This document shows positions 1 through 64,000 of a stretch of 64,000 bases of DNA, one piece after another (the first letter of the stretch is position 1; the number at the start of each line of letters is the position of its first letter). This stretch comes from an uncultured Anaerolineaceae bacterium (GTDB taxonomy: Bacteria; Chloroflexota; Anaerolineae; Aggregatilineales; Phototrophicaceae). The stretch spans positions 21,028-85,027 of the forward strand of contig CAZKXW010000007.1 of the NCBI GenBank assembly GCA_964556745.1. The letters are read 5' to 3'. The translations under genes were made by a program, and so were the position numbers. The notes beneath the pieces are model-generated. The model did no database searches. It had not been told where the DNA came from and saw only the letters and a list, made by a program, of their open reading frames with translations.

Positions 1-180
1 ACCATCTGGAAGCCCGGCTCCGCCCGCATCCCGGCTGAGCTGCACGCGCTCGACCCCTTCGAGCGTGCCCGCCGCTATCCTTACGCGCCCGACCAACCGC
101 ACCCGGCCACGGCGCTGATTCTGTCCCTGCGCGAACTCCCCGCTGCCGTCCGGGCCATCGAGGAGCAGGCGGGACGATGA
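1..180 (+). CDS. 3' end of a gene truncated by the window edge (possibly a HAD-family hydrolase C-terminus)
   Basis: Frame 1 is open from base 1 to TGA at 178-180 (TIWKPG...ALILSLRELPAAVRAIEEQAGR*), with GC-rich codon usage. Confidence 0.5.
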   Translation, partial: TIWKPGSARIPAELHALDPFERARRYPYAPDQPHPATALILSLRELPAAVRAIEEQAGR

Positions 181-372
181 AGGTGGCCATGGACATCGCG
201 CTTCAGTGGAGGGAACGGTAGTCACGCCTCTGGGAAAATAGAAAGCCGTCCATTTATGAAAATAGTGTAAGATTTCAGAGTCTCAAGGAAACTGTCGAAC
301 AACACCGTTTATGATGGGGACAGTTCATTAATGTCATGCTGCCTGATCGGTAGTTACAAAAGGTGCAGTATC

Positions 373-750
373 ATGCCCATCACCGTTGAGTGGGGAAACG
401 CAGAGCAGACCATCATTGTCATCCGCTATGAGGGCCGCTGGGACGTCAAGGATGTGCACGCCGGGCTGGACAAAGTATTCGATATGCTTGGCACGGTCGA
501 TCATACCGTCGATTCAATTGTGGATATGAGCCAGTCGAAATCGTCGCCGACGAACCTGCTGGCGGCGGCCGGGCGGGTGGAACGGAAAGCACCCAACACG
601 GGTCGAACCGTGATCGTCAACGTGAACACCTATCTGAAGGCGATTGCCGATATTGCCCGGTATGTGGCTCCGAAGACGGTCGGGCGCACCTACTTCGTCA
701 AGTCGCTGGAAGAGGCCTACCAGGTGCTATCGGTCAACGAGAAGAGTTAG
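373..750 (+). CDS. small hypothetical protein (STAS/SEC14-like alpha/beta fold, a type common in Chloroflexota)
   Basis: ATG at 373 follows AAGGTG; 125 aa MPITVEWGNAEQ...FVKSLEEAYQVL. Confidence 0.7.
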   Translation: MPITVEWGNAEQTIIVIRYEGRWDVKDVHAGLDKVFDMLGTVDHTVDSIVDMSQSKSSPTNLLAAAGRVERKAPNTGRTVIVNVNTYLKAIADIARYVAPKTVGRTYFVKSLEEAYQVLSVNEKS

Positions 751-1979
751 TCCGGCAACTGCCTGAGATAATCCTCTCCTTCAAAAATCATCCGGTTCAG
801 CACAGCCTCGGCCTGCTCTTCAGTGGAGAGCAGGCCGAAATGTTCACGGGCGAGGGCAACCAACCGGAGGGACCCGGCCACGATCCGCTGATTTTCCGGG
901 GCAGCGAGCAGTTCGTCGAGGGCGGCGGACGGATCCGGCTGGAGCTGGACGCGGGCACGGCGAAGCTGAGCGGCTGCGGCGAGCGCATCCGCTTCCAGGC
1001 CGCGATGTCCCGGCGCGCGGGTCAGGATGATCCGGCAGGCGGGGTCATCAAAGTGCGCCAGATAGTCCCGCGCCTGTTTATCCCGCAGCATCCCCACCAC
1101 GAGACAGACAGCACCCCCATCCGCCGTCAGGGTTCGGCGGAGACGTTGGGCGCTGCCGGGGGTATGGCCGCCGTCGAGCAGCAGCTCATGGCCGCCAGCC
1201 TGCACCCATTCCAGGCGGCCGGGCAGCCGAACGCTGGGGGCATTATCATCGAGCGGGGTGGGGGCTAAACCGCGCTCGACCAGGTTGGCGCAGGCGGCCT
1301 GCGAGAGGCGATAAGCGGGGACGATTTCCAGGGTGGCGTTCGAGATCGCGGCTTCCTGGGCGATGACATCGCTGACCAGCGGGGACTGCTCGGTCGAGAT
1401 GACGCCGCCGTCGGGCTGGATGATGCCGGCTTTGTGCCAGGCGATGGACTGAAGGGAGCCGCCGAGCATCTGGATGTGTTCCATCTCGATGGGGGTGAGG
1501 ACGCCGAGGATGTTGGGGACGGTGTTGACGGCATCGAAGCGGCCGCCCATGCCGATCTCCAGGATGGCGAGGCGAACGCGGCGGAGGCTGAACCACCAGA
1601 AGGCCAGGGCGGTGGTCCGCTCGAAGGTGCTGAAGGGATGGGCGACTCGTTCGGCGGCGCGGGTGACGACCTGGACGCCTTCGATGAACTCGGCCTGGGA
1701 GATGCGTTCACGGCCGATGACGAAGCGCTCGCGGATGCTGTGGAGGTGCGGGCCGGTGAAGAGGCCGGGGGTGAAATCCTGGTCGGGCTGATCGAGGCGG
1801 GCGGCGATCTGGAGGCAGGTCGTTCCCTTGCCGACGGATCCGGCGACCACAACGGCGGGGAAAGCTGCGTGGGGGCTGCCGAGCGCGGCCAGGAGGCTCC
1901 GCATGGGGGCAAGGGAGCGGGGGAAGTGATCCGCGCGGACGGGTTTACAGAGGGCGCGGAGGGCGTCAGGGTAGTCCAT
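747..1979 (-). CDS. folC: folylpolyglutamate synthase / dihydrofolate synthase
   Basis: Motifs VAGSVGKGTT, FTGPHL..IRER, EIGMGGRFDAVN, HKAGII, LPGRLE and LDGGHT. Confidence 0.9.
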   Translation of the reverse strand: MDYPDALRALCKPVRADHFPRSLAPMRSLLAALGSPHAAFPAVVVAGSVGKGTTCLQIAARLDQPDQDFTPGLFTGPHLHSIRERFVIGRERISQAEFIEGVQVVTRAAERVAHPFSTFERTTALAFWWFSLRRVRLAILEIGMGGRFDAVNTVPNILGVLTPIEMEHIQMLGGSLQSIAWHKAGIIQPDGGVISTEQSPLVSDVIAQEAAISNATLEIVPAYRLSQAACANLVERGLAPTPLDDNAPSVRLPGRLEWVQAGGHELLLDGGHTPGSAQRLRRTLTADGGAVCLVVGMLRDKQARDYLAHFDDPACRIILTRAPGHRGLEADALAAAAQLRRARVQLQPDPSAALDELLAAPENQRIVAGSLRLVALAREHFGLLSTEEQAEAVLNRMIFEGEDYLRQLPD

Positions 1980-2017
1980 GTTTGGTTAGCCGATAGCTAT
2001 TAGCTTATAGCAGACCG

Positions 2018-2340
2018 GAAAAGTTAATAGTTGATAGTTTATGGTTGATAGAAAAAATGCGAGTCAGTGCCAGACGGACAAATTGGCACAAATGGCAGCA
2101 AGGGCAACATGGCAATTCTGGGCCAAAGCCCTGGCATGTAAGCAGCTTTTGCCAGAAATGCTGCAAATGTTGCAGCTGCAACTGCGTGAAATTTGCAACT
2201 GCAACGGGGTGCGAAATTCGTGCATTATAAGTGTGTGAAGGTGCGATGCGGCGGGCGGCGGGCGGGCAGAAGCCCGTCCCTACCCGTCCGTAGATACAGG
2301 GTAGCACAAAATGGGCGGGTTAGGGTGACATTTTGGTCAC
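2018..2340. repeat. dispersed modular intergenic repeat, copy A (inverted relative to copy B)
   Basis: 2294-2335 is the exact reverse complement of 22884-22925 (42 bp). Similarity continues through the TGCAAC and TGCCA modules to the AACCATAAACTATCAA end motif. Confidence 0.9.
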
Positions 2341-2604
2341 TCTTTTGAGGGGAAACGGATGGAAAGGGGAAAAAGAAACCGCCGGATGTGGGCGGGAGGA
2401 CATACGCGCTGCGCGCTAGTCCTCCCCTACGAAAATCAGGCATCTTCTTGCTCTGCTGCGGCGATACAGCCCTCACCCTGTCCGGGGTGGGTTTTTCACG
2501 ATCCTCACCCCCAGCCCCTTCTGCCACGATGTGAAAGCAGGATTTCCGCCGACTTTGATCAAGCAACCGCTGGCCGGGATGGGCTAACCGGGTAAGCAGG
2601 GGCG

Positions 2605-2613
2605 TGTTATACT
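2605..2613 (+). promoter_or_regulatory. putative extended -10 promoter element of tkt
   Basis: TGTTATACT about 45 bp upstream of the tkt start. Confidence 0.4.
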
Positions 2614-2658
2614 CGGAGCCGCTTTCGTATTGCCATGATACCTAGGAGGGCTGCTCCC

Positions 2659-4650
2659 GTGACTTCGAACCTGCAAAACCTTGCCATCAATACCATCCGC
2701 ACGCTGTCCATCGACGCGGTGCAGAAGGCCGACAGCGGCCATCCGGGTTTACCGATGGGGGCGGCGCCGATGGCCTACGCGCTGTGGACGAACCACCTGC
2801 GGCACAATCCGCGCAACCCCCAGTGGGCCAACCGTGACCGCTTCGTGCTGAGCGCGGGGCACGGCTCGATGCTGATTTACTCGCTGCTGCACCTGACGGG
2901 CTACGATGTGTCGCTGGACGAACTGAAGAACTTTCGGCAGTGGAAGAGCAAGACGCCCGGCCACCCGGAAGTGCATGAAACCCCCGGCGTTGAAACCACG
3001 ACTGGGCCGCTGGGACAGGGCGCGGCCAACTCGGTCGGGATGGCGCTGGCGGAGGCGTATCTGGCATCGGTCTACAACCGCCCCGGCTACGACATCGTCG
3101 ATCACTATACGTATGCGCTGGTGGGCGACGGCGATCTGATGGAAGGCGTGTGCATGGAGGCAGCGGCCATCGCCGGGGTGTGGGGGCTGAACAAGCTGAT
3201 CTGGCTGTTCGACGACAACCTGACGACGCTCGACGGCCCGGCGGCGATGATCGCCAGCGAAGACACCGATGCCCGTTTCCGGGCGTTGGGCTGGCACACC
3301 GTGCGCGTTGAGGACGGGAATGATGTCAGTGCCATCAACAACGCGATCTATGCGGCCAAAGCGATGAAGGACGCGCCGACGCTGATCTTGATCCGCACGG
3401 TAATCGGCTATGGCAGTCCGAACAAGGCGGGCACGAGCAAGGCGCACGGCTCGCCGCTGGGCAAGGACGAGATCAAGCTGGTCAAGGAGTTTTACGGCTG
3501 GCCGCAGGAAGACTTCTATATCCCCGGCGAGGCGCTGGAACATTTCCGCGAGGCGGTGGATCGCGGCGCGGAGATGCAGGCCAAGTGGGAGGCGCAGTTC
3601 GAGGCTTACCGCAAGGAATATCCTGAACTGGCAGCGCAGTTCGAGCAGGGGCAGCGCGGCGAACTCCCGGCGGGCTGGGACGCGGATATCCCGGTGTACG
3701 GCGAGGGCAAGAAGTACGCGACGCGGAATGTCAACGGGGATGTGCTGAACGCGATTGCGAAGCACATCCCGACCATGATCGGCGGCGACGCCGACCTGGC
3801 GGGCAGCACCAAGACGCTCATCAAGGGCGCGGAACATACGGGCAAGGGCAAAGCTGCCGCCCGCAACATCCGCTTCGGAGTGCGCGAGTTCGCCATGGGG
3901 GCGATTGCCAACGGGCTGGCGCTGCACGGCGGGATCATCAAACCCTACACGGCGACGTTCCTGACCTTCAGCGATTACATGCGGAATGCGATCCGCATGG
4001 GGGCGCTGATGGGCCTGCCGGTGGTCTACATCTTCACGCACGACAGCATCGGTTTGGGCGAAGATGGCCCGACGCACCAGCCGATTGAGCATGTGCCGAC
4101 GCTGAGCGCGATCCCTAACCTGACGGTTCTGCGCCCGGCGGATGCTAACGAGACCGCGGCGGCCTGGAAAGTCGCGATGACGCTCAAGACTCCGGCAGCG
4201 CTGATCTTCACACGGCAGGATCTGCCGGTGCTGGTGGGCGAGCATGTGCGCGAGGGGACGGCAAAGGGTGGCTATGTGCTGGCCGACTGCGAAGGGACGC
4301 CGCAGGTGATCCTGATTTCGCGGGGGAGCGAAGTTCACATCGCCCATGAGGCCTACAAGTCGCTGATGGCCGAAGGAGTCCGCGTGCGGTTGGTCTCGAT
4401 GCCGTCGTGGAATCTGTTCGACCAGCAGAGCGCGGCCTACAAAGAGAGCGTGCTGCCGAAGGCGGTCCGCGCGCGCGTGAGCATCGAAGCGGCGGCGACG
4501 ATGGGATGGGATCGCTACGTGGGGCTGGACGGCATCGTGCTGGGGATCGACCGTTTTGGGGCGAGCGCGCCGTATGAAATCCTGTACCGGGAGTACGGGA
4601 TGACGGCCGAGGCGGTCATCCAGGCGGCCAAGTCGTTAATTCAGAATTGA
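2659..4650 (+). CDS. tkt: transketolase
   Basis: Motifs [31 protein letters not shown] and [19 protein letters not shown] start after AGGAGG. Confidence 0.97.
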
Positions 4651-4684
4651 AGCCCAGCGGCACAGACGACACAGAGCAATACAG

Positions 4685-4714
4685 AAAGGGCGGGCAGAAA
4701 AGGCCCGTCCCTTT
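4685..4714. terminator. hairpin after tkt (terminator or REP-like)
   Basis: AAAGGGCGGGC-agaaaag-GCCCGTCCCTTT; resembles the palindrome at 2260-2283. Confidence 0.55.
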
Positions 4715-4744
4715 GATGATGGTCGGTTTCAGGCAGGCAGGGCA

Positions 4745-5683
4745 ATGTATCTGGCTATCGACTTTGGGGGGACGCGGACGCGGGTAGGCTGGTTCTCGGC
4801 GGCGCTGAGTCTGCTGCAGCGGGCAGAAGCGCCTTCGCAGATTGAAGAGCCACCGGAAGCGGTGATCGCGCGGATCATCGCGCTGGCGCAGTCGGTTGTG
4901 CCGCCGGGCGAGATGCCCAGTGCCACGGGCCTCTGCGGGCCGGGGGCACAGGCCTACACAGGAGTCATCCTCAACGCGCCGACGCTGCCGGGCTGGGAAC
5001 GAGTCCCACTGGCGGAGCCGATCAGCGCGGCCTTCGGCGGCGTTCCGACCTTCATGGAGAATGATGCCAATCTGGCGGCGCTGGCCGAATACCACTTCGG
5101 GGCGGCGCAGGGCTGCGATCCGGCGCTGTACCTGACGGTCAGCACCGGGATCGGCGGCGGCGCGGTGATTGGCGGGAAGCTGTTCAAGGGTTGGCGTGGG
5201 TTGGCAATCGAGCCGGGACATATTCCGTTCGTCATGCCGGATGGGGGCATCCTCGATCTGGAACGGCTGGCATCGGGGACGGCTATTGGGCGGCTGGCGC
5301 GGGAACGGCTGGCGGCGACGGATAGGCCGTCGGCGCTGCGCGGTCTGGCGCGGGTGGATGGCAAGGCCGTGGGAGAAGCCGCGCGGGATGGCGATGGGCT
5401 GGCGCGGGAGATAATCGAGGAGGCGGGGCGCTGGCTGGGGCTGGGATTGGTAACGCTGGCGCATCTGTTCAATCCGCAGGTGATCGTGCTGGGGGGCAGC
5501 GTGGCGCTGTTGGGTGAGCTGATTCTCCAACCCGCGCGGGAACAGTTGGCCGCGCATCTGTTTGACCCGGCGTTCAACGATCCCGATCTGCTGCGGCTGG
5601 CGGCGCTGGGCGATGATGGGGGTTTGACGGGAGCGGCGCTCTATGCCCGCGCCCGGCTTCAGGAGACGCGGTTGGCGGATTGA
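4745..5683 (+). CDS. ROK family sugar kinase (glucokinase-like)
   Basis: Motifs IDFGGT, ENDANLAALAE, STGIGGG, EPGH and NPQVIVLGG. Confidence 0.9.
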   Translation: MYLAIDFGGTRTRVGWFSAALSLLQRAEAPSQIEEPPEAVIARIIALAQSVVPPGEMPSATGLCGPGAQAYTGVILNAPTLPGWERVPLAEPISAAFGGVPTFMENDANLAALAEYHFGAAQGCDPALYLTVSTGIGGGAVIGGKLFKGWRGLAIEPGHIPFVMPDGGILDLERLASGTAIGRLARERLAATDRPSALRGLARVDGKAVGEAARDGDGLAREIIEEAGRWLGLGLVTLAHLFNPQVIVLGGSVALLGELILQPAREQLAAHLFDPAFNDPDLLRLAALGDDGGLTGAALYARARLQETRLAD

Positions 5684-5692
5684 TCCGCGATC

Positions 5693-6577
5693 CTAGAAGA
5701 GCAGCTCCATTTCCGTGCGGCGGAACATCTCGATATAGCCCATCTGCTGGTAGATCGGCCAGGAGAGTTCGTGCAAGGGCAGATTCTCGATCTTGGTGTC
5801 CTGTTCAGGATGGGTGCGGTGAAGCGCGTAGAGCAGATTGCGCATCACCTCATCGCGCGCGAGGGGGGGGGTCTTGGTGACGACGTGGGTGATCTCGAAG
5901 GGGGTGAATTGATAGACCAGCCAGCCGGTATAGCCGTTGGGCAGACGCACCTTGATGCCCTGGAGGTTGGTCAGTTTGACCAACGAGGCGTTTTCCGTCA
6001 CCCAAGAGGCGCTGCCGGTGCGCTCGGAAAGGCAGGCATAGACCTCTTCACGATCCATCTGGCGGATGACCGAACCGGGCGTGGGCGGGGTATCCGGCAG
6101 GGGGGCAGGCGGGCGGCGGATAACCAGCAGGTCACGCACGTCCCGAAAGCCCATTTTCACGAAGAGGCTGTGCGCCGGGATATTGCCCTGGATGACTTCG
6201 AGCTGAATCAGGCGCGGGTAGTAGTGTTGGGCAGCGTCGATCATCAGGCGCATGAGGAATTGGCCCATATTGCGGCCGCGCCGCTCCGGGATGACACCGA
6301 GGCGGGTGATCCAGGCGCGGTCGCCGCGCAGGCCTAACATGCCCAGCCCGGCCACCTGCCCCTGCGAGTCAAAGATGACCGGGGAATCGTCCAGGTTGAT
6401 GTCATAGGTGCGGATGTAAGACTGCATCCGCTTGGCATTCATCGGCATCGGCACAATGTAATCGACGCGCGTATGGTTATAAATGTCGGCCAGTTCTTCC
6501 GCGCTGAAACTGCTGGCAGGCACGTGGTCGTAGCAGGGTTCGTGGGTGGTCACGGGCGGCGGTCCAACGTCATGCAT
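5693..6577 (-). CDS. GNAT family N-acetyltransferase (N-terminal GNAT plus a degenerate second domain)
   Basis: Acetyl-CoA motif GVIPERRGRNMG and LEVIQGNIPAHSLFVKMGF; last gene of the signalling operon. Confidence 0.85.
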   Translation of the reverse strand: MHDVGPPPVTTHEPCYDHVPASSFSAEELADIYNHTRVDYIVPMPMNAKRMQSYIRTYDINLDDSPVIFDSQGQVAGLGMLGLRGDRAWITRLGVIPERRGRNMGQFLMRLMIDAAQHYYPRLIQLEVIQGNIPAHSLFVKMGFRDVRDLLVIRRPPAPLPDTPPTPGSVIRQMDREEVYACLSERTGSASWVTENASLVKLTNLQGIKVRLPNGYTGWLVYQFTPFEITHVVTKTPPLARDEVMRNLLYALHRTHPEQDTKIENLPLHELSWPIYQQMGYIEMFRRTEMELLF

Positions 6578-6607
6578 ATTGTTCTCTTGAGTCCCCCGGC
6601 AAAGTCG

Positions 6608-7072
6608 CTATCCGGCGTTGGGGCTGGACGTATCCTCGGATGATGGCGCGGCAGGTATTTGGGCATCCTTCGGCGGCGCGTCTGGCGATGAGGCCAGTTC
6701 TGCCGCCGGCGGGGAGATAAACGCCTTGACCTGTTCGGCGAAGCGGCGGGTATCGATGGGCTTGGTGATGACGCCATCGCAGCCGTAGGCCTTGGCCATC
6801 TCGGCGACGCGGTCTTCCGGCCAGGCGGTAAAGGCCACCACCTTGACCTGCTTCAAGGCCGCCCGCTGGCGCAGCATCCCGACGATGGTCTGGCCGTCGA
6901 TATCGGGCAGGCCCATATCGACCAGCACGACATCAGGCGCGTCGGCGAAGACCTGCATCAGACCGTCTTCGCCGTTATCGGCCACACGGACATCGTGTCC
7001 GGCGTGCTGCAACAGTTTTTCAGCCAACCGCGCGTTGTTCGGATTATCCTCGATGATGACGATCCGGCTCAC
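6608..7072 (-). CDS. single-domain response regulator (CheY/DivK-like)
   Basis: IEDN, VDMGLPDIDG, AFTA and TKP; Pro/Ala-rich tail. Confidence 0.92.
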   Translation of the reverse strand: MSRIVIIEDNPNNARLAEKLLQHAGHDVRVADNGEDGLMQVFADAPDVVLVDMGLPDIDGQTIVGMLRQRAALKQVKVVAFTAWPEDRVAEMAKAYGCDGVITKPIDTRRFAEQVKAFISPPAAELASSPDAPPKDAQIPAAPSSEDTSSPNAG

Positions 7073-7120
7073 GCCCCTGCTCCTTACTTCGCTTCCGGGC
7101 AGAACAGCTCGCGCCTGATT

Positions 7121-9238
7121 TTATTGTAATGCATCTTCGATGACGTACAGGAATTCGCGTCGATTGAGAGTCCCTTTTTCCAGGATGGAAACCGCCTGTG
7201 CTCTGAGCTGATGGCGCTCCTCAGGATCCAAGGCTTTGGCAGAGATGACCACCACCGGGATGTCGCGCAGCGCGCGGTCGTGCTTGAGGGTGTCCAATAC
7301 GGTCAAGCCGTCTATTTCCGGCAGCATCAGGTCAAGCAGGATCAAGTCCGGTCGATGCTGGTGGACAGCCTTGAGGCCATCGCGCCCATTCGAGGCTTCC
7401 AGGATGCGGATGTTACCCTGGCTGCTCAGCAGGCGGCGCGCCAAGCGCATATCGTGGGGATTATCCTCGATGATGAGGATGGTTGGCGAGTCCACTGCGG
7501 GGGCGTGGGACTTCGCGGACTCCTGTGCCAGGTCTTGGGATGGCTGGACCGGCGCGCCGGGCAGTTGATGGCCGAGCGCGGCGACAACCTGTTCGAGAAG
7601 ATGGCGGCTGTCGGCCTCGCCCTTCGACCAGATTACTTCGGTGTATTCGTGCAGCAGGCGATCTTCCTGCTCGCTGAGGTTGCGGGCGGAGGCAACGATC
7701 ACCTTGATCCCGGCAGTATCCGGGCTGCGCTTGAGGGTCTCCAGCAGCGTGAAGCCGTCCATCTCCGGCATGGTCAGGTCGGTGATGATGAGGTCGGGGC
7801 GGTGGTCGTGGAGGAGCTGGAGCGCTTCCAGGCCGCTGCCGGCTTCATAGATGCGGTAGTTTTTGCAGCGCTGAAGCAGTTTGCGGATCAGGCGGCGGTC
7901 TTTGGGGTTGTCATCGACGACCAGGATGCTGGTCACCTGCTCGTCGAGGCTCTGGATGGCAGCATCCAGCCCTTCGGTCAGGCTGTAGCGCTCGGCCTGC
8001 GCTCCCATACCGTGAAGCTGCAAATCCAGCACATAGCGGTCGCCGAGGATGTGACTCTCGGCGCTGAAGGTGTGGCCGGAGCCGTTGACGACCACGGTTT
8101 CGTCCGGGCGGATCGTCCCGTCAGTGAGCATCTGTTCCAACCCGGCGAAGGCGACCGCTGTGGCAGGTTCGACCGAAATGCCGGCTTTGCTCGCCAGACG
8201 GCGCATGGCGTCGAAGGTGCGGCCGTCCTCGGCAGCGATCATCACCCCACCGTTGGACAGCACGGCCTGGCGCAGCAGGCTGTAGCTGAAGCCCGGATCG
8301 CCAGTCGCCAGCACGGCGATGAGGGTCTGGGGGATGACCGGGGTAGCTTTGGCTTGCCCGGCCTGGAACGCCGCCACCATTGGGGCGCAGCCGGCGGCCT
8401 GGACGATGCCGAGTTTAGGCATCTGCGCGATGAAGCCCATCTGGAGGAGTTCGCTGAAGCCCTTCCAGACCCCCAACGGGCCGATGCCGCCGCTGACCGC
8501 CTGAATGTACCAGTCGGGAGCGCGCCAGCGTCCGGAGGAATCCGGCCCCAGCGCTGCGCCCAACTGCTCGGCAATCTCGAAGGCCAGCGTCTTCATGCTC
8601 TCTTTGCCGGGGATGGATTTGGCGCCCTGGTCGAAGTACAGCCCTTTGCGGCGGGCGAACTCAGCGGCGACGTGTTTGGTTTCGTCATACGTTCCAGAAA
8701 CCTTGACGACCTCAGCGCCGTAGAGGGCGGCCTCGCGCATTTTCTCAGCCGGGACCTGGCTGGTCACGAACAGCCACAGGCGAATGCCGGCGCGGGCACA
8801 GTAGGCGGCGTAGGCGGCCCCAGCGTTACCGGTCGAGGCCAGTACACACTCATCGATCCCGGCGCGCCGCAGGGCGGTCACCGAGAGGGCCGCCTGCCGG
8901 TCTTTGAAGGAACTGGTCGGTTCCTGACGTTCGTCTTTCATGAACAGATGCGGATGGTTGAACAGCCGTTCGTAGTTGTAGAGGCGCGTCAGCGAGGTTC
9001 CGCCTTCGCCCAGGGTGATTTCAGGCTCAGGTTCGCTCAGCGGCAGCAGTTCGCTGTAGCGCCAGAGCGAGCGTCCGCGTTCAATCAGAGCAGCGGGCCA
9101 GAGACCCGCCGCCGTTTGGAGGTCGTAGCGCGCGTCCAACCAGGGCGAGCCGCAGCAGGCGCAGGCTTTGGCCATGGGGTCGGGCGGCATCGTGTGCCCG
9201 CATTCCAGGCACACGATGCGCTCGAATAACGATGTCAT
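7121..9238 (-). CDS. threonine-synthase-like PLP enzyme (fold type II) with an N-terminal Zn ribbon, fused to two C-terminal receiver domains
   Basis: CLEC...CACC ribbon; PTSSFKDR (PLP Lys); ASTGNAG; EPATA; REC1 VDDN...TDLTMPEMDG; REC2 IEDN...LDLMLPEIDG. Confidence 0.9.
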   Translation of the reverse strand: MTSLFERIVCLECGHTMPPDPMAKACACCGSPWLDARYDLQTAAGLWPAALIERGRSLWRYSELLPLSEPEPEITLGEGGTSLTRLYNYERLFNHPHLFMKDERQEPTSSFKDRQAALSVTALRRAGIDECVLASTGNAGAAYAAYCARAGIRLWLFVTSQVPAEKMREAALYGAEVVKVSGTYDETKHVAAEFARRKGLYFDQGAKSIPGKESMKTLAFEIAEQLGAALGPDSSGRWRAPDWYIQAVSGGIGPLGVWKGFSELLQMGFIAQMPKLGIVQAAGCAPMVAAFQAGQAKATPVIPQTLIAVLATGDPGFSYSLLRQAVLSNGGVMIAAEDGRTFDAMRRLASKAGISVEPATAVAFAGLEQMLTDGTIRPDETVVVNGSGHTFSAESHILGDRYVLDLQLHGMGAQAERYSLTEGLDAAIQSLDEQVTSILVVDDNPKDRRLIRKLLQRCKNYRIYEAGSGLEALQLLHDHRPDLIITDLTMPEMDGFTLLETLKRSPDTAGIKVIVASARNLSEQEDRLLHEYTEVIWSKGEADSRHLLEQVVAALGHQLPGAPVQPSQDLAQESAKSHAPAVDSPTILIIEDNPHDMRLARRLLSSQGNIRILEASNGRDGLKAVHQHRPDLILLDLMLPEIDGLTVLDTLKHDRALRDIPVVVISAKALDPEERHQLRAQAVSILEKGTLNRREFLYVIEDALQ

Positions 9239-9245
9239 TGTCACC

Positions 9246-12200
9246 TCAGTTCACGACGGGCGTCGTCTGCGTAATGCGTTTGCTGACGGGCAGCGTGAAC
9301 CAGAAGGTGGAGCCGGCGCCCTTTTCGCTTTCAACGTAGATTTCACCGCCGTGCATGTGGATCAAGTGGCGGGTGATGACCAGCCCCAGGCCGGTTCCGC
9401 CGGCGCGGCGGGTCGCTGAACCATCCACCTGATGGAACTGCTGGAACAACCCCTTCATCTCGTCGGGGGTCATGCCAATGCCGCTGTCCTTGACGCGGAT
9501 AATCACCTGCCGGTCCTGGTCGTATTCCAGTTCGACGCGCACTTCACCCTGTTCGGTGAACTTGATGGCGTTGTTAACCAGGTTGAGGATGATCTGGCGC
9601 ATCCGCACGGGATCGCCCGTTACAGCCGGGATGTCGTTGAGCGGTTCGATGTTCAGTTCGATCCCCTTGTTCTTGGCCAGGATCGCGCAGGTGTTATGGA
9701 CGTCTTCCATGACCTGCATCAGGTTGGCTTCGCGGCGGTCGATCCGCATCTGGCCGGCTTCGATCTTCGCCAGATCGAGGATGTCGTTGATGATCGAGAG
9801 CAGGTGCTTGCCGCCGCTGTGGATGGCTTGCACGTCTTCGATGGCTTCTTCGGACAGGTCGCCGTCGATACCGTCGATCAGCACTTCGGCATAGCCGATG
9901 ATCGAGTTCAGCGGCGTCCGCAGTTCATGGCTCATGTTCGCCAGGAACTGGGACTTGAGGCGGTCCAGTTCGCGCAGGCGTTGGGCGGTCTGCTCCTGTT
10001 CCTGGAAGGCGCGGGCGTTTTCGACCGCCACGGCGATCTGGTCGGCGAGCGCAGTCTTGACGCGCACATCTTCACTGCTGAAGCGGCCAATGATGCTGGC
10101 CTGCACGTCCAGCACGCCGATTACCCGGTCGCCGACGATGAGCGGCAGCGCCAGTTCGGATTTGGTCTCCGGCAGCAGGGGGTTTGGCAGGAAGTCGGGT
10201 TCCTGGGTGACATCGTTGGAGATGACGCCCTGCCGGGTACGGGCGGCACGGGCGACCAGGCTGTGTTCGCGGCCCAGCGGGATGGCGTGGTTTCTGGACT
10301 TCATCGTTTGGCCGGCTTCACCCGCGCCTGCCGCCAGCACGAGGTTCTGGCCTTCTTCGTCCAGCAGGTAGACATGCGCGTGATAGAGATCGAAACGTTC
10401 TTTGGTGAGATCGACCACGGCTTGGAGCAGATCATCCAGGTTAAGCAGCGTGGTAGCAGCCGCGCTCACCTGGGCGACCGTTTCCAGTTCGGCGGCGCGC
10501 TGGCTGATCTCCCGCGTCAGATAGAGCCGTTCCAGGGCGACCGCGGCCTGTTCGACCGCTGCGCGGAAGATGCGGCGGTCGCGCTCGGTGAAGGAGTATG
10601 GCTCTGGAGAAGAGATGTTGATCGATCCATGCTGGTGGTGCTGGATGTGGATGCCGGAGGCCATTAGGCTCATCACGCCGGCGTTGTGGTAGACGGCGCG
10701 GGTCATTTCGTCCAGCGTGGGATCGGCGGCAGTGTTTTCGATGAAGGTCTCGTCCTGATCGGTCGAGAACAACGGTGAGCCGCTGACATCCAGCGGGACC
10801 TCGATGCCGGCCATCGACGAGCCATCCGCGCGTTTATCGGCGATGACGCGGTACATGGTTAGGCTGCCATCGGCGTCGCGGATCAGGTCGCCGAAGGTGA
10901 CATTGGCGTTCGGCATGGGCGCGACATGGCTGGCGAACGTATCGACGATGGTTTGCACATCGGATGCTTCGTTGAGCATGGCGCTGACCTGGTAGAGCGT
11001 ATCGGACTCTTCCTGGGCGTGTTTGCGTTCGGAAATGTCCGTGCGGATGGCGATGTACTGGTAGGGTTTGCCGTTTTCATCCATGAAGGGGACGATGGTC
11101 GATTCGACCCAGTAGAAGCTGCCATCCTTGCGCTGGTTACGGAATTCGCCCTTCCAGACATTCCCGTTCGCCAGTGTGACCCATAGATCGCGGATGTATT
11201 CCTTGGAGTGGTAGCCGGAGTTGATGATGCGGTGATCCTGGCCGAGGAGTTCCTCGCGCGAGTAGCCGGAGATTTCGCAGAATTTATCGTTGGCGTAGAG
11301 GATGATGCCGCGCTGGTCGGTGATGGCGACGATGGAGTGTTGATCGAGCGCGTCGCGGATGTCGCGCACCTGTTTTTGGGCTTGCTGCACGCGCTGGAAG
11401 GCGCGGGCATTTTCGACCGCCACGGCGATCTGGTCGGCCAGAGCCGCCTTGACGCGGATGTCCTCGTCCGTGAACCAGTTGGTCTGGTTGGCCTGCACGT
11501 CCAGCACGCCGATCAGCCGGTCGCCGACGATGAGCGGCAGCGCCAGTTCGGACCTGGTTTCCGGCAGCAGGGGGTTTGGTAGGAAGTCGGGTTCCTGGGT
11601 GACATCGTTGGAGATGACGCCCTGCCGGGTACGCGCAGCACGGGCGACCAGACTGTGTTCGCGGTTGAGCGGGATGGCATGACCCTTCTTCTTCATCTGC
11701 TGACCACGTTCACCCGCGCCTGCGGCCAGAGCGAGACGCTCGCCGGCGCTATCCAGCAGGTAGATGTGGGCATGGTACAGGCCGAAACGTTCTTTGGTCA
11801 GATCCGCCACGGCTTGCAGCAGGTGATCCAGGTCGAGGATAGTCGTGGTGGCCGCGCTCACCTGGGCGACCGTTTCCAGTTCGGCGGCGCGGCGAGTAAT
11901 TTCGTCGGCCTGGAAGCGCCGTTCCAGACCGATGGAGATCTGGTTGGCGACCGCGCGGCCCAGTTCGATCTCTTCTTCGGAGAAGGGATGCAGGGCGCGG
12001 GTGTAGTTGAGGAACACGACGCCACGCACCGCGTTGGAAGCCATAACTGGCAGAGCGATGACCGATTTGATGCGCAGCCGCTCTTCGATGAGTTCTTGCG
12101 GGAAGCCGGGATAGGCGCGGGTGTCATCGACCGGTTCGACATCGCGGTTGTTGAGGGCGGCCAGACCGTTCGGGTAGGTTTCGGCTGAGGCTACATAGGT

Positions 12201-14021
12201 CTGGGCGATCTGGCTGTCCATGGCGTCGCCAACGCCGTAGCGCCCGCGCCACATCCGGGCTGCGTAGTCGAATTCGGTATAGACCGCATTATCCGCATTA
12301 AACAGGTCGAGCGCGATGCGCATCGTACCTTCCAGCATCAGGTCAGTATCTTCCGCCACGCGGATGATTTCGGCGATCTGGCTGTTGGCCTGAAGGTCGC
12401 GGAGGCGGAATTGGGCGGCGCTGAACTGCTGGGCGTTCTGCACCGCCACACCGATCTGCCCAGCCATCAGCTCGAAGACGCGCGCGAGGTCTGAGGTGAA
12501 GTAGTTCGGGGTATCGCTCTGGACATCCAACACGCCGACCACGCGGCCGCGGGCGATCAACGGGGTCGCCAGTTCGGAGCGCGTCTCCGGCAGGAGGGGA
12601 TGTGGCAGGAAGGTCCGCGACTGCCGGACGTCGGCGACGATCACGCTCTTGCGATCGCGGGCGGCGGCGGCCACGATGCTCTGCATGTGATCGAGCTGAA
12701 TGCTGCGTTTCTCGCTGACCATCTGCTGGCCGATCTCGCCGGCGCCAGCGCTCAAGCGCAGCACCTTGCTGGAGTCATCCAGCAGGTAGATGTGGGCGTG
12801 ATACAGGTTGAAGGACTCTTTGGTCAGGTCAGAGATCGATTTCAGCAGGATGCCTGGATCGAGGATGGTCGCAACCTGCGAACTCACATCGGCAGCGACG
12901 AGCAGATCGCGGGTTCGAGCGGCTATGGTCGATTCCAAACTGGTGATCAACTGCTGGAGTTCTGCCGCCATGGCGCGGAAGGCTGCGGCTAGCAGACCGA
13001 TTTCGCCGCGCGAGTGGATCGGGATGGGGGTCGAGAAATCTCCGCTGCGAAGCCGCTGGGCAGCGCCTGTCAACACCTGAACCGGCCTCATGATCTGTCC
13101 CGACAAAATGTAGATGATGATGGCCGCCACGACCGCGATCACCGCCACCAGCAGGGCCGTCCGCAGCGCTAGATCGTTCAACGGCGCGTCAATTTCGGCC
13201 ATCGGCAAACGGCCCACTGCGATCCAATCCTGCGAGCCGCTGAGCGGCACATAATTCATCAGCGATGCGCCAGATTCAACATCTTGCTCGACCAGGCTGC
13301 CGCTTTCGCCGCGCAGCGCCGCCTGTACCGACTGCATATTGCTCACATCGCTGAACAGGGCGCTGGGGTGGGAGTCGCCGACCACGCGGCCTTCACGGTT
13401 GGCGATAAAGACTTCGCCCGTCTGCCCGACTTTGGTCGAAGACACGATATCAGCGATAGACTGCTGATCGATATTGGCAGCGACCACGCCGACCAAGTGC
13501 CCGTCTTCATCCCGTATGGGCCCGGCCAGCGAAATGACGAACCGCTGGTTCTGGGTGGAATAGTACAGGTCGGTGATAATGATGCTGTCCTGCTCCATCA
13601 CGCGCTGGAACCACATCTGATCGGTTTGGTCGCCCAAGGTGTTATCGGTCGCCGTGATGATCTGGCCGGTCGGATCGGTGAGATAGATGGCCGTGTAAAC
13701 GCCGTAGGCCTCTTTGACGGTATTCAGATAATCGCGTTTGGCTTCGAGGGTGTCTTCATCGCTGATGAGCGTCTCGGCTTTGGACATGACTTCGATATCG
13801 CCCAGGCGTTCGGCCAGGAAGCGCTGCACGTCGCTGCCAACGGCGGCGGCGATGCCCTGGACGCTGCTGCCGATCTGATCCTGAAGGGCAGCGCTCCACT
13901 GCCGGTAGGTTCGTATACCCATCAGGGTAACGGGGATCAGCGCAGCGAGGAGTGTAAAGGCAAAGATACGCCAGCGGAAACTGGCATACCAGGGGACGCG
14001 GTTCATTTCAACTGCGGTCAT
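9246..14021 (-). CDS. membrane sensor histidine kinase: TM-dCache-TM-HAMP-GAF-GAF-GAF-PAS-GAF-GAF-HisKA-HATPase
   Basis: Two TM helices flank a Cache-like region; HAMP (PVQVL...EIGLLA); GAF repeats; PAS (NDKFCEISGYSREELLG); H-box MSHELRTPL; NAIKFT, DSGIG and GTGLGL. Confidence 0.93.
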   Translation of the reverse strand: MTAVEMNRVPWYASFRWRIFAFTLLAALIPVTLMGIRTYRQWSAALQDQIGSSVQGIAAAVGSDVQRFLAERLGDIEVMSKAETLISDEDTLEAKRDYLNTVKEAYGVYTAIYLTDPTGQIITATDNTLGDQTDQMWFQRVMEQDSIIITDLYYSTQNQRFVISLAGPIRDEDGHLVGVVAANIDQQSIADIVSSTKVGQTGEVFIANREGRVVGDSHPSALFSDVSNMQSVQAALRGESGSLVEQDVESGASLMNYVPLSGSQDWIAVGRLPMAEIDAPLNDLALRTALLVAVIAVVAAIIIYILSGQIMRPVQVLTGAAQRLRSGDFSTPIPIHSRGEIGLLAAAFRAMAAELQQLITSLESTIAARTRDLLVAADVSSQVATILDPGILLKSISDLTKESFNLYHAHIYLLDDSSKVLRLSAGAGEIGQQMVSEKRSIQLDHMQSIVAAAARDRKSVIVADVRQSRTFLPHPLLPETRSELATPLIARGRVVGVLDVQSDTPNYFTSDLARVFELMAGQIGVAVQNAQQFSAAQFRLRDLQANSQIAEIIRVAEDTDLMLEGTMRIALDLFNADNAVYTEFDYAARMWRGRYGVGDAMDSQIAQTYVASAETYPNGLAALNNRDVEPVDDTRAYPGFPQELIEERLRIKSVIALPVMASNAVRGVVFLNYTRALHPFSEEEIELGRAVANQISIGLERRFQADEITRRAAELETVAQVSAATTTILDLDHLLQAVADLTKERFGLYHAHIYLLDSAGERLALAAGAGERGQQMKKKGHAIPLNREHSLVARAARTRQGVISNDVTQEPDFLPNPLLPETRSELALPLIVGDRLIGVLDVQANQTNWFTDEDIRVKAALADQIAVAVENARAFQRVQQAQKQVRDIRDALDQHSIVAITDQRGIILYANDKFCEISGYSREELLGQDHRIINSGYHSKEYIRDLWVTLANGNVWKGEFRNQRKDGSFYWVESTIVPFMDENGKPYQYIAIRTDISERKHAQEESDTLYQVSAMLNEASDVQTIVDTFASHVAPMPNANVTFGDLIRDADGSLTMYRVIADKRADGSSMAGIEVPLDVSGSPLFSTDQDETFIENTAADPTLDEMTRAVYHNAGVMSLMASGIHIQHHQHGSINISSPEPYSFTERDRRIFRAAVEQAAVALERLYLTREISQRAAELETVAQVSAAATTLLNLDDLLQAVVDLTKERFDLYHAHVYLLDEEGQNLVLAAGAGEAGQTMKSRNHAIPLGREHSLVARAARTRQGVISNDVTQEPDFLPNPLLPETKSELALPLIVGDRVIGVLDVQASIIGRFSSEDVRVKTALADQIAVAVENARAFQEQEQTAQRLRELDRLKSQFLANMSHELRTPLNSIIGYAEVLIDGIDGDLSEEAIEDVQAIHSGGKHLLSIINDILDLAKIEAGQMRIDRREANLMQVMEDVHNTCAILAKNKGIELNIEPLNDIPAVTGDPVRMRQIILNLVNNAIKFTEQGEVRVELEYDQDRQVIIRVKDSGIGMTPDEMKGLFQQFHQVDGSATRRAGGTGLGLVITRHLIHMHGGEIYVESEKGAGSTFWFTLPVSKRITQTTPVVN

Positions 14022-14024
14022 GGA

Positions 14025-15035
14025 TTACCTCGCCTGCTGCTGGAGAGATTGAACGAACGACGGATCGAGGATGGCCTGCACATCTACCGCCTCTTTAATC
14101 AGCCCAGTTTCCATGAAGATCTCCACGGTGATCTTTCCGCTGACAAAGGCGGAACCACTCTCTTGGTAGGCAGGATCCATGGCTGTGCTGTTCTCTGATG
14201 CCGAATACAGCCGCAGGAGCGTCATACTGTCGCGCATTTCATCCGGACTTAGGCCAATCCGTTCGCCGACCAGCGCATTGCCTTCTTCTGGATTGGCCGC
14301 CCACCAGACCTGGGCCGCGCTGAGAGCCTGGACAAAGCGCTGGATGCGATCCGGGTCGGCTTCGATGCTTTGCTGCTGGAAGGCAATGACATCGATGACC
14401 ATGCCGGGCAGTTCGGCGCTGCTTCCCAGAACAAATGCCCCCTGTTCGACAGCCTGTTGGGTGAAGGGGGCGTAAGTATGCCCAGCGTCAATCACGCCAG
14501 CAGCCAGCGCATCCGGAACTTCGCTGGGATCAAGGCTGATCATCGTGAAGTCCGACGCCTGAAGCCCCGCCTGTTTGAGAAGTGCCAGGGTGAAGACCTG
14601 TCCGAATGTGCCGTAGGCCATGCCAATCCGTTTGCCGCGCAGGTCAGTCAGACGCTCCACATAATTGGAGACGAGAACATCGCCGCCAATCGATTGATCG
14701 GTCAGCCAGACCACCCGAAGCGGCACGCCGGCCGCAGCCAGGGCAATGGCGTCGCTCAAGGTCGAGACACCACCATCAATGCGTTTCTCGGCAAAAGCCT
14801 GGGTGGTCTGAAAGCTCGCGTCAAACGGCACCAACTGCACATCGATGCCCTGCTCCTGGAAAAAGCCCCTGGCTTCGGCGATATAGAGGATGCCAAAGCC
14901 CGGCCAGGGATCGACGCCAACGGTGAGCGTATCGCGTGAGGCCTGAGCGGGGGCTTCTGCCTGGATCACCTGGACGCTGCCCGCCAGGGACAGCGCCGCG
15001 AGCGCAATCCACAGCGCGCTTTTCAATTTCGACAT
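14025..15035 (-). CDS. exported substrate-binding protein (SsuA/NMT1-THI5-like) with no adjacent permease
   Basis: Signal peptide; WPGFGILYIAEARGFF, DLRGKRIG and GVIDAGHTYAPF; ends 3 bp before the kinase start. Confidence 0.85.
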   Translation of the reverse strand: MSKLKSALWIALAALSLAGSVQVIQAEAPAQASRDTLTVGVDPWPGFGILYIAEARGFFQEQGIDVQLVPFDASFQTTQAFAEKRIDGGVSTLSDAIALAAAGVPLRVVWLTDQSIGGDVLVSNYVERLTDLRGKRIGMAYGTFGQVFTLALLKQAGLQASDFTMISLDPSEVPDALAAGVIDAGHTYAPFTQQAVEQGAFVLGSSAELPGMVIDVIAFQQQSIEADPDRIQRFVQALSAAQVWWAANPEEGNALVGERIGLSPDEMRDSMTLLRLYSASENSTAMDPAYQESGSAFVSGKITVEIFMETGLIKEAVDVQAILDPSFVQSLQQQAR

Positions 15036-15429
15036 ACCTTTCCATCCTACTGGTGAGAAACTAGTCATGCTGGGCCCTTGATCATGGCGACCGGAATGTT
15101 CGTAACTCATGGGGGAAGCATGCAAAGGCGAATGATTCTTGCGCGGGCGATCCGCCGGGTCACCCCTACGATGATTTGCCTTTGATTGGGTTTTCCCATC
15201 ATATGACGCAGCGCGGCGGTCATTCTGCCCTCACTCCTCGCCCTCAGGGAGAAGGGCGACCTGCGCGAGATACGTTCGTAATCTTCACAAATTGTAGGGG
15301 CATTCCTCTGCCGCAACCATTGAGACTGCCCCCGGCAAAGTTTGGATTACTTAACGAAGCATTGCGGGTTACAGATTCGTTCATGGGGGAACGCCGTGCC
15401 GCGGTCTTTGTGTTTTTGGTGGAAAACCG

Positions 15430-15438
15430 TGTTACAAT
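15430..15438 (+). promoter_or_regulatory. putative extended -10 element for the roadblock operon
   Basis: TGTTACAAT about 46 bp upstream of GTG 15485. Confidence 0.4.
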
Positions 15439-15484
15439 CCAACGAGTGATGAACGTCTTCCTTGTGGGTGCAGGAGAATTTGTC

Positions 15485-15856
15485 GTGGCGAAGTCACGAA
15501 CTGAACAACTTGTCGAACGCCTGCGCGATTTGCAGGCCAGCTCCGGTGACGTCGAAGCGGCCGCCATCGTCAGCGTGGATGGCTTGAGCATGGCCTCTTC
15601 GCTGCCCGGCCACATCGAAGAAGATCGTGTCAGCGCGATGTCTGCCGCCATGCTCTCGCTGGGCGAACGAATTTCATCGGAATTGGGACGGGGCGGCTTG
15701 GAACAGGTCATGGTCAAAGGCGAAAACGGCTATGTCATCCTGACGGCCGTTGGCGAAGAAGCCGTGCTGACCGTCCTGGCCCGCAAGGAAGCTAAGCTCG
15801 GTTTGATCTTTCTGGACGTCACCCGCACTGTGGATGCGCTCGAGCAGCTTGTGTGA
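15485..15856 (+). CDS. roadblock/LC7 (MglB-like) protein
   Basis: GTG after CAGGAG; AAIVSVDGL..AS, VSAMSAAMLSLGER and KLGLIFLD. Confidence 0.9.
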   Translation: MAKSRTEQLVERLRDLQASSGDVEAAAIVSVDGLSMASSLPGHIEEDRVSAMSAAMLSLGERISSELGRGGLEQVMVKGENGYVILTAVGEEAVLTVLARKEAKLGLIFLDVTRTVDALEQLV

Positions 15857-16494
15857 TCCAAGACGTTGTGCTGCAAACCAGTCATCTGTATTACCCCAAC
15901 CGAATCGCGCGCTATTTCTTCGACGCGATGGACGACGTGATGGGGCAGGTTGGCCTGAATGCGGTTCTGACTCTGGCCGGTCTCGATTCTTACGTGGGCA
16001 CACCGCCGCCGGATAATCTGAAGCGCGAATTTGACTTTGCGGCGATGGCCGCCCTCAACATTGCCCTGGAACAGACTTACGGCACACGCGGCGGCCGGGG
16101 CATCGCCATGCGAATTGGGCGGGCCTGCTTCTCGCAGGGGATGCGAAGTTTCGGCGCGCTGGCCGGGATCAGCGACCCGGCGTTCCGCGCCAAGCCGCTG
16201 GAAGAATGTGGCGCCTTGGGGCTGAAGGCCCTGGCGCACGTCTTCAACACCTTCAGCGACCAGGGATCGCGCGTCGAAATCGACCAGACGACCTACCGCT
16301 TCATCGTCAATCCCAGCCCGGTAGCCTGGGGCCGCACCTCGGATAAACCGGTGTGTCACGCGCTGGCCGGCATCATCCAGGAGGCCATGCGCTGGGCATC
16401 CAACGGCCGCGAATACTATGTTTTCGAGACGGCCTGCCGCGCCTGCGGCGAGCCGGAATGCGTGTTTACCATCAACAAAACACCCATCGCCTGA
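15853..16494 (+). CDS. V4R (4-vinyl reductase) domain protein
   Basis: KPVCH...GII...ETACRACGEPECVF; GTGA overlap with the upstream stop codon. Confidence 0.88.
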   Translation: MIQDVVLQTSHLYYPNRIARYFFDAMDDVMGQVGLNAVLTLAGLDSYVGTPPPDNLKREFDFAAMAALNIALEQTYGTRGGRGIAMRIGRACFSQGMRSFGALAGISDPAFRAKPLEECGALGLKALAHVFNTFSDQGSRVEIDQTTYRFIVNPSPVAWGRTSDKPVCHALAGIIQEAMRWASNGREYYVFETACRACGEPECVFTINKTPIA

Positions 16495-16511
16495 AACTGA
16501 AGGGGGCCAGC

Positions 16512-17369
16512 GTGACCGACAAGCCCACGATTCTGATCGTCGAGGATGACCTCGACCTGGCCGAGATGCTGAGCGCCTACTTCCGCGTCCAGAACTACGA
16601 GGTGCTGACGGCCGCTTGGGGCAAGGATGCCATCGAGATCAGCCAGGATGCCCGGCTGGCGCTGGTTGTCCTGGATATCCGGCTGCCGGATATTGACGGC
16701 TACGAAGTCTGCCGCCAGCTTCGCTCGCAGCGCCGCACCGAGAATGTGCCGGTCATCTTCCTGACCGAGCGGCGCGACCGCGTGGACAAACTCCACGGTC
16801 TGGAACTGGGCGTGGTCGATTACATCACCAAGCCCTTTGATGTTCAGGAACTGCGGCTGCGCGTTCGCAACGCCATCAGCCGGGCAGCCCGCCAGACCAA
16901 CACCAATCCCGTCACCGAGCTGCCCGAACCTCAACTGGTCGAAGAAAAGCTCAACAGCCTGGTCCTGGCCGACGATCCCTGGTCGCTGCTGCTGATTTCG
17001 GTGACGGGGTTGAGTACCTACCGCGAACGCTACGGCTTTGTGGCTGCCGACGATGTGATGCGGGCGATCACGCTGATGGTGCGGAATGCTGTCCGGGAGT
17101 TCGGGTTGGAGGACGATTTCATCGGCCATCTCGGACCCGAAGACTTTCTGATCGTCACCGGGCCGGAGCGCGTCCACTTGATCCGCCAGCGGGTCGAAAC
17201 CCGCGTCAGCCAATCCAGCGAGTATTTCTACCCGCTGCGGGATCGTGAAGAAGACGCGGCGCCGAACGTGATTGGCCTGCGCTTTGGCCGGGTGGACTCG
17301 GCAGCCCGCGCTTTCCAGGACGCCGCCGATCTGAAGCAGGCGCTTTTCGCTGACGCCGGTTTCGCTTAA
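16512..17369 (+). CDS. response regulator with a degenerate GGDEF domain
   Basis: REC (VEDD, LDIRLPDIDG, TKPF); NPVTELP, ERYGFVAADDVM, and GHLGPEDF in place of GG(D/E)EF. Confidence 0.88.
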   Translation: MTDKPTILIVEDDLDLAEMLSAYFRVQNYEVLTAAWGKDAIEISQDARLALVVLDIRLPDIDGYEVCRQLRSQRRTENVPVIFLTERRDRVDKLHGLELGVVDYITKPFDVQELRLRVRNAISRAARQTNTNPVTELPEPQLVEEKLNSLVLADDPWSLLLISVTGLSTYRERYGFVAADDVMRAITLMVRNAVREFGLEDDFIGHLGPEDFLIVTGPERVHLIRQRVETRVSQSSEYFYPLRDREEDAAPNVIGLRFGRVDSAARAFQDAADLKQALFADAGFA

Positions 17370-17391
17370 GCCGCGCCGCGCCGAGACCCGC

Positions 17392-18174
17392 ATGACCAAA
17401 CCGTCATTCAAAGCCGCGCTGCGTTCCAGTCCGGTGCGCCCCATCTACTTCTGGCTCGCCAACCGCTACCGGGAACTGCGCCGCCTGTTCATCTACCCGC
17501 CGACGGCCCGCGTCGGTGCGGTCGATTACGACACCTATTGGGAGAACAAAGCGCCTGACCAGTTGGGTGAGCTTTCGCCCTGGCGGCAGCGCCGCGCCCA
17601 GGTCTTCACCGATCTGGTGGCCGAGGGCGACCGGGTGCTCGATCTCGGCGTAGGGGATGGGGCGCTGCTGCGCTACATCCTCCAGCGCAAGCGTATCCAG
17701 GCTTTCGGGCTGGATGTCTCGCCCAGAGCGGTGGAGTTCTGCCGGGCCCAGGGGTTGGAGGTCGAACTGGCCGACCTGAACCAGCCGATCAGCGCCTATC
17801 TGCGCCAGCCCTACGACTTCATCATCTGCTCGGAGATCATCGAGCATCTGCCCGACCCCGAATCGCTGCTGAACAACCTGCGGCCGTTTGCCCGGAAGGG
17901 CATCATCATCTCGATCCCCAACACAGGCTACTACCTGCACCGGCTGCGGCTGCTCTTCGGGCGCTTCCCGCTGCAATGGGTGGTGACGCCCGGCGAGCAT
18001 CTGCGCTACTGGACGCGCGCCGATTTCCACTGGTGGGCGCGGCAGATGCGCTTCGGCATCGTCCGCGAGGTCGCCTATGAAGGCGTGCGCGGCCTGAAGC
18101 GGTTCTGGCCGAGCCTGTTCGCTGCTGCGTTCGTCTACCAATTGGAGGACTCAACACAGGCCGAGTCCCCGTAA
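17392..18174 (+). CDS. class I SAM-dependent methyltransferase (MetW-like)
   Basis: Motifs VLDLGVGDG, GLDVS, SEIIEHL and SIPN. Confidence 0.85.
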   Translation: MTKPSFKAALRSSPVRPIYFWLANRYRELRRLFIYPPTARVGAVDYDTYWENKAPDQLGELSPWRQRRAQVFTDLVAEGDRVLDLGVGDGALLRYILQRKRIQAFGLDVSPRAVEFCRAQGLEVELADLNQPISAYLRQPYDFIICSEIIEHLPDPESLLNNLRPFARKGIIISIPNTGYYLHRLRLLFGRFPLQWVVTPGEHLRYWTRADFHWWARQMRFGIVREVAYEGVRGLKRFWPSLFAAAFVYQLEDSTQAESP

Positions 18175-18274
18175 ACGAGCATCACAACCGCAGCGGGGGA
18201 GACCGAGAAATAAACGAGGGCCAGCGTGATGCTGACCCCCCTTCTGATTCAGGCGCGTTCCGGTGATTTTCCCA

Positions 18275-19327
18275 TTAGCTGCCGGGAACGGGCGTCGGCA
18301 CTTCAATTGACGGCGGGACGAAGTTCGGATCACCAGCCGCCAGGCTGTTGAAGTCGAACAGGAATGGACTGTTGGTCGGGACCAACATCAGGCTGACGTT
18401 GTCGCTGAGATTCTGCACGTAGAGATACTGGATCAGGCTGGGATTGGCCGCGATCTGCTGGCTGACCAGTTGGAGCGCCTGCGCTTCAGCAGCGGCGCGG
18501 ATCTGGATAGCTTCAGCTTCACCACGCGCGGCAGCGATGGCGGCGTTGGCGCGGCCCTGCGCTTCGGTCTCAGCACGCTGCGCTTCGGTGCGGGCGCGTT
18601 CCAGGTTCTGTTCGGCGACCACCTTCTGCTCGATGGCTTCGGTGAAGGCATCCGAGAAGGTGATGTCGCGGACGAGCAGGTCGGTCAGTTCCAGATTTTC
18701 TTCGGCAAAGCGCGTAGCAACTTCATCGCGGATGTCATCGCCCAATTGAGCGCGGGCTTCGCCATAGATCTGCTCGGCGGAATACTTCGAGACGACTTCG
18801 CGCACCAGCGAGCGGGTCGTCGGGCGGACGAAGCCGGCCAGATAATTCTCGTTCCAATCACGGTAGAGATCGCCAGCCGTGCCGGGCACGATGCGGAAAA
18901 TGACGGTGATGTCCATGCGGACGGTCTGGCCGTCGCTGGTACGGGCTTCCACGGCGTCGTTTTCGTTGGCGCGGGCACCCTCACCCAGTGTTCCCGACAT
19001 GGTGTATTCCTGCTGCGTGATCGGGTAGGTGATGGCCACGCGCTGCACGACCGGGACGACGACATGCGTACCGCCCTGGCGAGGGGCCTCGACGTTACCG
19101 CTCAGGGTATTGATGACCACCGCCACCTGCGTCGGCTCGACAATGATGATGCCCTGGCTGACGATGCTGAAGAGCAGGCCGGCGATCAAACCGACCACCG
19201 CCAGCAGGACGCCGCCGCGTGCCGGACGCCCCTGCGAGGCCGATACGACGGCCAGCCCCGCGCCCGCCAAGAATAGAAGGAAGCCCACCAGGGCTAACGT
19301 TCCAAGTAATGCGCTGATACCACCCAT
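18275..19327 (-). CDS. SPFH/prohibitin (band 7) family membrane protein
   Basis: Two N-terminal TM helices; ARTSDGQ, LLVRDITFS..FTEAIEQK, and an Ala/Glu coiled coil. Confidence 0.9.
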   Translation of the reverse strand: MGGISALLGTLALVGFLLFLAGAGLAVVSASQGRPARGGVLLAVVGLIAGLLFSIVSQGIIIVEPTQVAVVINTLSGNVEAPRQGGTHVVVPVVQRVAITYPITQQEYTMSGTLGEGARANENDAVEARTSDGQTVRMDITVIFRIVPGTAGDLYRDWNENYLAGFVRPTTRSLVREVVSKYSAEQIYGEARAQLGDDIRDEVATRFAEENLELTDLLVRDITFSDAFTEAIEQKVVAEQNLERARTEAQRAETEAQGRANAAIAAARGEAEAIQIRAAAEAQALQLVSQQIAANPSLIQYLYVQNLSDNVSLMLVPTNSPFLFDFNSLAAGDPNFVPPSIEVPTPVPGS

Positions 19328-19739
19328 AGCTTTATGCTGCTCCTTGTTGCAACTGCGTTCTCGAATTGACACGAGGCCGCCTATCGCGGTGATTATATCC
19401 ACGACAGCGGCCGCATGATGCTCACTGCGCCCAACCCCCCAGAAATTGGGGCACAGCCCCGACTTTCTCCCTCATTCTCGCCCCAGCTCTCTCCAGTGCA
19501 TGCGCTTGAAGCCGGCATCCAGGGGAAGAACCGCGCGAAACCGTCATACCACGCTCCAGCCCTCGACTCTACCCAGCCTTGCTTAACGCCCGATGAACGC
19601 CGTGCAGGATCGACATACGAGTTTGACGGCGGGTGCTACAATGACGGCGAGGTGACCCTCGCCCCGCGTCTCTCTATGGCGTGGACAGCCGAAACGGGAT
19701 AAGCGGGTCATCGTCGCCTTTGGACGGAACCTACAGTCT

Positions 19740-20534
19740 ATGCCCTCTCTATATACGACAATCGGCCCCTGGACGTTGCAGACCTTCACCTGGCTGGTGG
19801 CGGCGGCGGTTCTGGTCAGTTTGGCGCTGGCGCGGCGGCAGAGCCGCGGCGCGGTCGGCATCGACACGCTGCTGGCGGCGCTGGTTGGCGCGGTGATCGG
19901 AGCGCGGGCGCTGCATGTCGGCCTGCGCTGGGATTATTTCCAGGCGGCGCTCGCCGAAGCTGCCAACCTCGCCGCCGGCGGAATGAGCTGGCACGGCGCC
20001 GTTCTGGGTGGGCTGTTCGGGCTGGCGGCGATGCGGCAGATCGAGCGGCGGCGCGGTGTGTCGGTCTCGTTCAGCGCGGCGCTGGATGCGCTGGCCCTGG
20101 CCCTACCCCTCATCGGCCTGGCAAGCTGGACGGGCTGTATCGCCGCCGGCTGCGGATGGGGCCGGGAGGTGGATACCCTGGCGACCGCTCCGGCCTGGTT
20201 GGTCTGGGAGAGCATCGATGTTTACGGCATCCCGGCTCCGCGCTTCAGCACGCAGCGCTTCGGCATCGTCCTGTGCGGCGTCGTGCTGCTGATTCTGGTC
20301 GTGCTCTACGGCCGGCGGTTGGGTGAGGGCCGGCGTTTCTGGATTGGGCTGGCGCTGCTCAGCCTGGGGATGTTCGTCATTGGATTCTTCCGTGCCGATC
20401 CGGTGGCTTTCCTGTTCGGGCTGCGGGCCGATCAAGGGCTGGATGTGGCCTTGCTGCTGATGAGCCTGTGGGCGGCCCGCCGGAGAAATGCGTTCAGCCG
20501 CACAGTCTCCACGCCGCAGCATCACGCCCCGTGA
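19740..20534 (+). CDS. prolipoprotein diacylglyceryl transferase (Lgt)-family membrane protein, divergent
   Basis: GARALHV, GGMSWHGAVLGG, GC...GCGWG and FFRAD; multiple TM helices. Confidence 0.75.
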   Translation: MPSLYTTIGPWTLQTFTWLVAAAVLVSLALARRQSRGAVGIDTLLAALVGAVIGARALHVGLRWDYFQAALAEAANLAAGGMSWHGAVLGGLFGLAAMRQIERRRGVSVSFSAALDALALALPLIGLASWTGCIAAGCGWGREVDTLATAPAWLVWESIDVYGIPAPRFSTQRFGIVLCGVVLLILVVLYGRRLGEGRRFWIGLALLSLGMFVIGFFRADPVAFLFGLRADQGLDVALLLMSLWAARRRNAFSRTVSTPQHHAP

Positions 20535-20569
20535 CGACAATCCCAATGCCGCCCATCCCCATTGCAGTC

Positions 20570-21193
20570 TTATGGCAGCGTGGTGAACTCCTCAAGATAC
20601 GAATCCAGGTCGGATTCGCGCAGTTCCCCTAAGTGCCGGTAGCGGATCGTGCCGCCGGGATCGATCACGTAGGTGGTCGGCATGACCCGCACATCGTAGG
20701 CGTTGTAGACATCCAGCGACGAGTCTAACAGGATCGTCAGCCCGGAGATGCCGTTGTCATCCAGGTACGTCTGAATCTGCTCCGGCGTCTCGTTGACATT
20801 GACCGCCAGGATGACCGCCCCGTTCTCGCCCTGGCGTTCCTGGAAGCCTTGCAGCGCGGGCAGTTCCCGCTGGCAAGGCACGCACCATGTTGCCCAGAAA
20901 TTCACAAAGACGACTCGACCGCGCAGGCTCTCCAGGTCATAGCTTTGCCCGTCCAGCCCGCTCAGGACGAAGCGCGGCGCGGGCTGGTCGATCAGTCCGC
21001 GGCCCTGCGGCACGATGGCTTCCAGCGTGGGCTGGGAATTGACGGCCTGCGGACGGGACGCCTCGGAGAGCGCCATCACCAGCGCCGCGATGATCCCCAG
21101 CACCGGGAAGATCACGAACAGGATCAGCACCGGAGCGGGGCGGCCGTGCGGCGGAACTGGCGGCGGTTGGGGAGTGATTTCGGGAACGTTCAT
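20570..21193 (-). CDS. TlpA/ResA-family thiol-disulfide oxidoreductase, membrane anchored
   Basis: One N-terminal TM helix; NFWATWCVPC and MPTTYVID. Confidence 0.92.
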   Translation of the reverse strand: MNVPEITPQPPPVPPHGRPAPVLILFVIFPVLGIIAALVMALSEASRPQAVNSQPTLEAIVPQGRGLIDQPAPRFVLSGLDGQSYDLESLRGRVVFVNFWATWCVPCQRELPALQGFQERQGENGAVILAVNVNETPEQIQTYLDDNGISGLTILLDSSLDVYNAYDVRVMPTTYVIDPGGTIRYRHLGELRESDLDSYLEEFTTLP

Positions 21194-21205
21194 GATGATC
21201 CGGTC

Positions 21206-22726
21206 TCAGGGAACCCAGCGGGATAGAAAAGCATCGTTAGAAACTTTGACCAGCCTATTGTTAGTCAGGTCCAGCGTCCAGACTTCCGGCAGGCCGGGGT
21301 TATTCGGATCCTCCATCGCCACCGGGTCGGGGAACCGCTGGATGACCAACTGTGTGCCAGTCGGGTCGAGCGAGAACAGGCCGTTCTGGTACAGCGGATC
21401 GTACAGCAGCGTTTCGACGCTGCCGTCGCTCGGATCAAGCCTGTAAAGCTGCTTGCCGCGCGTGAAACGGCTGTCGAGATAGCGCCGGGCAATCACCAGG
21501 AAGGAGCCATCAGGACTCCAGACCGCCGCATCATCATCGACCGCTTCCGGCGGAAAACTCAGCGGTCGGATTTCATTGGCGGCCAGATCGACCAGTTCCA
21601 GATTGGTGAAGGCCTGGTTTTCGGTCAGGACGGTCTTGGGATACACCAGTTGAGTCCCATCCGGTGAGAGTTCGCCGGAGTTGCCGTAATTGCTGGGAAT
21701 CAGCACCGTGGTCTCGTCGCGGAAGTCGTAGACCAGGATGCTCATCGTGCTGGAGTCGAACACGGCCACGCGGTTGCCATCACCCGACCAGCGCAGCCCG
21801 TAGCCCAGAATCTGCGAGTCGCTGAACAGTGGGCGGTTGGTATAGGGCTGCGTCGTTAGATCGACGACCCAGATGCGCGTCGGGCTGATCCCGACCTGCC
21901 CGCCCAGATCGCTGTTAAGATCGACCCGCTCGTAGGCGATCCTCTGCCCATCTGGCCGCCAGACCGGACGGGCGCACTCCGCGTCCGAGCAGTCGGTGAT
22001 CTGCTGAATCCCGCCCGTGTCCAGATCGAGCAGCTTGATGTCCATCGTCCCAGTGCTGCTGTTGCGCTCCGAAAAGGCGATCTGGCTCCCGTCCGGGCTG
22101 ACGCTGTAGTCGTAGATGCCCGACGGGCTGAAGGTGATCTGCCGCGCGCTGGAGGGATCCGCCGGGTCTGTAATCCAGATGTTGAACGGTGGGCGGCTGG
22201 ACGGGGCCAGATAAGCCACCCGCGGCCTGCGCACCGTAAAGCGGTAGCGGTACTCATCCAGCACCAGGCGGCCGGTCTCGCTGGCTGCGCCGGATTCCAG
22301 GATGACCTGATAGCTGCTGCCGGGGCGGAGCGCCTGATCCGGCTGGAACCGCAGCGTCGCTCCCTTCCAGGTGACCGTCCCGCTGACCTCCGCCAGCACA
22401 TCAGGCGGCGTGGCAGCAGCGCTCTGCTCCGGCGCAATCTCGATGAGGCGCAGCCGCGCGGCTGCGCTCTCCCGGTTCATGGCCTCGCTGAATTCGATCA
22501 GCACCGCGCTGGTGCTGCGAGCCGTTCCCAACGGGCTGACCCGTTTGAGCGTCACCCCCACCCGGTCGCCGACCAGCAGCGTCACGCCGATCAACCCGAC
22601 CAGCAGCAGCAGAATCGCGCCGACAATCCGGTCAAAACGGGTGAAGCGGAACCGGGTCAGGAATGAAGCCAGGGGCGAATCGGGCGGTTGAGCGACGGGC
22701 AGCGGCGGTTGGTTGTCCACCTGCAT
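21206..22726 (-). CDS. membrane-anchored Ig-like (Big_5) plus TolB-like beta-propeller protein
   Basis: TM helix; IEFSEAM...LRFQP...L.PG..YQV; repeated SPDG/WSPDG blades. Confidence 0.8.
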   Translation of the reverse strand: MQVDNQPPLPVAQPPDSPLASFLTRFRFTRFDRIVGAILLLLVGLIGVTLLVGDRVGVTLKRVSPLGTARSTSAVLIEFSEAMNRESAAARLRLIEIAPEQSAAATPPDVLAEVSGTVTWKGATLRFQPDQALRPGSSYQVILESGAASETGRLVLDEYRYRFTVRRPRVAYLAPSSRPPFNIWITDPADPSSARQITFSPSGIYDYSVSPDGSQIAFSERNSSTGTMDIKLLDLDTGGIQQITDCSDAECARPVWRPDGQRIAYERVDLNSDLGGQVGISPTRIWVVDLTTQPYTNRPLFSDSQILGYGLRWSGDGNRVAVFDSSTMSILVYDFRDETTVLIPSNYGNSGELSPDGTQLVYPKTVLTENQAFTNLELVDLAANEIRPLSFPPEAVDDDAAVWSPDGSFLVIARRYLDSRFTRGKQLYRLDPSDGSVETLLYDPLYQNGLFSLDPTGTQLVIQRFPDPVAMEDPNNPGLPEVWTLDLTNNRLVKVSNDAFLSRWVP

Positions 22727-22880
22727 TCACACACTATCCTTCAAACAGCGACCGCCCAACGATAGCACAGCTTGAGGCGGGCGGCGAGGCTCAAGACAGT
22801 TCGTCCGCCCATTGCGCTCTCACAGCCGCCAGCCGCTCTGCGGTTCAATCTTACTATCTCCGATTATATATCGCAAAAGT

Positions 22881-23402
22881 AGACAAAATGTCACCCTAAC
22901 CCGCCCATTTTGTGCTACCCTGTATTTACGGCAGGGTAGGTACAGGCTTTTGCCCGTCCCCGCCTGACGCATCGCACCTTCACAACCTATCGCCTGCGAA
23001 TATCGCCATCCGTTGTTGTGGCAAGAATCACCGAGTTGCAGCTGCAACATTTTCAACATTTGCAACTTTTCGCCGATTTGCGCTGGCGGTATTTGCAGCG
23101 CTTCTGGCAGAACGCGGCTTACATTCAACGGCTTTGGCACAAAACTGCCGTTCCGCGCCTGCCGCCATTGCCGCCATTTGTGCCAGTTGGCCCGTCCGAC
23201 ACTGCCGACAACAACGACATTTCCGACAATTGGCCTTCTCTGGCTATCAGCTAAAAGCTAAAGGCTATCAGCTACACCGACAATTCTCAGGATTCTCACG
23301 TTCTCATTCTTATCATTTCTCTCATCGCCGCTGCCCGGAACATCCTGTATGCCTAAAAGCTGTCAGCTAAAATATAACCATAAACTATCAAATATTAATT
23401 TC
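22881..23402. repeat. dispersed modular intergenic repeat, copy B (most complete copy)
   Basis: Matches 2018-2340 and 63392-63955 in reverse complement; carries TGCAAC, TGCC, GACA, GCTA and TTCTCA short-repeat modules. Confidence 0.9.
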
Positions 23403-23543
23403 TTTCACCTTGACGGCTGCATCTCTGCGATGGAGCGTGTCTGCCCCAAAATCAGTCCTTTGACCGACTAGACGCCGGCTCAAAGTCGTGCTATAGTGAC
23501 TGGGAAGTGCCTTGCATTTCAGTGAACTCAGTGTAGGTGTTTG

Positions 23544-24794
23544 ATGACTACCGTAGTGATCGGCGCTGGTTTCGCCGGACTGACCGCCGCCCGTGATGTG
23601 TACCATGCCGGGAAGCAGGTCGTCGTGCTGGAAGCGCGTGATCGAATCGGCGGGCGTGTCCATACGGAGCGCCGCTTCGCAGGTTTCCCCGTCGAGTTCG
23701 GCGCGGAGTTTATCCACGGCGATCTCGTCCCCACGTGACTGCTGGTCCGAGAACTCGGACTCCGCACACAGCACTGGCGCAAACAAGAAGAATCGCTCGT
23801 CCGCCTCGCGGATGGGTCGCTGCGAACGATGGCCGAGGCGCGACGCCTCTACCCCGACTTCGACATCACCCGTTCCTGGGCGCTGCCCGACGTACCCCCG
23901 CTGCCGGATGAAGACCTGGGCCGCTATCTGACGCGGTTGGGCTTCAGCGAGGCGCAGCTTCAGTACACCCGGCGCTCGTATGGCAACGCGACCGGCGAGG
24001 CGCTGGCCTTCATCAGCGCGGAAGCGGCCCTGGCCGAAATGCGCGATACGACCGGCGGTCAGGGCGATTACCGCATCCTGGATGGCTACGACTCGGTCTA
24101 TACCCATCTGGCGCGAGGGCTGGACATCCGCCTGAACACGCCCGTGACGCGGATCGAGTGGTCGCCAGACGGGGCGCGGGTCATCACCGCGCGGGAGTCC
24201 TTCGAGGCGGAAGCGGTGGTCATCACCATCCCGCTCGGGGCGCTCCAGGCCGGCGTGATCGAGTTCGCTCCGGCGCTGCCGGAGAGCAAGCAGCAGGCCA
24301 TCCGCAGCCTCAGAATGGGGCCGGGGATCAAGCTGGTCTACCGCTTTGCCGAGCCGTTCGCCGCGCCGGAGACGATGGCGCTGTACAGCGCCCTTAATCC
24401 GCCGATGTGGTGGACACCCGCCGTCGGTCATGGAACTGGCGAGGTCGTCTGGACCGCCTTCTGCACCGGGGACTGGGCGCGGGAACTGCTGGCTCTGGGC
24501 GATGAAGGCGCCTTGATGAAGGCGCTGGAGACGCTCCAGGCGGAGTTCAACCGCCCTGACCTCTCTCCAGTGGACATGCGCCTGGTCAACTGGCCTGCCG
24601 ATCCGTATGTACGCGGCGGCTACAGCGTGACCCCACCGGGACAGGTCGCAGCCCGCGCGGAACTGGCGCAGCCAGTCGCCAACCGCTTGTTCTGGGCGGG
24701 GGAAGCCACGGCTCCCCTGCCGCACGTCGCTACCGTGCATGGCGCTTATCTCAGCGGCCAACGCGCCGCAAAAGAAGTCCTGGCTGCGCATTGA
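23544..24794 (+). pseudogene. flavin monoamine oxidase family protein interrupted by an in-frame TGA at 23736-23738
   Basis: [16 protein letters not shown] and GAEFIHG in ORF 23541-23738 continue in frame into ORF 23829-24794 (WAGEAT...TVHGAYLSG). Confidence 0.75.
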
Positions 24795-24837
24795 GCGCCT
24801 CCAGGCAGTTCGTCCAATCAGAAGGAAGAGGACTCGT

Positions 24838-25623
24838 ATGGACGCCAACTTAACCCCCAGCATCGTTCGTAACCGGCTCAGACAGAGCGGGGCGACCCCT
24901 ATCGTGGTGCGACCTGCTTCTGTAGAACTGGTCGATCTGATGGAACGATGCCACCAACAGGCTTATGGTTATGGGCCAGATCAACTGGACGCCGAAAGCC
25001 TGACCGCGGAGAAATTCCGCAGCCACCTGTCTGTTTTCCCCGAAGGCCAGTTCGTGGCGCTGGACATCCGCAGCCGTCAGGTTGTGGGCACGTCCACCAA
25101 CATGCGCCGCGACTTTGATTTCGCCAGAGACTCGGCGGTCTCCTGGGCGGAACTCACCAAAGACGGCTGACTGACCACCCATCAACCGGACGGCCAATGG
25201 CTGTATGGGGTGGACACAGTGGTTCATCCGGATTATCGCAGCCAGGGCGTCGGCGGACAACTCATTGAAGCGCGTTATAACCTGATCCGCGCCTTGAATC
25301 TGCGCGGCTTGGTCGCGGGCAGCATGATCGTGGATTACGGCAAGGTCGCCGACCAGATCAGCGCCCAGCAGTATGTGCGCGAAGTTGTCGCCGGACTCCG
25401 GTTCGACTCCAACCTGAGCAAACAACTTCGGAAGGGCTTCAAGGTCTATGGCCTGATTCCGAATTACACCATTGATGTGAACTCGCGGGGCTGGGCCGCC
25501 CAGATCGTCTGGGTCAATCCCGACTATCGTCCGGCGCGTCGCATCCATGTAATCCCGACGCCGCGCCGCGCGGGTTCGCTGCTGCGTTCCCTGGGACGAG
25601 CGCCGCTCCTCCAGGGCATCTGA
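24838..25623 (+). pseudogene. GNAT acetyltransferase (FPEGQ type) interrupted by an in-frame TGA at 25168-25170
   Basis: The two ORF halves are in frame; KDG*LTTH aligns with GYGWLSTH in the adjacent paralog. Confidence 0.75.
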
Positions 25624-25731
25624 ACAACGGATTGGTTCCCCGGCCTCTATCAAGAGTGCCGGGGAGCCAGATCGAACCGACCGATGGAATCAACCTTTAG
25701 TGGAAACCTGGAATCAGAAAGAAGCCAACTC

Positions 25732-26457
25732 ATGAGTACCTCGGAAGACCCTGCCCATTTACGCGATTACATCGCCATCCGACCCGCGTCGGCAGACTAT
25801 GCCGGCCAGATGGAGGCGCTCCAGGCGGTTGTTTACGGCGTCGATCCGCGTGACGAGCGCCAGATGACGCTGAATGCCGCCCATTTCCGCCAGCATTTGT
25901 ATGTGTTCCCGGAAGGCCAGTTCATCGCCCTGGATACGCGCACCGATACGGTCGTCGGCGTGACCGTCAGTATGCGGATCGCCTTCGATCTGCGCCGGCC
26001 GGTGCTGCGCCCCTGGTGGGAGCTGATCGGCTACGGCTGGCTGTCTACTCATGTCCGCCACGGCGCATGGATGTACGGCGTCGAGTCGTCGGTGCATCCT
26101 GACTATCGCGGCCTTGGCGTCGGCCGGCGGCTGATGGACGCCCGCAAGTCCGTGCTGCGCCGCTTGAATTTACGCGGCATGGTGGCCGGCAGCGCCATCA
26201 TTGACTACCACAAGGTTAGAGACACTATACCTGTCGAAGAGTACGTGGCCGATGTGGTGGCCGGGCGGCGCTTCGATACCAATCTGTCCAAGCAGCTCAG
26301 GATGGGCTTCCGTGCCCATGCCATCATCCCCAACTATCTGATGGATTGGGACTGCCAGGGTTACGGCGTCGAAATTGTCTGGGACAACCCGGACTATATT
26401 CCGGCGCGGCCAGTGCGCCGCCCCGTGCTGGGCCAATCCATCCCGCTGGGGCTGTAG
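25732..26457 (+). CDS. GNAT family acetyltransferase (FPEGQ type), paralog of the upstream gene
   Basis: FPEGQF, VHPDYRGLGVG and NLSKQLRMGF. Confidence 0.88.
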   Translation: MSTSEDPAHLRDYIAIRPASADYAGQMEALQAVVYGVDPRDERQMTLNAAHFRQHLYVFPEGQFIALDTRTDTVVGVTVSMRIAFDLRRPVLRPWWELIGYGWLSTHVRHGAWMYGVESSVHPDYRGLGVGRRLMDARKSVLRRLNLRGMVAGSAIIDYHKVRDTIPVEEYVADVVAGRRFDTNLSKQLRMGFRAHAIIPNYLMDWDCQGYGVEIVWDNPDYIPARPVRRPVLGQSIPLGL

Positions 26458-26537
26458 ACCGCGTTCACTGTAAAACAGGAATAAAACAGGGCGTTCATCA
26501 CATTGAGCGCCCTGTGGGATAGTCTAACCGGATCAGA

Positions 26538-27032
26538 TCAGTGTGCGTGGGAGATGGGCACGCCCATCATGCCAGCTAGCAGCCGCTCCATAGCCATTGT
26601 ATGGCTGCACACACCGCGGCTGTGGAAGAAATCGCAGTCGCAGTGCCACTTCTCGCTGGCGATGCCGAAGTTGTGATCGCTGTTTTCGCCGTGGAAGGTC
26701 ACGTCAAACGAAACGAACCGGATGCGGTCTTTTTCATCCGAGTAGCGCTTGGCTTTCTCGATATCGCTGACCACATTCTGGCCGGGGCCATAGGGCAGCG
26801 GGGCGCGCTTGAGCATCGGTTCAAGGAGTTTTTCCAGCGCCATGCAGTGCGGGCAGATGTGGTGGGACTGGAAGCCAGGGCAGGAGCAGTGCCAGCCATT
26901 TTCGTTGAAATCGACGATGTAGCTGTCGTTGTCACCGCGGAATTCGACCTGAAAAGCACGGAAGGTAATGCGGCGCGGTTCTTCAGCATAGCGGCGGGCT
27001 TTCTCGATCTTGCCGATCATCCCGTAGTCCAT
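26538..27032 (-). CDS. tandem SWIM zinc-finger protein
   Basis: Two ~80-aa repeats: IEKA.RY...F.G.N...WHC.C..F....C.H.MA.E; ATG after AGGAGG. Confidence 0.88.
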   Translation of the reverse strand: MDYGMIGKIEKARRYAEEPRRITFRAFQVEFRGDNDSYIVDFNENGWHCSCPGFQSHHICPHCMALEKLLEPMLKRAPLPYGPGQNVVSDIEKAKRYSDEKDRIRFVSFDVTFHGENSDHNFGIASEKWHCDCDFFHSRGVCSHTMAMERLLAGMMGVPISHAH

Positions 27033-27269
27033 AATGCGGGTTGCCTCCTTAGTAGGCCAGACTGTACGATATACTAAAAGCACACGCGCGGCCTGGAAGC
27101 TCCACAGCCGCGCGTGATTAAGTCCTGATGAAACGATGTTGGCCCGGATACACTCATGAGCCGCAGCTCTCCTTTTCGCCAACCTACTTCCAGTTTAAGC
27201 GGCTTTTAAGCGGTTGTCAAACGAAGGTCAAGGCAGCGTGGACACGAACCACACAGAATTGGGGGTACA

Positions 27270-27785
27270 ATGATCGGCGCGCAGGAACACCGTGAAAAAG
27301 CTGGCCGTGGCCCGGTGACAGCCGCGATTGTCACCGTCAGCGATACGCGCACGCCGGAGACCGACCAGAATCGGCGCTACCTGGAGGCGCGTCTGGGTGA
27401 ACTGGGCCATCAGGTGGCGGCCTACCGGCTGATCAAGGACGAACCGGATCAGGTCGAAGCGGTGATCGATGAACTGACAGCGATGCCCGGCGTGCAGATC
27501 ATCCTGTTCAACGGCGGAACAGGCATCAGCCCGCGCGATACGACCTACGATGTGGTCAGCCGCCGCCTGGAAAAGACGCTGCCGGGCTTCGGCGAACTCT
27601 TCCGCATGTTGAGTTATGCCGAAGTGGGCGCGGCCGCCATGTTCAGCCGGGCGACGGCGGGGGTCTGCCGGGGGACGCTGATCGTCTCGATGCCGGGCAG
27701 CCCCAACGCGGTACAGGTGGCGATGGAGAAACTGATCCTGCCAGAGATCAACCATCTGGCCTGGGAGATCGCCCGCAAGGGGTGA
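27270..27785 (+). CDS. moaB: molybdenum cofactor biosynthesis protein MoaB/MogA family
   Basis: Motifs [32 protein letters not shown] and PGSPNA. Confidence 0.92.
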
Positions 27786-27791
27786 GAAACG

Positions 27792-27825
27792 CCACAGAGA
27801 GGCCAGCGGCCTCTCTGTGGTTTTT
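27792..27825 (+). terminator. intrinsic terminator between convergent genes
   Basis: Perfect 13-bp stem CCACAGAGAGGCC-agc-GGCCTCTCTGTGG followed by TTTTT. Confidence 0.88.
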
Positions 27826-27839
27826 GTGCTATGGTGCTG

Positions 27840-28724
27840 TTAGCTGCCCGTCACCACGGGGAGTTCAGCGGCTTTCCAGGCAGCGAGGCCGCCAGCCATA
27901 TTGCGGACGTTAGTGTAGCCGAGCAGACCAAGCTGGGTGGCGACGATGCCGCCGCGATAGCTGGAAGCGCAGTAGACGACGATGTTGGCGTCCAGATCGG
28001 TGGGCATTTCGTCCAGGCGGGCGAAGAACTCGTCCACCCACACATGCGTCGCGCCTTCGATGTAGCCTTCGTCCCATTCCTTCTGACTGCGGACATCCAG
28101 CAGCAGGTCGGGCATGGTCTCGAACATCTCTTCAAAGAGGTCAGCAGGTTTGACCGCGCCCCAGTTTTCTGGCAGGTTGGCGATGTACGCGCCGACATAT
28201 TCGGCCAGCGCCGGGTCGATTTCGGCGGGCATTTCGCTCACTTCGGCGACGGCGGGTTCTTCCACGACCGGCAGTTCTTCGCCGACCCAGGCATCAAAAC
28301 CGCCCTTGAGGACTTTGACATTGGTGTAGCCCAGGATTTGCAGCGCAGTCATGCCGATGGTCGCGCGGAAACCGCCCTTGCAGACGACCACAATCGGAGC
28401 ATCCAGATCAGGCAGTACGTTGAGGTTCTCGCCCAGAGTGCGGAGCGGCACGTTGATCGCGCCTTCAATGATGCCGAAATCATCCACTTCCTTGACTTCA
28501 CGCACATCCAGGATGACCACATCCGGGTTCTCGGCCAGCATGACGGTGAAGTCTTCCACTGCCAGCAGGCCGTAGCCTTCCGGCAGTTTTTCGTTGTAGG
28601 CTTCCAGGCGTGGCATCAGCAGATCGTTGACAACATCGATCTCTTCGGTCGTCTGGGCGAAAGCCACCGTCGGCAGCAGCAGCATCGCCACAACCAGAAG
28701 CCGGATCAAAGTACGCATGTTCAC
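27840..28724 (-). CDS. exported tandem rhodanese-domain sulfurtransferase
   Basis: Signal peptide (..PTVAFA-Q); two domains with LDVR..E...G.IEGA and active-site loops CKGGFR and CASSYR. The start may be ATG 28718. Confidence 0.9.
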   Translation of the reverse strand: MNMRTLIRLLVVAMLLLPTVAFAQTTEEIDVVNDLLMPRLEAYNEKLPEGYGLLAVEDFTVMLAENPDVVILDVREVKEVDDFGIIEGAINVPLRTLGENLNVLPDLDAPIVVVCKGGFRATIGMTALQILGYTNVKVLKGGFDAWVGEELPVVEEPAVAEVSEMPAEIDPALAEYVGAYIANLPENWGAVKPADLFEEMFETMPDLLLDVRSQKEWDEGYIEGATHVWVDEFFARLDEMPTDLDANIVVYCASSYRGGIVATQLGLLGYTNVRNMAGGLAAWKAAELPVVTGS

Positions 28725-28800
28725 AAAACCCCTTCCTTGAATCGATAGATATACTGCTTTACCGCTGCCTAATGTTCAGGCGGCGGATTTTCAACCGCGG

Positions 28801-30141
28801 TCAGTCGGGCAGATCGCCCGGATCGACAATCACGTCCCGGTTGGCACGGCGCTCACTTCCATCGACTGCGCGCCGCGTCAGGAACAGGTCCTCGTTCTCG
28901 TGACAGGCATCACAGCTTTCGGTCTGGGGGGTGATGCGCTGGATGTTATGCGGCGTCGCGGGCACCCAGGTGGGCTGGTCATCGAAGTTCGGCAGCAGGT
29001 TTTCGCCGTAGAAGCTGAACGAGTCGGGCGCGATGGGTACATGGCGCACGGTCACGTACTCGTAAGGCCGTTCTTCGGTGGGATTCGGGTTGCGTCCAAT
29101 GTAGAAGCCCAGGAAGCTGTTTTCCACCGTGTAAAACGGGATGCCCTCTTCATTCTGCTCGACGTGGCAGTTCACGCAGTTGATGTACGTCGTGCTGTGG
29201 CAGACCTGGCATGAGAGATCATCCGGGTCATGAGCCGCGTGCATCTCGATCTCGGCGTCTTCATCACCGATCACGATATCCTCGTGGCAGTCCTGGCAGG
29301 CTGGTTCCTGCGCCCCGTCGTAGCGGCTGGTGACGCCGGGTTGAGCCATGCCGTGCATCGCATCGGCAGTATGGCACTCCATGCAGTCCATGCGCGCGCG
29401 GAAGTGAACATCGCTGGGCGCTTCTTCGTTCGCGCCGTAGTATTCATTTTTCACGCGGCTGCCGTGGCAGGCGGTGCACTGCCGCCCCATCGAGGGCGAC
29501 GGGCTGAAGACATGCCCGTTCACCAACCCGCCGCCGACGTTGGTCGGCTGGCTGACATGGCAGTCACCGCAGGAAGCATGACACTGATTGCAGTGATTAG
29601 ATTCCATTTCCTCGAGCGCGGCATGATTTTCAGGCGCGCTGCGGGCGTAGAGCGCAGCATCATACCCCGACAGGGTATTGTGCAGGCTGGCGAAAGCTGG
29701 CTCGGCCACGTCCACATGACAGCGGCCGCAGACTTCCGGCGTGGTAATGACTTCAGTCACGAGACCTTCGTGGGCGGCATCGAAATCATCCACCGATTGG
29801 CCGCCGTGGCATTCGGTGCAGTTGATATACGAATGAACGTCATCTCCAAACTTTTCGGCGTCGATCCAGACGCGCTCCCATGGCTCCACCGGAGCCACGG
29901 AACCCCCTCAGCCAGGCCCTGAAGACAGGGACTCGGCCTCCTCTTTTACCGGAATGGCTAACTCTTGTAACCGCGTCTGGTCGGTATGGCAGGCGAGACA
30001 TTCGGCATCTGTAAAGGGTGGGATGTCCTGAAGCGGACTGGCTCCAATGCGCGAAGGGGTGCTAACGAGAAGGGCGAACCCAACGGCGATCAGGGTGCTG
30101 CCTCCCGCGAGCAATGCCGAAAGCAGTCTGCGGTGTGGCAT
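28801..30141 (-). CDS. exported multiheme cytochrome c (11 CxxCH), probable selenoprotein with Sec at codon 78 (UGA at 29908-29910)
   Basis: ORFs 29908-30141 (signal peptide, CLACH) and 28801-29898 (10 CxxCH) are in frame: SSGPG-UGA-GGSVAPVEPWERV. A hairpin follows directly after the UGA. Confidence 0.82.
29876..29902 (-). promoter_or_regulatory. bacterial SECIS-like hairpin
   Basis: mRNA UUCCGUGGCUCC-GGU-GGAGCCAUGGGA forms a 12-bp stem (2 G-U pairs) with a G-led loop starting 18 nt after the UGA. Confidence 0.78.
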
Positions 30142-30228
30142 AGTCGGATCCTTTATGGGAAGGGCGCAAAATACTACAGTTTGACTTCCCAGTACCTTCA
30201 ACCCTATCAAAACCGCGCCGAGAGTCAT

Positions 30229-30266
30229 TAGTGACAAATGTCACAATCGGCAGTGAAATGTCACAT
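30229..30266. promoter_or_regulatory. tandem palindromic operator-like sites upstream of the cytochrome gene (Crp/Fnr- or Rex-like)
   Basis: TAGTGACAAATGTCACAA followed by CAGTGAAATGTCACAT; AATGTCACA repeats at 20-bp spacing. Confidence 0.5.
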
Positions 30267-30315
30267 TTTTTTACTGATTCAGGGAGTAATGAGGGGATGA
30301 GACGCGGCGGATGAG

Positions 30316-31272
30316 TCAGCCTGCCAACACACGCAGGAGTGTTTCCGGGTCTATATTGCCGCCGGTGAGGACGATGACCGTCGGACGGTCATCAAGCGGC
30401 AGCAGGCCGGATTGCAGCGCCGCGACCCCGACTGCTCCACCGCCTTCGACGATCCAACCGGCGTCGAGCGCCAGCCAGCGCATGGCCTGGGCGATAGCCG
30501 CCTCCTCGACCAGCAGCACCCGATCCACGACGCGGCGGGTCAGCTCGAAGGTGATCGAACCGGCCTCGATCTCGCCGGAAAGGGCTTCTGCCAGCGTATC
30601 GTAAATCTGCGGCAGCGATCCTCCGTGGATAAAGTTATAGAGTGCCGGGGTACAGATCGAACACACGCCAATGACTTCGATGGCTGGACTATACGCTTTG
30701 AGGGCCAGCCCGATCCCGCTGATGAGGCCGCTGCCGCCCGCTGGGACGACCACGCGGGCCACATCCGGCAGATCATCCAGAATTTCCAGCGCAACCGTGC
30801 CGCCTCCCGCCACGACCCGAGGATCGTTGTAGGCCGATACGAACGTCCAGCCTTGAGCGCGTTCCAGCCGCCGCGCTTCGGCCTCGGCTTCTTCATAGGT
30901 ATTGCCGAACAGGACAACTTCCGCGCTATAGCGCCGCACCCCTTCGACTTTGCGGCGGGGGGTATGGCCGGGCATGAGGATGCGGGCGTGGGTGCCCAGC
31001 AGGTGAGCAGCGTAGGCGAGGCCCTGCGCATGGTTGCCTGATGAGGCCGTGATGATGCCGCGGGCACGTTCTTCGGGCGTGAGGGCGAGCAGGGCATTCA
31101 GCGCTCCCCGCGCCTTGAACGAGTGGGTGCGGTTGGCGTTCTCCAGCTTCAGCCAGATGTGCCCACCTAGACCAGGAGCTTGTTCCAACAACGTCGGGCG
31201 CAGATAGGCGCTCAGACGGCTGCGGGCCAGATGAACATCGGCAGCGGTGACGATGGGATCGGGTTGAGACAT
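30316..31272 (-). CDS. threonine/serine dehydratase family PLP enzyme (no ACT domain)
   Basis: Motifs KLEN..RTHSFKARGA, ASSGNHAQG, PAGGSGLISG and TGGNID. Confidence 0.9.
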   Translation of the reverse strand: MSQPDPIVTAADVHLARSRLSAYLRPTLLEQAPGLGGHIWLKLENANRTHSFKARGALNALLALTPEERARGIITASSGNHAQGLAYAAHLLGTHARILMPGHTPRRKVEGVRRYSAEVVLFGNTYEEAEAEARRLERAQGWTFVSAYNDPRVVAGGGTVALEILDDLPDVARVVVPAGGSGLISGIGLALKAYSPAIEVIGVCSICTPALYNFIHGGSLPQIYDTLAEALSGEIEAGSITFELTRRVVDRVLLVEEAAIAQAMRWLALDAGWIVEGGGAVGVAALQSGLLPLDDRPTVIVLTGGNIDPETLLRVLAG

Positions 31273-31375
31273 GTGCAATCCTTAACGATGAGCTATGCCC
31301 GAAAGCACGGCATGAACGGCACGATAAGCTACAGCAGTGGTCAAGCTGGCCATGTATTTCTCTGGTCCCCAGCCC

Positions 31376-32482
31376 CTACCTTGGAGCGTGGTGGCGGTAG
31401 GCGTCAAGCAGGCGGGCGGCGGCAGCGTCCCAGGTGAAGCGCCGCGCCCGTTCCCGCCCAGCCACGCCCATGCGTTCCGCCAGCGCAGGATCATCCAGCA
31501 GTTGGAGGATAGCCCGCGGCAGTTCCTCGGCCAGACGCTCCTGACCGACCAGCAGCCCGGTGATGTTCTCCTCGACGGCCTCCTCGATGCCGCAGTCGCG
31601 CGTCCCGATCACGGGCAGCCCGGCGGCGCTGGCTTCGAGGTGCGCCAGCCCAAAGCCCTCGAACTTCCAGCCTTGGTTGAGTGAGGCGCCGGCGAACAGG
31701 CTGGCGCGACCATACCACCCAAGCAGTTCCGCCTCAGAAACCGAGCCGAGCAGTTGGACGCAACCGCCCAAGCCCAGCCGCTTGACAGCCGCCCGCACCT
31801 GGGTGGTATAGGTCGGCTCCGCATCCAGCGCCCCGGCGATCACGCACTGTGCCGCCGGGAATCGCTCCAACACGGCGGGCGTGGCTTCGACCAGTTCAAG
31901 TGTGCCGCGCCGGGCTTTGACTGCGCCCACCGACAGCAGAGTCGGCGGCCCGGCGATTCGGCGTGAGATCGAGGCGAAGCGTTCAATATCTACTCCATTG
32001 GGGATCACCTCGGTTCGCAGACCGGGCAGAACGCGCTCTGCGACCGAGGCGGTATAGCGGCTGACGCAGACCAGCGTGCCGCGCCGGAAGGCCCAGGCAT
32101 ACAGACGGTCGAGCGGCGGACGTTCGATCCGCGGCAGGTGGACATAGCTGCCGTGCCCAGTGATGAACAGCGGGCGGCTGCCTGCGACCCAGGCAGCCAG
32201 CGGCGCGTAGGGTTCCGCCGCGCAGTGGATCACGTCGCAGCGGCGCAGGGCAGCCCGCGCTGCCGGATACGCCGCCAGCAGCCGCAGCAAAAATCCACGC
32301 TGCCGGGGAACCAGCGTAGGCAGCAGCGGATGAATCCGCTCGGCGGTATCCGCAGATAGATTGGCCGCGCAGACCACCTCTACCGCAGCGCCTGCCCGTT
32401 CCAGCGCGGCGATTACGCCCTGCGCATAGCGTCCCCAGCCATGACGTGGAGAGAGATCGGTCGCCAGCACGCCAACGCGCAC
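31376..32482 (-). CDS. glycosyltransferase family 4
   Basis: IPNGVD and EGFGLAHLEASAAGLPVI. Confidence 0.9.
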   Translation of the reverse strand: MRVGVLATDLSPRHGWGRYAQGVIAALERAGAAVEVVCAANLSADTAERIHPLLPTLVPRQRGFLLRLLAAYPAARAALRRCDVIHCAAEPYAPLAAWVAGSRPLFITGHGSYVHLPRIERPPLDRLYAWAFRRGTLVCVSRYTASVAERVLPGLRTEVIPNGVDIERFASISRRIAGPPTLLSVGAVKARRGTLELVEATPAVLERFPAAQCVIAGALDAEPTYTTQVRAAVKRLGLGGCVQLLGSVSEAELLGWYGRASLFAGASLNQGWKFEGFGLAHLEASAAGLPVIGTRDCGIEEAVEENITGLLVGQERLAEELPRAILQLLDDPALAERMGVAGRERARRFTWDAAAARLLDAYRHHAPR

Positions 32483-35232
32483 TAGAGCACCTCCACCGGG
32501 TCGATGTCAATATGCCAACCACGCTGATGTTCCAGACCACGCAGTGCCGCTGCTGGATCGCTGCCGCGCAGCAGCACATGCCAGCGATAAACACCATCCA
32601 CCCGGCTGAAGAAACACGGAGCTGGGCCGATGATCTCCATGCCGGTGATCTGCCGTTCGGCCAACCGCGACCGCAGCAGCTGTGCCGCCAACTCGGCCTC
32701 GGAACGTGCCCGCGCCTCGCTGGCATCGCGAAAGACAATGCGCGCCAGCCGCCGGAATGGGGGATAGCCCAGATCGCGGCGGTAGGCGATCTCCTGAGCA
32801 TAGAAGCGCTGGAAGTCGTGACGGGCTGCCGCCTGCACCGCGTAATGCTCTGGCTGGTAGGTTTGCAGCACGACCCGCCCGCCCAATATACCGCGACCGG
32901 CCCGCCCTGCCACCTGGGTCAGCAGTTGAAAGGTGCGCTCGCCTGCCCGGAAATCCGGCAGGTTCAGCCCCATATCGGCGCTGACTACACCGACCAGCGT
33001 CACGCGCGGCAGGTCGAGTCCTTTGGCGATCATCTGCGTGCCGATCAGCACATCGGCTTTATGGTCGATGAAGCGCTGCAAATAGAGTTCGTGGGTTTCC
33101 GGGTTGGTGGCGGTATCGGCATCCCAGCGCAGCGTCCGCGCCTGGGGATAATGTTGGTGGAAGGCCTGCTCGATCTGCTGCGTGCCCGCGCCGAAATATT
33201 TGATGCGCTTCGAGCGGCAGACCGGGCACTCGGTCGGCTGCGGTGTCTGATGTCCGCAGCGGTGACAGCGCAGTGCCTCGCCCTGGCGGTGATAGGTCAG
33301 CGGGGTATCGCAGTTCGGGCAGGTGGCGGCTGTGCCGCAGTCCCGGCAGAAGACATAAGTCGCCTGCCCGCGACGATTGATGAACACAATGGCCTGTTCA
33401 CGGCTGCTCAGCACCTCTTTCAGCGCCGCGTCCAGCGACCGGCTGAAGATCGAGGTATTGCCGGACTTGAGTTCCTCGCGCATATCGACGATCTGCACGG
33501 GGGGCAAGTCAATGTGGAGCGCGTCCGGGGCGGGCGCGGGTGTATAGCGGGAAAGCAGCCCTTCGCGCTCGGCCTGTTCCAGGATGCGGATGCGGTGGCC
33601 AAGAATGCGGCTGGGCAGTTCCAGCAGACGCAGTTCGCCGCGCTGCGCCCGGTAAACTGTCTCCACGTCGGGCGTGGCGCTGCCCAGGATGAGGGTGCCG
33701 CGGTTCTGGCGCATCATCTGTTCGGCCACATCGCGGGCGTGATAGTAAGGCGTCTGCTGATCCTGCTTGTAGCTGGGATCATGCTCTTCGTCTAGAATAA
33801 CCAGCCCCACATCCGGCAGCGGTGTGAACAGTGCCGACCGCGCCCCGACGATCACGCTGACTGCGCCTTCCCGCGCCCGCCGCCAGGTATCGTAACGCTC
33901 GCCTTCGCTCAGGCGACTGTGGACGATGGCGACCTGACCGGGAAAGCGCCCAGCCACCCGCCGGATGGTCTGCGCCGTCAGCGCGATTTCGGGAACCAAG
34001 AAGATCGCGCCGCGTCCCTGCGCCAGCGTCAGTTCAATCGCTCGCAGGTAAATTTCGGTCTTGCCGCTGCCGGTCACACCATGCAGCAGGAACGATCCGG
34101 CCTGAGAGTCAGCGGCGGCGCGTCCCCAACCCCAGCCTTTGATGTGAGATTCGATGGCGTCCCAGGCAGCGGCCTGCTCGAGGGTGAGGGGCGGTGGCAG
34201 CGTGGGGATGAAGTCGCGGTCGGCCAGCGAATCACGCCAACTGGGTTTTTCACCCAGAACGACCAACCCTTCGTCTTCCAGGCGGTGCAGGTCGTCCAGT
34301 TTGGCTTCCGTCTGAGCATAAAGCCAACTGACTTCAATCGGCTCGCGCTGCCGCGCCAGCACTTTGAGGATATGCAGTGCCCTCTGGCCACCGCGCAGTT
34401 CGATCAATCTGGCATCAACCTGTTCGCGGGGAATCCGCAGCATGACCCGCGCCGGGCGAGTATCCCGGTTGATCGTCACCAGCCCCATCTCGTCCAGCTT
34501 CTTGAGCGGGCCGTCCGTGGCAACCCCGGCGCTTGCCAGCAGGTCGGTGATGGTGGGATCAGGCTGGCGCATGGCGGCTAGCGCTTCCAGCAGATCCGCC
34601 CGGCGCGAGTCCTTGCCGAGATGCCGCGCCACGGCGTCGATCTGGTTGGGGTGGATCGTCAGCGCTGCCGTCTCGACCGTGCGGGCACGGACGCGCGGCG
34701 GCAGCAGGATGCGCTCGACGTGGAGGATGCTCTCCTTCGCCAGCCTGTCGACCGCCGGACGCCAGTGCTTGCCCTGGAGCGGCCGGGCGGTGTCCAGCCG
34801 CCGCCCCAGCGCGACTCCGCCGCGTCCCCGCAGCCAGTCGATCACGGCCTGCTCGACGGCATCAGAACTGGTCGCCGCGTCATTCAGCAGCGTGATGCGA
34901 ATATCGCGTCCGCCGGTTATGCCCGGCGGGAGCATCAGCCAGAGGCACGGGCCAATAGGCATCAGGCTACGCTGGCTGATCCAGCGCCCCAGGTCGATCT
35001 GGGCGGTGGTCATCACTGGCTGTGGGTCGAGGATGGCGTGAATCGGCTTGGTTTCCTGGATGGCGGACTCATCGCGCAGCGCCACGATGATGCCGTGCTG
35101 CTGCGAGGTAGCGAAGGGAACCTGAACCAACTGGCCGACCTGCGCGAGACCGGCCAGTTCGTCAGGGAGGTGGTAGTCGAAGGTCTGGTGAACGGCGGCA
35201 TTCACCGCGATTTGCGCATACATGCCGCTCAT
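32482..35232 (-). CDS. priA: primosomal protein N' (replication restart helicase)
   Basis: GVTGSGKTE, DEEH, SATP, four CxxC pairs, TQMIAKGLD and QVAGRAGR. Confidence 0.96.
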   Translation of the reverse strand: MSGMYAQIAVNAAVHQTFDYHLPDELAGLAQVGQLVQVPFATSQQHGIIVALRDESAIQETKPIHAILDPQPVMTTAQIDLGRWISQRSLMPIGPCLWLMLPPGITGGRDIRITLLNDAATSSDAVEQAVIDWLRGRGGVALGRRLDTARPLQGKHWRPAVDRLAKESILHVERILLPPRVRARTVETAALTIHPNQIDAVARHLGKDSRRADLLEALAAMRQPDPTITDLLASAGVATDGPLKKLDEMGLVTINRDTRPARVMLRIPREQVDARLIELRGGQRALHILKVLARQREPIEVSWLYAQTEAKLDDLHRLEDEGLVVLGEKPSWRDSLADRDFIPTLPPPLTLEQAAAWDAIESHIKGWGWGRAAADSQAGSFLLHGVTGSGKTEIYLRAIELTLAQGRGAIFLVPEIALTAQTIRRVAGRFPGQVAIVHSRLSEGERYDTWRRAREGAVSVIVGARSALFTPLPDVGLVILDEEHDPSYKQDQQTPYYHARDVAEQMMRQNRGTLILGSATPDVETVYRAQRGELRLLELPSRILGHRIRILEQAEREGLLSRYTPAPAPDALHIDLPPVQIVDMREELKSGNTSIFSRSLDAALKEVLSSREQAIVFINRRGQATYVFCRDCGTAATCPNCDTPLTYHRQGEALRCHRCGHQTPQPTECPVCRSKRIKYFGAGTQQIEQAFHQHYPQARTLRWDADTATNPETHELYLQRFIDHKADVLIGTQMIAKGLDLPRVTLVGVVSADMGLNLPDFRAGERTFQLLTQVAGRAGRGILGGRVVLQTYQPEHYAVQAAARHDFQRFYAQEIAYRRDLGYPPFRRLARIVFRDASEARARSEAELAAQLLRSRLAERQITGMEIIGPAPCFFSRVDGVYRWHVLLRGSDPAAALRGLEHQRGWHIDIDPVEVL

Positions 35233-35346
35233 TCTAAAAGAGGTCTTCGTCCCGAATCAAATTCTCTGATTCTCACCCCCCAGTCCTCCGTCCACGAAGT
35301 GGACGAGCGGGAGCATCACAGGACCGGGAATGAAACGGGGGTCAGC

Positions 35347-35703
35347 CTACGGTTTGATCTTCTTGAGGAACGGAATGACCGCCTCGCGGCTCTGCAACTC
35401 GGTGATCGTATCCCGAACTGCGAAGAGCGCCTGCTGCTGATCGGGCGGGTAGCTGAACCCGATGGAATGGTGATCGTGACGGATGATGGTCAACTGCCAC
35501 CATCCCCGTGTCATGAACTGAGCCTGATGGACGTAGACACCCATGATGTAATGAAGGGGGATCACTTCCGGTTGGCCGAACAGCCGGGACAGGACATCGG
35601 TGCGGGTAATGACCAGCCTGTCGGGGTAGAGTTCAAGGGTGTGGAAGTAACCCTGGGCTGTTTTGAGCGGGGTCTGCGCTTGCGGGACTGCTGCCGTCGC
35701 CAT
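35347..35703 (-). CDS. small hypothetical protein (PH-like fold possible)
   Basis: ATG after AAGGAG; 118 aa with pattern LELYPDRLVITR...IPL..I..V. Confidence 0.6.
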   Translation of the reverse strand: MATAAVPQAQTPLKTAQGYFHTLELYPDRLVITRTDVLSRLFGQPEVIPLHYIMGVYVHQAQFMTRGWWQLTIIRHDHHSIGFSYPPDQQQALFAVRDTITELQSREAVIPFLKKIKP

Positions 35704-35863
35704 ACGCATCGCTCCTTGCATGGTTCCAGAGGAAACATGACAATCTGCCTTAACTTCATCATAACCGCTATACTGGGCAGACGAATAGGCGCTTTGGCAG
35801 GTTTCTGCGCCGCCAGATGTCACCCGATTCGGGCGAATCTTCGCGCGCGATAAGGAATGATCG

Positions 35864-37054
35864 ATGACTGACGACTACCGCCACATGCTTACTCAGGCTG
35901 TTCTGGACGAAGATACCTTTGTGCAGATGACCTGTAAGGGCAGCATTGGGCCGGGGATGCCCTGGCGCCTGGTCAGGGTGCGCCCGGTGCTGATCCGAGG
36001 GACACGCCACTGGCAGTTTTCGCACTTCGACGCCCGGCAGGATCACACCCGCAATTACACCGAGGCGGATGTTTCGGCGCGGCTGAATGAAGTGCTGGCG
36101 CTGCCGTTCAGCAGTATTCAGCTTGAGACAACGCTGGAGACGATCAACGTGCAGATCACCCGCAAAGGCAAGGCCATCCTGCACCGCAGCACGCCCCAGC
36201 GCGTCCACAGCGCTGATCTGCGCCACGACGCGCCCAAATACCTGCCGCTGCCGGATGGCCAGCCGGATGCCTACCTCCAGAAAACCGGCATCATGACTGC
36301 TGAGGGGCGCGTCAAAGCCGATATGCGTGACAAGTTCTACCAGATCAACGAATTCCTCAAGATGCTGGATCACACCGGGGTGTTGGAGGGTTTCGGCCAT
36401 ACACCCGTCCGCATTCTGGACTGCGGCTGCGGCTCGGCCTATCTGTCGTTTGCGGCCTACCACTACCTGAACGACATCCGCGGCATCCCGGCCAGCTTAT
36501 CCGGCGTTGATACCAATGCCGGGCTGGTCGAGAAGAGCAACGCCTACAGCCGCGATCTGGGCCTGAACGACGCCTGCTTCTATGCCGCGCCGATCATCGA
36601 CTTTGTGCCGGAAGCCGCACCGGACATCCTGCTGGCGCTGCACGCCTGCGATACCGCCACCGACGAGGCGCTGGCACTGGGCATCCGCCAGCAATCCCCG
36701 GTGATCCTATCCGTGCCCTGCTGCCACAAGCACCTGCACCGCCAGTTGGAATCGCGCGCTCCCTTCGACCCGGTGATGCGGCACGGCATCCTGAAGCAGC
36801 GCCTCGGTGACATTCTGACCGACAGCTTCCGCGCCTTGATTTTAAGGATCATGGGTTACAAGACCGATGTGGTCGAGTTCATCTCGTCGGAGCATACCAG
36901 CCGCAACCTAATGATCCGGGCCGTCCGGAGAGCCTCATCCGGCGCAGACCCCTTCGTGGACGAGTACCGGGCGCTCAAAGCCTACTGGAACGTCACGCCC
37001 TATCTGGAGACTCTCCTGGGCGAGTCCTTCGCCAGTCTGCTCTCCCTGCCCTGA
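35864..37054 (+). CDS. class I SAM-dependent methyltransferase
   Basis: KFYQINEF, ILDCGCGSAYL, LHACDTATD, PCCH and HTSRNLMIRA. Confidence 0.9.
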   Translation: MTDDYRHMLTQAVLDEDTFVQMTCKGSIGPGMPWRLVRVRPVLIRGTRHWQFSHFDARQDHTRNYTEADVSARLNEVLALPFSSIQLETTLETINVQITRKGKAILHRSTPQRVHSADLRHDAPKYLPLPDGQPDAYLQKTGIMTAEGRVKADMRDKFYQINEFLKMLDHTGVLEGFGHTPVRILDCGCGSAYLSFAAYHYLNDIRGIPASLSGVDTNAGLVEKSNAYSRDLGLNDACFYAAPIIDFVPEAAPDILLALHACDTATDEALALGIRQQSPVILSVPCCHKHLHRQLESRAPFDPVMRHGILKQRLGDILTDSFRALILRIMGYKTDVVEFISSEHTSRNLMIRAVRRASSGADPFVDEYRALKAYWNVTPYLETLLGESFASLLSLP

Positions 37055-37072
37055 AAATGTCTCAAACTCTGG

Positions 37073-39775
37073 TTATGATTCTGGCGTCAGGGTAGTTGGA
37101 TTCTTTTGGTCACATCCCGCCAAGGCTTCGAGTTCGCTGAGGCGCTGGTCGAGGTGACCGACGCGCTGGATCATGCCCAGCGCCTCGAAGATCAGCCGCG
37201 CCGAGCGGAAATGTTCCAGCGCTTTCGCGGTGTCGCCCAGTGAGTGGTAATCTTCCCCCAGGTCGGCCAGCCCATAACCTTCGCCGCGCTTGTCGTCCAT
37301 CTGCCGGGCAATCGCCAACGCGCATTCATGCTGCTGGATGGCCGCCGCGACCTGTCCCTGATCGCGGTAGGCGTCGCCCAGCCGCCCCAGGTTGATGGCT
37401 TCGCCGCGCTTGTCCCCCGTCTCACGGGCGATGGCGAGCGCCTGCTGGAGGTACTGCTGTGCCAGATCGAGGTGTCCCATACCCCGGTAGGCATCGCCCA
37501 ACCGCCCCAGATTGATGCCGATACCGCGCCGGTCGCCCGTCTCGCGGGCGATGGCGAGCGCCTGCTCGTAGGTCTGTACGGCGCTCTCCAGCCGCTCCTG
37601 GTCGCGGTAGATGTCGCCGATATTGCCCAGGTTGATCGATTGGCCGCGCAGATCACCGCGGGCGCGGGCAATGGTCATGGCCTGTTCAAGGTGGCTCAGC
37701 GCCTCGTCCGCGCGTCCGATCAAGCGATAGGCAATCCCCAGGTTAGCAAGGTTGATACCCTCCGAGAGCGTGCTTTTGTTCTGCCGGGCAATCGTCAAGG
37801 CCTGCTGAAGATGCTCGATGGCCGGCCCGGCCTGACCGAGCAACCGGTAAGCAATTCCCAACCGCCCCAGCGTGACACCCTCGCCGTAAGAATCGTTTAG
37901 TTCGCGATAAAGCTGAAGCGCCTGGCGGTAGTGTTTCATAGCCGTCCGCACCTGTCCCAGGTCGCGGTAGGCGCTGCCCAGATTACCCAGGAATCCGGCC
38001 TGCTGCTGCTTCTGATGCAGCAGTTCGCTGGCTTTGGCCGCCTGACTGAGTAGGGAGGTGGCGATACCGGCGTAGCCTTGCAAGTGCAGGAATCCCTCGG
38101 TGCTGTCGCTGTCGAAGCTGCGGTAGAGCAGCTCAGCGAAACGCTGCACTTCGGCATAGCGTTCGACGTTGATCGCCCAGTTGACCGCCCCGATGAAGTT
38201 GTCCAGTTCCGAACGCAGTGCGGCGAAGTGTTCCGGGCGCGGTTCGTGATGGCGTTCGAGGTGGTCGAGGCAGATGTCCAGCGCCCGGTGATGCTCGGCG
38301 TCGCCCAACTGCGAGCGGGCATAGCTATAGGCCAGGTCGTGGATGCGGTACTCGACCGCCCGGTCGCTGCTCTCGGCCACGCGCTCGGCCAATCCGCGAC
38401 GCTGCAAGAGCGTGAGCGCCTCCTCGACCGCTGGGATATCCTCGCCTAAGTACAGCGCCAGCATCTCCGGCGTAGCACTGGACGTGAAGAACGCCCCGAA
38501 TGCCAGAAACACTGCCCGCGCCGCTTCCTCGAGGCTGAACAGGCTGGTGTTGAGCAGCTCCTGGATGCTGGCGCGACCTTCTTCTTCCATGCCTTCGGGG
38601 GCGGTTAGCTTCCACGGATCGGCGGCGATCCGGCTAAGCAGTTCGCCGGGCGTCAATCCATCGAGCGATAGAGTCAGCCCAGCGACACGCACGGCGTAGG
38701 CGTGGTCGCCCAACTTCTCGCACAGGCTGTGTGCGTCCGGGTCGTCCATCCATTCCGGTTGGCCCTGATGCGCCAGCAGTTCCAGGGCCGCCTGCCGCTC
38801 TAGCCGTCCCACGTCCAGGCGCGTCAGCCCGGTGAAACGGTTGCGTGATGTGACCAGTACCGAGACGCCCGTCGGGAATACATTCACGTTGAGCAGCCCT
38901 TGCAGTGCCCGTGCATTCCACACATCATCCAGCACCACCATGCGGACATTGTTTTCCTGAAGCAGCAGACGGATCACACGGGCTTGATTGGCGATGCCGG
39001 TTTCTTTGAGGATGGTCTGTTGGGCGTTGAACGGCCGCGCCAGCGCCGCCAGTATGTCATCGCGCTCGGCGGAACCTGCCCGCAGCCAGATCACCGCGCC
39101 TTTGTGCGCCGCGATGCGCTCGGCTGCCACTGATGCTGCCAGCGCCGTCTTGCCCATGCCGCCGAAGCCCTGGAGCAGCACCCGCTTGCCCTTGTCGAGC
39201 AGCCCATGCAGATCGCCAATCATCCGGTCGCGTCCAATGAGCGTCTCTGGACGGTTGGGGACATCATCAGGCAGCGTCGCCAGGATCGCTTCCAGTTCGC
39301 CACCCCGGACCGTGCGCCACTCCTGCCAGTTGACCAGCGCCATCATCAACTTCTGGCGAAAATCATCCACTGTGGTGAACATGGCGCGGATGACGGCCTT
39401 GTCGATCCGCGCTTTGAAGGCGGCCAGACGGTGGGCGTTGCGACGCTCGATAGCCCGCTTGGGCCAGGTATACGTCGGATCGACAATGAAGCACAGCCGC
39501 TCCAACCCACGCTCCCCGGCGTAATCGAACTCGACTTCCGTGACGCTGCGGTCATAGCCGTCTTCAATATAGCCATAGCGGTGCGCGATGATGCCAACAT
39601 ACAGATCGGCTTCTTTGAGCTTGCGCTTGCTGCCCTCAGACGCGCCCACGCCCATCGCCTCGAAGTTTTCCATGGCGATGGGTATGAAGCCCAGATTGGC
39701 ACAGACTTCGATGGCAGCCTGACGGTAACGCTTCAGGTCTTTGCTGGTACTGCTGATGAAGACACTTCGAGCCAT
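37073..39775 (-). CDS. DUF4062 - NB-ARC/STAND NTPase - TPR protein (bacterial NLR-like)
   Basis: VFISSTSKDL..YR and SVTEVEFDYA; Walker A GFGGMGKT; Walker B VVLDDVW; IHDL; about 7-8 40-aa TPR repeats. Confidence 0.88.
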   Translation of the reverse strand: MARSVFISSTSKDLKRYRQAAIEVCANLGFIPIAMENFEAMGVGASEGSKRKLKEADLYVGIIAHRYGYIEDGYDRSVTEVEFDYAGERGLERLCFIVDPTYTWPKRAIERRNAHRLAAFKARIDKAVIRAMFTTVDDFRQKLMMALVNWQEWRTVRGGELEAILATLPDDVPNRPETLIGRDRMIGDLHGLLDKGKRVLLQGFGGMGKTALAASVAAERIAAHKGAVIWLRAGSAERDDILAALARPFNAQQTILKETGIANQARVIRLLLQENNVRMVVLDDVWNARALQGLLNVNVFPTGVSVLVTSRNRFTGLTRLDVGRLERQAALELLAHQGQPEWMDDPDAHSLCEKLGDHAYAVRVAGLTLSLDGLTPGELLSRIAADPWKLTAPEGMEEEGRASIQELLNTSLFSLEEAARAVFLAFGAFFTSSATPEMLALYLGEDIPAVEEALTLLQRRGLAERVAESSDRAVEYRIHDLAYSYARSQLGDAEHHRALDICLDHLERHHEPRPEHFAALRSELDNFIGAVNWAINVERYAEVQRFAELLYRSFDSDSTEGFLHLQGYAGIATSLLSQAAKASELLHQKQQQAGFLGNLGSAYRDLGQVRTAMKHYRQALQLYRELNDSYGEGVTLGRLGIAYRLLGQAGPAIEHLQQALTIARQNKSTLSEGINLANLGIAYRLIGRADEALSHLEQAMTIARARGDLRGQSINLGNIGDIYRDQERLESAVQTYEQALAIARETGDRRGIGINLGRLGDAYRGMGHLDLAQQYLQQALAIARETGDKRGEAINLGRLGDAYRDQGQVAAAIQQHECALAIARQMDDKRGEGYGLADLGEDYHSLGDTAKALEHFRSARLIFEALGMIQRVGHLDQRLSELEALAGCDQKNPTTLTPES

Positions 39776-40030
39776 GCGGGTTTGGGTTTCCGTGTGTTCA
39801 TGTGATGGATGCGCTCACTACTCGTCCGTATCTTACGCGATACGCCACGCCTTGAACAAGCACAGAAATCCTAACAATGTCCGTCATCGGGCAGCGGCGG
39901 CTTATCGCAACCGGCTGAAATCTAGAGAAGCTGCGATTGTCCCATTCGAGGGAGGGAGGAAGAGCTTCTGCCCGTCTGTCGCCGATGGATATCACGCCCA
40001 ATTTGAAAAACGTCCTTCACAACCGCTTGA

Positions 40031-40058
40031 TTGACGTATGTCGCCAGAGGGCTACAAT
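40031..40058 (+). promoter_or_regulatory. putative sigma70 promoter for the sugar kinase gene
   Basis: TTGACG-N16-TACAAT. Confidence 0.55.
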
Positions 40059-40207
40059 CTAGAGATTGGGGAAAAGGTTAACAGTCGGCCAGGCTAAATC
40101 TGAAGCTTATGCCCATGTTTTTGTAGGAACGCGCAGCGGCTCATCAGAGATTTGTACCTTCGACACGTTCCTGGATAAATCGCGGCGATTTACAGGAAAG
40201 CAATTCT

Positions 40208-41665
40208 ATGGCAGTTCTGGTCATTGATATCGGCACTTCATCTGTCCGCGCGCTGCTCTACGATGAGGAGGCTGCACCCATCCCCAGTGCGGCCGCCAGC
40301 ATCCCTCATCAGCCCCGCAGCGATGCGCCCGGAGAATCCACCTACGATGCGCTCGAAATCCGCGCTCGCGTCGAATCCTGCATTGACTCCGTAATGCAGC
40401 ACCCCGCCGCCGCGCACATCAGTGTAGTTGGTATGGCAACTCTGGCTGGCAATCTGCTCGGTGTCGATCACAACAGCCAGCCCGTTACCCCCGTCTACAG
40501 CTACGCCGATACTCGCTGCGCGGCGGATGTGGCCGTACTGCGGGCCACTCTGCCCGTCGAGTCGATCCACCAACGCACTGGCTGCCTGATCCACACTGCT
40601 TATCACCCAGCTCGACTGCGCTGGCTTTGGCGGACGCAGCCGGAACTATTCCGGCAGGCCGATCAGTGGACGGACATCGGAACCTATCTCTACACCGCCT
40701 GGTTCGGCGACGCGCCTTGCAGCTATTCCATCGCTTCCTGGTCGGGGCTGCTCAGCCGCAGCAATCTGGACTGGTACAGCATCCTGCTCAGCGAACTGCG
40801 GATGGACGAAATCGGACTGCCGCCCCTGGCCGATTACGGCGACTGCGTGCAGGGTCTCCTGCCGGATTACGCCGGGCGCTGGCCCGCCCTGCGGGAAGTT
40901 CCCTTTTGTCTGGCAGTCGGCGATGGCGCGGCGGCGACCATCGGCTGCGGTTGTACTGATTCGTCGCGGATCGCGCTCTCGTTGGGTACAACAGCCGCGC
41001 TGCGCGTTGTCTCTGATGACATCCTGCCGGCTGTGCCAGACGGCTTGTGGAGCTACCGAATTGACGCGCGCTATCACCTGATCGGCGGGGCGACCAGTGA
41101 AGGTGGCAACCTCTTCCAGTGGGCACAGCGGACCCTCCGGTTGGATAGTGATCCGGCGGCACTGGATGCGGCCTTGCTCGGCCGGATGCCGGATGAACAT
41201 GGCCTGACCGTGCTGCCGCTGCTAGCCGGGGAACGCAGCCCTGGCTGGTCGCTGGATGCCACGGGCACGATTACAGGGCTGCGCCTTTCGACCACCTCCA
41301 CCGACATCCTGCAAGCCTTGATTGAATCGGTGGCCCTGCGGCTGGCCCTGGTGGCTGAGCAGCTTGGCCCGCTGGCGCGGGCGGATGCGCCCGTCATTGG
41401 GGGAGGTGGAGCGCTGGCCGCTTCGGCGGTCTGGCCGACCATCCTGGCCAGCGCCCTCGACCGCGTCGTTTATCTGACCAATCTTCAGGAAGTCACTGCG
41501 CGGGGGATCGCGGTGCTGGCGCTGCGGGCGCGGGGGATGATGACCCTGGCCGCTTCTCCGCCTCCGATCACCACCGTGTTCGAGCCAGATACGCTGGCCG
41601 TCCGTGCCCTGCAAGCGGCGCGGGAACGCCAGACGGCGCTCTACCGGCAGATGGTCAGCGGCTGA
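40208..41665 (+). CDS. FGGY family carbohydrate kinase (gluconokinase-like)
   Basis: DIGTSS, YADTR, GDGAAA, GTTAALR and LAGERSPGW. Confidence 0.9.
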   Translation: MAVLVIDIGTSSVRALLYDEEAAPIPSAAASIPHQPRSDAPGESTYDALEIRARVESCIDSVMQHPAAAHISVVGMATLAGNLLGVDHNSQPVTPVYSYADTRCAADVAVLRATLPVESIHQRTGCLIHTAYHPARLRWLWRTQPELFRQADQWTDIGTYLYTAWFGDAPCSYSIASWSGLLSRSNLDWYSILLSELRMDEIGLPPLADYGDCVQGLLPDYAGRWPALREVPFCLAVGDGAAATIGCGCTDSSRIALSLGTTAALRVVSDDILPAVPDGLWSYRIDARYHLIGGATSEGGNLFQWAQRTLRLDSDPAALDAALLGRMPDEHGLTVLPLLAGERSPGWSLDATGTITGLRLSTTSTDILQALIESVALRLALVAEQLGPLARADAPVIGGGGALAASAVWPTILASALDRVVYLTNLQEVTARGIAVLALRARGMMTLAASPPPITTVFEPDTLAVRALQAARERQTALYRQMVSG

Positions 41666-41791
41666 GTCAAGCGATCAGGCAGCTGCCAGAGGGATGGCTG
41701 GCTGGCGAAGAACGATCTGAATGACCGGTCACGGCAATAAGTTGGCGCAGCACAGCGTTGCTCTCGATGTGGGTTACGGGGAACTCCTGGA

Positions 41792-42136
41792 TCAGCGGGC
41801 TTCAGTGCGGTAATCGTCACGCGGCGGGGAAAAGGCATCGATCACCAGGCTATCTACCAGGACGCGGACGCTGTGGATGATGCCGCCGGGGATGGCGTAG
41901 CTGTCACCGGGTAGGCAGATGCGGGTTTCCTGCCCGATGGTGAATTCGAGCTTGCCGAACACCACATAGCCGACCTGGTCGTTCTTGTGGCTGTGCGCCG
42001 GAACCACCGAGTCTTTCTGGAGGAAGAACTCGCACAACATGGCTTCGTCGGTTGTCCCCATCGTGCGGCGGTGGACGCCCGGCAGCATCTCTATTTGCCC
42101 AACGTCTTTTGGGGTGATGAAATATCCGTCGCCCAT
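41792..42136 (-). CDS. cupin domain protein
   Basis: PAHSH..DQ, IPGGIIH and FSPPRDDY; ATG after AAAGGA. Confidence 0.88.
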   Translation of the reverse strand: MGDGYFITPKDVGQIEMLPGVHRRTMGTTDEAMLCEFFLQKDSVVPAHSHKNDQVGYVVFGKLEFTIGQETRICLPGDSYAIPGGIIHSVRVLVDSLVIDAFSPPRDDYRTEAR

Positions 42137-42330
42137 GAGTAAGTCCTTTTCTGGCGCCATAGGTCGCGCCTTCTCATGCAGTCCGGTTTTCTGCAAGGCG
42201 TTCATATTATGCGGAGGCTGTGCTATATTGTCCACACACCTTAGCAGTCCGCTTTTGTTAGTGCCGTGAAAAGTAGACGACGTAACCTGGAAATCAGCAT
42301 CGCAGTTGTTTCCGAGGAGCGCATGTTATC

Positions 42331-43818
42331 TTGAGTCCCTGGCCCCGCAAGCCTGTCATCTACCAGATCAACACGTGGGTCTGGTTGAACAGCCTCAGCC
42401 GCACCTTCAAACGCCCGGTCACGCTCGCCAGTATTCCCGACAAAGTCCTGGATGAACTTGCCGGGTATCACATCGATGCCGTCTGGCTGATGGGCGTCTG
42501 GCATCGCAGCCCGGCTGCCCTTTACAGCGCCCTGAACTACATCCACGAGTACCGGCCAGCCCTGCCCGATATCACCCCCGACGATGTGACCGGTTCGCCC
42601 TATGCCGTCGGCATGTATCAAGTCGATGAAAACCTGGGTGGGCGCACCGGGTTAGCCTTTCTGCGAGGACGCCTGCGGGAGCGCGGTATCCGCCTTATCC
42701 TGGATTACGTGCCTAACCATATCGCCACCGATCATGCCTGGATTCGTGTCCATCCCGACTACATGGTACAAGGCCGCCCGCACGATCTGAAAACCCGTTC
42801 CAGTGATTTCTTCCAGACCAAAGATGCCTTTGGCCGTTCCTATATCGTCGCCCACGGGCGCGATCCCTATTTCCCCGGTTGGATCGATACCGCCCAGGTC
42901 AACGCCTTCGATCCCCATCTGCGCCGGGCAGCGCTGATGACGATCCTCGACATCGCCAGCCAGTGCGACGGCATTCGCTGCGACATGGCGATGCTTATGC
43001 TCAACGATGTTTTCGCCCACACCTGGGGTGGCTATGTCGGCAGCCGCCCCAGGACTGAGTATTGGGATGATATTATCCCACCTGTGAAGAAAGCCTATCC
43101 TGACTTCCTCTTTATGGCCGAGGTCTATTGGGATATGGAGTCGCGGCTTCAGCAGTTGGGTTTCGACTATACCTACGACAAGCGCCTGTACGACCGCCTG
43201 CGCGAAGGCAGTGCTGGCGGCGTGAATGCCCACCTCATCGCACCCATCGATTTCCAGCGCCATCTCGTGCGCTTCATCGAGAACCACGATGAGCAGCGGG
43301 CTGCCTCTGCGTTTGGTGTCGGGCGCAGCCTTCCCGCGGCCGTGCTGATCTGCACCCTGCCGGGCGCGACTCTGCTCCATGACGGCCAGTTCACCGGGCG
43401 GCGCATCAAGCTGCCTGTGCAGATCGGACGCCAACCGGATGAACCCGTCAACAAAGACTTGAAAGCCTACTACCTTAAGCTGCTGGCTGAACTGCGCTCC
43501 CCGGTCTATCAGGAGGGGCAGTGGTGGTTCTTTCATGTCAATCCTGGCAAGGATGATGGCAGCCATCACCATCTCGTCGCCCACGGCTGGCGCAGCGATC
43601 AAGACCATGTGCTGGTGGTCGCGAACCTGAGCGATCACCGCGCGCATGGGCATGTCTCGCTGGCAGGTTGGCCGGAGGTGGCCTCCGGTCAGTGGCTGTT
43701 GGAGGATGTGCTGGATGGCAATCGCTATGAACGAGGCGGAACCAACCTGCACTCACCGGGGCTGTACGTCGATCTCCGCGGTTATCAGTCGCATATCTTC
43801 CATCTGCGGCGGGGATAA
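42331..43818 (+). CDS. glycoside hydrolase family 13 (alpha-amylase-like)
   Basis: Catalytic regions LDYVPNH, DGIRCDMA, AEVYW and FIENHD. Confidence 0.92.
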   Translation: MSPWPRKPVIYQINTWVWLNSLSRTFKRPVTLASIPDKVLDELAGYHIDAVWLMGVWHRSPAALYSALNYIHEYRPALPDITPDDVTGSPYAVGMYQVDENLGGRTGLAFLRGRLRERGIRLILDYVPNHIATDHAWIRVHPDYMVQGRPHDLKTRSSDFFQTKDAFGRSYIVAHGRDPYFPGWIDTAQVNAFDPHLRRAALMTILDIASQCDGIRCDMAMLMLNDVFAHTWGGYVGSRPRTEYWDDIIPPVKKAYPDFLFMAEVYWDMESRLQQLGFDYTYDKRLYDRLREGSAGGVNAHLIAPIDFQRHLVRFIENHDEQRAASAFGVGRSLPAAVLICTLPGATLLHDGQFTGRRIKLPVQIGRQPDEPVNKDLKAYYLKLLAELRSPVYQEGQWWFFHVNPGKDDGSHHHLVAHGWRSDQDHVLVVANLSDHRAHGHVSLAGWPEVASGQWLLEDVLDGNRYERGGTNLHSPGLYVDLRGYQSHIFHLRRG

Positions 43819-43824
43819 GCGGAC

Positions 43825-43853
43825 AAGAAAGGGGCAGTCGTGTGGACTGCCCC
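43825..43853 (-). terminator. intrinsic terminator between convergent genes
   Basis: GGGGCAGTC-gtgtg-GACTGCCCC, with TTTCTT following on the minus strand. Confidence 0.75.
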
Positions 43854-43873
43854 GCTGTATTCGGAAGCTCAAT

Positions 43874-45229
43874 CTACTGCGCTTTGGCCACAGGTAGAAT
43901 CTGCTCGACGATTAATTCACCGACCCCATTCTGATACAGCCACAGGCCGTTGGTCTGACCCCGAAAGCTTGGTTCACCGCCGAGCTTGCCGGTCAGCTTG
44001 AAGCCGGAAGCCAGCCCGATGCCGTAGAGATTGGGCACAACCGCCCCGCTCTGATCTAGTACGCGGCAGCGATCATCCACCAGCGGCGGAGCGCCCTCGC
44101 CGGAAGCCAGCAGTTCGATGGGTGAACCGCTCTGATCCCAGATGGGCAGCGTGTTGGGGCGGTAGCCGAAAGCCGGGATGATGAGCGCGGCTTCGTCGAG
44201 AAGCGCCCCGATGTTGACGCTGTTGTTCTTCCCGGTACGATCCAATGGGATAAGGCGTACCCGTCGTTCCAGAGGGACGCCGCCGATCCCCCAGATGCGC
44301 TTGATGAGGTCGCGGCTGTCGAAGCGCAGCCCGGCCAACCGATAGAGGCGGTTGGTCACGGGGCAAAAATCCTCATCGGTGAAATCAGTATAACCTTCGG
44401 CCAGCGCTGCTTCCCGCGAGGGATAAAACAGGCGGAACGGCTCGCGGTGGAGGATGGTGATGTCACCCTCGCCGAAGTTTACCGCCACTTTGTTGAGCAG
44501 CACCCAGGCCGACGAGGTGGTGCTGTGCGATGCGCCAATGATGACTACCTTATGGTTGTCGCTAGCCTTGAGGCGGCGCTCGATTTCCGGGATGCCTTCG
44601 GTGCTGAGAACCAGGTTGGTCAGCAGCGCTTTATGGGCATATTTGCCGGATAGACTGAGTCCCGGAATGATCTCCGAGCCGAGGGTGCGCTCGCGCGATT
44701 GGCTCCCGCCCATCGCCATCACCACGTGTTCGGAAACGATGTCGAAGCTTTCGCTCCTGTCGCCATCGCGGGAAACGAAGCTCGTCCGGTAGCGACCATC
44801 AGGCATCTGCCGGATTTCCCGCGCCTCGGCACAGAGGATGAACTGGCTGATCGGGTGGGCGTCCACGACCTGGCGCAGCGCTATCCCCAGCTCGCCCATG
44901 AACTCTCCCACCAGACGCAGCGGAACCTGCCCGCCCAGATAAGGTTCCAGGGCGCGCTTGGCCGGGCTGTCGATGACCGCTCGCAGCGGGCCGTTTTCCT
45001 GACCTTGCAGGCATTCCAGGAAGGTATTGCACAGCGTATCCGAATTGATGCTGTACTGCCCGATCACACCGCGACCCATCTGGTCGGTACGATCCACGAT
45101 GGCGACGCCGGTGTCGAGCAGCGCATCGAGGCGTCCCTGCTGAAGGGCGCAGACCAGCGGCCCCGTCCCGGCAGGCCCGGCCCCGATGATGAGCGTCTTG
45201 AAAGTGTTGTCGCCCTTCTTGAAGTGCAT
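43874..45229 (-). CDS. FAD/NAD(P)-binding oxidoreductase of unknown substrate
   Basis: IIGAGPAG, VVMAMGG, VVIIGASHS and AFGYRPN. Confidence 0.8.
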   Translation of the reverse strand: MHFKKGDNTFKTLIIGAGPAGTGPLVCALQQGRLDALLDTGVAIVDRTDQMGRGVIGQYSINSDTLCNTFLECLQGQENGPLRAVIDSPAKRALEPYLGGQVPLRLVGEFMGELGIALRQVVDAHPISQFILCAEAREIRQMPDGRYRTSFVSRDGDRSESFDIVSEHVVMAMGGSQSRERTLGSEIIPGLSLSGKYAHKALLTNLVLSTEGIPEIERRLKASDNHKVVIIGASHSTTSSAWVLLNKVAVNFGEGDITILHREPFRLFYPSREAALAEGYTDFTDEDFCPVTNRLYRLAGLRFDSRDLIKRIWGIGGVPLERRVRLIPLDRTGKNNSVNIGALLDEAALIIPAFGYRPNTLPIWDQSGSPIELLASGEGAPPLVDDRCRVLDQSGAVVPNLYGIGLASGFKLTGKLGGEPSFRGQTNGLWLYQNGVGELIVEQILPVAKAQ

Positions 45230-45249
45230 GTTTCCCCCTGCACAATCCC

Positions 45250-46443
45250 TCAAACCATGAAAAACGGATCGAAGCGGTACTGCCCCTGCAAGACCGAGTC
45301 GTACAGGCGCAGTCCCTGAATGGCAAAAGCTGATACCCAGACGTTGGCGTGGGGCATCAGTTCACCGCTGCTCAGGCGTCCGAAGTAGAATGCCCCGTTC
45401 ACCCGCCGGTCATCGGATTCGGCTTGATTGCGAAGTATGACTGTCACCAGCTTATCGAGTTTGGCGCGGGTTTCTTCGGTCAGGGCAATGCGCCCCTCGC
45501 CGATGTGGATCGAGGCCAGACGGAGCGTCTGCCCCAGCACATCGACGCGCTCGTTATAGAGCGGTTGGCCGTCGTGGAAGTGGCGCGGCACATAGCCTTC
45601 GGGCGACTGCCAGCGCAGCAGCCATTCGGTGGCGCGGACGGAAGCGCTCAGGTAGTCCTCGCGGCCCAGGTATTTGCCGACTGTCCACAGCCCCTCGGCT
45701 GAATAAGCGTGCGGATGGGAATTTGTCCCGCCTTCCGTGGGGAAGGAGATGAAGCGGCCGTCCGGCTGCTGGAAGGTCAGCGCGATGTCGCAGGCTTTCA
45801 CCGCCGCCTGAAGGTATTTGTCGTGCCGGGTCGCGTCGTACAGGTTCGCCAGACCGATGGCGACTTTGGTGTGGTAGCTGCCAGAACACAGCGACCATTC
45901 CTTGTCGGACTCGATCATTGTCCGCTGATCCACATCGTAGACCGCGTAGAAGGTGCCATCCGGCTTCTGCATATCCCGGATGAGCCAATCAGCCGTTGTG
46001 ACAGCTGCGGCCAGGATCAGGGGGCGCTGCGTCGCCCGGTAGAGATTAACCAAGCCGCTGAGGATGACGCCTGTGTCGAAGGTATAGAGTTGGCTGTGCT
46101 TGAATTCGTAGCGCGACGGAACCAGCGGGAACAGGCAGCGAAAACCGCCATCCGGTTGATAAGCGGTGCGGACGAGCCAATCCCCGGCCCCGGTGGCGCT
46201 GTCCAGAAAGCGTGAGTCACCTGTCTCCTGGTAGAGATAGCACATCAGCGTCGTCAGATACCCGGTGATCTCCGAGTAGACATAGGGCATGGTCTGGGTA
46301 TCCTGCTCGTACCAGCAGGCGAAGCCCTGGCTGTGCTGCGGATTGTCGCTGACCACCTGGACGCCCGAATTCAGCAGCCATTCAGCCGCCTGGAACGCCC
46401 GCTTGGAAAGGGCAGTTGATTCGGTGGAAACATGAGATGCCAT
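45250..46443 (-). CDS. (alpha/alpha)6-barrel protein (glycosidase/epimerase/prenyltransferase-like fold)
   Basis: YSEITGY, FDTGVIL, and repeated WL...Q.PDG.F motifs. Confidence 0.7.
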   Translation of the reverse strand: MASHVSTESTALSKRAFQAAEWLLNSGVQVVSDNPQHSQGFACWYEQDTQTMPYVYSEITGYLTTLMCYLYQETGDSRFLDSATGAGDWLVRTAYQPDGGFRCLFPLVPSRYEFKHSQLYTFDTGVILSGLVNLYRATQRPLILAAAVTTADWLIRDMQKPDGTFYAVYDVDQRTMIESDKEWSLCSGSYHTKVAIGLANLYDATRHDKYLQAAVKACDIALTFQQPDGRFISFPTEGGTNSHPHAYSAEGLWTVGKYLGREDYLSASVRATEWLLRWQSPEGYVPRHFHDGQPLYNERVDVLGQTLRLASIHIGEGRIALTEETRAKLDKLVTVILRNQAESDDRRVNGAFYFGRLSSGELMPHANVWVSAFAIQGLRLYDSVLQGQYRFDPFFMV

Positions 46444-46459
46444 TTGGGAACCTTCTTTG

Positions 46460-47674
46460 TTAACGAACTCTGGCCGTCCGCCGATGGCGGATCGCATCTT
46501 CGATGCAGACATCGAGCCGCTGGCCGATGACATTCCAATCGTATTTGTCTTCGATGAGTTTGCGCCCAGCGCGACGCATATCCTCGCGCAGCACTGGGTC
46601 GCGGAACAGCCGCAGCACAGCGTCGGCCAGTTCTCGCGGCGTATCGCCCGTGAGGATTTCGCGGCCTTCCTGGGCATCGACCCCTTTGGCAGCCCAGCGC
46701 GTCGCCACGATAGGCGTGCCCAGCGCCAGCGACTCAAACAGCTTGATGCGCGTGCCGCCGCCGACTCGCTCCGGGATCAGGCCGACCCATCCCGATTGCA
46801 CAAATGGCCGCACATCACTGAGGTGCCCGACGTGAACGGCGTTGGGATATTTCGGCAGTTCCTCGACTCGCGTCCCGTCCAGCCGTCCAGCCATCGACAA
46901 TTTCGCCTCTGGGCATTCGTTCAGGATCAGCGGATAAACCTCACCCAGAAAAAACTGCATGGCGTCGAAGTTGACGTAGTAGGTCAGCGCCCCGGTGTAG
47001 ACCATCGAGTTCGGCTGCGGCGCGGCGAAGCTGCCGGTCAGCCGTTCCAGGTCGGCGCCATTGGGAATAACATCGATACGATCGTATCCGGGGATGACGC
47101 GGTGCAGCGGCTCGACTTCAGGCTGGGAGACGACCGTCACCCGGTCGTACTCGCGCATCACCTCACGCATATAGTTGGCCCACTTCGACCACATCAACTG
47201 CTTGCGCATCCGCTTGAGTGGGCTGGTTTCCCTCCCAATCTGATCGTAGAAGACGCTGATTTCGACCTCTTCCAGAATCTTGGGCGTGTTCGGGAGTCCA
47301 CGGGTATACAGCGGCATATCGATCTGGCTGGCGATGACCGCATCGAAGGCGACCCGGCTTGCCATCTCCTGCACCACAGCATCCATCTGTGGGCTGAAGC
47401 AGTCCACCAGCGACCGCGGCTTGGAACTCAAAAAACCGGCCAGTGCCTTCATCCCGCCTGGATTGAAGTTCTGGTACGTCACGACATGGACTTCCCGGCA
47501 GTGTTCCTGCATCGCCGCGATCCGCGCTGCGTCTACCGGTTCATCCGCCGCTGTGAAGGATGCTAGATACACCTCGTGATGCTTGCCGAGGTACTTCAGG
47601 AGGTTGTAAATACGAATCTTCGAGCCGTTATTGGCTGGATATGGATACCAGCGCGAAAGAAACAGCAGACGCAT
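46460..47674 (-). CDS. glycosyltransferase family 4
   Basis: YPYPANNGSKIR, IPNGAD and GGGTRIKLFESLALGTPIV. Confidence 0.9.
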   Translation of the reverse strand: MRLLFLSRWYPYPANNGSKIRIYNLLKYLGKHHEVYLASFTAADEPVDAARIAAMQEHCREVHVVTYQNFNPGGMKALAGFLSSKPRSLVDCFSPQMDAVVQEMASRVAFDAVIASQIDMPLYTRGLPNTPKILEEVEISVFYDQIGRETSPLKRMRKQLMWSKWANYMREVMREYDRVTVVSQPEVEPLHRVIPGYDRIDVIPNGADLERLTGSFAAPQPNSMVYTGALTYYVNFDAMQFFLGEVYPLILNECPEAKLSMAGRLDGTRVEELPKYPNAVHVGHLSDVRPFVQSGWVGLIPERVGGGTRIKLFESLALGTPIVATRWAAKGVDAQEGREILTGDTPRELADAVLRLFRDPVLREDMRRAGRKLIEDKYDWNVIGQRLDVCIEDAIRHRRTARVR

Positions 47675-47676
47675 CG

Positions 47677-48876
47677 TCAGTGTAAACCTTGTGATGAGTG
47701 GTTGGGCACAATCGGCGCGGGCAGGGTTTTCCCAGACTGCAAACGCCAGCCATGATCGGTCAGCAGGCCAGCATCATGCAGGATGGCACGGATGATTTGC
47801 AGGCTGCTGGTTCCATCGCCATATGGGTTGCGGACGCTGGACATGCGCTGGTAATGATCCGGTTCCTCGATGAGGCGGATGGTTTCGCGCACGATGCGGT
47901 CGGCATCGCACCCGACCAGTTTGGCCGCGCCCGCCTCGACGACTTCCTGACGTTCGGTGACTTCGCGCAGGATCAGGATCGGCTTGTGGAGGCTGGGAGC
48001 CTCTTCCTGGATGCCTCCCGAGTCGGTCATGACCAGATATGAACGGTCGATCAGTTTGACCATCGTCCGGTAGTTGACCGGATCGGTCAGGGTGATATTG
48101 GGAATACCACCGAGGATCTCATAGGCCGGGCCGCGCACATTCGGGTTGTAATGCACCGGGAACACGAAGTGGGTCGAATCCTGATAGCGGTCGGCCAGGG
48201 TACGTAAGGCCGAGCAGACGTTCAGGAAGGGTTCGCCAAAGTTCTCGCGCCGGTGGGACGTGACCAGGATCACACGTTTGCCATCCAGCACCGCCGAGAC
48301 CTCATGCAGTGGTTCGTTGTGGACGCGCTGCGCTGTCATCAGGAGGGCGTCGATGACCGTGTTGCCCGTGACCAGGATGTGATCCGGGTTGACTCCCTCC
48401 CGGAGCAGATTCATGCGAGTCTGCTCGGTAGGCGTGAAGTAGAGATCGCTCATCAGATCGGTAATGCGGCGGTTGACTTCCTCGGGGAAGGGCTGGCGGC
48501 GGTCATGCGTCCGCAGCCCCGCTTCGATGTGCCCCAGCTTGACATTGTGGTAGAAGGCCACCAACCCGGCAGCCATGGCCGAAGTCGTATCGCCCTGCAC
48601 CAGCACCCAGTCCGGTTTGGCTTCGGTCATCACCTGATCCAGGCCGGTGATGAGGGTCGCCGTCAGCCCGGAAAGGGTTTGGTTGGGCTTCATCACGTTC
48701 AAATCATAATCGGGCTTGATATCGAATATTTCAAGAACCTGATCGAGCATTTCACGGTGCTGGCCGGTCACGCAAACCACCGGTTGCAGCCATTCTCGGT
48801 ACTCTTCAATCGCCTTGACGACCGGGGACATCTTGATCGCTTCAGGCCGCGTCCCAATCACCACCATCACTTTCAT
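47677..48876 (-). CDS. wecB: UDP-N-acetylglucosamine 2-epimerase (non-hydrolysing)
   Basis: GTRPEAIK, TGQHREML, QGDT, HIEAGLR, HRREN and TDSGGIQEEA. Confidence 0.96.
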   Translation of the reverse strand: MKVMVVIGTRPEAIKMSPVVKAIEEYREWLQPVVCVTGQHREMLDQVLEIFDIKPDYDLNVMKPNQTLSGLTATLITGLDQVMTEAKPDWVLVQGDTTSAMAAGLVAFYHNVKLGHIEAGLRTHDRRQPFPEEVNRRITDLMSDLYFTPTEQTRMNLLREGVNPDHILVTGNTVIDALLMTAQRVHNEPLHEVSAVLDGKRVILVTSHRRENFGEPFLNVCSALRTLADRYQDSTHFVFPVHYNPNVRGPAYEILGGIPNITLTDPVNYRTMVKLIDRSYLVMTDSGGIQEEAPSLHKPILILREVTERQEVVEAGAAKLVGCDADRIVRETIRLIEEPDHYQRMSSVRNPYGDGTSSLQIIRAILHDAGLLTDHGWRLQSGKTLPAPIVPNHSSQGLH

Positions 48877-49060
48877 CACTTGGATTGATCTCCACCACCT
48901 ATTTTCGTTATGTTCAATTGTTAATGACTGCGCCTTGCAATTGCCTTTCGCTTGGTTTGATGTCACGTAAATAATCCAAACAGTCCATTTCATACTACGC
49001 TCATGCAGAGATCCGGCGCGTTATAATCAGCCGGGATTGAATCCGAAAGCAGAGGTATTC

Positions 49061-49762
49061 ATGATGGGACGCATCGCGCTGGTGACAGGGGCAAACCGGG
49101 GAATCGGCACGGAGATTTGCCGGCAGTTAGGGCAGTTGGGCATGACGGTCATCCTGACCGCCCGCGACTCGTTCAAAGGCGAAGCGGCGGCTGAGCGGCT
49201 CCGCGCCCAGGGGTTGGATATCCACTTCCAGCATCTTGATGTGCGGGAGCAGGCCAACGTCGAAGAAGCACGAGCGCGGGTGCTGCGTCAGTTCGGGCGG
49301 CTGGACGTGCTGGTGAACAACGCCGCCATTCTGCTCGACGAAGGCGTGCGCTTCCTGGACATTTCCTACGAGCTGCTCCAGACCACCTTCATCGTCAACA
49401 CCTTCGGTCCATTCCTGACCTGCAAGGCTTTCATCCCCACTATGCGGGAAAACTGCTACGGCCGCATCGTCAACATCTCCTCGGAATATGGCCAGATGGC
49501 CCAGCAGACTTCTGATACCAGCGCCTACAAGCTCTCGAAGCTGGCACTCAACGGCATGACCCGCATCCTAGCCGAGGAACTGGTCGGGACAAACATCAAG
49601 GTCAATAGCATGTGCCCCGGTTGGGTGCGTACGGAGATGGGTGGCCCCCACGCCGACCTGAGTGTCGAACAAGGCGCCGATACCGCCGTCTGGCTGGCGA
49701 CGCTGCCGGATGATGGGCCAAGCGGGGGTTTCTTCCAGAGGCGCGAACCGCTGGCCTGGTGA
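49061..49762 (+). CDS. short-chain dehydrogenase/reductase (carbonyl reductase-like)
   Basis: TGANRGIG, NNAA, YKLSK and PGWVRTEMGG. Confidence 0.92.
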   Translation: MMGRIALVTGANRGIGTEICRQLGQLGMTVILTARDSFKGEAAAERLRAQGLDIHFQHLDVREQANVEEARARVLRQFGRLDVLVNNAAILLDEGVRFLDISYELLQTTFIVNTFGPFLTCKAFIPTMRENCYGRIVNISSEYGQMAQQTSDTSAYKLSKLALNGMTRILAEELVGTNIKVNSMCPGWVRTEMGGPHADLSVEQGADTAVWLATLPDDGPSGGFFQRREPLAW

Positions 49763-49874
49763 TGGCCATATCGATGTTTTCGCCATTGCAGGCAGCGGTG
49801 TCTGGGTTTCAACGCGCAGGGAGACTGCGCCCCTTCTCTCTGGAGAAGGGGCTGGGGAATGAACAGGGCTGCTG

Positions 49875-50564
49875 CTAGATATGGCGGATGACCGACAGCA
49901 CCTTGCCCTGAATCTGGCACACCCGCGGATCGACATAGATCGGTTCCATGTGGGGGTGGGCGGGCTGGAGGCGGATGCGTCCGGCTTCTTGATAGAAATA
50001 CTTCAGGGTGGTTTCGCTACGGTCGGTCAGCCAGATGGCGACCATCTCACCATTCCGGGCAGTGTTCTGCTTGCGGAGGATGACGACATCGCCTTCGCGG
50101 ATCATCGCGTCCACCATCGAGTCGCCTTTGACGCGCAGGGCATAGGCGTTGTTCGGGTCAGAACCGCGCAGCATATCCTCGGTGACTTCCATCAGGCTGT
50201 CTTCGTCGTAGGCATAATCTTCGGGTACGGGGACGGGCTTGCTGGCGAAGATGTTGCCGATCAGCGGGATACGTGGAGCTTCCAGAGCCGCCTGCACCGC
50301 GATTTTGCCATCGCTGCGCGGCTCGGTTCCGGGGACGACCTGCGTCAATTGCAGCCCGCGCGAAACATGCTGCGACCGTTTGAGGTAGCCGGCCTGCACG
50401 AGCTTGTTCAGGTTGTAATTAACGACCGAGGTGGATTTGATGCCTGTGTTTTCTCCGATCTGCCGGATAGTGGGTGGATACCCGTGATTTTCCAGATAAT
50501 CCTGGATATAGCGCAACATATTGCGCTGCCGTTCGGAGAGTTTATTAAAATCCTTCATGGTCAT
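49875..50564 (-). CDS. lexA: SOS repressor LexA
   Basis: Winged HTH GYPPTIRQIG...STSVV; catalytic GDSM and TLK; LQPA. Confidence 0.95.
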   Translation of the reverse strand: MTMKDFNKLSERQRNMLRYIQDYLENHGYPPTIRQIGENTGIKSTSVVNYNLNKLVQAGYLKRSQHVSRGLQLTQVVPGTEPRSDGKIAVQAALEAPRIPLIGNIFASKPVPVPEDYAYDEDSLMEVTEDMLRGSDPNNAYALRVKGDSMVDAMIREGDVVILRKQNTARNGEMVAIWLTDRSETTLKYFYQEAGRIRLQPAHPHMEPIYVDPRVCQIQGKVLSVIRHI

Positions 50565-50585
50565 ATCCTGTTCTTTATCCTGTCG

Positions 50586-50644
50586 CGAATGATTGTTCTA
50601 TTGAGTATAGGCGAACTCCTGTTCGGTTGTCAAATATTTGTTCG
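50586..50644. promoter_or_regulatory. three LexA (SOS) boxes upstream of lexA
   Basis: Perfect CGAAC-tcct-GTTCG at 50612-50625; CGAAT-gatt-GTTCT at 50586-50599; CAAAT-attt-GTTCG at 50631-50644. Confidence 0.85.
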
Positions 50645-50771
50645 ATTCAAAGCAGATTATGCTTGGCGTGAGGGTGAAAACAGGTCTTCGACCGGAATAG
50701 CAAAATAGAACCGAGGGGCGCAATCTCTGCGCCCCTGGCTGGCATGATGGGAGTGTGTTGGCACGGCGTGA

Positions 50772-53700
50772 TTATGAGCCGGGGGTGGGTGTGACGGGGA
50801 GGCCGCCCATCGCCTGGACACGGCGCAGCATCTCGTCGGTGAGAGTCCCGGTAAGGCTCTGGTAAATTTGGTAGTCGGAGAGGGCTTTCTCGAATTCGCC
50901 GAGGCCGTAGTAGAGAGCACCGCGACGGTCGTAGCTGTCGGGACTTTCCGGTTGGATGCGGATAGCCTCGCTGTAGTCGGCTAAGGCAAGATCAAAGGCT
51001 CCCATGGCTTCGTGGGAGCGGCCCCGATTGTAATAAGCATCGGCGAAATCCGGCCGGTTGGCGATGGCTGTCGTGAAATCTTCGATAGCCTGCGGGTAGC
51101 CCTGAGCGCGGAACCACAGCCGCCCCCGCTGATAAAATGCTTCGGCATGGGTCGGATCGATGTCGATGACGCGGTTGTAGCTCTTCATGGCCGATTCCTG
51201 ATCGCCGAGGGCGGAATAGGCGCGTCCCTGATTGTAGAGGGTATCGACGTTATCGGGGTCGGCAGCCAGCACCACAGCGAAGTCGTCCAGCGCCAGCTGC
51301 GGATCGCCGAGGGCGAGGTAGTTGCGTCCACGCTGGTAGTAGGCGTCCAGACGGGTTGGGTCAAGGATGATGGCTTCGGTGAGGTCACGGTTGGAGCTGA
51401 CCAGATCGCCGAGTTCCTGACGGGCGCGGGCGCGGAGGAAATAGGCATCCGCATCCTGAGGGGCGAGGTGGATGGCCTGGCTGAAGTCATCGACGGCAGC
51501 CAGGAGGTTGCCCATATCCTGGTAAATGCGACCGCGCAGCATGAACGAATCGGCATCTTCTGGCTGAATGCGGATGGCGGTTTCCAGGTCAGCCAGCGCC
51601 AGTTCAAAGTCCTGGGTGAGGCGGTAAACGCGGGCACGTTCATAATAGAGACCGGCATCGTTAGGGGCGATTTCGATGGCACTGGCGAGATCGGCCAGTG
51701 CCTCAGGATACCGCTCCAACTGAGCATAGACGCGGGAGCGCTGGTAGAAGACATCCGAGTCAGGCTGGCCGAGGGCGATGGCCTGGGTGAAATCGGCCAG
51801 CGCCGCTTCCAGATCGCCGAGGCCGACCAGGGAACGTCCCCGGTTGTAAAAGGCATTGGCGCGGGCAGGATTGATACGGATCACTTCGCTGAAATCGGCG
51901 ATGGCTTCCTCGAACTGCCCATTAAGGCGGTAGAGGCGTCCACGCTGGTAGATAGCGTCTTCGTAGTTGGGCAGCAAGCGGATGGCGGTGTCAAAGTCTT
52001 CGAGAGCGCCGACGGTATCGGCCAGAGTCACTTTCAGGCGCGCTCGTTCATAGTAAAGTTCGGGGTTGTCCGGCAGGAGATCGATGATGGTATTGAGGTC
52101 GGTCAGCGCCTTCTCGCCTTCGCCCACAGAAGCCCAGGCATTGGCGCGGTAGCGGTAAGCGTCGGTGTATTCGGGGGCCTGGTCGATGACGGCTGTGAAA
52201 TCGGCGATGGCGCCCTCGAAGTCGCCGCTGCTCAGGCGGACCTGTCCCAGCAGCAGCCGGGCATCCATATCCTCAGGCCGACCTTCAACGACCCGCTCGA
52301 AATCGGAGATGGCGGCCGGGAAATTGGCGAGGCGGAAGTAGGCGACGCCGCGATAGAAGAAGCTGTCTTCATCTTCAGGATCGATGCGGATGGCCTCGGT
52401 GTAATCAGTGATGGCTTCCTGGTAGCGTTCCGCCTCAACAAGAGCGCGGCCACGGCGGATGTAGCCCTCGACTCCGCCGGGGTTCAGGCGGATGACTTGG
52501 GTAAAGTCGGCAATGGCGCGGGGCAGATCACCGAGGGATTGCCAGGCACGGCCACGGGCGGTATAGGCGTCTTCGTAGGTGGCGTCGAGGTCAATCGCCT
52601 TCGAGAAGTCATCGATGGCGGCCTGAGTCTGGTTATTGAGCATCTGGGCGCGACCGCGCAGAAAGTAGGCTTCGGGATTATCCGGGTCCAGGTTGATCGC
52701 CAGGGTGTAATCGGAGATGGCTTCGGCGTATTGGTTGGAGTCGGCGTAAATGCGACCACGCACGAGAATGGCATCGATATTCTGAGGATCAAGGTCGAGA
52801 ACAACAGCAAGATCAGCCAATGCGCTGGGAAGATTACCCGTCTGGCGGAGGACGAGGGCACGGCGGTAGTAGGGATCGAAATCCTGTGGATCGATCTCAA
52901 TGGCACGGTTGAAGTCGGCCAGGGCGTCATCAAAGCGCAACAACTGGCGGCGGGCTTCGCCGCGCTGGTAGTAGGCGGTGGCGTTGGCAGGCTGGGCGGT
53001 AATGACGACCGTGAAATCTTCTTCCGCGCCCATCCAGTCGCGGGCGGAGAGGCGCACCAAGCCGCGGTTGAAAACATAGTTGAGGCTGTCGGGATTCAGC
53101 CGTATGGCGGTCGAGAAAGACTCAACCGCGCCGGAGGTATCCAGCAGGATGTTGCGAACGTAGCCGAGATAGGCATAGACAACATCCAGGGACAAAACAG
53201 AAGCGCGGTTCTCGTCGTTGTTGACCGTTCGCAGAGCCGTAGCAAAGAGTGTTTGCGCGCGTTCGTACTGGCGATTGAAAACAGCCAAGATGCCAGTCAT
53301 GACCTGAACAGTATAGAGTCCATCGCTGGTCGAAGTGACGATCATTTCGAAGTTCTCGATATCAAGGTCGAGCTTCAGCTTGGGGGCGATGAGGGGCTGC
53401 GGTTTCTTTTCGGCAGGCGGCAGGATGACGTTGATCCGCAGGATAAAGTCATCTACCCGCGGAAAAACGACCATGGAAGCATTGGTTTGTTCTAGCAAGG
53501 CGCGGCCAACGGAACGATCTGAGATGGGACGCGCCAGCGTGCAGACCGTCCCTGCGCCCGCGCTGGAGAGCGCAGCTTGAATCTGGCGCACCTGATTCAT
53601 GACGGCGCTGCCGGAATCGCCAGCTTCGGAGGCGAGCGGCGCGATGATGAGCAGGATTTCGCCCTCAGAAGCGGGCGGACAGGCGGTCTGGATCAAGGGC

Positions 53701-53867
53701 TGCGGCGTCGGGACGGGTGTGCGCTCGGCAGCCTGCCCGATGCGATGGGAACTGGATGCCGCCTGAACATGAAACCCCGGGGCCATGCTGAATAGCACCA
53801 GGACGATCAGGGCAGCCAGCAGAAGACCGGGGCGAAGATCCCAAGAGCCGTAATTCGTGTTTCTCAT
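50772..53867 (-). CDS. secreted TPR-repeat protein (roughly 22-23 34-aa repeats)
   Basis: Hydrophobic signal ending VQA-A; repeats of AYY.RG......G....AI.DF..AI.L.P over about 780 aa. Confidence 0.9.
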   Translation of the reverse strand: MRNTNYGSWDLRPGLLLAALIVLVLFSMAPGFHVQAASSSHRIGQAAERTPVPTPQPLIQTACPPASEGEILLIIAPLASEAGDSGSAVMNQVRQIQAALSSAGAGTVCTLARPISDRSVGRALLEQTNASMVVFPRVDDFILRINVILPPAEKKPQPLIAPKLKLDLDIENFEMIVTSTSDGLYTVQVMTGILAVFNRQYERAQTLFATALRTVNNDENRASVLSLDVVYAYLGYVRNILLDTSGAVESFSTAIRLNPDSLNYVFNRGLVRLSARDWMGAEEDFTVVITAQPANATAYYQRGEARRQLLRFDDALADFNRAIEIDPQDFDPYYRRALVLRQTGNLPSALADLAVVLDLDPQNIDAILVRGRIYADSNQYAEAISDYTLAINLDPDNPEAYFLRGRAQMLNNQTQAAIDDFSKAIDLDATYEDAYTARGRAWQSLGDLPRAIADFTQVIRLNPGGVEGYIRRGRALVEAERYQEAITDYTEAIRIDPEDEDSFFYRGVAYFRLANFPAAISDFERVVEGRPEDMDARLLLGQVRLSSGDFEGAIADFTAVIDQAPEYTDAYRYRANAWASVGEGEKALTDLNTIIDLLPDNPELYYERARLKVTLADTVGALEDFDTAIRLLPNYEDAIYQRGRLYRLNGQFEEAIADFSEVIRINPARANAFYNRGRSLVGLGDLEAALADFTQAIALGQPDSDVFYQRSRVYAQLERYPEALADLASAIEIAPNDAGLYYERARVYRLTQDFELALADLETAIRIQPEDADSFMLRGRIYQDMGNLLAAVDDFSQAIHLAPQDADAYFLRARARQELGDLVSSNRDLTEAIILDPTRLDAYYQRGRNYLALGDPQLALDDFAVVLAADPDNVDTLYNQGRAYSALGDQESAMKSYNRVIDIDPTHAEAFYQRGRLWFRAQGYPQAIEDFTTAIANRPDFADAYYNRGRSHEAMGAFDLALADYSEAIRIQPESPDSYDRRGALYYGLGEFEKALSDYQIYQSLTGTLTDEMLRRVQAMGGLPVTPTPGS

Positions 53868-53999
53868 GTCCTGCCTGCCTCATTTCGTGACCGGGCTGGA
53901 CGACGCATGTGTCGCCTCTATGCTGCTGTTCTATTTTAATGGAAAATGAGAATCGGATCGCGCCGCGCGCGTCCCTCGGTGTCCAAGGTCAGAAGGCCC

Positions 54000-55097
54000 T
54001 CAGATGTTATGGTCCTGCATGGTGCTGCGGCCGTTAAGCGTGACGTTGGCGGTAGCCGCTCCCATGATGCGGTTAGCGAGAAAGGCATTGCGTTCCTGCT
54101 CGTGACCACGGACGCCAGCCGTCTCATCGATGCCGAACTGGGCGCGGATGTCGCCACGACTGATGACGGTATTATTGGCGACCATGCAGTCGGTTGCGCC
54201 GGAGGTATCGGTATCGTCGAGGATGATTTCGCTGTAGGTATTGTGCTGTTTCTGGCCGTTTTCGCGGACGAGATTGCCGATGACGGTCGTCCGGGCGCCG
54301 CCACGGATGCGAATACCGTTTTGCTGGTTGCGGAGAACAGTATTGTTGAAAAAGGCGTTGTCGTTCACCTCGATGCTGTAGAGGCCATCGCCGCCGTTTT
54401 CGCGCGACAGACTGCCAATCACCTCATTGGAGTGGGAGCCGTTCTGGATGGTGAAGCCGTTGCCCTTGTTTTCGTAGGCGAGGTTCTGGCTGAGGATGCA
54501 GAAGCGCGAATTGGTAACCAGGTTGAAGCCATGACGGTCGTTGTTGAAGGCGATGCAGCCTTTGACGATACTGGTTTGCACACCGTCCAGCGTGAAACCA
54601 TCGAGGCCGTTGTGGTGAGATACACAGTCCACCAGGGTCAGGCGGGTAACGACCTCGTGCGGGTCGAAGCCGTAATCATGGAAGTGATGGGCTTCGACCC
54701 GCAGGCAGGAGATGTCGTAGTCCGATGTGGGCTGGTCGGGGATGACGCCGCAGTAGAAGCCAACCTGTTCGACTTCAGCCTGATTATCACGGTTGCCGTC
54801 GAGGGTCAGGTCACGGACACAGACATTGCGCGTACCACGGCCATAGGGTGTCCGCACGAGGCCGACGATGCGCGTGTTGGTGTTGTCGGCGATCTTGAGG
54901 ACAGTTGTGCCCATGCCGGCCCCGGCCAAGGTGATGCCGTCTGTGAGCAGAATGGACTGTGAGAGAATATAGGTTCCGGACGGGATGAAAACCGTGCCAC
55001 CATCGAAGCTGGCGGCATTGACGGCCAGCTGAACGGCATCGGTATCATCGGTACGGCCATCACCGCGGGCGCCGTAATCCTGAACGTTGAAGATCAT
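54000..55097 (-). CDS. AlgE-type mannuronan C5-epimerase A-module (beta-helix), no signal peptide
   Basis: FNVQDYGARGDG.TDD, GAGMGTT, VRDLTLDGNRDN, YGFDPHE, NGLDGFTLD and NDRHGFN. Confidence 0.85.
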   Translation of the reverse strand: MIFNVQDYGARGDGRTDDTDAVQLAVNAASFDGGTVFIPSGTYILSQSILLTDGITLAGAGMGTTVLKIADNTNTRIVGLVRTPYGRGTRNVCVRDLTLDGNRDNQAEVEQVGFYCGVIPDQPTSDYDISCLRVEAHHFHDYGFDPHEVVTRLTLVDCVSHHNGLDGFTLDGVQTSIVKGCIAFNNDRHGFNLVTNSRFCILSQNLAYENKGNGFTIQNGSHSNEVIGSLSRENGGDGLYSIEVNDNAFFNNTVLRNQQNGIRIRGGARTTVIGNLVRENGQKQHNTYSEIILDDTDTSGATDCMVANNTVISRGDIRAQFGIDETAGVRGHEQERNAFLANRIMGAATANVTLNGRSTMQDHNI

Positions 55098-55124
55098 CGG
55101 GTGATTTCCTCCGCTGTCCGGCGA

Positions 55125-56348
55125 TCAGGCATTCATGGCGCGAATGGCGGTGACATCATTCATGGCGAAGTCGCTGGTGGCTGCACCGCTGACTCGGTTG
55201 GCGACGTAAGCGTTGCCGACCTGCAGAACGTTGCCGTCACCGGGGGTTTCACGAATGCCGTAGCGGGCGCGGACTTCCTTGCTGCTGGTGATGTGGTTGG
55301 ACATGATGGCACAATCCACGGTAGGGATTGCCCCGTCGTCATCGATGAAGATTTCGCTGAAGCGATTGTGTTCGCTCTGAGAGTTGTCGCGTATGCGGTT
55401 GCCAACGACAGTAGTGCGGGCACAACCGCGCAGCCGAATGCCATTCTCCAGATTTTCAGCAATCAGGTTGTTGGAGATGACGTTGTCGTTGACACCAATG
55501 CAGTACATCCCATCGCCCGTGTTCTTGTAGGCCATGCAGCTGGTGATATGGATGTCGAAGGAGCCGTTCTGGATGGTAAATCCGTTGGCGTTATTCTCGT
55601 AGGCGATGTTCTGGTCGAGGATGACATTGCGCGAACCGGTGATGACGTTGAAGCCGTGACGGATGTTGTTGAAGGCAATGCAGCCACGGACGACGCCATT
55701 GATAATACCGTCCACGGCGAAGCCATCGCGGACGTTGTTATGGCTGACGCACTCGATCAGGAAGAGGCGGTCGGTCAATTCGTGCGGGTCGAAGCCGTAC
55801 CCCTGGAAGCTGTGCGTCTCGACGCGCCAGCAGACGATATCCTCATCGGGGGGGCGGACATCGGCTTTGACGCCGGCGAAGAAACCAAATTGCAGGCCAG
55901 AGGACTGGTTGGCGCGGTTGCCGTCCAAGGTGATGTCACTGATGCGAACGTTGGTGAGGGGCTGGTCGCCGCGGGCGATCTGGGTGCGGATGACGCCGAT
56001 GATATCGATGCCGACTTCATCACGGACTTTGAGGGTGGTCGCGCCCATGCCATCGCCGAAGAGGGCAGTGTGGCTGAGCATCTCAATCGAGGCTGAGACC
56101 AGATAGACCCCGGCGGGGACATAAACTGAACCGCCACCGGCAGCGAAAGCCGCGTTGACGGCGGACTGGATGGCGAAGGTATCATCAGTGGCGCCATCGC
56201 CGACCGCGCCGAAGTCCCGCGCGTTGAGGGCCAGGCCGGTGGGGTTGGTTCCGGGCGGCGGCTGCATGGCGGGGCTGAGGCCGAAAGGAAGCGCAGCAGC
56301 CCCAGCCGCCATCGTCTTCAAGAAAGCGCGTCTGTCTATCGATTGCAT
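55125..56348 (-). CDS. AlgE-type mannuronan C5-epimerase A-module with a Tat signal
   Basis: DRRAFLK twin-arginine leader; NARDFGAVGDG.TDD, TLDGNRAN, GYGFDPHE, DGFAVD and RHGFNV. Confidence 0.85.
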   Translation of the reverse strand: MQSIDRRAFLKTMAAGAAALPFGLSPAMQPPPGTNPTGLALNARDFGAVGDGATDDTFAIQSAVNAAFAAGGGSVYVPAGVYLVSASIEMLSHTALFGDGMGATTLKVRDEVGIDIIGVIRTQIARGDQPLTNVRISDITLDGNRANQSSGLQFGFFAGVKADVRPPDEDIVCWRVETHSFQGYGFDPHELTDRLFLIECVSHNNVRDGFAVDGIINGVVRGCIAFNNIRHGFNVITGSRNVILDQNIAYENNANGFTIQNGSFDIHITSCMAYKNTGDGMYCIGVNDNVISNNLIAENLENGIRLRGCARTTVVGNRIRDNSQSEHNRFSEIFIDDDGAIPTVDCAIMSNHITSSKEVRARYGIRETPGDGNVLQVGNAYVANRVSGAATSDFAMNDVTAIRAMNA

Positions 56349-56372
56349 CGGCAAACTGATCCTCGAATTGAA

Positions 56373-59231
56373 TTACTGGGCTGAATCACCGGGGATGGCC
56401 GCATTGGCGACCAGGACATCGGTGATATTGGACGCATCCAGCGCGATCTGGTCGTAGCCCCAGAAGGGAACCAACGTATCATCCGCGCGGACGATGGCAC
56501 CCATCACCGAGGTATCGATGAGCAGGGTTGTCCGCTCCAGCGCCAGCGCCGCCAGATGCGCGCCAGGTTCGGTCACGCCGGTTGCCACAATCATATGACG
56601 ATCCGAGTTCCAGGGCGAGTCGCTCGTCCAGATGAACCCGGAGTCCAGGGTGGGCAGGATGGCATTAATGCCCACGCCGGTCAACAGGTTAGCCTGACGG
56701 CTGAGCAGGTCGCTGAGTGCCTGACGCTGCACCGAGCCGAGGACGATGATGTTGGCAGTCGCCAGCACATCCTCGTCCAGCGCGGAGGGGGTCATCACGC
56801 GCAGCGAGCTAGAAGGATGGCCGTTAGCCCCCAGGAAAGCGACCAGACGCACCAACTGGTTGAGTTCAGCTTCGGTGGGCGCATCCGGAATGATGATGGC
56901 CGTCGGCGTGGCCGTTTGCATCGACAGGAAGGGGAACGGATAGCTCGCCAGACTAAAGTCGTCAGGCTGGCGTTCGCCCCAGGATAGGGTGGTATAAGCA
57001 TCGATCTGCTGCCAGAGACGGATGACCGGAACGTCCGGGCTGGTCATGGCGCTGGCCGGGAAGGACAGGCTCAGGACGAGCGGCTTCTGAGGATTGGCCG
57101 CGACGATCTCGGCAGCAGGAGCCAGCGAGAGCGTGAGCGGCTGGGCGGCGGATGAGTCAATCTTCTGAACGCCGATGAGCGTGTCATTGAGCATGACGGT
57201 GATGGGTGTGCCGTTTTGCAGCAGGTTCAGGGCGGCGCTGTCGATGTGCAGGGTCAACTGAGCCGGATCGATGTTATCGGTGACGATCAGCGTGTACTGA
57301 CGCTGGAACTGCCCGGACTCATCGGGGTGGGTATCGATGGTGTGGTCAAGCTGCTCCAGGCGGATGCTGGCCGGGCTGCTAGTGCTGACGGTCTGGAAGA
57401 AGGCCGTGCCCAATTCCTGTTCCATCATGGCGCGGGCGCCTTCGGCATCCAGGATTTGACCACGCAGGCGGTAAAGCTGATTGGGATCGGCAGCGGCCAA
57501 GACGATCATATCGCTGACATCCCAGGGGGCACGGGCGATGCGGATGGGGTTTTTGTCCAGCTCGGCGAAGGGTTCGGTGTCCATGAGGCGTTCGCCTTGG
57601 CGAGGATAGTCGTACATGCTGGCGACAATGCTGGCGACGTAACCCTCGGCGGGCGGACGGCCCACGGCGATCAGGTTGGAGATTTCGACTTCGGCTTCGG
57701 TCAAGGTGGAGGTCTTGACGACACGGATGAAGTCGGCCTGGCGCATGATTTCTTCACCCATGCGGGCGATATCCGGCAGGGCCGCATTGAGCAGGTTCAG
57801 ATCGGTCGGATCGGCGATCGCGATGAAAGTGGTGCGCTGTTCGCCGAAGACGACAGGAAGCACTTCCAGCCCATCCTGGCCGGGACGGTAGAAATGGCCA
57901 ACTTCGGCCAGGCCGGGAATATCGGCCACCCAGACATCCTGCGAACGGAAGGCAATGATGCCGAGAACAAACATGACCGCGGCCGTCACGGTGCGATAGA
58001 CGTTGGTCAGCAGCATCTTGGAGAGGTTTCTGGCCTTCTGCCCGGCTCCGCGCGTCAGCCAGCCAGTTTCCCAGAGGGTGACAAGGGCATGGACTTTGAC
58101 GACGGACAGGAAAATGGAAAAGAACGAATAGGCAGGCACGACCCAGAAGCGTTTGGTTTCCAGGAGGTAGGGATAAATCTTGATGGCGCGGCTGATGATC
58201 CACCAGATGGCGAGGATGCCTGCAGAGAGGTAGTGCTGCGTCAGGATCAGGATAGTCATGTACCAGATCGCCAGAGCAAGCGTGAAGGTGCTCATCATCC
58301 GGTCGAGGGTATAGAACATCATGATCGGGTTGCGAACCATCCAGGGCTTGCGCTGGAAGATGGCCCGCAGGTCGGAAAACCATGAATTCCGTGCCCAGCG
58401 AAGGCTCTGCGAAACGTAAACACGCGGGCTGGATTCGGGCCGTGTGTAGACTTCGCTATCGACGATGACGGCAGTATGGTAGCCGGCGTCTTGCAGGAAG
58501 GTGGTGAGGCACTTGTCTTCACCACCGCCGGTCTTGCGGATGCCGAGCCACTGTTCGTTGACCAGATTGGCGCTGATTTCCTTGAGCGGCCCGGCGAGGT
58601 AAGCTGAGCAGCGACCGCTCAGGCAGGACATATAACCGCCGACGGCCTGCCCGGGGGCTTCGATGTGATAACGGAGTTTAAGGCGGATATCGAAGAGGTG
58701 GTGCATCAAGTTCGCCGGTTGGTAGACGCGCTGCTTGACGGTAACGCCACCGATGCCCGGTTTGCTGAAAGTCTCCAGGATTGACTGCTTAACGCCTTTA
58801 CCAAAGATGGTGTCACTGTCCATGCAGATGATGATGTCCATGCCCTCGACCATGGCGATGGCGGCTTTGAGACCTTTACGCTTGCCCTTTTCGTAGACGA
58901 TCTCCCAGCGGATATCGATCTCACCGGCGTGTTCCTGGGCAAAACGGTCGGTCAGGGCCATGTTGTCATGTTCGCCCTGGTCGAAGGTGATGCAAACCTG
59001 GTCGATGCGTTCACGCAGGAGCGAATCCAGCACCTTCTGGAAAGTCTCTGGCGGCTCACCTTTGACGGTCATAGCCGCGCCGACCCGTTTATAAGGCAGT
59101 TCGCCCGTGGCCTTGATATCGCGCCAGCGCGCGGACAGCAGCAGCTTAAAGAGCCATGCTCCGTGGCGAATCGCGCCGATCACCCCGAAGGGGATGAGGG
59201 CAATGAGCGCTGAAATCACATCCTGAGACAT
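56373..59231 (-). CDS. processive GT2 polysaccharide synthase fused to an extracellular BcsB-like domain
   Basis: TM; KGKR, DSD, CLSGRCSAY, GED and QSLRW; further TMs; W.TR; C-terminal YPFPF..TAIIIPD, NIIVLG and SPWN...ATG. Confidence 0.85.
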   Translation of the reverse strand: MSQDVISALIALIPFGVIGAIRHGAWLFKLLLSARWRDIKATGELPYKRVGAAMTVKGEPPETFQKVLDSLLRERIDQVCITFDQGEHDNMALTDRFAQEHAGEIDIRWEIVYEKGKRKGLKAAIAMVEGMDIIICMDSDTIFGKGVKQSILETFSKPGIGGVTVKQRVYQPANLMHHLFDIRLKLRYHIEAPGQAVGGYMSCLSGRCSAYLAGPLKEISANLVNEQWLGIRKTGGGEDKCLTTFLQDAGYHTAVIVDSEVYTRPESSPRVYVSQSLRWARNSWFSDLRAIFQRKPWMVRNPIMMFYTLDRMMSTFTLALAIWYMTILILTQHYLSAGILAIWWIISRAIKIYPYLLETKRFWVVPAYSFFSIFLSVVKVHALVTLWETGWLTRGAGQKARNLSKMLLTNVYRTVTAAVMFVLGIIAFRSQDVWVADIPGLAEVGHFYRPGQDGLEVLPVVFGEQRTTFIAIADPTDLNLLNAALPDIARMGEEIMRQADFIRVVKTSTLTEAEVEISNLIAVGRPPAEGYVASIVASMYDYPRQGERLMDTEPFAELDKNPIRIARAPWDVSDMIVLAAADPNQLYRLRGQILDAEGARAMMEQELGTAFFQTVSTSSPASIRLEQLDHTIDTHPDESGQFQRQYTLIVTDNIDPAQLTLHIDSAALNLLQNGTPITVMLNDTLIGVQKIDSSAAQPLTLSLAPAAEIVAANPQKPLVLSLSFPASAMTSPDVPVIRLWQQIDAYTTLSWGERQPDDFSLASYPFPFLSMQTATPTAIIIPDAPTEAELNQLVRLVAFLGANGHPSSSLRVMTPSALDEDVLATANIIVLGSVQRQALSDLLSRQANLLTGVGINAILPTLDSGFIWTSDSPWNSDRHMIVATGVTEPGAHLAALALERTTLLIDTSVMGAIVRADDTLVPFWGYDQIALDASNITDVLVANAAIPGDSAQ

Positions 59232-59320
59232 GGGCTGTCACCCTACCATTCCGTTACACATTCACTCTGATTTAGGGCCGGCCGCTCACTCACTGCGGTC
59301 GGGCAAAGTTGCTTTATGAG

Positions 59321-59355
59321 AGAAAGAGGGGTGGGTTATTCCGCCCCGCCTTTCT
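59321..59355. terminator. intergenic hairpin between the dehydrogenase and GT2 genes
   Basis: AGAAAGAGGGGTGG-gttatt-CCGCCCCGCCTTTCT, an imperfect stem. Confidence 0.5.
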
Positions 59356-59389
59356 TCAATTCGATCACCCGGAGACGCCCCAGGTGGGG

Positions 59390-60619
59390 TTAGTCGCCGG
59401 CCAGCGCAGCGCTCTCTTCGGCATCGAAGCGGAAGGGCATGACTTTCGGCAGAGGCTTGGCATCTGTCTTTTCCAGGACGGGCACCGCTTCGGAATGCGC
59501 GTCGTAGCCAAGATGCCCATTCGACGCAGCGGAAGCTGCGGTTCCGTTCGGCGCAGCGATGATCGCGGCATCTTCGCCGATCCAGGGAGTGACCGGCTTG
59601 GGCGCCGTTTTCTTGAGAACTGCTTCCTGGTACTGGTCATAGGCAGCAAGCGCCTGACTGCGCAGCTTGGCGGCGTTCATGCGGCGGAAACCGCCTTTGA
59701 CGGGCTGGGGTACTGCGCCCTTCTCGGCCAGATCGATGAACATGTCGTTGACGGCACGGGTGGCGGCCAACTGCGGCATTTCGATGCCTTCCTGCTTGGC
59801 CAGGGCGAGGGTGGCAGCCACATCCTTGGGCAGGCATTTGCCGCCGTAGGGGAAACCGCTGGCTGTGCCGTACCAGCGATTCAACGCGCCTTCGCTCATG
59901 CGGATGGCAAGGTCGATGGCCTGCTGGCCGTCAATGCCCATCTGCTTGAGCATGAGGCCCATCTGGTTGAAGTAGGAGATGATGGTGGCGTTGTAGGTGT
60001 TGACGATGACCTTGCTGGCCTCGGCCACATCGACCGGGACGACCGACATCAGGCGGTCACGTTCGGGGCCGAGTTCGGCGCCGAGCATCTGCACAAGGGT
60101 CTGTCCAGTGCGCTCGTCGAGCGCGCCGATGACGACCTGCCAGATGTTGGATTCGTCTTCGTTGGCATCGGTCTCACGCAGGATTTCGGGCATGTGGGCA
60201 TAGCCGAAATGGACGCCAGCCTTCAACCCGGAGTGGCTTTCGAGGCGCGGGATGATCTCGCGTTCAGAGAGTTTGGGCAGCATGGTACTGCGCATGACGA
60301 CCATCGGGTAGTAGCCTTGATCAACGCGCTTTTTCAGCCAGGGGCCGATGACCTTCAAGCCTTCCCGCATGTAATCCAGGAAGATAGAGCCGTCGATTTC
60401 GGATTGAGGGGTCGAAATGGCGACGAAGAGCATGTCGGCGGTGCAGGCCATGAAATCATCCATGTGTTCGGCGGGAATGCCCTGAGCGCGGAGCTTGCTG
60501 ATGGTCTCCGGGTTCACATCATAGCCAGTGATGGTGTATCCCCGGTTGTGCCAGGTGTGCAGAATTCCCTGCCCAACCACGCCGCTGCCAACTACCGCAA
60601 GCTTGATCTCGTGTTTCAT
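59390..60619 (-). CDS. UDP-glucose/GDP-mannose 6-dehydrogenase family protein, short form lacking the usual C-terminal domain
   Basis: GSGVVG, STP, RST, PEILRE, AEASK...N and GFPYGGKCLPKD (Cys262); about 110-aa Ala/Pro/Lys-rich tail. Confidence 0.88.
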   Translation of the reverse strand: MKHEIKLAVVGSGVVGQGILHTWHNRGYTITGYDVNPETISKLRAQGIPAEHMDDFMACTADMLFVAISTPQSEIDGSIFLDYMREGLKVIGPWLKKRVDQGYYPMVVMRSTMLPKLSEREIIPRLESHSGLKAGVHFGYAHMPEILRETDANEDESNIWQVVIGALDERTGQTLVQMLGAELGPERDRLMSVVPVDVAEASKVIVNTYNATIISYFNQMGLMLKQMGIDGQQAIDLAIRMSEGALNRWYGTASGFPYGGKCLPKDVAATLALAKQEGIEMPQLAATRAVNDMFIDLAEKGAVPQPVKGGFRRMNAAKLRSQALAAYDQYQEAVLKKTAPKPVTPWIGEDAAIIAAPNGTAASAASNGHLGYDAHSEAVPVLEKTDAKPLPKVMPFRFDAEESAALAGD

Positions 60620-61185
60620 GGTGTATTCCCCTTTATCCTTACCCAACGGTTTTCGTTCGATGGCTTGGAGCAAGTTTGTTCCAGACTGTCGAACCCTTCG
60701 CGCGCCGTTCAAGGCGCCTTGTTCTTGTCGCTGTTCTGAACACACAAAGGACGTGACCGGACGGTACATCCTAATTGTTCGTTCTGCGCATTCTGATCCT
60801 TGTTCCGAGTTCAGCAGTCTGTGAAGGCTCTGGCACTGCTAACGACGCAGAACTTGCTAGAAAGTTGCGGTCAGTCTCTCCGCTAACGTTGTCCTTGTGA
60901 CCAGCGCAGTACAAAACTTTGCAGAACTGTTGGCAGGATACCGAGACAGCCTAACACTCAACTAAAGACCTAGAGACTGTTATTAAAGGGCTAGAATGCA
61001 CATTTTGGGGGTTTTTCCACGACTAAAGTACTGCTTGACAGGCCATAAAACGAAAAAAGTGGTTACCCATGTAAGGAGGAACTGGGTCAGGAGATTTACA
61101 GAATTTAAGGAATCGATGAGAGTCGGGTTAAATGCTGAAAATGATGCGGGCGAATCACCGTGCAAGGTCGATTCGAGACCAGCAT

Positions 61186-62286
61186 TCAGTTTACACAAGC
61201 CTCATCAGCGGCGGCGTTTTCCAGCGCTTCGCGGTTGACGCGGCCATCGCCGTTGTCTTCGATGCAGTTGCCGCGAATCAGGGCGATTTCGGCAGGCAGC
61301 GGCTCAAAGAGCGCGTTGATGCCGAAGTAAGCATTGTTCCGAATGATGTTGCCCATGACGACATTGCTGCGTCCGGTTTGGCCGGCGGCCGCGCTACCCG
61401 GCCCTAAGCGAATGCCGCTGCCCGCGTTGTGTTCGATGCGGTTGTTGACGATGATGTTGTCATGACCGTTGACGTTGATGCCGCCGCTTTGGGGGTCGCT
61501 GGTCTGGTACGCGCAGTAGTTGCCCTCGACCAGATTGAAGGAGGCGTTTTCCTTGATATCGACGCACTCGCTGCCGGTTCCATCGGGAAGGCCGAGGTTG
61601 AAGGTGTTGCCAGTGATCCAGTTGAAGCGGGTCTGGTCATCGGGCTGCTGGCTCTCGGTAGAGCCAATATAGATGGCCTCGCGGTTATCGCCGGTACTGC
61701 CGCCGCCCAGACGCCCACAGTATTCAAAGCGGCTGTCCTGAATGACATTGTGGGCGGCGTTCAGGCGGAGTCGGACGCATTCCTCACGGGCGTTGCGCAG
61801 GACGAGGTTGGAGAGGGTCAGGCGGGTGACATCGGCGGAGGCGACGTAAACCAGCTTCTTGCGGTAGTCGCCGGGCGTGTATTCGCCATCGATGGTGAAG
61901 CCGTTCAGGGTGAAGTTGCCGGTGAAAACCTCGACGATGTAGGTATCGCCGGCGCCGAACAGGACGGCGGCGGGTGAACCGGTGATGGTGATGGGAGCGG
62001 TGCTCGCCAGGCAGTCGGGGCGGTTCAGGTCGATGTCTTCTTGGTGGCGACCGTCGGCAAGCTGGATGGTAGTGCCGCAGGGAACCTGCTCCAGAGCCTG
62101 TTGCAGTGTTTGGAAAGGGGGGGCTTGGCCTGCGATTGAAGCGGGCACGTCCTGGCTGCCCAGGGCGGCGACAAAGGTCGGCAGGGGGTAGGCGGCCAGG
62201 CGGCGCGGCTGTGGGCTGATAAAGATCGCCAGCAGCAGGGCGAAGAAGCTGAGCGTAATCCAGGCGGGGGGAAGCAGGCGGTTCAT
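61186..62286 (-). CDS. exported right-handed beta-helix protein, polysaccharide lyase-like (PL31-like)
   Basis: N-terminal hydrophobic leader; EECVRLR, EAIYIGS and ECVDIKE; Asn-ladder repeats. Confidence 0.72.
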   Translation of the reverse strand: MNRLLPPAWITLSFFALLLAIFISPQPRRLAAYPLPTFVAALGSQDVPASIAGQAPPFQTLQQALEQVPCGTTIQLADGRHQEDIDLNRPDCLASTAPITITGSPAAVLFGAGDTYIVEVFTGNFTLNGFTIDGEYTPGDYRKKLVYVASADVTRLTLSNLVLRNAREECVRLRLNAAHNVIQDSRFEYCGRLGGGSTGDNREAIYIGSTESQQPDDQTRFNWITGNTFNLGLPDGTGSECVDIKENASFNLVEGNYCAYQTSDPQSGGINVNGHDNIIVNNRIEHNAGSGIRLGPGSAAAGQTGRSNVVMGNIIRNNAYFGINALFEPLPAEIALIRGNCIEDNGDGRVNREALENAAADEACVN

Positions 62287-62350
62287 GGGGAAGGCAGATC
62301 GATTATGGATAACGTGGATGGTGGTTGAACGACGGGCATCATAGCGCAGC

Positions 62351-63337
62351 TTAGCGGGCCGCGCCAGACATGAGCGGGGGCACAGCGTGGGGCAAAGGGC
62401 GGCCGGAGACGCCGGCAATCAGGTTCTCGGCGGCCATGCGGGCCATGTTATCGCGGGTGCGGCGGCTGGCGCTGCCGATGTGAGGAACGACGACCGCGTT
62501 GGGCAGGCTGAGCAGGGGGTGATCGGCGGGGAGGGGCTCCGGGTCGGTGACATCCAGGGCGGCCCCGGCGATGACTCCGTTCTGCAGGGCGTCAATGAGG
62601 GCGGGCTGATCGACCACGCCGCCGCGCGAGGTGTTCACCAGGATGGCGGAGGGCTTCATCTGTTTAAGGGCGGCCGCGTTGATGAGGTGGCGAGTCTGGG
62701 GGTTGAGGGGGACGTGGATGGTGACATAGTCGGACTGGCGGAGGAGTTCGTCGAAGCTGACGAGTTCAACACCCAACCGGGCCGCATCCTCCGAAGCAGC
62801 GCCGGGGCTGTGCGCGATCAGGCGCATATCGAAGCCGCGGGCGCGGCGGGCGACGGCCTGGCCGATCCGACCGAGGCCGAGGATGCCGAGGGTCGCGCCG
62901 CTCAGATCACCGCCGAGGAGGGCCATCGGTTCCCAGGTTTTCCAGCGGCCAGCGCGGATGTATTCGATGCCTTCGACGAGGCGGCGGGCCGCACAGAGCA
63001 GCAGGGCGAAGGCGAGATCGGCGGTGGCGTCGGTGAGGACGCCGGGGGTATTGCCGACGGGGATGCCGTGGGCATAGGCGGCGGAAACATCGATGTTGTC
63101 GTAGCCGACGGCCATCTGGCTGATGACCTTCAACTGCGGCCCAGCGGATTCGATGAGGGCGGCGTCGATGCGGTCATTGAGCGTACAGAGCAGGCCGGAC
63201 TTGCCGCGCAGCCGCTCGCGGAGGACTTCATAGGGGGGTGGCATGATCTCCGGCCAGATGTCGGCGTCGCAATGGGCGCGGACGAGGCTGAGGCCGGCTT
63301 CCGGGATCACACGGCTGACGAAGACGCTGGGGCGCAT
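62351..63337 (-). CDS. D-2-hydroxyacid dehydrogenase (glyoxylate/hydroxypyruvate reductase-like)
   Basis: AVGYDNID, NTPGVLT, GLGRIG, NTSRG, LDVTDPEP and PHIGSA. Confidence 0.94.
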   Translation of the reverse strand: MRPSVFVSRVIPEAGLSLVRAHCDADIWPEIMPPPYEVLRERLRGKSGLLCTLNDRIDAALIESAGPQLKVISQMAVGYDNIDVSAAYAHGIPVGNTPGVLTDATADLAFALLLCAARRLVEGIEYIRAGRWKTWEPMALLGGDLSGATLGILGLGRIGQAVARRARGFDMRLIAHSPGAASEDAARLGVELVSFDELLRQSDYVTIHVPLNPQTRHLINAAALKQMKPSAILVNTSRGGVVDQPALIDALQNGVIAGAALDVTDPEPLPADHPLLSLPNAVVVPHIGSASRRTRDNMARMAAENLIAGVSGRPLPHAVPPLMSGAAR

Positions 63338-63391
63338 AGTTGATCTCCATATCGCTATTCGATGACCGCTTTTAGGTTACGGCCAGACGGA

Positions 63392-63955
63392 ATAAGTTAA
63401 TCGTTGCTAGTTTATGGTTAGATTTTAGCCATACAGAATGTTCCAGGCAGCGGCGATGAGAGAAATGATAAGAAAAATAAGAAAAATAAGAATGAGAATG
63501 TGAGAATCCTGATGGAACGAAGCATTCGAATGCGAATGATGCTTGCACGAGCGACCCGGCGGGTCGCCTCTACGATGAGTCGCCTTTGATGTGGTTTTGC
63601 CCTAAGTGGTGCATCCGGTAAACTCTGCCCTCATTCCCCTGCCCCCTTTCCCGACGGGAGAAGGGGAAAAAACTTTCCGGGGGCGTCCCCCGCAGCCCTC
63701 TGTTTTTCTCGACGATTTAGCGGATGAGCTAAGTGCTTAGCCAAAGATTACAACAGTGTCGGTAATGTCGTCAGTGTCAGTCGCGGTCGTTGATCGTTTT
63801 GGGTTAATTCAGCACATACGGGACACTGATTCCTGCAACATCTGTTGCAGTTGTTGCAGCTGCACTTGTTGTGAATCGACGGCAACGGCCTTGCGTGTAA
63901 GGCGGCGACCGGGTTGGCGCGATGAGAATCTTGAGAATGATAAGAATGAGAATGG
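63392..63955. repeat. dispersed modular intergenic repeat, copy C (interrupted by REP-like palindromes)
   Basis: 63394-63512 matches 23287-23401 in reverse complement. The TGTC module at about 63757-63778 and the TGCA module at about 63833-63895 match copies A and B. A second TGAGAA module lies at about 63918-63955. Confidence 0.85.
63549..63573 (-). repeat. GTAG-type REP-like palindrome
   Basis: Minus strand GTAGAGGCGACCCGCCGGGTCGCTC; similar GTAG-headed palindromes at 2260-2283 and about 22936-22960. Confidence 0.6.
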
Positions 63956-64000
63956 GCGATGATTCTCATTTGGGATGCTGTCCTCGCCAGATAAGCGCGC

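Follow-up and report, generated by a model that had tools for sequence, protein, structure and literature searches.

A receiver-fused, threonine synthase-like PLP enzyme and a receiver-GNAT pair as possible parallel outputs of one sensor kinase in Anaerolineae

The window, by which we mean the whole 64,000-nucleotide stretch analysed, carries five co-directional ORFs on its minus strand, with the coordinates and tight spacing first described for them. In 5' to 3' gene order they are separated by 3, 1-7, 48 and 30 bp, and a promoter and terminator scan gave counts at or below shuffle level. The genes, and the features of the third of them, are the following.

15035-14025, minus strand: NMT1/SsuA-like binding protein (ORF, Pfam NMT1)
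14021-9246, minus strand: sensor histidine kinase (ORF, Pfam domains)
9238-7121, minus strand: PALP-REC-REC fusion of 705 aa, made of a zinc ribbon, a ThrC-fold PLP enzyme, REC1 and REC2 (ORF with an in-frame GTG at 9244; Pfam PALP at residues 74-387 and two Response_reg)
9152-9211, minus strand: zinc ribbon CxxC...CxxC of the fusion, Cys10, 13, 26 and 29 (invariant in 24 aligned sequences)
8903-8905, minus strand: Lys112 of the fusion, the PLP Schiff-base lysine in SFKDR / FKDRQ (alignment to solved threonine synthases)
7571-7930, minus strand: REC1 of the fusion, with Asp442/443, acceptor Asp487 (7778-7780), Ser517 and Lys539 (invariant columns)
7124-7483, minus strand: REC2 of the fusion, with acceptor Asp636 (7331-7333), Ser666 and Lys688 (invariant columns)
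7072-6608, minus strand: stand-alone REC (ORF, Pfam)
6577-5693, minus strand: GNAT (ORF, Pfam Acetyltransf_1)

The fusion is not peculiar to this assembly, as the first-pass annotation had feared it might be: among the matches listed, 120 of 120 homologues carry both PF00291 and PF00072, at 59-91% identity to the fusion and with at least 95% of the query covered, which rules out a frameshift, a chimera or an assembly artefact. A single assembled contig, from a sequencing run that may be the window's own source, also spans 5000-10047 with 0 differences. Of 151 genomes sampled from the class Anaerolineae, 42 carry the family (PLP-REC). The zinc ribbon, the SFKDR motif and the VSGGIG phosphate loop are present as first described, and sequence and alignment bear out that Lys112 and the phospho-acceptors Asp487 and Asp636 are intact. 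Across the 291 family members the ribbon pattern occurs in 281 and FK[DA]RQ in all, its Lys112 matching in alignment the lysine of the SFKDRG motif in threonine synthases of solved structure; also kept are the S[TA]GN loop, EP[AS] (286/291) and the [ST]G that pairs with the pyridine nitrogen. Conservation is highest in the PLP domain, at a median identity of 70% versus 56% for REC1 and 48% for REC2.

The acidic pocket, acceptor Asp, Thr/Ser and Lys of a receiver lie in one chain with the enzyme domain, and the acceptor Asp and Lys are conserved in at least 90% of REC1 (73 sequences), REC2 (73) and single RECs (101). In a receiver tree REC1 is the orthologue of the lone REC of one-receiver family members (support 0.90), REC2 groups weakly with the terminal receivers of neighbouring hybrid kinases (0.77) and the fused RECs cluster with the receiver that ends the adjacent hybrid kinases (0.85). 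Judged from sequence, REC2 is most probably a later addition to the fusion. The linker between PALP and REC1 (389-434) was modelled at low confidence (pLDDT <50, pTM 0.54) and the model therefore gives no enzyme-receiver contact.

The closest relatives of the PLP domain, by sequence and by fold, are threonine synthases. With class I ThrC (1UIM/1V7C, 2ZSJ, 2D1F, 6CGQ/6NMX; TIGR00260), its top fold matches, it shares fold-type II, the PLP-binding residues, the SFKDR lysine, STGN and the EPA glutamate, and the zinc ribbon is common to PRK08197-type ThrC-like proteins. Identity in the structure matches is nevertheless only about 27-30%, and the fusion falls below all curated ThrC cut-offs (PRK08197 270.9 against 303; TIGR00260 133.8 against 167.1), a score test that is not decisive for the family since one paralogue, C84, exceeds the TIGR00260 cut-off (179.5 against 167.1). 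More telling are the positions of Thr88, Asn154, Ser155, Arg160 and Asn188 (Thermus numbering), which we take to form the substrate-phosphate pocket of ThrC and every one of which is altered in the fusion. The Arg160 position holds Arg in 0 of 291 PLP-REC members versus 21 of 21 canonical ThrC. In place of Thr88 (Thr in 21/21 canonical ThrC) the family has Ala, Val or Lys (Thr in 0/291), and its phosphate loop reads SGG[IML]GP in 291/291 versus GN[AL]GN in 21/21. PRK08197-type proteins, unlike the PLP-REC family, retain the Arg. The family also has motifs that are absent from ThrC (DxG, SGGxGP and ATGxP) as well as C-terminal receivers, forms a separate clade in the tree, and has its gene linked to a kinase rather than to thrB. 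Because the phosphate pocket is rebuilt, O-phosphohomoserine and phosphoserine, once put forward as substrates, are disfavoured, although a Lys or Arg one residue past the lost Arg160 in 250 of 291 members could still hold a phosphate. Supply of O-phosphoserine by an SbnI/SerK-like kinase was considered and set aside, the domain being unspecific (55/151 genomes: 25/42 with the family, 30/109 without).

Gene content bears on the same question. No thrB match was found in 20 of the 42 family genomes, and a separate thrC-type gene adjoins thrB in the near-closed relatives G042 and G390 and likewise in G031, G006 and G343. The suggested check for a separate housekeeping thrC was thus answered positively in relatives, but none was recognised among the 8 PALP genes of the window's own genome (G000), where hom is present and thrB gave no match over cut-off. 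With thrB missing too, a thrB-thrC pair was probably left unassembled or lost together, and at 94% completeness this genome's own gene content is not decisive. The changed pocket and the thrB-linked thrC of relatives make a housekeeping thrC identity improbable, and by its sequence the PLP-REC protein probably does not act as a threonine synthase. That it might be a second, signal-regulated one, turning O-phosphohomoserine into threonine, is very unlikely: its best matches, the C84 score, the missing second thrC of G000 and a neighbouring Lys that may stand in for the lost Arg would fit such an enzyme, whereas the alteration of the whole pocket, the family genomes lacking thrB, the relatives with their own thrC beside thrB and the joint absence of both genes from G000 argue against it. 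Cysteate synthase (TIGR03844; CapA2, 9K3C) is a ThrC-derived PLP enzyme with a changed reaction and shares the ThrC-related fold (structural match rank 17), but it has no receiver and 20% identity to the fusion, which scores 111.5 bits on its profile against a cut-off of 324.9.

The gene upstream of the enzyme codes for a kinase, a membrane protein of 1591 aa with dCache_1, HAMP, five GAF domains with one PAS, HisKA (His1365) and HATPase, and with no receiver domain detected by Pfam. Its place directly upstream, claimed from the window alone, is upheld in 56 of the 72 nearest loci with room (16/72 have no kinase there), in 55/63 metagenome loci and in 19/20 hand-picked loci; kin genomes among these loci are not independent. 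A multi-GAF kinase and the PLP-REC enzyme form the core of the family, and we infer from gene adjacency that kinase and receivers are cognate. The first gene encodes a secreted binding protein of the NMT1/THI5-SsuA type (Pfam NMT1 E 3.6e-28; 146.7 bits against TIGR01728, under the 163.5 cut-off), and no ABC permease or ATPase gene stands next to it at the locus. It likely supplies the kinase with an accessory ligand signal, and it is a variable add-on. A window-type binding protein with dCache occurs in 3 of the 52 loci having at least 7 kb upstream, a lower bound as locus flanks end at 10 kb; in those loci it is always accompanied by a dCache at least 35% identical, and any NMT1-type protein is found in 9 of 80 nearest loci. 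The amino-acid motif of dCache_1AA domains comprises Y121, R126, W128, Y144 and D173 in PctA numbering, and D173N abolished amino-acid binding by PctA (PMC8915833). Our dCache departs from this motif: it has Gln135 at R126, Trp137 at W128, Tyr153 at Y144 and Asn183 at D173, and no aligned Tyr for Y121.

The five-gene set is therefore real and tightly spaced here but is not kept as one conserved unit. It consists of three modules, kinase with PLP-REC, REC with GNAT, and binding protein with dCache, and genome and locus comparison showed that the first two are inherited separately. This bears directly on the proposal of the first-pass annotation that the GNAT acylates the PLP product and that the product is in turn sensed, through the binding protein or the dCache, by the locus itself, as in an autoinducer loop. 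Locally the linkage to the GNAT holds: its gene follows that of the enzyme within 2 kb in 56 of the 68 nearest loci. The linkage also reaches the sister clade (L154, L227) and survives rearrangement in L102, but genome-wide it breaks down, with a close GNAT in 9 of 42 enzyme genomes and both genes linked in only 3 of these. Such a loop would be in keeping with the presence of the enzyme in 9 of 12 close-GNAT genomes versus 33 of 139 others, with the small-molecule acetyltransferases among tandem GNATs and with a REC-GNAT pair standing again before a PLP fold-II enzyme in G236 and G404. Yet a close GNAT is missing from 33 of the 42 enzyme genomes, 3 of 12 GNAT genomes, two of them nearly closed (G404, G418), have no enzyme, and the constant neighbour of the GNAT is the stand-alone REC. 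The sensing pair was seen with the synthase in the above 3 of 52 loci, a lower bound, and its dCache lacks the equivalents of R126 and D173. A serial PLP-then-GNAT pathway is poorly supported, and we consider the complete loop improbable. The genome-wide partner of the kinase and PLP-REC core is instead an EamA transporter, whose orthologue occurs in 36 of 42 family genomes versus 1 of 109 others (E<1e-45). It is adjacent in 33/48 single-REC loci and beside the enzyme in 0/68 nearest loci of the window's own clade, so that it may serve the single-REC paralogue only; in the window's genome it is encoded elsewhere than the locus.

The stand-alone receiver (Asp52 at 6917-6919, Thr82, Lys104; motifs DLGLPDIDGQT, AFTAWP and YGCDG) belongs to a GNAT-dedicated family with a clade of its own (support 0.999). 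The GNAT is a 294 aa protein with two GNAT lobes and the acetyl-CoA motif RRGRNMG in its N-terminal half (Pfam Acetyltransf_1 E 3.3e-11; model pLDDT 91.7), and its two-lobed fold resembles the tandem GNATs MAB_4324 (7Q3A), Sphaerobacter 3TT2, clavulanate Orf14 (2WPX) and MshD (1OZP) at Z 21.4-15.7, the best match being MAB_4324 (Z 21.4, rmsd 4.0, 279 aligned, 15% identity). Unlike these it has a dedicated receiver partner, and at 13-19% identity their substrates are not transferable. Of 71 close GNATs, 70 are directly preceded by a REC gene, and the pair stands in 8 of 9 GNAT loci with no PLP-REC gene nearby. Complex prediction scored the two proteins at 0.78 and the best of 3 controls at 0.00, the mark for this score being reached by 116/157 solved complexes and 2/215 mismatched pairs, a calibration that holds only roughly for our own alignments. 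Runs shared at least 94% of contacts with partner pLDDT of at least 88, from row-paired alignments of the same loci in which kin genomes are not independent. Conservation is higher in columns of the predicted interface than elsewhere (GNAT 0.82 vs 0.57; REC 0.85 vs 0.63). The stand-alone REC is thus predicted to bind the GNAT, and would dock via the loops around Asp52 on a conserved surface of IVPMPMN, RRPP and Asp260. One close GNAT (G359, L148) keeps the interface motifs with no detectable partner REC, so that IVPMPMN/RRPP-type motifs may be catalytic. REC-GNAT fusions were absent from the 120 near-length homologues listed and, as weak evidence, from 7993 longer candidates. On the GNAT side the predicted interface includes the alpha1-alpha2 loop, the usual acceptor-binding place in GNATs, and tandem-fold matches include protein acetyltransferases, while the GNAT itself has weak RimI similarity. 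This could mean that it acetylates signalling proteins such as the receiver or the PLP enzyme as feedback, with no metabolite involved. We regard this as a far-fetched reading, since the listed interface residues include no receiver lysine and the only invariant one is the structural Lys104.

Taken together, we favour with a probability of about 0.55 a circuit in which one sensor kinase acts through receivers on two enzymes in parallel, with no transcription factor. The multi-GAF kinase would phosphorylate the receivers of both branches, the fused ThrC-fold enzyme, probably not a threonine synthase, and the GNAT with its own predicted receiver partner; binding protein and dCache would be one of several exchangeable inputs. 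Phospho-control of the enzymes is likely, and phosphorylation of REC1 presumably activates or shuts down the PLP enzyme. The enzyme itself may carry out a beta- or gamma-elimination or replacement on a free alpha-amino acid lacking the ThrC-type phosphate anchor, and EamA may carry its product or substrate across the membrane. One could also read the PLP domain as an input, an amino-acid aldimine tuning phosphate uptake or drain by the receivers and hence the receiver-GNAT branch. Hybrid sensors, too, carry their receivers C-terminal to an N-terminal domain, the fused RECs belong with kinase-terminal receivers, the window's clade pairs a REC-less kinase with a two-REC enzyme and the ThrC side-chain pocket is lost; but all catalytic and cofactor residues are kept (291/291) in a domain more conserved than the receivers, the tight co-occurrence with a transporter suits an enzyme that turns over a metabolite, and 33/42 family genomes offer no close GNAT that could be tuned, which makes this reading unlikely. 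Going beyond the parallel-switch circuit, we can speculate, with considerable doubt, that the kinase-switched PLP family and the receiver-gated GNAT make and modify an amino-acid-derived signal exported by EamA, again free of transcription.

Receivers mostly act through DNA-binding or second-messenger output domains, and most response regulators have N-terminal receivers, the reverse of the order in the fusion. The fusion resembles enzymatic-output response regulators (CheB, PleD/WspR) in joining receiver and enzyme in one protein but differs in its PLP amino-acid enzyme output and its C-terminal, kinase-terminal-type receivers. Lineage-restricted REC fusions of narrow phyletic range to KaiC, a BcsA-like glycosyltransferase and thioredoxin reductase are described in an archaeal census, whose main text has 0 occurrences of ThrC or PALP (PMC5847659). 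Full-text literature searches turned up no paper on a PALP-REC fusion or a receiver-GNAT pair, although the supplements of the censuses could list the fusion. In Myxococcus xanthus EpsW, a single-domain response regulator, binds the enzyme EpsZ and is proposed to switch it post-translationally (PMC12802240), much as our lone receiver is predicted to bind an enzyme; the target here would be a soluble tandem GNAT, proposed from synteny and one structure prediction.

More than a quarter of the sampled genomes (42/151) pair receivers with a PLP amino-acid enzyme whose active site has been rebuilt, so that hundreds of 'threonine synthase' genes are probably mis-annotated. To our knowledge most single-domain receivers have no concrete predicted target, and one is rare; the stand-alone receiver here has a candidate in the GNAT. 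Both branches are soluble, and what the lone receiver controls and what the enzyme makes are directly testable in E. coli. If true, the transcription-free circuit would add a new response-regulator output class and a new PLP reaction, and the exported signal would be the first small-molecule signal of an abundant, mostly uncultured lineage. Anaerolineae are common in sludge, sediments and hot springs. Ten basal receiver-less relatives had names that gave no clue to chemistry, and the sole context recovered for such stand-alone relatives (L160, L161) was a glycan cluster that includes NeuB and DegT-like genes; the other metagenome matches listed were fused members.

The first-pass annotation had described five co-directional, tightly spaced genes, and we find all five open reading frames where it placed them, on the minus strand and with gaps of 3, 1-7, 48 and 30 bp. 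Pfam gives the following domains:

gene 1, minus strand: NMT1 (binding protein)
gene 2, minus strand: dCache_1-HAMP-GAF (5 stretches)-PAS-HisKA-HATPase kinase without a receiver
gene 3, minus strand: PALP (ThrC-like PLP domain) plus two receivers
gene 4, minus strand: single receiver
gene 5, minus strand: GNAT

The PLP lysine (Lys112) and both phospho-acceptor aspartates (Asp487 and Asp636) are intact, as had been claimed, and Asp52 and His1365 were also found in the locus proteins. The GC content is close to that of the remainder of the window.

The fusion of PALP with one or two C-terminal receivers (PLP-REC) is not unique to this assembly, since 120 of 120 homologues among the matches listed carry both Pfam families across near-full length. 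A genome scan gave at least 592 relatives among at least 599 candidates; the 80 loci kept from it are titled as Chloroflexota lineages (76), 'bacterium' (two) and other phyla (two). Among 301 phylum genomes a sharp gap separates the family from other ThrC-like proteins (E 7e-125 for the weakest member, 2e-65 for the next match), and 34 of these genomes carry it, 26 of them from the window's class; an even sample of that class gave 42 of 151 genomes. Two family loci titled as a cyanobacterium (L068) and a Bacteroidia bin (L072) likely reflect mis-binning because L068 shows the full Anaerolineae gene order. The window's own genome also encodes a one-receiver paralogue (G000:C84:1-3637, L009; 53% identity), behind a hybrid kinase that has two receivers.

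Of the 72 nearest loci that leave 1 kb or more of room, 56 have a kinase directly upstream of the enzyme, as do 55 of 63 metagenome loci and 19 of 20 loci chosen by hand from the 301-genome phylum scan. The other sixteen nearest loci have no kinase directly upstream, and the ten inspected have unrelated neighbours. Throughout the fused receivers, conservation of the acceptor Asp and of the Lys is 90% or more. A 126-receiver tree (14 per class) joins them to the terminal receiver of neighbouring hybrid kinases (support 0.85), with REC1 as the orthologue of the single receiver of one-receiver members (support 0.90) and REC2 as a later addition. Kinases of the window's clade have no receiver while the enzyme carries two, which suggests a receiver transfer from kinase to enzyme in that clade. 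The AlphaFold model of the fusion shows every domain folded and linkers with pLDDT <50, so that it is uninformative on enzyme-receiver coupling.

The family-wide partner of PLP-REC is an EamA transporter: an orthologue (E<1e-45) occurs in 37 of 151 class genomes and 36 of these carry the family, counts given without a P value and from kin genomes that are not independent. In 33/48 one-receiver loci the gene follows downstream at no more than about 3 kb, versus 0/68 window-clade loci; that of the window's genome sits on another contig, C144, where it follows another receiver-bearing gene. In one-receiver loci the stretch from a kinase-less GAF membrane protein to the hybrid kinase often includes a gene for a ParA-like ATPase or a Methyltransf_19 gene (L096, L098, L100, L101, L103, L108, L110; L104, L106, L179, L194).

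The GNAT, a tandem-fold protein, is preceded directly by a stand-alone receiver at 70 of 71 close-GNAT loci, most of them retrieved via the enzyme, and at 8 of 9 such loci without a nearby PLP-REC gene. This receiver forms a family of its own. Its profile, scored on no more than 29 candidates per genome, matched in 10 of 151 genomes with E<=1e-42, each time beside the GNAT; 9 of the 10 matched receivers had themselves gone into the profile. Co-folding of receiver and GNAT scored 0.78 against 0.00 for the best control. Of solved complexes, 116 of 157 reach the mark used, against 2 of 215 mismatched pairs; with our own alignments these counts are only approximate. Model runs agreed in at least 94% of contacts with partner pLDDT of at least 88, and the models support binding of the receiver to the GNAT; we know of no solved receiver-GNAT complex. 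The predicted interface involves loops and helices around Asp52 of the receiver (residues 53-69 and 83-97, with invariant Gln61 and Tyr96) and IVPMPMN, RRPP and Asp260 of the GNAT, and its columns are more conserved than others in both proteins. The motifs are absent from five distant GNATs without a directly upstream receiver, and one close orphan GNAT retains them.

Our preferred reading, with a probability of roughly 0.55, is that one kinase serves two parallel post-translational outputs. Phosphotransfer would run from the kinase to both: the fused receivers would switch the PLP enzyme, in a presumed direction and on a presumed chemistry, and the dedicated receiver, through the predicted binding, would switch the GNAT. 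EamA would likely carry either the product or the substrate of the enzyme. The gene order, residues and distribution underlying this model are observed directly. The first-pass annotation had proposed a serial pathway in which the GNAT acylates the enzyme's product and the same locus senses the result. The linkage of GNAT and enzyme that it expected holds within the window's clade (56 of the 68 nearest loci have the GNAT downstream) and fails class-wide, where close GNATs (E<1e-40) occur in 12 of 151 genomes, 9 of which also have the enzyme and only 3 have it adjoining. On the sensing side, the window-type binding protein and dCache were found, always as a pair, in 3 of the 52 loci whose upstream flank measures 7 kb or more, and an NMT1-type protein of any kind in 9 of the nearest 80, both counts being lower bounds with flanks that stop at 10 kb. 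The binding protein matches THI5, TauA and SsuA. In an alignment with PctA, the dCache carries Gln in place of R126 and Asn in place of D173, and it is therefore unlikely to sense free amino acids; in PctA itself, R126A lowered affinity 61-fold and D173N abolished binding (PMC8915833). We hold the serial pathway to be improbable, and a feedback by protein acetylation through the GNAT to be the least probable of the readings.

The identity of the enzyme bears on the remaining alternatives. By both sequence and fold it is closest to class I threonine synthases, and the window protein scores under every NCBIfam cut-off. Of 291 distinct fused members above 450 aa in length, 291 conserve the PLP lysine motif, 286 the EP[AS] motif and 281 the Zn ribbon; we conclude that the domain binds PLP, with turnover of an amino acid probable. 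That it is instead a ligand-sensing input or a phosphate sink is unlikely, if the most plausible of the rivals. In Thermus ThrC numbering, Arg160 is present in 21/21 canonical ThrC of the same class versus 0/291 fused members (Gly 147, Ala 86, Ser 50), Thr88 is replaced by Ala, Val or Lys, and the xNS stretch by an invariant-like DxG. The atypical phosphate loop noticed at first holds throughout, with SGG[IML]GP for GNAGN in 291/291. In ThrC the residues at these positions bind the substrate phosphate. In a tree of 147 PLP domains (386 sequences thinned of near-duplicates) fused members form one clade (support 0.98, with two receiver-less or partial representatives within), nested among receiver-less relatives bearing SGGxGP and separate from canonical ThrC and PRK08197-type proteins. 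The search for a housekeeping thrC found a separate PALP gene adjoining thrB in the near-closed relatives G042 and G390 and canonical ThrC adjoining thrB in G031, G006 and G343; 20 of 42 family genomes gave no thrB match. Because of the altered pocket, the separate clade and the thrB context, O-phosphohomoserine is probably not the substrate. Against this, Lys or Arg directly follows the lost Arg160 position in 250/291 members and the C84 paralogue exceeds the TIGR00260 cut-off; a regulated threonine synthase nevertheless seems very unlikely.

PLP-REC is a real family within a known kind: receivers fused to metabolic enzymes have been described, with narrow ranges (PMC5847659). The receiver-GNAT pair, with its predicted binding, may be likened to EpsW-EpsZ, where a single-domain receiver activates an enzyme (PMC12802240). 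Our literature search, with a bacterial census and supplements outside its scope, found no report of a ThrC-receiver fusion or receiver-GNAT pair.

Several loci vary the arrangement. A plain PRK08197-type ThrC-like gene replaces the GNAT after enzyme and receiver in L094, L095, L097, L099 (576 bits, cut-off exceeded), L186, L205, L225 and L237. A sub-clade (L069, L071, L076, L078, L079; enzyme gene 10001-12139) has no adjacent kinase or GNAT, and its Lys after STGN and altered DPGTT loop hint at a different substrate. A glycan cluster that includes NeuB and DegT-like genes (L160:34-5624 and L161) contains a receiver-less SGGxGP-clade member, which may offer a clue to what the family catalyses. 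In genomes G236 and G404 the receiver-GNAT pair directly precedes a triple fusion of 913-918 aa, a second instance of this GNAT beside a PLP fold-II enzyme, though confined to one family:

L147:3865-6621, minus strand: serine/threonine dehydratase-like PALP + D-2-hydroxyacid dehydrogenase + SbnI/SerK-like serine kinase
L151:12296-15037, plus strand: the same three domains

A divergent operon at 15440-17369 (plus strand; Roadblock/LC7 protein, V4R protein and receiver with degenerate GGDEF domain by Pfam) is possibly a second signalling unit that has its intergenic region in common with the five genes. Dispersed intergenic repeats, presumably REP- or MITE-like, lie at about 1980-2634, 22727-23400 and 15105-15205, with 70, 105 and 72 BLAST matches in the genome over 43, 65 and 53 contigs; GTAGGGGC/GCCCCTAC occurs 180 times.

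Follow-up and report, generated by a model that had tools for sequence, protein, structure and literature searches.

Not until 2026, with the description of MccSep (ExtKL), was it shown that multiheme cytochromes containing selenium drive sulfur respiration; the rhodanese ExtH is presumably linked to MccSep. Polysulfide is also the substrate of the molybdoenzyme PsrABC of Wolinella succinogenes, whose rhodanese partner we take to be Sud. MccSep (GSU2937-2936 of Geobacter sulfurreducens, NF040886) is a Sec-heme polysulfide reductase with a catalytic arginine, in which five hemes are followed by Sec325 on an Ig-like domain and a separate cysteine, Cys239, ligates heme 2 (PMC13510729). The gene considered here lies at 28801..30141, on the minus strand, of a 64,000-nucleotide stretch of DNA (the window) from an uncultured member of the Anaerolineae. 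Like MccSep (PMC13510729), the predicted product is a multiheme c-type cytochrome bound for export; its gene has an in-frame UGA followed by a SECIS-like hairpin, its selenocysteine is flanked by glycine, and both Sec and Cys forms exist. Unlike MccSep, it has 11 hemes, its selenocysteine (Sec78) falls between hemes 1 and 2, and it has no cysteine outside the CxxCH motifs. In TsdA and other His/Cys sulfur cytochromes, a chalcogen residue at the heme carries out S-S chemistry (PMC13510729), and the same arrangement is proposed for the window cytochrome; TsdA, however, is a diheme protein that uses cysteine, and it gave no match in the fold searches. By gene content the system resembles PsrABC with Sud (a catalytic subunit, an Fe-S protein, an NrfD-type anchor and an exported rhodanese), but the catalytic subunit would be a heme/Sec protein rather than a molybdoenzyme, an extra multiheme cytochrome is present, and no molybdopterin catalytic subunit was found among the recurrent neighbours of the cytochrome loci. 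Judged by inferred function and predicted fold, this is a seleno-cytochrome that works like MccSep and folds like octaheme tetrathionate reductase (OTR) of Shewanella oneidensis, and it is a member of neither family.

The family is apparently both widespread and unnamed. None of 55 aligned members matched NF040886 at E 0.01 and, together with the differing heme count and Sec position, this upholds the initial annotation in separating the family from ExtKL; no MccSep chain was listed in the fold searches, whose libraries may not include it. No NCBIfam family reached its cut-off for the window protein, and six distant members stood far below cut-off. A 2026 review recognises 119 selenoprotein families, three of them of cytochrome type, namely ExtKL, GSU2204 and a GenBank-annotated Sec form of OTR, WP_331457571.1 (PMC13188914 Table 1), and none of these three entries fits the window family by profile. 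A term search of the deep-Sep paper returned no mention of cytochrome or heme, and a literature search found no paper on the family or on a selenoprotein multiheme cytochrome in Chloroflexota, though other selenoprotein compilations could list it. The locus would represent a second seleno-cytochrome architecture, with no sequence match to MccSep and truncated in public annotation.

The in-frame TGA and its conservation

The two annotated pieces very likely form one gene in which UGA is read as selenocysteine. The cytochrome gene is the minus-strand frame of the interval, not the plus-strand frame; it runs for 446 codons from an ATG at 30141 to a terminal TGA at 28803-28801, and the two pieces are in frame across a TGA at codon 78 (29908..29910), as the initial annotation had proposed. 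This codon, the putative Sec codon, lies within a GxG-U-GG motif (context ...SLSSGPG-U-GGSVAPVEPWERV...) and is assigned from conservation and Cys homologues. Eleven CxxCH motifs were counted, at residues 48, 108, 138, 184, 191, 222, 253, 282, 311, 322 and 410, one upstream and ten downstream of the TGA, and the earlier placement of Sec78 between heme 1 and heme 2 of an 11-heme protein agrees with this count. A Shine-Dalgarno-like AAAGGA (30149..30154) lies 7 nt upstream of the ATG. Residues 1 to about 34 (30040..30141), judged by eye, form a basic and hydrophobic segment that could be a signal peptide or a membrane anchor, and in many homologues a lipoprotein-type cysteine takes its place.

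Gene callers begin the 365-aa downstream piece at a GTG (29896..29898), taken here to be a false start, which lies within the 5' arm of the hairpin described below. Had the TGA been a true stop, a small monoheme protein would be followed by a separate 10-heme protein restarted at this GTG, a reading that we consider very improbable. It draws on the annotation of two pieces by gene callers, on an SD-like GAGG 8-11 nt upstream of GTG 29898, overlapping the codon 78 TGA, and on the occurrence of GTG or TTG at this codon in 125 of 131 loci. Against it, the stop is invariably an in-frame TGA, and the GTG sits inside a conserved stem, with GTA, CTG or GCG in its place in the other 6 of the 131 loci. 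The second piece, moreover, does not have the export signal needed for heme attachment, and the Cys and Trp homologues, like the others, are each encoded by one open frame; the non-Sec and Trp homologues run uninterrupted from the signal through the last heme. The claim that only the upstream piece has a signal peptide and a ribosome-binding site stands for the export-type N-terminus, which is present there alone, and falls for the ribosome-binding site, given the GAGG before the GTG.

In homologous loci with a stop at the junction of hemes 1 and 2, the stop is TGA, never TAA or TAG, in 131 of 131 cases, counts that are not independent events, as the locus sets share members and come from related genomes. 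At their true ends, by contrast, these genes have TAA (83), TAG (34) or TGA (29). TGA lies within GxG-U-GG in all 52 distinct genome contexts with a junction stop; it is also present at the junction in nine of ten named genome loci and, among the best 80 of 554 confirmed metagenome loci, in 79. With TGA at these loci and cysteine in 10 of 37 full-length representatives (see below), the aligned position shows the TGA or Cys that the initial annotation had proposed to look for. The tenth named locus, L005, has offsetting indels (4160-4290) that flank the TGA, which is kept in another frame, and leave an open frame without a stop; these indels, probably an assembly error, account for P0005, the only near full-length GenBank protein among the close matches. 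Of the junction changes named beforehand as contradicting read-through, TAA and TAG were absent from the homologues and a frame offset was seen, in L005.

A sample of 201 genomes from the host's order contained the cytochrome gene in 75. This order-wide search gave 76 match rows that cover residue 78, and 71 of them contained one TGA, the position of which was verified in the fetched loci. Anaerolineae MAGs are the closest relatives, at 93% identity. Among the 120 best database proteins, 118 start just past the TGA site; for example, RefSeq WP_343422175.1 is a 425-aa 'hypothetical protein', and the 425-aa member of its cluster starts after the TGA. Two other accounts of the TGA were rejected: a nonsense mutation or sequencing error, because the TGA is conserved across 131 loci, and an altered code in which TGA specifies Trp, because the gene itself ends in TGA and uses TGG for Trp and the host has a tRNA-Sec. 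Taken on its sequence features, this is very likely a well-supported selenoprotein gene.

The hairpin and the selenocysteine machinery

Folding and homologue comparison identified a SECIS-like hairpin on the minus strand at 29876..29902, with a 12-bp stem that contains two G-U pairs and a GGU loop (29890-29888) located 17 nt after the TGA. The stem starts at the 6th base after the TGA, and the element noted in the initial annotation was thereby recovered. A 61-nt fold of the region has a free energy of -30.6 kcal/mol (z -4.08), none of 200 shuffles folded as well, and a 36-nt fold of equal strength was found in none of 800 sampled TGA-ended long frames of the host genome. The bSECIS rules, as worded in the Fig 2 legend of PMC13188914, are a loop of 3-9 nt, a stem of 4-16 bp, a G in the first two loop positions, a spacing of 16-37 nt and an MFE of -7.5 or lower; applied by hand in that form, all of them agree with the GGU loop, 12-bp stem, 17-nt spacing and -23.7 kcal/mol observed here. 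A hairpin by itself is nevertheless poor proof, since a loose scan of the host genome turned up 138 TGA sites accompanied by a stem of 8 bp or more, and the case for read-through rests on conservation, not on the hairpin alone.

Across 96 distinct homologue sequences, conservation is confined to the 6-8 loop-proximal pairs: the six beside the loop form in 91-96, the lower four in 19-51. Pairing occurs in 75.6% of cells at the true register versus 38-49% in slid controls, and 89 of the 96 sequences have a G in the first two loop positions. The search for compensatory changes, which the initial annotation had suggested, yielded one pair that swaps between G-C (55 sequences) and C-G (37), although this change alters amino acids too and the sequences compared are related. 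Synonymous choice is frozen: the Glu codon at +8 is GAG in 128 cases and GAA in 0, in contrast to the Glu codon at -8, which is GAG in 22 and GAA in 19.

The host assembly (94% complete, 157 contigs) encodes tRNA-Sec (selC), selB and selA, together with two cytochrome c assembly genes. The Sec machinery on which the proposal depends was therefore located for selA, selB and selC and not for selD, which was not found in this assembly; among 31 genomes, mostly relatives, selD scored over cut-off in 22. In the host's order, selA is present in 70 of the 75 genomes with the cytochrome gene versus 78 of the 126 without it. Four TGA-bearing genomes had neither selA nor selB over cut-off. Three of these carry other Sec genes, namely tRNA-Sec and a TGA-type selD in G433, a tRNA-Sec that shares a contig with the cytochrome gene in G527, and a TGA-type selD in G554. 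In the fourth, G512 (81% complete), none of the Sec genes were found. The host genome contains only two molybdopterin-oxidoreductase frames, neither with an internal stop, and no Sec-type formate dehydrogenase was found in it; the seleno-cytochrome may be a main reason the host keeps Sec decoding.

Genomic linkage to the Sec genes also bears on what the protein does. In 21 of the 75 genomes, picked by hand, selA lies on the same contig within about 15 kb of the cytochrome gene, and in G527 the tRNA-Sec is about 2.7 kb away; moreover, the LysR regulator linked to the cytochrome has a 'selenium metabolism-associated' model as its best match, at 207 bits for a cut-off of 250. These features would fit a role in selenium handling, in which selenite or polyselenide is reduced outside the membrane and the rhodanese acts as a selenium carrier for Sec synthesis or detoxification. 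We regard this as unlikely: their need for sel genes is often enough to explain why selenoprotein genes cluster with them, 3 of the 21 copies near selA belong to non-Sec paralogues, there are Cys forms, and eleven hemes with a quinol module suggest high-flux respiration rather than trace uptake, even though MccSep reduces selenite as well (PMC13510729).

Non-Sec forms, predicted fold and candidate active site

A profile search of 1.84 billion representatives returned 211 matches at E 1e-30 or better. The best 150 of these comprise 44 that begin immediately downstream of the Sec site, 37 full-length proteins, and a remainder of fragments or sequences without heme 1. Cysteine occupies the Sec column in 10 of the 37 full-length 50%-identity representatives (e.g. 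GEG-C-GG in P0208, at the protein level); of the other 27, 4 have a cysteine 1-2 columns away and the remainder have various residues. Cys forms are interleaved with truncated forms in a FastTree phylogeny of 98 sequences built with the Sec loop left out and rooted at the midpoint. No Cys form with DNA was recovered in a second, alignment-based phylum search, which returned the same 10 genomes. Named members include Deltaproteobacteria and Sulfurovum, look-alike clusters (318-452 aa) fall mainly in the Thermodesulfobacteriota, Chloroflexota, Spirochaetota and Fidelibacterota, and Sec outside the Chloroflexota is deduced only from the protein start sites of the 44 of 150 representatives. The seleno-cytochrome family itself extends beyond the Chloroflexota. 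Viral contigs yielded no relative, and a plasmid search with P0122 as query gave no match. Four family members (P0181, P0184, P0185 and P0226) are extended to 16-19 heme motifs, and a distant homologue, L021 (G044), has 13 motifs, no Sec loop and a hydrophobic C-terminal anchor.

Five Anaerolineae homologues do not have the TGA, one of them carrying Trp and four having lost the motif; in three of the latter genomes a TGA copy persists at another locus. In the Trp lineage (L064:4001-5521 from G434, L104 and the 43-member P0118 cluster), GEG-U-GG is replaced by GEG-W-GS, one residue shorter, and His183 is lost, while the rhodanese, the Fe-S/NrfD module and selA are kept. This lineage is a natural Sec-less control. 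The warning in the initial annotation that Trp, Arg or Gly at the site would speak against selenocysteine therefore applies to one lineage, with Trp (L064, L104), that has lost His183 too, and distant homologues instead have Cys. The four paralogues without the Sec loop (L065-L068, from G558, G564, G471 and G570) are also missing one or two heme motifs and no longer have a rhodanese beside them; three of them lie about 5-6 kb from selA, beside cytochrome and NrfD genes, with a Sec copy elsewhere. These paralogues may serve only as electron wires.

An AlphaFold model, computed with Cys for Sec and no hemes, reached a pLDDT of 88.6 and a pTM of 0.84, with 73-76 over the Sec loop. The best structural match among 48,161 chains was OTR of S. 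oneidensis (1sp3; Z 10.1, rmsd 4.4, 263 aligned residues, model 65-411 on chain 1-433), the next having a Z of 4.6, and Foldseek also ranked 1sp3 first, if weakly (E 0.057). Sequence searches of the PDB gave only generic CxxCH matches, with 1sp3 absent among the matches listed. In contrast to OTR, the window protein has 11 rather than 8 hemes, shares 16% identity with it and places the Sec loop N-terminal to the aligned part. The catalytic heme of OTR lies in its N-terminal module, according to bioRxiv 10.1101/2022.02.24.481543. The profile TIGR04315 (OTR) gave weak matches to 4 of 55 members, with a best E of 2.5e-5, and the score for P0196 was 34 bits against a curated cut-off of 375. Under the heme numbering that we assume for OTR, the catalytic heme of the N-terminal module fits heme 4 here by offset.

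Ten histidines outside the motifs (103, 124, 154, 210, 246, 263, 301, 304, 367 and 398) are invariant in 49 Sec forms, one short of the 11 hemes. Among the features kept in Sec forms and lost in non-Sec paralogues are the GxG-U-GG loop, Y160, H183, H188, M218 and R229, a pattern that points to heme 4 as the catalytic site. The candidate catalytic heme motif, C184-x-x-C187-H188, and the adjoining His183 occupy 29578..29595 on the minus strand and are put forward from conservation. His183 is found in 48 of 49 Sec forms and in 0 of 6 non-Sec forms, and H188 is lost in 3 of 5 non-Sec Anaerolineae paralogues. His183 is not general in the wider family, however, being present in 16 of the 34 truncated forms and 2 of the 10 with Cys, whereas Arg229 (29455..29457, minus strand), a candidate anion-binding residue by conservation, is kept throughout the Sec (15 of 15) and truncated forms (34 of 34), in 7 of 10 Cys forms and in 7 of 25 others. 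In these alignments, it is R229 that tracks the chalcogen residue across the whole family, and H183 does not.

The fold raises the alternative that the protein, like OTR, reduces thiosulfate, tetrathionate or nitrite at a heme with a free coordination site, Sec having an accessory role. Ten invariant spare histidines for 11 hemes would indeed leave one site open, thiosulfate is accepted by rhodaneses, and OTR is described as promiscuous. This nevertheless seems improbable, as TIGR04315 falls so far under its cut-off and as Arg229 and the rhodanese track the Sec/Cys residue. The ligand of the catalytic heme in OTR we take to be lysine; among the three lysines of the query, compared without a residue-level alignment to 1sp3, none is conserved. 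The same shortage of histidines, with no spare cysteine, also permits Sec78 to be the sixth ligand of the catalytic heme. This would make a natural His/selenolate-ligated c-type heme, with ligand and nucleophile in one residue, and we advance it only tentatively. If Sec78 does ligate the heme, this heme would lie at the core of a molybdenum-free polysulfide respiration chain that reaches across the Chloroflexota, Desulfobacterota and other phyla, and the Cys orthologues would carry TsdA-like His/Cys hemes. The family offers a direct test of selenolate as a natural heme ligand.

The rhodanese partner, the neighbourhood and the proposed chemistry

A two-domain, apparently exported rhodanese of 292 aa with a signal-like N-terminus (27840..28718, minus strand; Pfam PF00581 twice) lies 82 nt downstream of the cytochrome gene, and the two are probably co-transcribed. 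Its active-site cysteines are C113 in CKGGFR and C250 in CASSYR, and both catalytic cysteines are invariant in 41 aligned rhodanese sequences, the N-termini of which look like signal peptides. A 14-bp terminator-like hairpin (27791..27821), between the rhodanese and a convergent moaB-like gene, likely marks the end of the cytochrome-rhodanese unit, although such a hairpin is weak evidence on its own (1 found versus 2.1 expected by chance). The initial annotation had cited a rhodanese link from Geobacter, and such a link holds in this family: among the 109 loci in which the downstream DNA extends for 1.2 kb or more, 102 have a rhodanese of at least two domains directly downstream or fused, and of the 7 that do not, 4 are non-Sec paralogues. 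In-frame fusions of the rhodanese to the cytochrome, at either end, occur in L019, L070 and P0123.

A further module recurs near the cytochrome and consists of a multiheme cytochrome, a DsrO-like Fe-S protein (218 bits, cut-off 200) and an NrfD anchor. Among 55 loci that span 8 kb or more, 22 have an Fe-S or NrfD gene and 34 a LysR regulator, and in P0122 a cytochrome b domain is fused to the family member. In the host, the Fe-S/NrfD module is not adjacent to the cytochrome in the window and is found on other contigs, C127 and C9. These loci (G000:C127:5000-10246, L168, and G000:C9:71900-72785, L169) encode 4-, 9- and 9-heme cytochromes, the Fe-S protein and NrfD, which the assembly splits over the ends of the two contigs, and a cytochrome c assembly gene is on the same contig as L168.

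Sulfane-sulfur chemistry in the reducing direction is the probable role of this system, as read from its genes. On balance, the best explanation would be an exported 11-heme seleno-cytochrome that reduces sulfane sulfur, as polysulfide or rhodanese-bound persulfide, to sulfide, with substrate and direction both inferred. The steps are suggested by gene context, conservation and the MccSep precedent (PMC13510729). The membrane NrfD/Fe-S/cytochrome module would take electrons from quinol and load the heme chain, while the exported rhodanese would bind polysulfide sulfur as a cysteine persulfide. The selenolate of Sec78, on a glycine-rich loop that would reach heme 4 with His183 and Arg229 nearby, could then attack the S-S bond, either next to this heme or while bound to it, and R229 would bind the anion. 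Two heme electrons would cleave the Se-S adduct and release HS-. The layout would be that of polysulfide respiration with a seleno-cytochrome in place of the molybdenum subunit. If this function is true, many Anaerolineae seen as fermenters have a sulfur-respiring route missed by marker-gene surveys.

The same selenoprotein and partner might instead run oxidatively, with sulfide or sulfane sulfur being oxidised and the electrons passed to the quinone pool via the Fe-S/NrfD module, although we judge this to be rather unlikely. The gene content is identical for either direction, and rhodaneses carry sulfur or selenium either way, which counts against the direction assigned here. The host also has a second Fe-S/NrfD set on C14, beside a 1116-codon molybdopterin-family frame, which may be an alternative complex III and so point to possible aerobic respiration; furthermore, TsdA-type His/Cys hemes oxidise sulfur compounds (PMC13510729). 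However, the nearest fold (OTR) and the nearest chemistry (MccSep) both belong to reductases, and sulfane-sulfur reduction remains the reading that we prefer.

Other genes lie near the cytochrome in the window and in related loci. A VKOR-domain protein is encoded divergently beside the cytochrome gene in two complete genomes (L080:4542-5738 and L081). In the window, a SWIM zinc-finger protein (26538-27182) and the moaB-like gene (27270-27785) are ordinary neighbours that do not recur in the compared loci, and an Lgt-like protein, a ResA/TlpA-like thioredoxin and a TolB-like propeller protein are encoded at 19740-22726, 6-9 kb from the cytochrome.

Follow-up and report, generated by a model that had tools for sequence, protein, structure and literature searches.

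The window, a 64,000-nucleotide stretch of DNA, contains a block of six co-directional genes that probably encodes a synthase-dependent polyuronate system and falls outside the canonical alg operon family. As the original prediction proposed, the best reading of the encoded proteins is that the block probably makes an alginate-type polymer, a β-1,4 mannuronate partly epimerized to guluronate, without Alg8, Alg44, AlgK or AlgE. All six minus-strand open reading frames are intact with no internal stops, and the identities first assigned to them were supported. The features of the locus are as follows:

61186..62286, minus strand: PL31 (PsAly)-like beta-helix polysaccharide lyase, secreted or membrane-anchored, accessory (366 aa from ATG)
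59390..60619, minus strand: short nucleotide-sugar 6-dehydrogenase, probably converting GDP-mannose into GDP-mannuronate (409 aa; PF03721 and PF00984)
56373..59231, minus strand: processive GT2 synthase of the HAS/NodC branch, fused to a BcsB-fold module (952 aa)
55125..56354, minus strand: epimerase A, an AlgE-type A-module without R-modules, with a twin-arginine signal (409 aa)
54000..55097, minus strand: epimerase B, an AlgE-type A-module paralogue without R-modules or signal peptide (365 aa)
50772..53867, minus strand: long TPR protein with a signal and a cluster-specific N-terminal domain, accessory, likely a scaffold (1031 aa)
50714..50736, minus strand: 10-bp hairpin past the TPR gene, a possible transcript end

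The intergenic gaps measure 566, 158, 18, 27 and 132 bp in lyase-to-TPR order, and because of the 566-bp gap the lyase may be transcribed apart from the other five genes. Terminator-like sites were not above chance, with 12 found and 10.0 expected. The start of the dehydrogenase was placed at the Met at 60619, as indicated by homologs, rather than at the longer ORF start at 60769. Within the 4.6-Mb genome the motif YG[FI]DPH[DE] occurs exactly twice in six frames, both times in the cluster, and the GT2, dehydrogenase and lyase are each single-copy. Recent insertion of the cluster was considered and rejected given a GC content close to that of the genome (0.595 and 0.602, respectively) and an ordinary GC3. 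No empty site could be demonstrated in the five congeners tested, because in all five lexA lies on a different contig from the gene for the upstream hydroxyacid dehydrogenase.

In the proposed pathway, GDP-mannose would be supplied by ManC, encoded in the genome outside the cluster, and converted to GDP-mannuronate by the short dehydrogenase. The hyaluronan-synthase-type GT2 would then polymerize the mannuronate and, needing no Alg44 partner, export the chain by a membrane channel of its own; once outside, the chain would be guided by the BcsB-fold module fused to the synthase. Epimerase A, exported by the Tat pathway, would convert M to G through the AlgE Tyr/His/Asp site; epimerase B may do likewise. 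Of the accessory proteins, the lyase may trim or release chains and the TPR protein may act as a scaffold. The analysis established the gene content, its conservation, the folds and the catalytic residues, while all substrates, the topology and the product are inferred. Counted in favour of this pathway is that alginate enzymes are the nearest characterized relatives of four independent genes, comprising the epimerases (AlgE4/AlgE6), the dehydrogenase (AlgD) and the lyase (PsAly), with the GT2 sharing the Lys of G[ED]DK with Alg8-like proteins. If correct, alginate-type synthesis could be achieved with three or four genes and the outer-membrane apparatus would be dispensable.

The dehydrogenase, GT2-BcsB and AlgE-like epimerase genes form a core that is adjacent in all seven dehydrogenase-bearing genomes of the order, in agreement with the predicted co-occurrence. 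This argues against a loose gene set in which the GT2 and dehydrogenase make a wall- or lipid-linked glycan and the lyase, TPR protein and epimerases have separate roles, for instance in using outside alginate. Such a reading, which we consider very improbable, could draw on the 566-bp gap, on the lyase homologues that 36 genomes from a different genus carry, which lie in catabolic loci in the four of these genomes that were inspected, and on the failure to find the lyase and TPR genes in genomes G639 and G640. However, the six genes remain grouped both in G026, where the flanks differ, and in G503, where an inversion has taken place, and no downstream catabolic genes were found in the window genome. 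Of the six-gene system originally described, the lyase and TPR protein are accessory, accompanying the core in 5/7 genomes.

The cluster is rare: within the order 7 of 382 genomes carry it, and a sample of 400 further genomes from across the class contained none. A genome-contig scan with a single protein query returned three close relatives, all Anaerolineae, confirming the probable Chloroflexota host first suggested, and four of nine loci from a metagenome scan belonged to the clade. Near-identical DNA, among the matches listed, came from freshwater and hot-spring metagenomes only. The proposal that the cluster is a source of the ‘alginate-like’ gels of sludge was rejected as unsupported given this rarity and the lack of a sludge metagenome among the matches listed. 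The same listing included no RNA run, which speaks neither for nor against expression.

The dehydrogenase contains only PF03721 and PF00984, with the C-terminal PF03720 missing, and the catalytic motif GGxCLPKD is invariant. AlgD (1mfz) is its best solved relative by sequence (~33% identity), by profile (E = 4e-37, compared to 4e-25 for the runner-up) and by fold, as the top Foldseek match, and on plasmids its top match is an algD located in an alg operon. Phylogenetic analysis, using subsets of 160, 78 and then 42 rows with those below 275 or above 500 aa dropped, placed the dehydrogenase in a separate short-family clade, and its grouping with AlgD was rejected (p-AU 0.009). Although not orthologous to AlgD, it likely oxidizes GDP-mannose to GDP-mannuronate. 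The missing C-terminal domain, the low identity to AlgD and the breadth of the short family count against the alginate reading.

The short dehydrogenase family is broad, taking in archaeal proteins, and contains MBP7967557.1, which has been named the closest bacterial relative of the brown-algal GDP-mannose dehydrogenase (GMD; PMC11468063) and is 32% identical to the window protein. A sister relation between the window dehydrogenase and the Woesebacteria clade, with MBP7967557.1 as proxy for the algal enzymes, was recovered by FastTree (0.925) and in quick trees (92 and 94), but its bootstrap was 47 in the careful tree (support 47/95), which neither shows nor rejects it and from which brown-algal sequences are absent. 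No brown-algal GMD was recognized among the 150 best dehydrogenase representatives. Among proteins of the short type, assays were found only for the brown-algal GMDs, of 315–320 aa (PMC4782291). The window protein has the ~320-aa core and shortened N-terminal Rossmann fold of that type and shares with the algal enzymes GxGVVG and the Pro before YGG; PMC4782291 gives this Val, in the GxGxVG motif, and this Pro, in the xGGxCLPKD motif, as brown-algal traits, whereas the algal Ala-Val pair is replaced by Glu-Thr. The Val and Pro traits mark much of the short dehydrogenase family. The suggested bearing on the origin of brown-algal alginate genes was upheld only at the level of the dehydrogenase family. 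Brown-algal epimerases are reported to be nearer AlgG than AlgE (PMC5778160), whereas the window epimerases are AlgE-type, and so a cluster of this kind is not the probable donor. Actinobacterial homologues have already been invoked for the brown-algal enzymes (PMC8307928).

The synthase consists of a GT2 module (residues ~1–430) coupled to a BcsB-fold module (residues ~440–930). The DxD, catalytic-base and QxxRW motifs that characterize the HAS/NodC branch are intact as DSD, GEDK and QSLRW, and the C-terminal membrane helices are present. In PDB and NCBIfam, the GT2 matches class I hyaluronan synthase and NodC best (E = 4e-32 in the profile comparison with hyaluronan synthase; ~25% identity to the class), although the NodC NCBIfam score, at 74 of 550 bits, is far under the cut-off, and the pairing of dehydrogenase and synthase is as in hasAB. 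Unlike these synthases, the window protein has G[ED]DK rather than G[ED]DR, carries the BcsB-fold fusion and has epimerases encoded alongside. The Lys after the catalytic base is found in the GT2 and in 5/5 Alg8-like proteins, with Arg in the two NodC and one HasA-like proteins compared. Identity to an Alg8-like protein is 24% across 148 residues. Alg8 nests within the GT2 family (96/97), albeit on a very long branch and with the alternative not rejected (p-AU 0.056). In the C-terminal half, which has the carbohydrate-binding and flavodoxin-like domains of BcsB, PF03170 scored above its cut-off at residues 760–852 (E = 2.9e-11) and all top Foldseek matches were BcsB (E = 5.7e-16), at 13–14% identity and a TM-score of ~0.33 for a model of pLDDT 65. 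This module is predicted to face outward; compared to BcsA/BcsB, it is shorter, and the synthase to which it is fused is not BcsA. Elsewhere in the GT2 clade, proteins bear different modules or none.

A different acidic polymer could be made by the same logic, either a glucuronan or a heteropolymer of uronate and a neutral or amino sugar, as in hyaluronan synthases, C5-epimerized by AlgE-fold enzymes of altered specificity. Although rather unlikely in our estimation, this accords with hyaluronan synthases being the nearest solved relatives of the GT2 and with profile scores of 135–161 bits for NodC and HasA-like proteins versus 75–80 for Alg8-like ones. Furthermore, in a more distant cluster, in G1079, the GT2 family is accompanied by a full-length gene resembling UDP-glucose dehydrogenase and by a beta-helix protein that lacks the DPH motif. 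The window dehydrogenase, however, lacks the DxRIG Arg of the aligned UDP-glucose enzymes and aligns there with the LN segment of AlgD. In addition, a cluster in G1025, of another Chloroflexota class, encodes the same dehydrogenase (35% identity) and GT2 (33% identity) families together with AlgG-type DPHD epimerases, a TPR protein and ManC (GDP-mannose pyrophosphorylase). G1319 repeats this arrangement without ManC, and G865 adds a PL14 lyase. If the product were another polyuronate, the epimerases would be AlgE-fold enzymes with a new substrate.

An extension of the alginate reading, possible but tentative, is that these clusters represent a second route to true alginate in single-membrane bacteria. 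It would combine a short GDP-mannose dehydrogenase with a self-exporting HAS-type mannuronan synthase, to which are added either AlgG-type epimerases or, in the window, free-standing AlgE A-modules exported by Tat. If so, the GT2 would be the first mannuronan synthase to need neither Alg44 nor c-di-GMP, and the family may be the bacterial pool for the brown-algal GMD and perhaps for its mannuronan synthase. The latter is unidentified, and algal GT2s have no Alg8 homology (PMC11468063); the family of the GT2 described here is a concrete candidate for a mannuronan synthase other than Alg8.

The nearest characterized relatives of both epimerases, AlgE4 and AlgE6, act on mannuronan, which speaks against the different-polymer reading. 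Epimerases A and B are ~34–37% identical to AlgE4 (E = 1.1e-52 for epimerase A against the A-module) and 46–49% identical to each other. They share the A-module fold of Azotobacter AlgE1-7 and Pseudomonas syringae PsmE, and both keep the catalytic residues Y149, D152, H154 and D178 (PMC8824271). In contrast, the AlgE4 groove residues K117, D119, Q156, R249 and K255 are changed in both, as altered specificity would predict. Also unlike AlgE1-7 and PsmE, they are encoded beside the synthase and fall in a clade of their own (FastTree) of 34 proteins with 44–82% identity, none of which has the RTX R-module motif, the sequences ending after the A-module. R90, D173, R195, H196 and Q225 are kept in 34/34. 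A twin-arginine motif on epimerase A scored slightly below the cut-off of PF10518 and slightly above that of TIGR01409, and TatC is encoded in the genome. Epimerase B has no signal peptide, so that the two AlgE-like epimerases predicted are alike in their catalytic residues but not in export; it might be carried out of the cell in a complex with Tat-exported epimerase A.

It is improbable that the AlgE-like proteins are instead inactive AlgY-like binders or lyases, leaving a polymannuronate or short oligomers as product. In favour of this unlikely reading, positions 117 and 119 resemble the pattern of P0179, which we take to be AlgY, three of the 34 clade proteins lack the full catalytic set, and epimerase B lacks an export signal. 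AlgY, an AlgE homologue, is inactive on mannuronan, and AlgE enzymes need R-modules for full activity, but A-modules alone suffice for epimerization (PMC4444821). The four catalytic residues are intact in the other 31 proteins despite their divergence. The lyase determinant of AlgE7, R148, is missing in both epimerases, position 148 being G in epimerase A and D in epimerase B, which also has E117 and Y122, residues compatible with epimerase activity (PMC8824271). No epimerase match was found on plasmids. As natural R-module-free AlgE-type proteins of ~365–415 aa, the 34 are candidates for alginate tailoring.

The original prediction noted that Alg44 and acetylation genes were missing, consistent with a cell lacking an outer membrane. 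In agreement, tblastn (E<=1e-4), using the proteins of a single alphaproteobacterial alg operon as queries, gave no match in the genome for Alg8, Alg44-like, AlgI, AlgJ, AlgF or AlgX, and Omp85 was not found in the genome, which is 94% complete. The Pseudomonas and Azotobacter system (AlgD, Alg8/Alg44, AlgK/E, AlgG, AlgX, AlgL, AlgIJF, AlgA), which has no orthologues in the window cluster, likewise places a dehydrogenase beside a GT2, a YGFDPH C5-epimerase, a lyase and a TPR protein. However, the window dehydrogenase is short whereas AlgD has three domains, a HAS-branch GT2 stands in place of Alg8 and the fused BcsB fold in place of Alg44, AlgE-type epimerases replace AlgG, a PL31-like lyase replaces the PL5 lyase and the TPR protein is generic. 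Occurrence outside Pseudomonas and Azotobacter is not itself novel, given canonical-type alg operons on alphaproteobacterial plasmids, published atypical ones (PMC7112194) and the actinobacterial homologues already invoked. No account of the cluster was found in literature, mostly outside subscription journals, on alginate or mannuronan epimerases in Chloroflexota, Anaerolineae or sludge. Should the alginate reading be correct, searches based on alg8 or alg44 would miss such clusters, and this one offers a minimal cassette amenable to testing in a laboratory strain.

The lyase has Beta_helix and DUF1565 Pfam domains and an N-terminal hydrophobic stretch (residues 5–23). In a weak match to PsAly (6kfn, E = 0.16), equivalents of K128, R156, E181, Y184, E216, D219 and K221 are kept, including the PL31 catalytic Y184/K221 and the metal ligands E181, E216 and D219. 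Those PsAly catalytic residues that the window lyase retains are also found in SjAly. H154, D188, D250 and K252 are changed, with H154, D250 and K252 becoming R, N and N; residue roles are those of PMC6796002, in which D250 and K252 mutants kept 0.25% and 0.03% activity. These cleft changes again suit a different polymer, as does a GH88 in the catabolic locus of the lyase relatives. The GH88 family is known for unsaturated glucuronyl substrates. Conversely, the best PDB match of the large lyase in that locus is an oligoalginate lyase (E = 7e-20). In the window genome the lyase is unlikely to serve feeding, because ManC and two other full-length sugar dehydrogenases are present and no PL15-like or GH88 match was found (tblastn, E<=1e-4). 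The TPR protein matches TPR families and has a hydrophobic stretch at residues 14–32. Its N-terminal domain adjoins the core in G008, G026 and G503, and a whole protein 85% identical to it lies beside the core in G005.

All six genes of the block, encoding in order the lyase, nucleotide-sugar 6-dehydrogenase, GT2 synthase, epimerase A, epimerase B and TPR protein, are present and intact on the (-) strand, with intergenic gaps of 566, 158, 18, 27 and 132 bp. The block is flanked upstream by a hydroxyacid dehydrogenase gene and downstream by lexA, and the window sits on contig C7 of a 4.6 Mb genome that is 94% complete. The original prediction of an alginate-type system stands as the best reading of the block, which most likely works like one but falls outside the canonical alg family. 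Single-membrane bacteria seem to hold a wider family of such systems that has apparently not been described, and the block is its AlgE/BcsB variant.

A profile built from the dehydrogenase clade was run on 382 genomes of the order and 401 drawn from the class. It matched seven genomes of the order, own genome counted, and only the own genome in the class sample; the seven carriers represent about three lineages, and kin among them are not independent. All six genes were found in unchanged order in G005, G008 and G026, the contig of G008 stopping within the TPR gene. The flanks differ in G026, which has lexA and the upstream gene on contigs separate from the cluster. G640 carries the dehydrogenase, GT2 and both epimerases, and G639 the first three genes (dehydrogenase, GT2 and one epimerase) before its contig ends; with the queries used, neither genome gave a match for the lyase or for the N-terminal domain of the TPR protein. 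In G503, from another family, the dehydrogenase, GT2 and one Tat epimerase are followed by the lyase and TPR genes on the opposite strand. From this gene content, the dehydrogenase, GT2 and epimerase form the core (7/7 genomes) and the lyase and TPR protein are accessory (5/7). The expectation that the genes would co-occur in other genomes is borne out for the core, whose genes adjoin in every carrier within the order.

The dehydrogenase begins at 60619, the same start as its homologues, and its best solved relative is AlgD by sequence, profile and fold alike. Its top plasmid match opens a canonical-type alg operon of Salipiger. The C-terminal domain is missing from the protein, and so is part of the N-terminal Rossmann fold. 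The protein belongs to a large family of short dehydrogenases that forms one clade (100/99, the bootstrap not being fully settled) separate from the AlgD clade, and a grouping of this family with AlgD is rejected (p-AU 0.009). Brown-algal GDP-mannose dehydrogenases (GMDs) are described in a section of PMC4782291 as proteins of 315-320 aa with an incomplete N-terminal Rossmann fold, in which Val, Ala-Val and Pro at specified positions of the motifs mark the difference from bacterial GMDs. Within the clade of the window dehydrogenase Val and Pro are invariant, and Glu-Thr replaces Ala-Val. P0288 is MBP7967557.1, the bacterial protein that, according to a passage of PMC11468063, matches algal GMD most closely; it is 32% identical to the window dehydrogenase. 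The clades of the two proteins are joined in the best tree, built without algal sequences, at 47/95, a grouping neither established nor rejected. P0320 and P0377, two divergent short dehydrogenases of which one has its helical domain duplicated internally, cluster with MBP7967557.1 at 99/95.

Residues 1-430 of GT2 retain intact DSD, GEDK and QSLRW motifs, and hyaluronan synthases (HAS) are its best solved relatives by profile (E 4e-32). A BcsB-like fold was detected in the C-terminal half (Foldseek E 5.7e-16, TM about 0.33, model pLDDT 65), which would face outward given the HAS topology. The BcsB fusion is one variant within the GT2 clade, since some members have no extension and some carry other modules. 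Members P0213-P0216 have an Ig/cadherin-like C-terminal module (tandem-95, PF17963) that is not BcsB-like; the outer module is exchangeable. In a GT2 tree of 27 rows, the five Alg8-like proteins included nest with the GT2 family at 96/97, but their branch is 4.56 changes per column long and an alternative Alg8 placement is not rejected (p-AU 0.056). G[ED]DK is common to these five proteins and the GT2 family, and by GT2 profile score NodC and HasA-like proteins rank above Alg8-like ones.

Matches to the GT2 profile occur in 5/400 other genomes of the phylum and in 3/251 genomes of the class of G1025. Two clusters have related content:

L048:1084-12586, G1025 cluster: short dehydrogenase, HAS-type GT2, double AlgG-type epimerase (two DPHD motifs), ManC, TPR, another AlgG-type gene
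L061:8295-16935, G1319 cluster: content as G1025, without ManC

The short dehydrogenases of both carry all four brown-algal signature residues, and as a stand-in for the donor of the brown-algal alginate genes these loci serve better than the window does. In G865, PL14 and an AlgG-type gene accompany GT2, and no such GT2 partner genes were observed in G1060. Members of the GT2 family may not all share one substrate, because the beta-helix proteins of G826 and G1079 are without the DPH motif and G1079 also has a full-length UDP-glucose-type dehydrogenase.

Epimerase A matches the AlgE4 A-module with an E of 1e-52. Searching with epimerase B gave 92 proteins; the top 33 of these (query included) were combined with epimerase A into a set of 34. 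These are 363-415 aa long and devoid of RTX repeats, and FastTree sets them apart from the Azotobacter and Pseudomonas enzymes. Y149, D152, H154 and D178, named as catalytic residues in part of PMC8824271, are kept in 31/34 proteins, and R148, the AlgE7 lyase determinant in the same text, is absent from all 34. AlgE4 positions K117, D119, Q156, R249 and K255 are substituted in the epimerases; E117/Y122, present in epimerase B, are also found in active AlgE7 according to that text. No signal peptide was found in epimerase B; TatC is encoded in the genome. P0136, P0139 and P0153 are clade epimerases in which the DPH motif is partly lost. The contig of P0136 is equal in length to that of a clade dehydrogenase, which suggests that P0136 is a degenerate second copy.

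The lyase aligns weakly with the PL31 alginate lyase PsAly (E 0.16), keeping the catalytic Y184/K221 and ligands E181, E216 and D219 and differing at H154, D250 and K252 (roles from a portion of PMC6796002). Homologues occur in 41/382 genomes of the order, five with the cluster and 36 from one other genus, g264. In the four of these 36 inspected, the homologue lies within a catabolic locus:

L063-L066 (G696, G704, G690, G713; genus g264): uronate-polymer utilisation locus by gene content, with an oligoalginate-lyase-like gene, GH88, SDR, ABC transporter, IclR and the PL31-like lyase

This context points to a uronate as the probable lyase substrate, and the lyase family is therefore not specific to the cluster. 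Genus g264 is a possible consumer of alginate-like polymers. The TPR N-terminal domain occurs once in the genome, and the TPR protein may, by analogy only, be an AlgK-like scaffold.

ManC is stand-alone in the genome. Searches of the genome with alphaproteobacterial alg-operon queries did not find Alg8, Alg44-like, AlgI, AlgJ, AlgF or AlgX, and PL15-like, GH88 and PL14 queries gave no match. Omp85 likewise had no match in the genome, with a control search detecting it in 7/14 genomes. Among alphaproteobacterial plasmid records, 14 carry canonical-type alg genes (Rhizobium 9, Loktanella 2, Salipiger, Jannaschia and Tateyamaria; locus L041 and plasmid matches H62-H74), the full operon being inspected in Salipiger only (NZ_CP014600.1, L041). 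Targeted literature searches found no paper on the six-gene cluster; passages of PMC7112194 report atypical alg operons, and passages of PMC8307928 and PMC5778160 note actinobacterial homologues of algal genes. The proposal that the block is a source of the alginate-like gels of sludge is unsupported, near-identical DNA being listed from one freshwater run, possibly the source itself, and from two hot-spring runs that belong to a single study.

A separate glycan cluster adjoins at window 43874-48993 (-), encoding a WecB UDP-GlcNAc 2-epimerase, a GT4 glycosyltransferase, an alpha/alpha-barrel GH76/GH88-like protein and an FAD oxidoreductase; it was not found beside the six-gene cluster in the G005 or G026 loci. 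Between it and the block lies lexA with its promoter:

49875-50564, (-) strand: lexA, downstream of the block
50604-50633, (-) strand: sigma-70-type promoter (11/12 match), upstream of lexA

The promoter spacer contains a perfect GAAC-N4-GTTC palindrome at 50624, the Gram-positive/Chloroflexi LexA box, and lexA is likely under LexA autoregulation.

Follow-up and report, generated by a model that had tools for sequence, protein, structure and literature searches.

Within the window, the whole 64,000-nucleotide stretch of Anaerolineaceae DNA that was analysed, two adjacent genes encode AlgE-type A-modules with ~50% identity to each other (Table 1). This gene pair closes a conserved biosynthetic cluster, a main point absent from the earlier sequence-only reading of this DNA. 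A 952-aa fusion of a GT2 synthase domain (PF13641) and a BcsB-like domain lies 24 bp upstream of gene 1, and a short NDP-sugar dehydrogenase and a PL31-like protein are encoded beyond it.

Table 1. Features of the cluster, in window positions
Feature	Positions	Strand	Details
Gene 2: leaderless AlgE-type A-module, predicted mannuronan C5-epimerase	54000..55097	-	365 aa; begins MIFNVQDYGA
YGFDPHE catalytic motif, gene 2 (Y142, D145, H147)	54654..54674	-	
27-bp spacer between genes 1 and 2	55098..55124	-	ribosome-binding-like site GGAGGAAA
Gene 1: AlgE-type A-module with twin-arginine leader, predicted mannuronan C5-epimerase	55125..56348	-	407 aa; begins MQSIDRRAFLK
YGFDPHE catalytic motif, gene 1 (Y184, D187, H189)	55779..55799	-	
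Tat motif DRRAFLK, gene 1 residues 5-11	56316..56336	-	sequence and TIGR01409
GT2 synthase with C-terminal BcsB-like domain, predicted polyuronate synthase	56373..59231	-	DSD, EDK, QSLRW and WLTR motifs; hyaluronan-synthase/NodC-like
Short NDP-sugar dehydrogenase without C-terminal domain	59390..60619	-	top solved relative AlgD (GDP-mannose dehydrogenase)
PL31-like beta-helix, predicted alginate lyase, hydrophobic N-terminus	61186..62286	-	Tyr/Lys catalytic pair kept; start codon inferred from homologs

The assignment of both proteins as AlgE A-modules, originally made from the letters, was borne out. The AlgE4 A-module (PDB 2pyg) was the top PDB match for both proteins (E 5e-60 and 1e-52). 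The AlphaFold model of gene 2 (pLDDT 94.5) matched the AlgE4 and AlgE6 A-modules with TM scores of 0.88-0.92, the next unrelated fold following at E 7e-13, and an Atlas search gave generic beta-helix clusters. The AlgE4 catalytic set is described as Y149, D152, H154 and D178 (PMC8824271). Both paralogs had been said to keep it, and all four residues aligned, to Y184, D187, H189 and D213 in gene 1 and to Y142, D145, H147 and D171 in gene 2. E155, D173, R195 and H196 (AlgE4 numbering) were likewise kept in both. In an A. vinelandii match labelled 'epimerase-like', presumably the inactive AlgY, three of these latter four residues are gone. AlgY is described as an inactive AlgE homolog (PMC4444821). 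The reported lack of R-modules also held, with no RTX nonamer in either protein against four in AlgE4. AlgE enzymes are defined by an A-module followed by one to four RTX R-modules (PMC4444821), and A-modules without R-modules are reported to be less active (PMC12269086). The AlgG profile scored 21.9 bits on the two A-modules against a cut-off of 700. Each A-module contains seven cysteines versus one in the AlgE4 A-module, and C158 and C181 of gene 2 were invariant across 34 homologs.

The substrate groove of both proteins differs from that of AlgE4: the loops at 232-237 and after 307 (AlgE4 numbering) were deleted, and K255 differed. The lyase traits of AlgE7 are given as R148, the main determinant, together with E117, Y122 and K172, and the R148G mutation almost abolished its lyase activity (PMC8824271). 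At positions 117/122/148/172, gene 1 has L/F/G/R and gene 2 has E/Y/D/L, with position 117 lying near an indel. The earlier suggestion of one epimerase and one lyase is weakly disfavored because neither A-module has R148 (G183 in gene 1, D141 in gene 2). Tyr235 and Tyr307 are described as determinants of G-block formation in AlgE modules (PMC7385640). Position 235 falls in the deletion, and 307 aligns to a non-aromatic residue (Asp/Thr) beside a deletion. Since both sites are altered in both proteins, the choice between MG and GG patterns is not readable from sequence.

The twin-arginine leader proposed for gene 1 was matched by TIGR01409 at 20.8 bits (cut-off 16.7). Gene 2 had been read as leaderless, 27 bp downstream, and is so: a missed leader was rejected because, nine codons before its start, the gene 1 TGA stands in the same frame and the interval holds no start codon. 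The N-terminus of AlgE4 reads MDYNVKDFGA; by this likeness, the leaderless start is the ordinary A-module start and the RR leader the unusual feature. Readthrough of both genes into an AlgE1-like double module was also considered. The spacer is in frame in the window and in two relatives (L008, L009), 28 bp long in L010 and L083, and 16 bp long in L011, L084 and L085, and it carries a double stop in L082. These lengths and the double stop led us to reject the fusion. Ratios of dN/dS were 0.05-0.12 for gene 1 and 0.05-0.14 for gene 2, indicating purifying selection on both, with gene 2 as conserved as gene 1. A scan of the region for regulatory signals gave no promoter-like sites and 9 terminator-like sites versus 6.6 expected.

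A homolog search returned 92 matches, of which the best 33 were 363-415 aa long, at least 44% identical and without RTX domains. These 33 and gene 1 made up a stand-alone set of 34 rows. YGFDPHE was kept in 31 of the 34; three members (P0017, P0020, P0034) have lost catalytic residues (YGFNLRG, YGFDSNE and HGFAPHE, respectively) and are possible non-catalytic partners. By N-terminus, 16 of the set carry an RR.F leader, 11 start no more than three residues from the module, leaders of 30-31 residues lacking RR occur in 4, and the starts of the other 3 are odd or probably truncated. In a quick, unfinished tree without a clade test, the stand-alone modules grouped as a single clade (support 87). 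Within it there are two apparent duplications, both of which split into an RR and a non-RR branch; the members of the second pair, P0029 and P0031, are on contigs of equal length. The asymmetry between a Tat-exported and a leaderless copy, already pointed out for the window, is conserved in relatives. In all eight loci examined with a leaderless gene, from about four lineages, a partner-type A-module stood directly upstream, and in the one locus with a single copy (L012), that copy is of the RR type. AlgE-like modules without R-modules were also seen elsewhere than in this clade (L066, P0071-P0076), so standing alone does not set the clade apart.

The five closest of 74 genome loci (L008-L012) came from Anaerolineae metagenome-assembled genomes (MAGs). 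The A-modules and the dehydrogenase occurred in the same 6 of 261 genomes of the family, and in draws of 401 genomes from the class and 401 from the phylum, A-modules were found only in the genome of the window. Among the 69 non-Anaerolineae genome loci returned, 64 had at least one RTX nonamer in the same frame. RTX-bearing AlgE-type A-modules were widespread in Alphaproteobacteria, beyond Azotobacter and Pseudomonas (L014-L080); their hosts include Phenylobacterium, Hyphomicrobiaceae, Microvirga and Rickettsiales MAGs, and many of these modules carry R148, the AlgE7 lyase mark.

The synthase gave its top sequence matches to HAS and NodC. In its structural model (pLDDT 72), the nearest folds were hyaluronan synthases and, for the C-terminal half, BcsB. 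No Alg8 match to the GT2 appeared in these searches. The top PDB match of the dehydrogenase was AlgD (1mfz, E 2e-31), a small margin over UDP-glucose dehydrogenase (E 1e-26). This protein combines a short length with the motifs GxGVVG and PxGGxCLPKDV, and characterized brown-algal GDP-mannose dehydrogenases (GMDs) are described with the same short length and motifs (PMC4782291). These motifs are common to a large family of short dehydrogenases, most of them unnamed, so they suggest, but do not prove, GDP-mannose specificity. A direct sequence link to brown-algal GMD was sought and dropped, as none of the 10 checked among the best 150 matches was named, and the likeness is one of motifs only. 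The order dehydrogenase, GT2-BcsB, A-module(s) was found in 6 of the 109 loci examined (L008-L012 and L085, with L011 and L085 near-identical) and additionally in L136. Spacers of 24 and 27 bp join the A-modules to the synthase, an arrangement conserved to 60% GT2-domain identity, and dN/dS across the two A-modules, the GT2 and the dehydrogenase was 0.05-0.24, all purifying.

A direct PDB search with the PL31-like protein gave no match. A six-row profile built on it, which included a sequence from L116, matched the alginate lyase 6kfn (E 1e-28). This structure is that of Paenibacillus PsAly, which we take to belong to PL31. Equivalents of PsAly E181, Y184, E216, D219 and K221 were kept, and those of H154, D250 and K252 were absent. 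Mutation of D250 and K252 in PsAly is reported to lower activity to 0.25% and 0.03% (PMC6796002). The PL31-like family occurred in 42 of the 261 family genomes, 38 of them without the operon, and was not found in two of the six operon genomes. In another genus of the family (g270), the gene was present in 36 genomes; in the three loci read (L137-L139), its neighbors are ABC sugar transporter genes, a GH88-like gene and an IclR-like regulator (labels from ORF reading), and the cluster looks catabolic. The genome of the window also encodes a PL7 alginate lyase whose N-terminal part is a dockerin-like domain (G000:C39:18801-19460; L117 820-2166). Its closest structures are 1uai and 5zqi, and its ortholog adjoins the operon in L010. 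PL7 was found in only 4 of the 261 family genomes, all operon carriers; these four are not independent because they belong to one genus. Hepar_II_III_C, the domain of exo-oligoalginate lyases, was not found in the 94% complete genome.

Several observations were made around the cluster. A 1031-aa TPR protein with a hydrophobic N-terminus (window 50772-53867, reverse strand) lies 132 bp downstream of gene 2, a position shared by L008-L010, L082 and L083 and not by L011 or L012; by analogy with AlgK, it might be a polymer scaffold, or it might be an unrelated neighbor. A separate glycan cluster (window 43874-48993, reverse strand) encodes a WecB UDP-GlcNAc 2-epimerase, a GT4-like glycosyltransferase, an alpha/alpha-barrel protein and an oxidoreductase-like gene. 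Besides a possible freshwater source run, DNA like that of window 54000-62300 was listed for one hot-spring metagenome study, with 57% and 33% of the sampled words matched; no RNA data set was among those listed. On a high-GC metagenome contig, which we presume to be actinobacterial (L116 2-4570), a GT2 30% identical to the window's synthase is followed by a beta-helix with a weak AlgG match and no DPH motif and then by a clear 6kfn-like lyase (E 6e-35). Judged by its sequences, this is a possible sister alginate-like cluster, and its arrangement implies that a core of GT2 plus lyase may extend beyond the stand-alone clade. Near another related GT2 (L102 9827-15617; also L103 and L104), a 905-aa protein with a signal peptide contains A-module-like repeats in tandem (YGFDPHGH) and a tail rich in Ser, Thr and Glu; its contig resembles eukaryotic or giant-virus DNA.

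In the 94% complete genome, TatC was found, and the OEP/TolC family, Omp85 (BamA), the alginate porin family Alginate_exp (PF13372) and the RTX repeat PF00353 were not. AlgE enzymes are described as normally exported by an ABC exporter (PMC7385640). The presence of TatC, with TolC, BamA and RTX not found, fits a swap of type I secretion for Tat. Absence of a TolC channel would close the type I route, which would explain why R-modules disappeared and a Tat leader was gained. PF16822 (AlgX/AlgJ acetylation) had no match in the genome, and its control likewise had none anywhere. For sugar supply, a ManC-like gene was present, and the MannoseP_isomer match was below the cut-off.

From the gene content, the cluster is probably a minimal operon for alginate-type biosynthesis and epimerization in Anaerolineae. 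The short dehydrogenase would oxidize GDP-mannose to GDP-mannuronate, and the GT2-BcsB fusion would polymerize mannuronate and extrude the chain across a single membrane. Surface A-modules would then convert M to G outside the membrane, and the PL31-like and PL7 lyases may trim or release the polymer. GDP-mannose specificity, polymer identity and epimerase activity are what we infer here, and R-modules would have been lost since type I secretion is closed to a cell that has no outer-membrane channel. The leaderless gene 2 product may be carried out as a folded heterodimer by the Tat-tagged gene 1 product. An RR-bearing gene and a signal-less neighbor stand side by side in a genome with a Tat system, and Tat hitchhiking is described as an established route for E. 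coli PaoABC (PMC4273604) and for heterodimers (PMC10924467). Hitchhiking is our preferred export route because a chain-extruding synthase leaves no cytoplasmic substrate. It is also the weakest step of the model, and by analogy we give it a little short of an even chance, as shared descent of one operon explains the adjacency of leaderless gene and partner equally well.

An alternative that touches the export step only, and overlaps with this best explanation, is that the Tat copy alone is exported and the leaderless copy stays cytoplasmic or takes another route, not as a bound partner. Tandem duplication by itself gives adjacency, a single RR copy suffices in L012 and the leaderless start is a plain AlgE start, all of which make this a serious candidate that we would narrowly not bet on. 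Against it, the catalytic set of gene 2 is under selection as strong as that of gene 1 with no evident cytoplasmic substrate, and the RR appears to have been lost from one copy in two separate clades of the quick tree. The pair might also act mainly, in one or both members, as chain-releasing lyases within a biosynthetic cluster, as AlgE7 does; partial resemblances to AlgE7 are Tyr at 122 and a probable Glu at 117 in gene 2 and Arg at 172 in gene 1. R148 is in neither, however, and dedicated lyases are already nearby, which makes such a role quite improbable.

The cluster could instead make another polyuronate, such as a glycan containing glucuronate or aminouronate, with the A-modules repurposed to epimerize or cleave it. 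The affinity of the GT2 to hyaluronan synthase and NodC, the small margin between AlgD and UDP-glucose dehydrogenase, and the changes at K255 and in the two groove loops are in keeping with this, but the active-site set is intact, and AlgE-type, PL31-like and PL7 enzymes, whose top matches act on alginate, converge on the same genomes; we therefore regard it as unlikely. That the A-modules degrade or condition external alginate as food, next to the synthase by accident, seems very improbable: the conserved short spacers to the synthase, a cluster without transporter genes and the failure to find Hepar_II_III_C outweigh the two lyase-like genes in the genome and the PL31-like genes in apparently catabolic clusters of another genus. 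A bolder form of the preferred alginate reading is rather unlikely: a third, minimal route to true G-containing alginate, in which a short GMD and a non-Alg8 GT2-BcsB would be followed by a Tat-exported A-module heterodimer acting as a two-chain AlgE1, making MG and then GG.

The literature credits bacterial alginate chiefly to Pseudomonas and Azotobacter (PMC11573756, PMC4782291). In the literature searched, with most subscription journals and supplements outside its scope, no prior description of this cluster was found, and the main text of the epsSMASH preprint (10.64898/2025.12.21.693542) makes no mention of Chloroflexota. If the alginate reading is true, a four-gene core in Chloroflexota would be a new alginate route, small enough to be rebuilt in a laboratory strain, and would provide a testable non-Alg8 mannuronan synthase. 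The third route, if true, would make this host the first alginate producer lacking an outer-membrane export channel; its epimerases would be independent of R-modules and fold in the cytoplasm, and the brown-algal mannuronan synthase would gain a bacterial model. Natural A-modules working without R-modules would be compact alginate-tailoring enzymes, and two paralogs served by a single Tat leader would broaden hitchhiking to include carbohydrate enzymes. The system is rare (six family genomes), and it is thus an unlikely source of bulk alginate-like polymers in sludge.

The window's A-modules are AlgE-like by fold and active site, yet lack R-modules and type I export. They share with A. vinelandii AlgE1-7 (PDB 2pyg, 5lw3) the beta-helix fold, at 32-34% structural identity, and the eight active-site residues named above. 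Unlike AlgE1-7, the pair is encoded in the synthase cluster rather than in a separate algE cluster, and one copy carries an N-terminal Tat leader in place of ABC/type I export. The two modules recall the A1/A2 pair of AlgE1, in which A2 is reported to make MG and A1 to fill MG to GG (PMC12269086).

The cluster does not qualify as a Pseudomonas-type alg operon. The alg operon of Pseudomonas and Azotobacter comprises AlgD, Alg8, Alg44, AlgK, the AlgE porin, AlgG, AlgX and AlgL, and its logic of a uronate-supplying dehydrogenase, a GT2 synthase, an epimerase and a lyase would be shared here. In contrast to that operon, the window's dehydrogenase is short, its hyaluronan-synthase-like GT2 is fused to a BcsB-like domain, the epimerase is AlgE-type rather than AlgG-type, the lyase is PL31-like rather than AlgL, and the host has no detectable alginate porin family, TolC or BamA. 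In the PL31-like protein, the Tyr/Lys catalytic pair of Paenibacillus PsAly is intact, as is the first cation site. The brown-algal pathway is likened by description, through a short GMD with GxGxVG and PxGGxCLPKDV motifs; its mannuronan synthase is unvalidated and expected to be a non-Alg8 GT2 (PMC11468063). Brown-algal epimerases (ManC5-E) have DPHD and are described as AlgG-type, unlike the window's AlgE-type pair. An actinobacterial origin has been proposed for the algal alginate genes (PMC8307928) and partly disputed (PMC11468063). Tat hitchhiker complexes such as E. coli PaoABC combine one RR subunit with a leaderless adjacent gene, as here; those examples are cofactor-containing oxidoreductases, whereas the window's putative complex would consist of two paralogous cofactor-free beta-helices.
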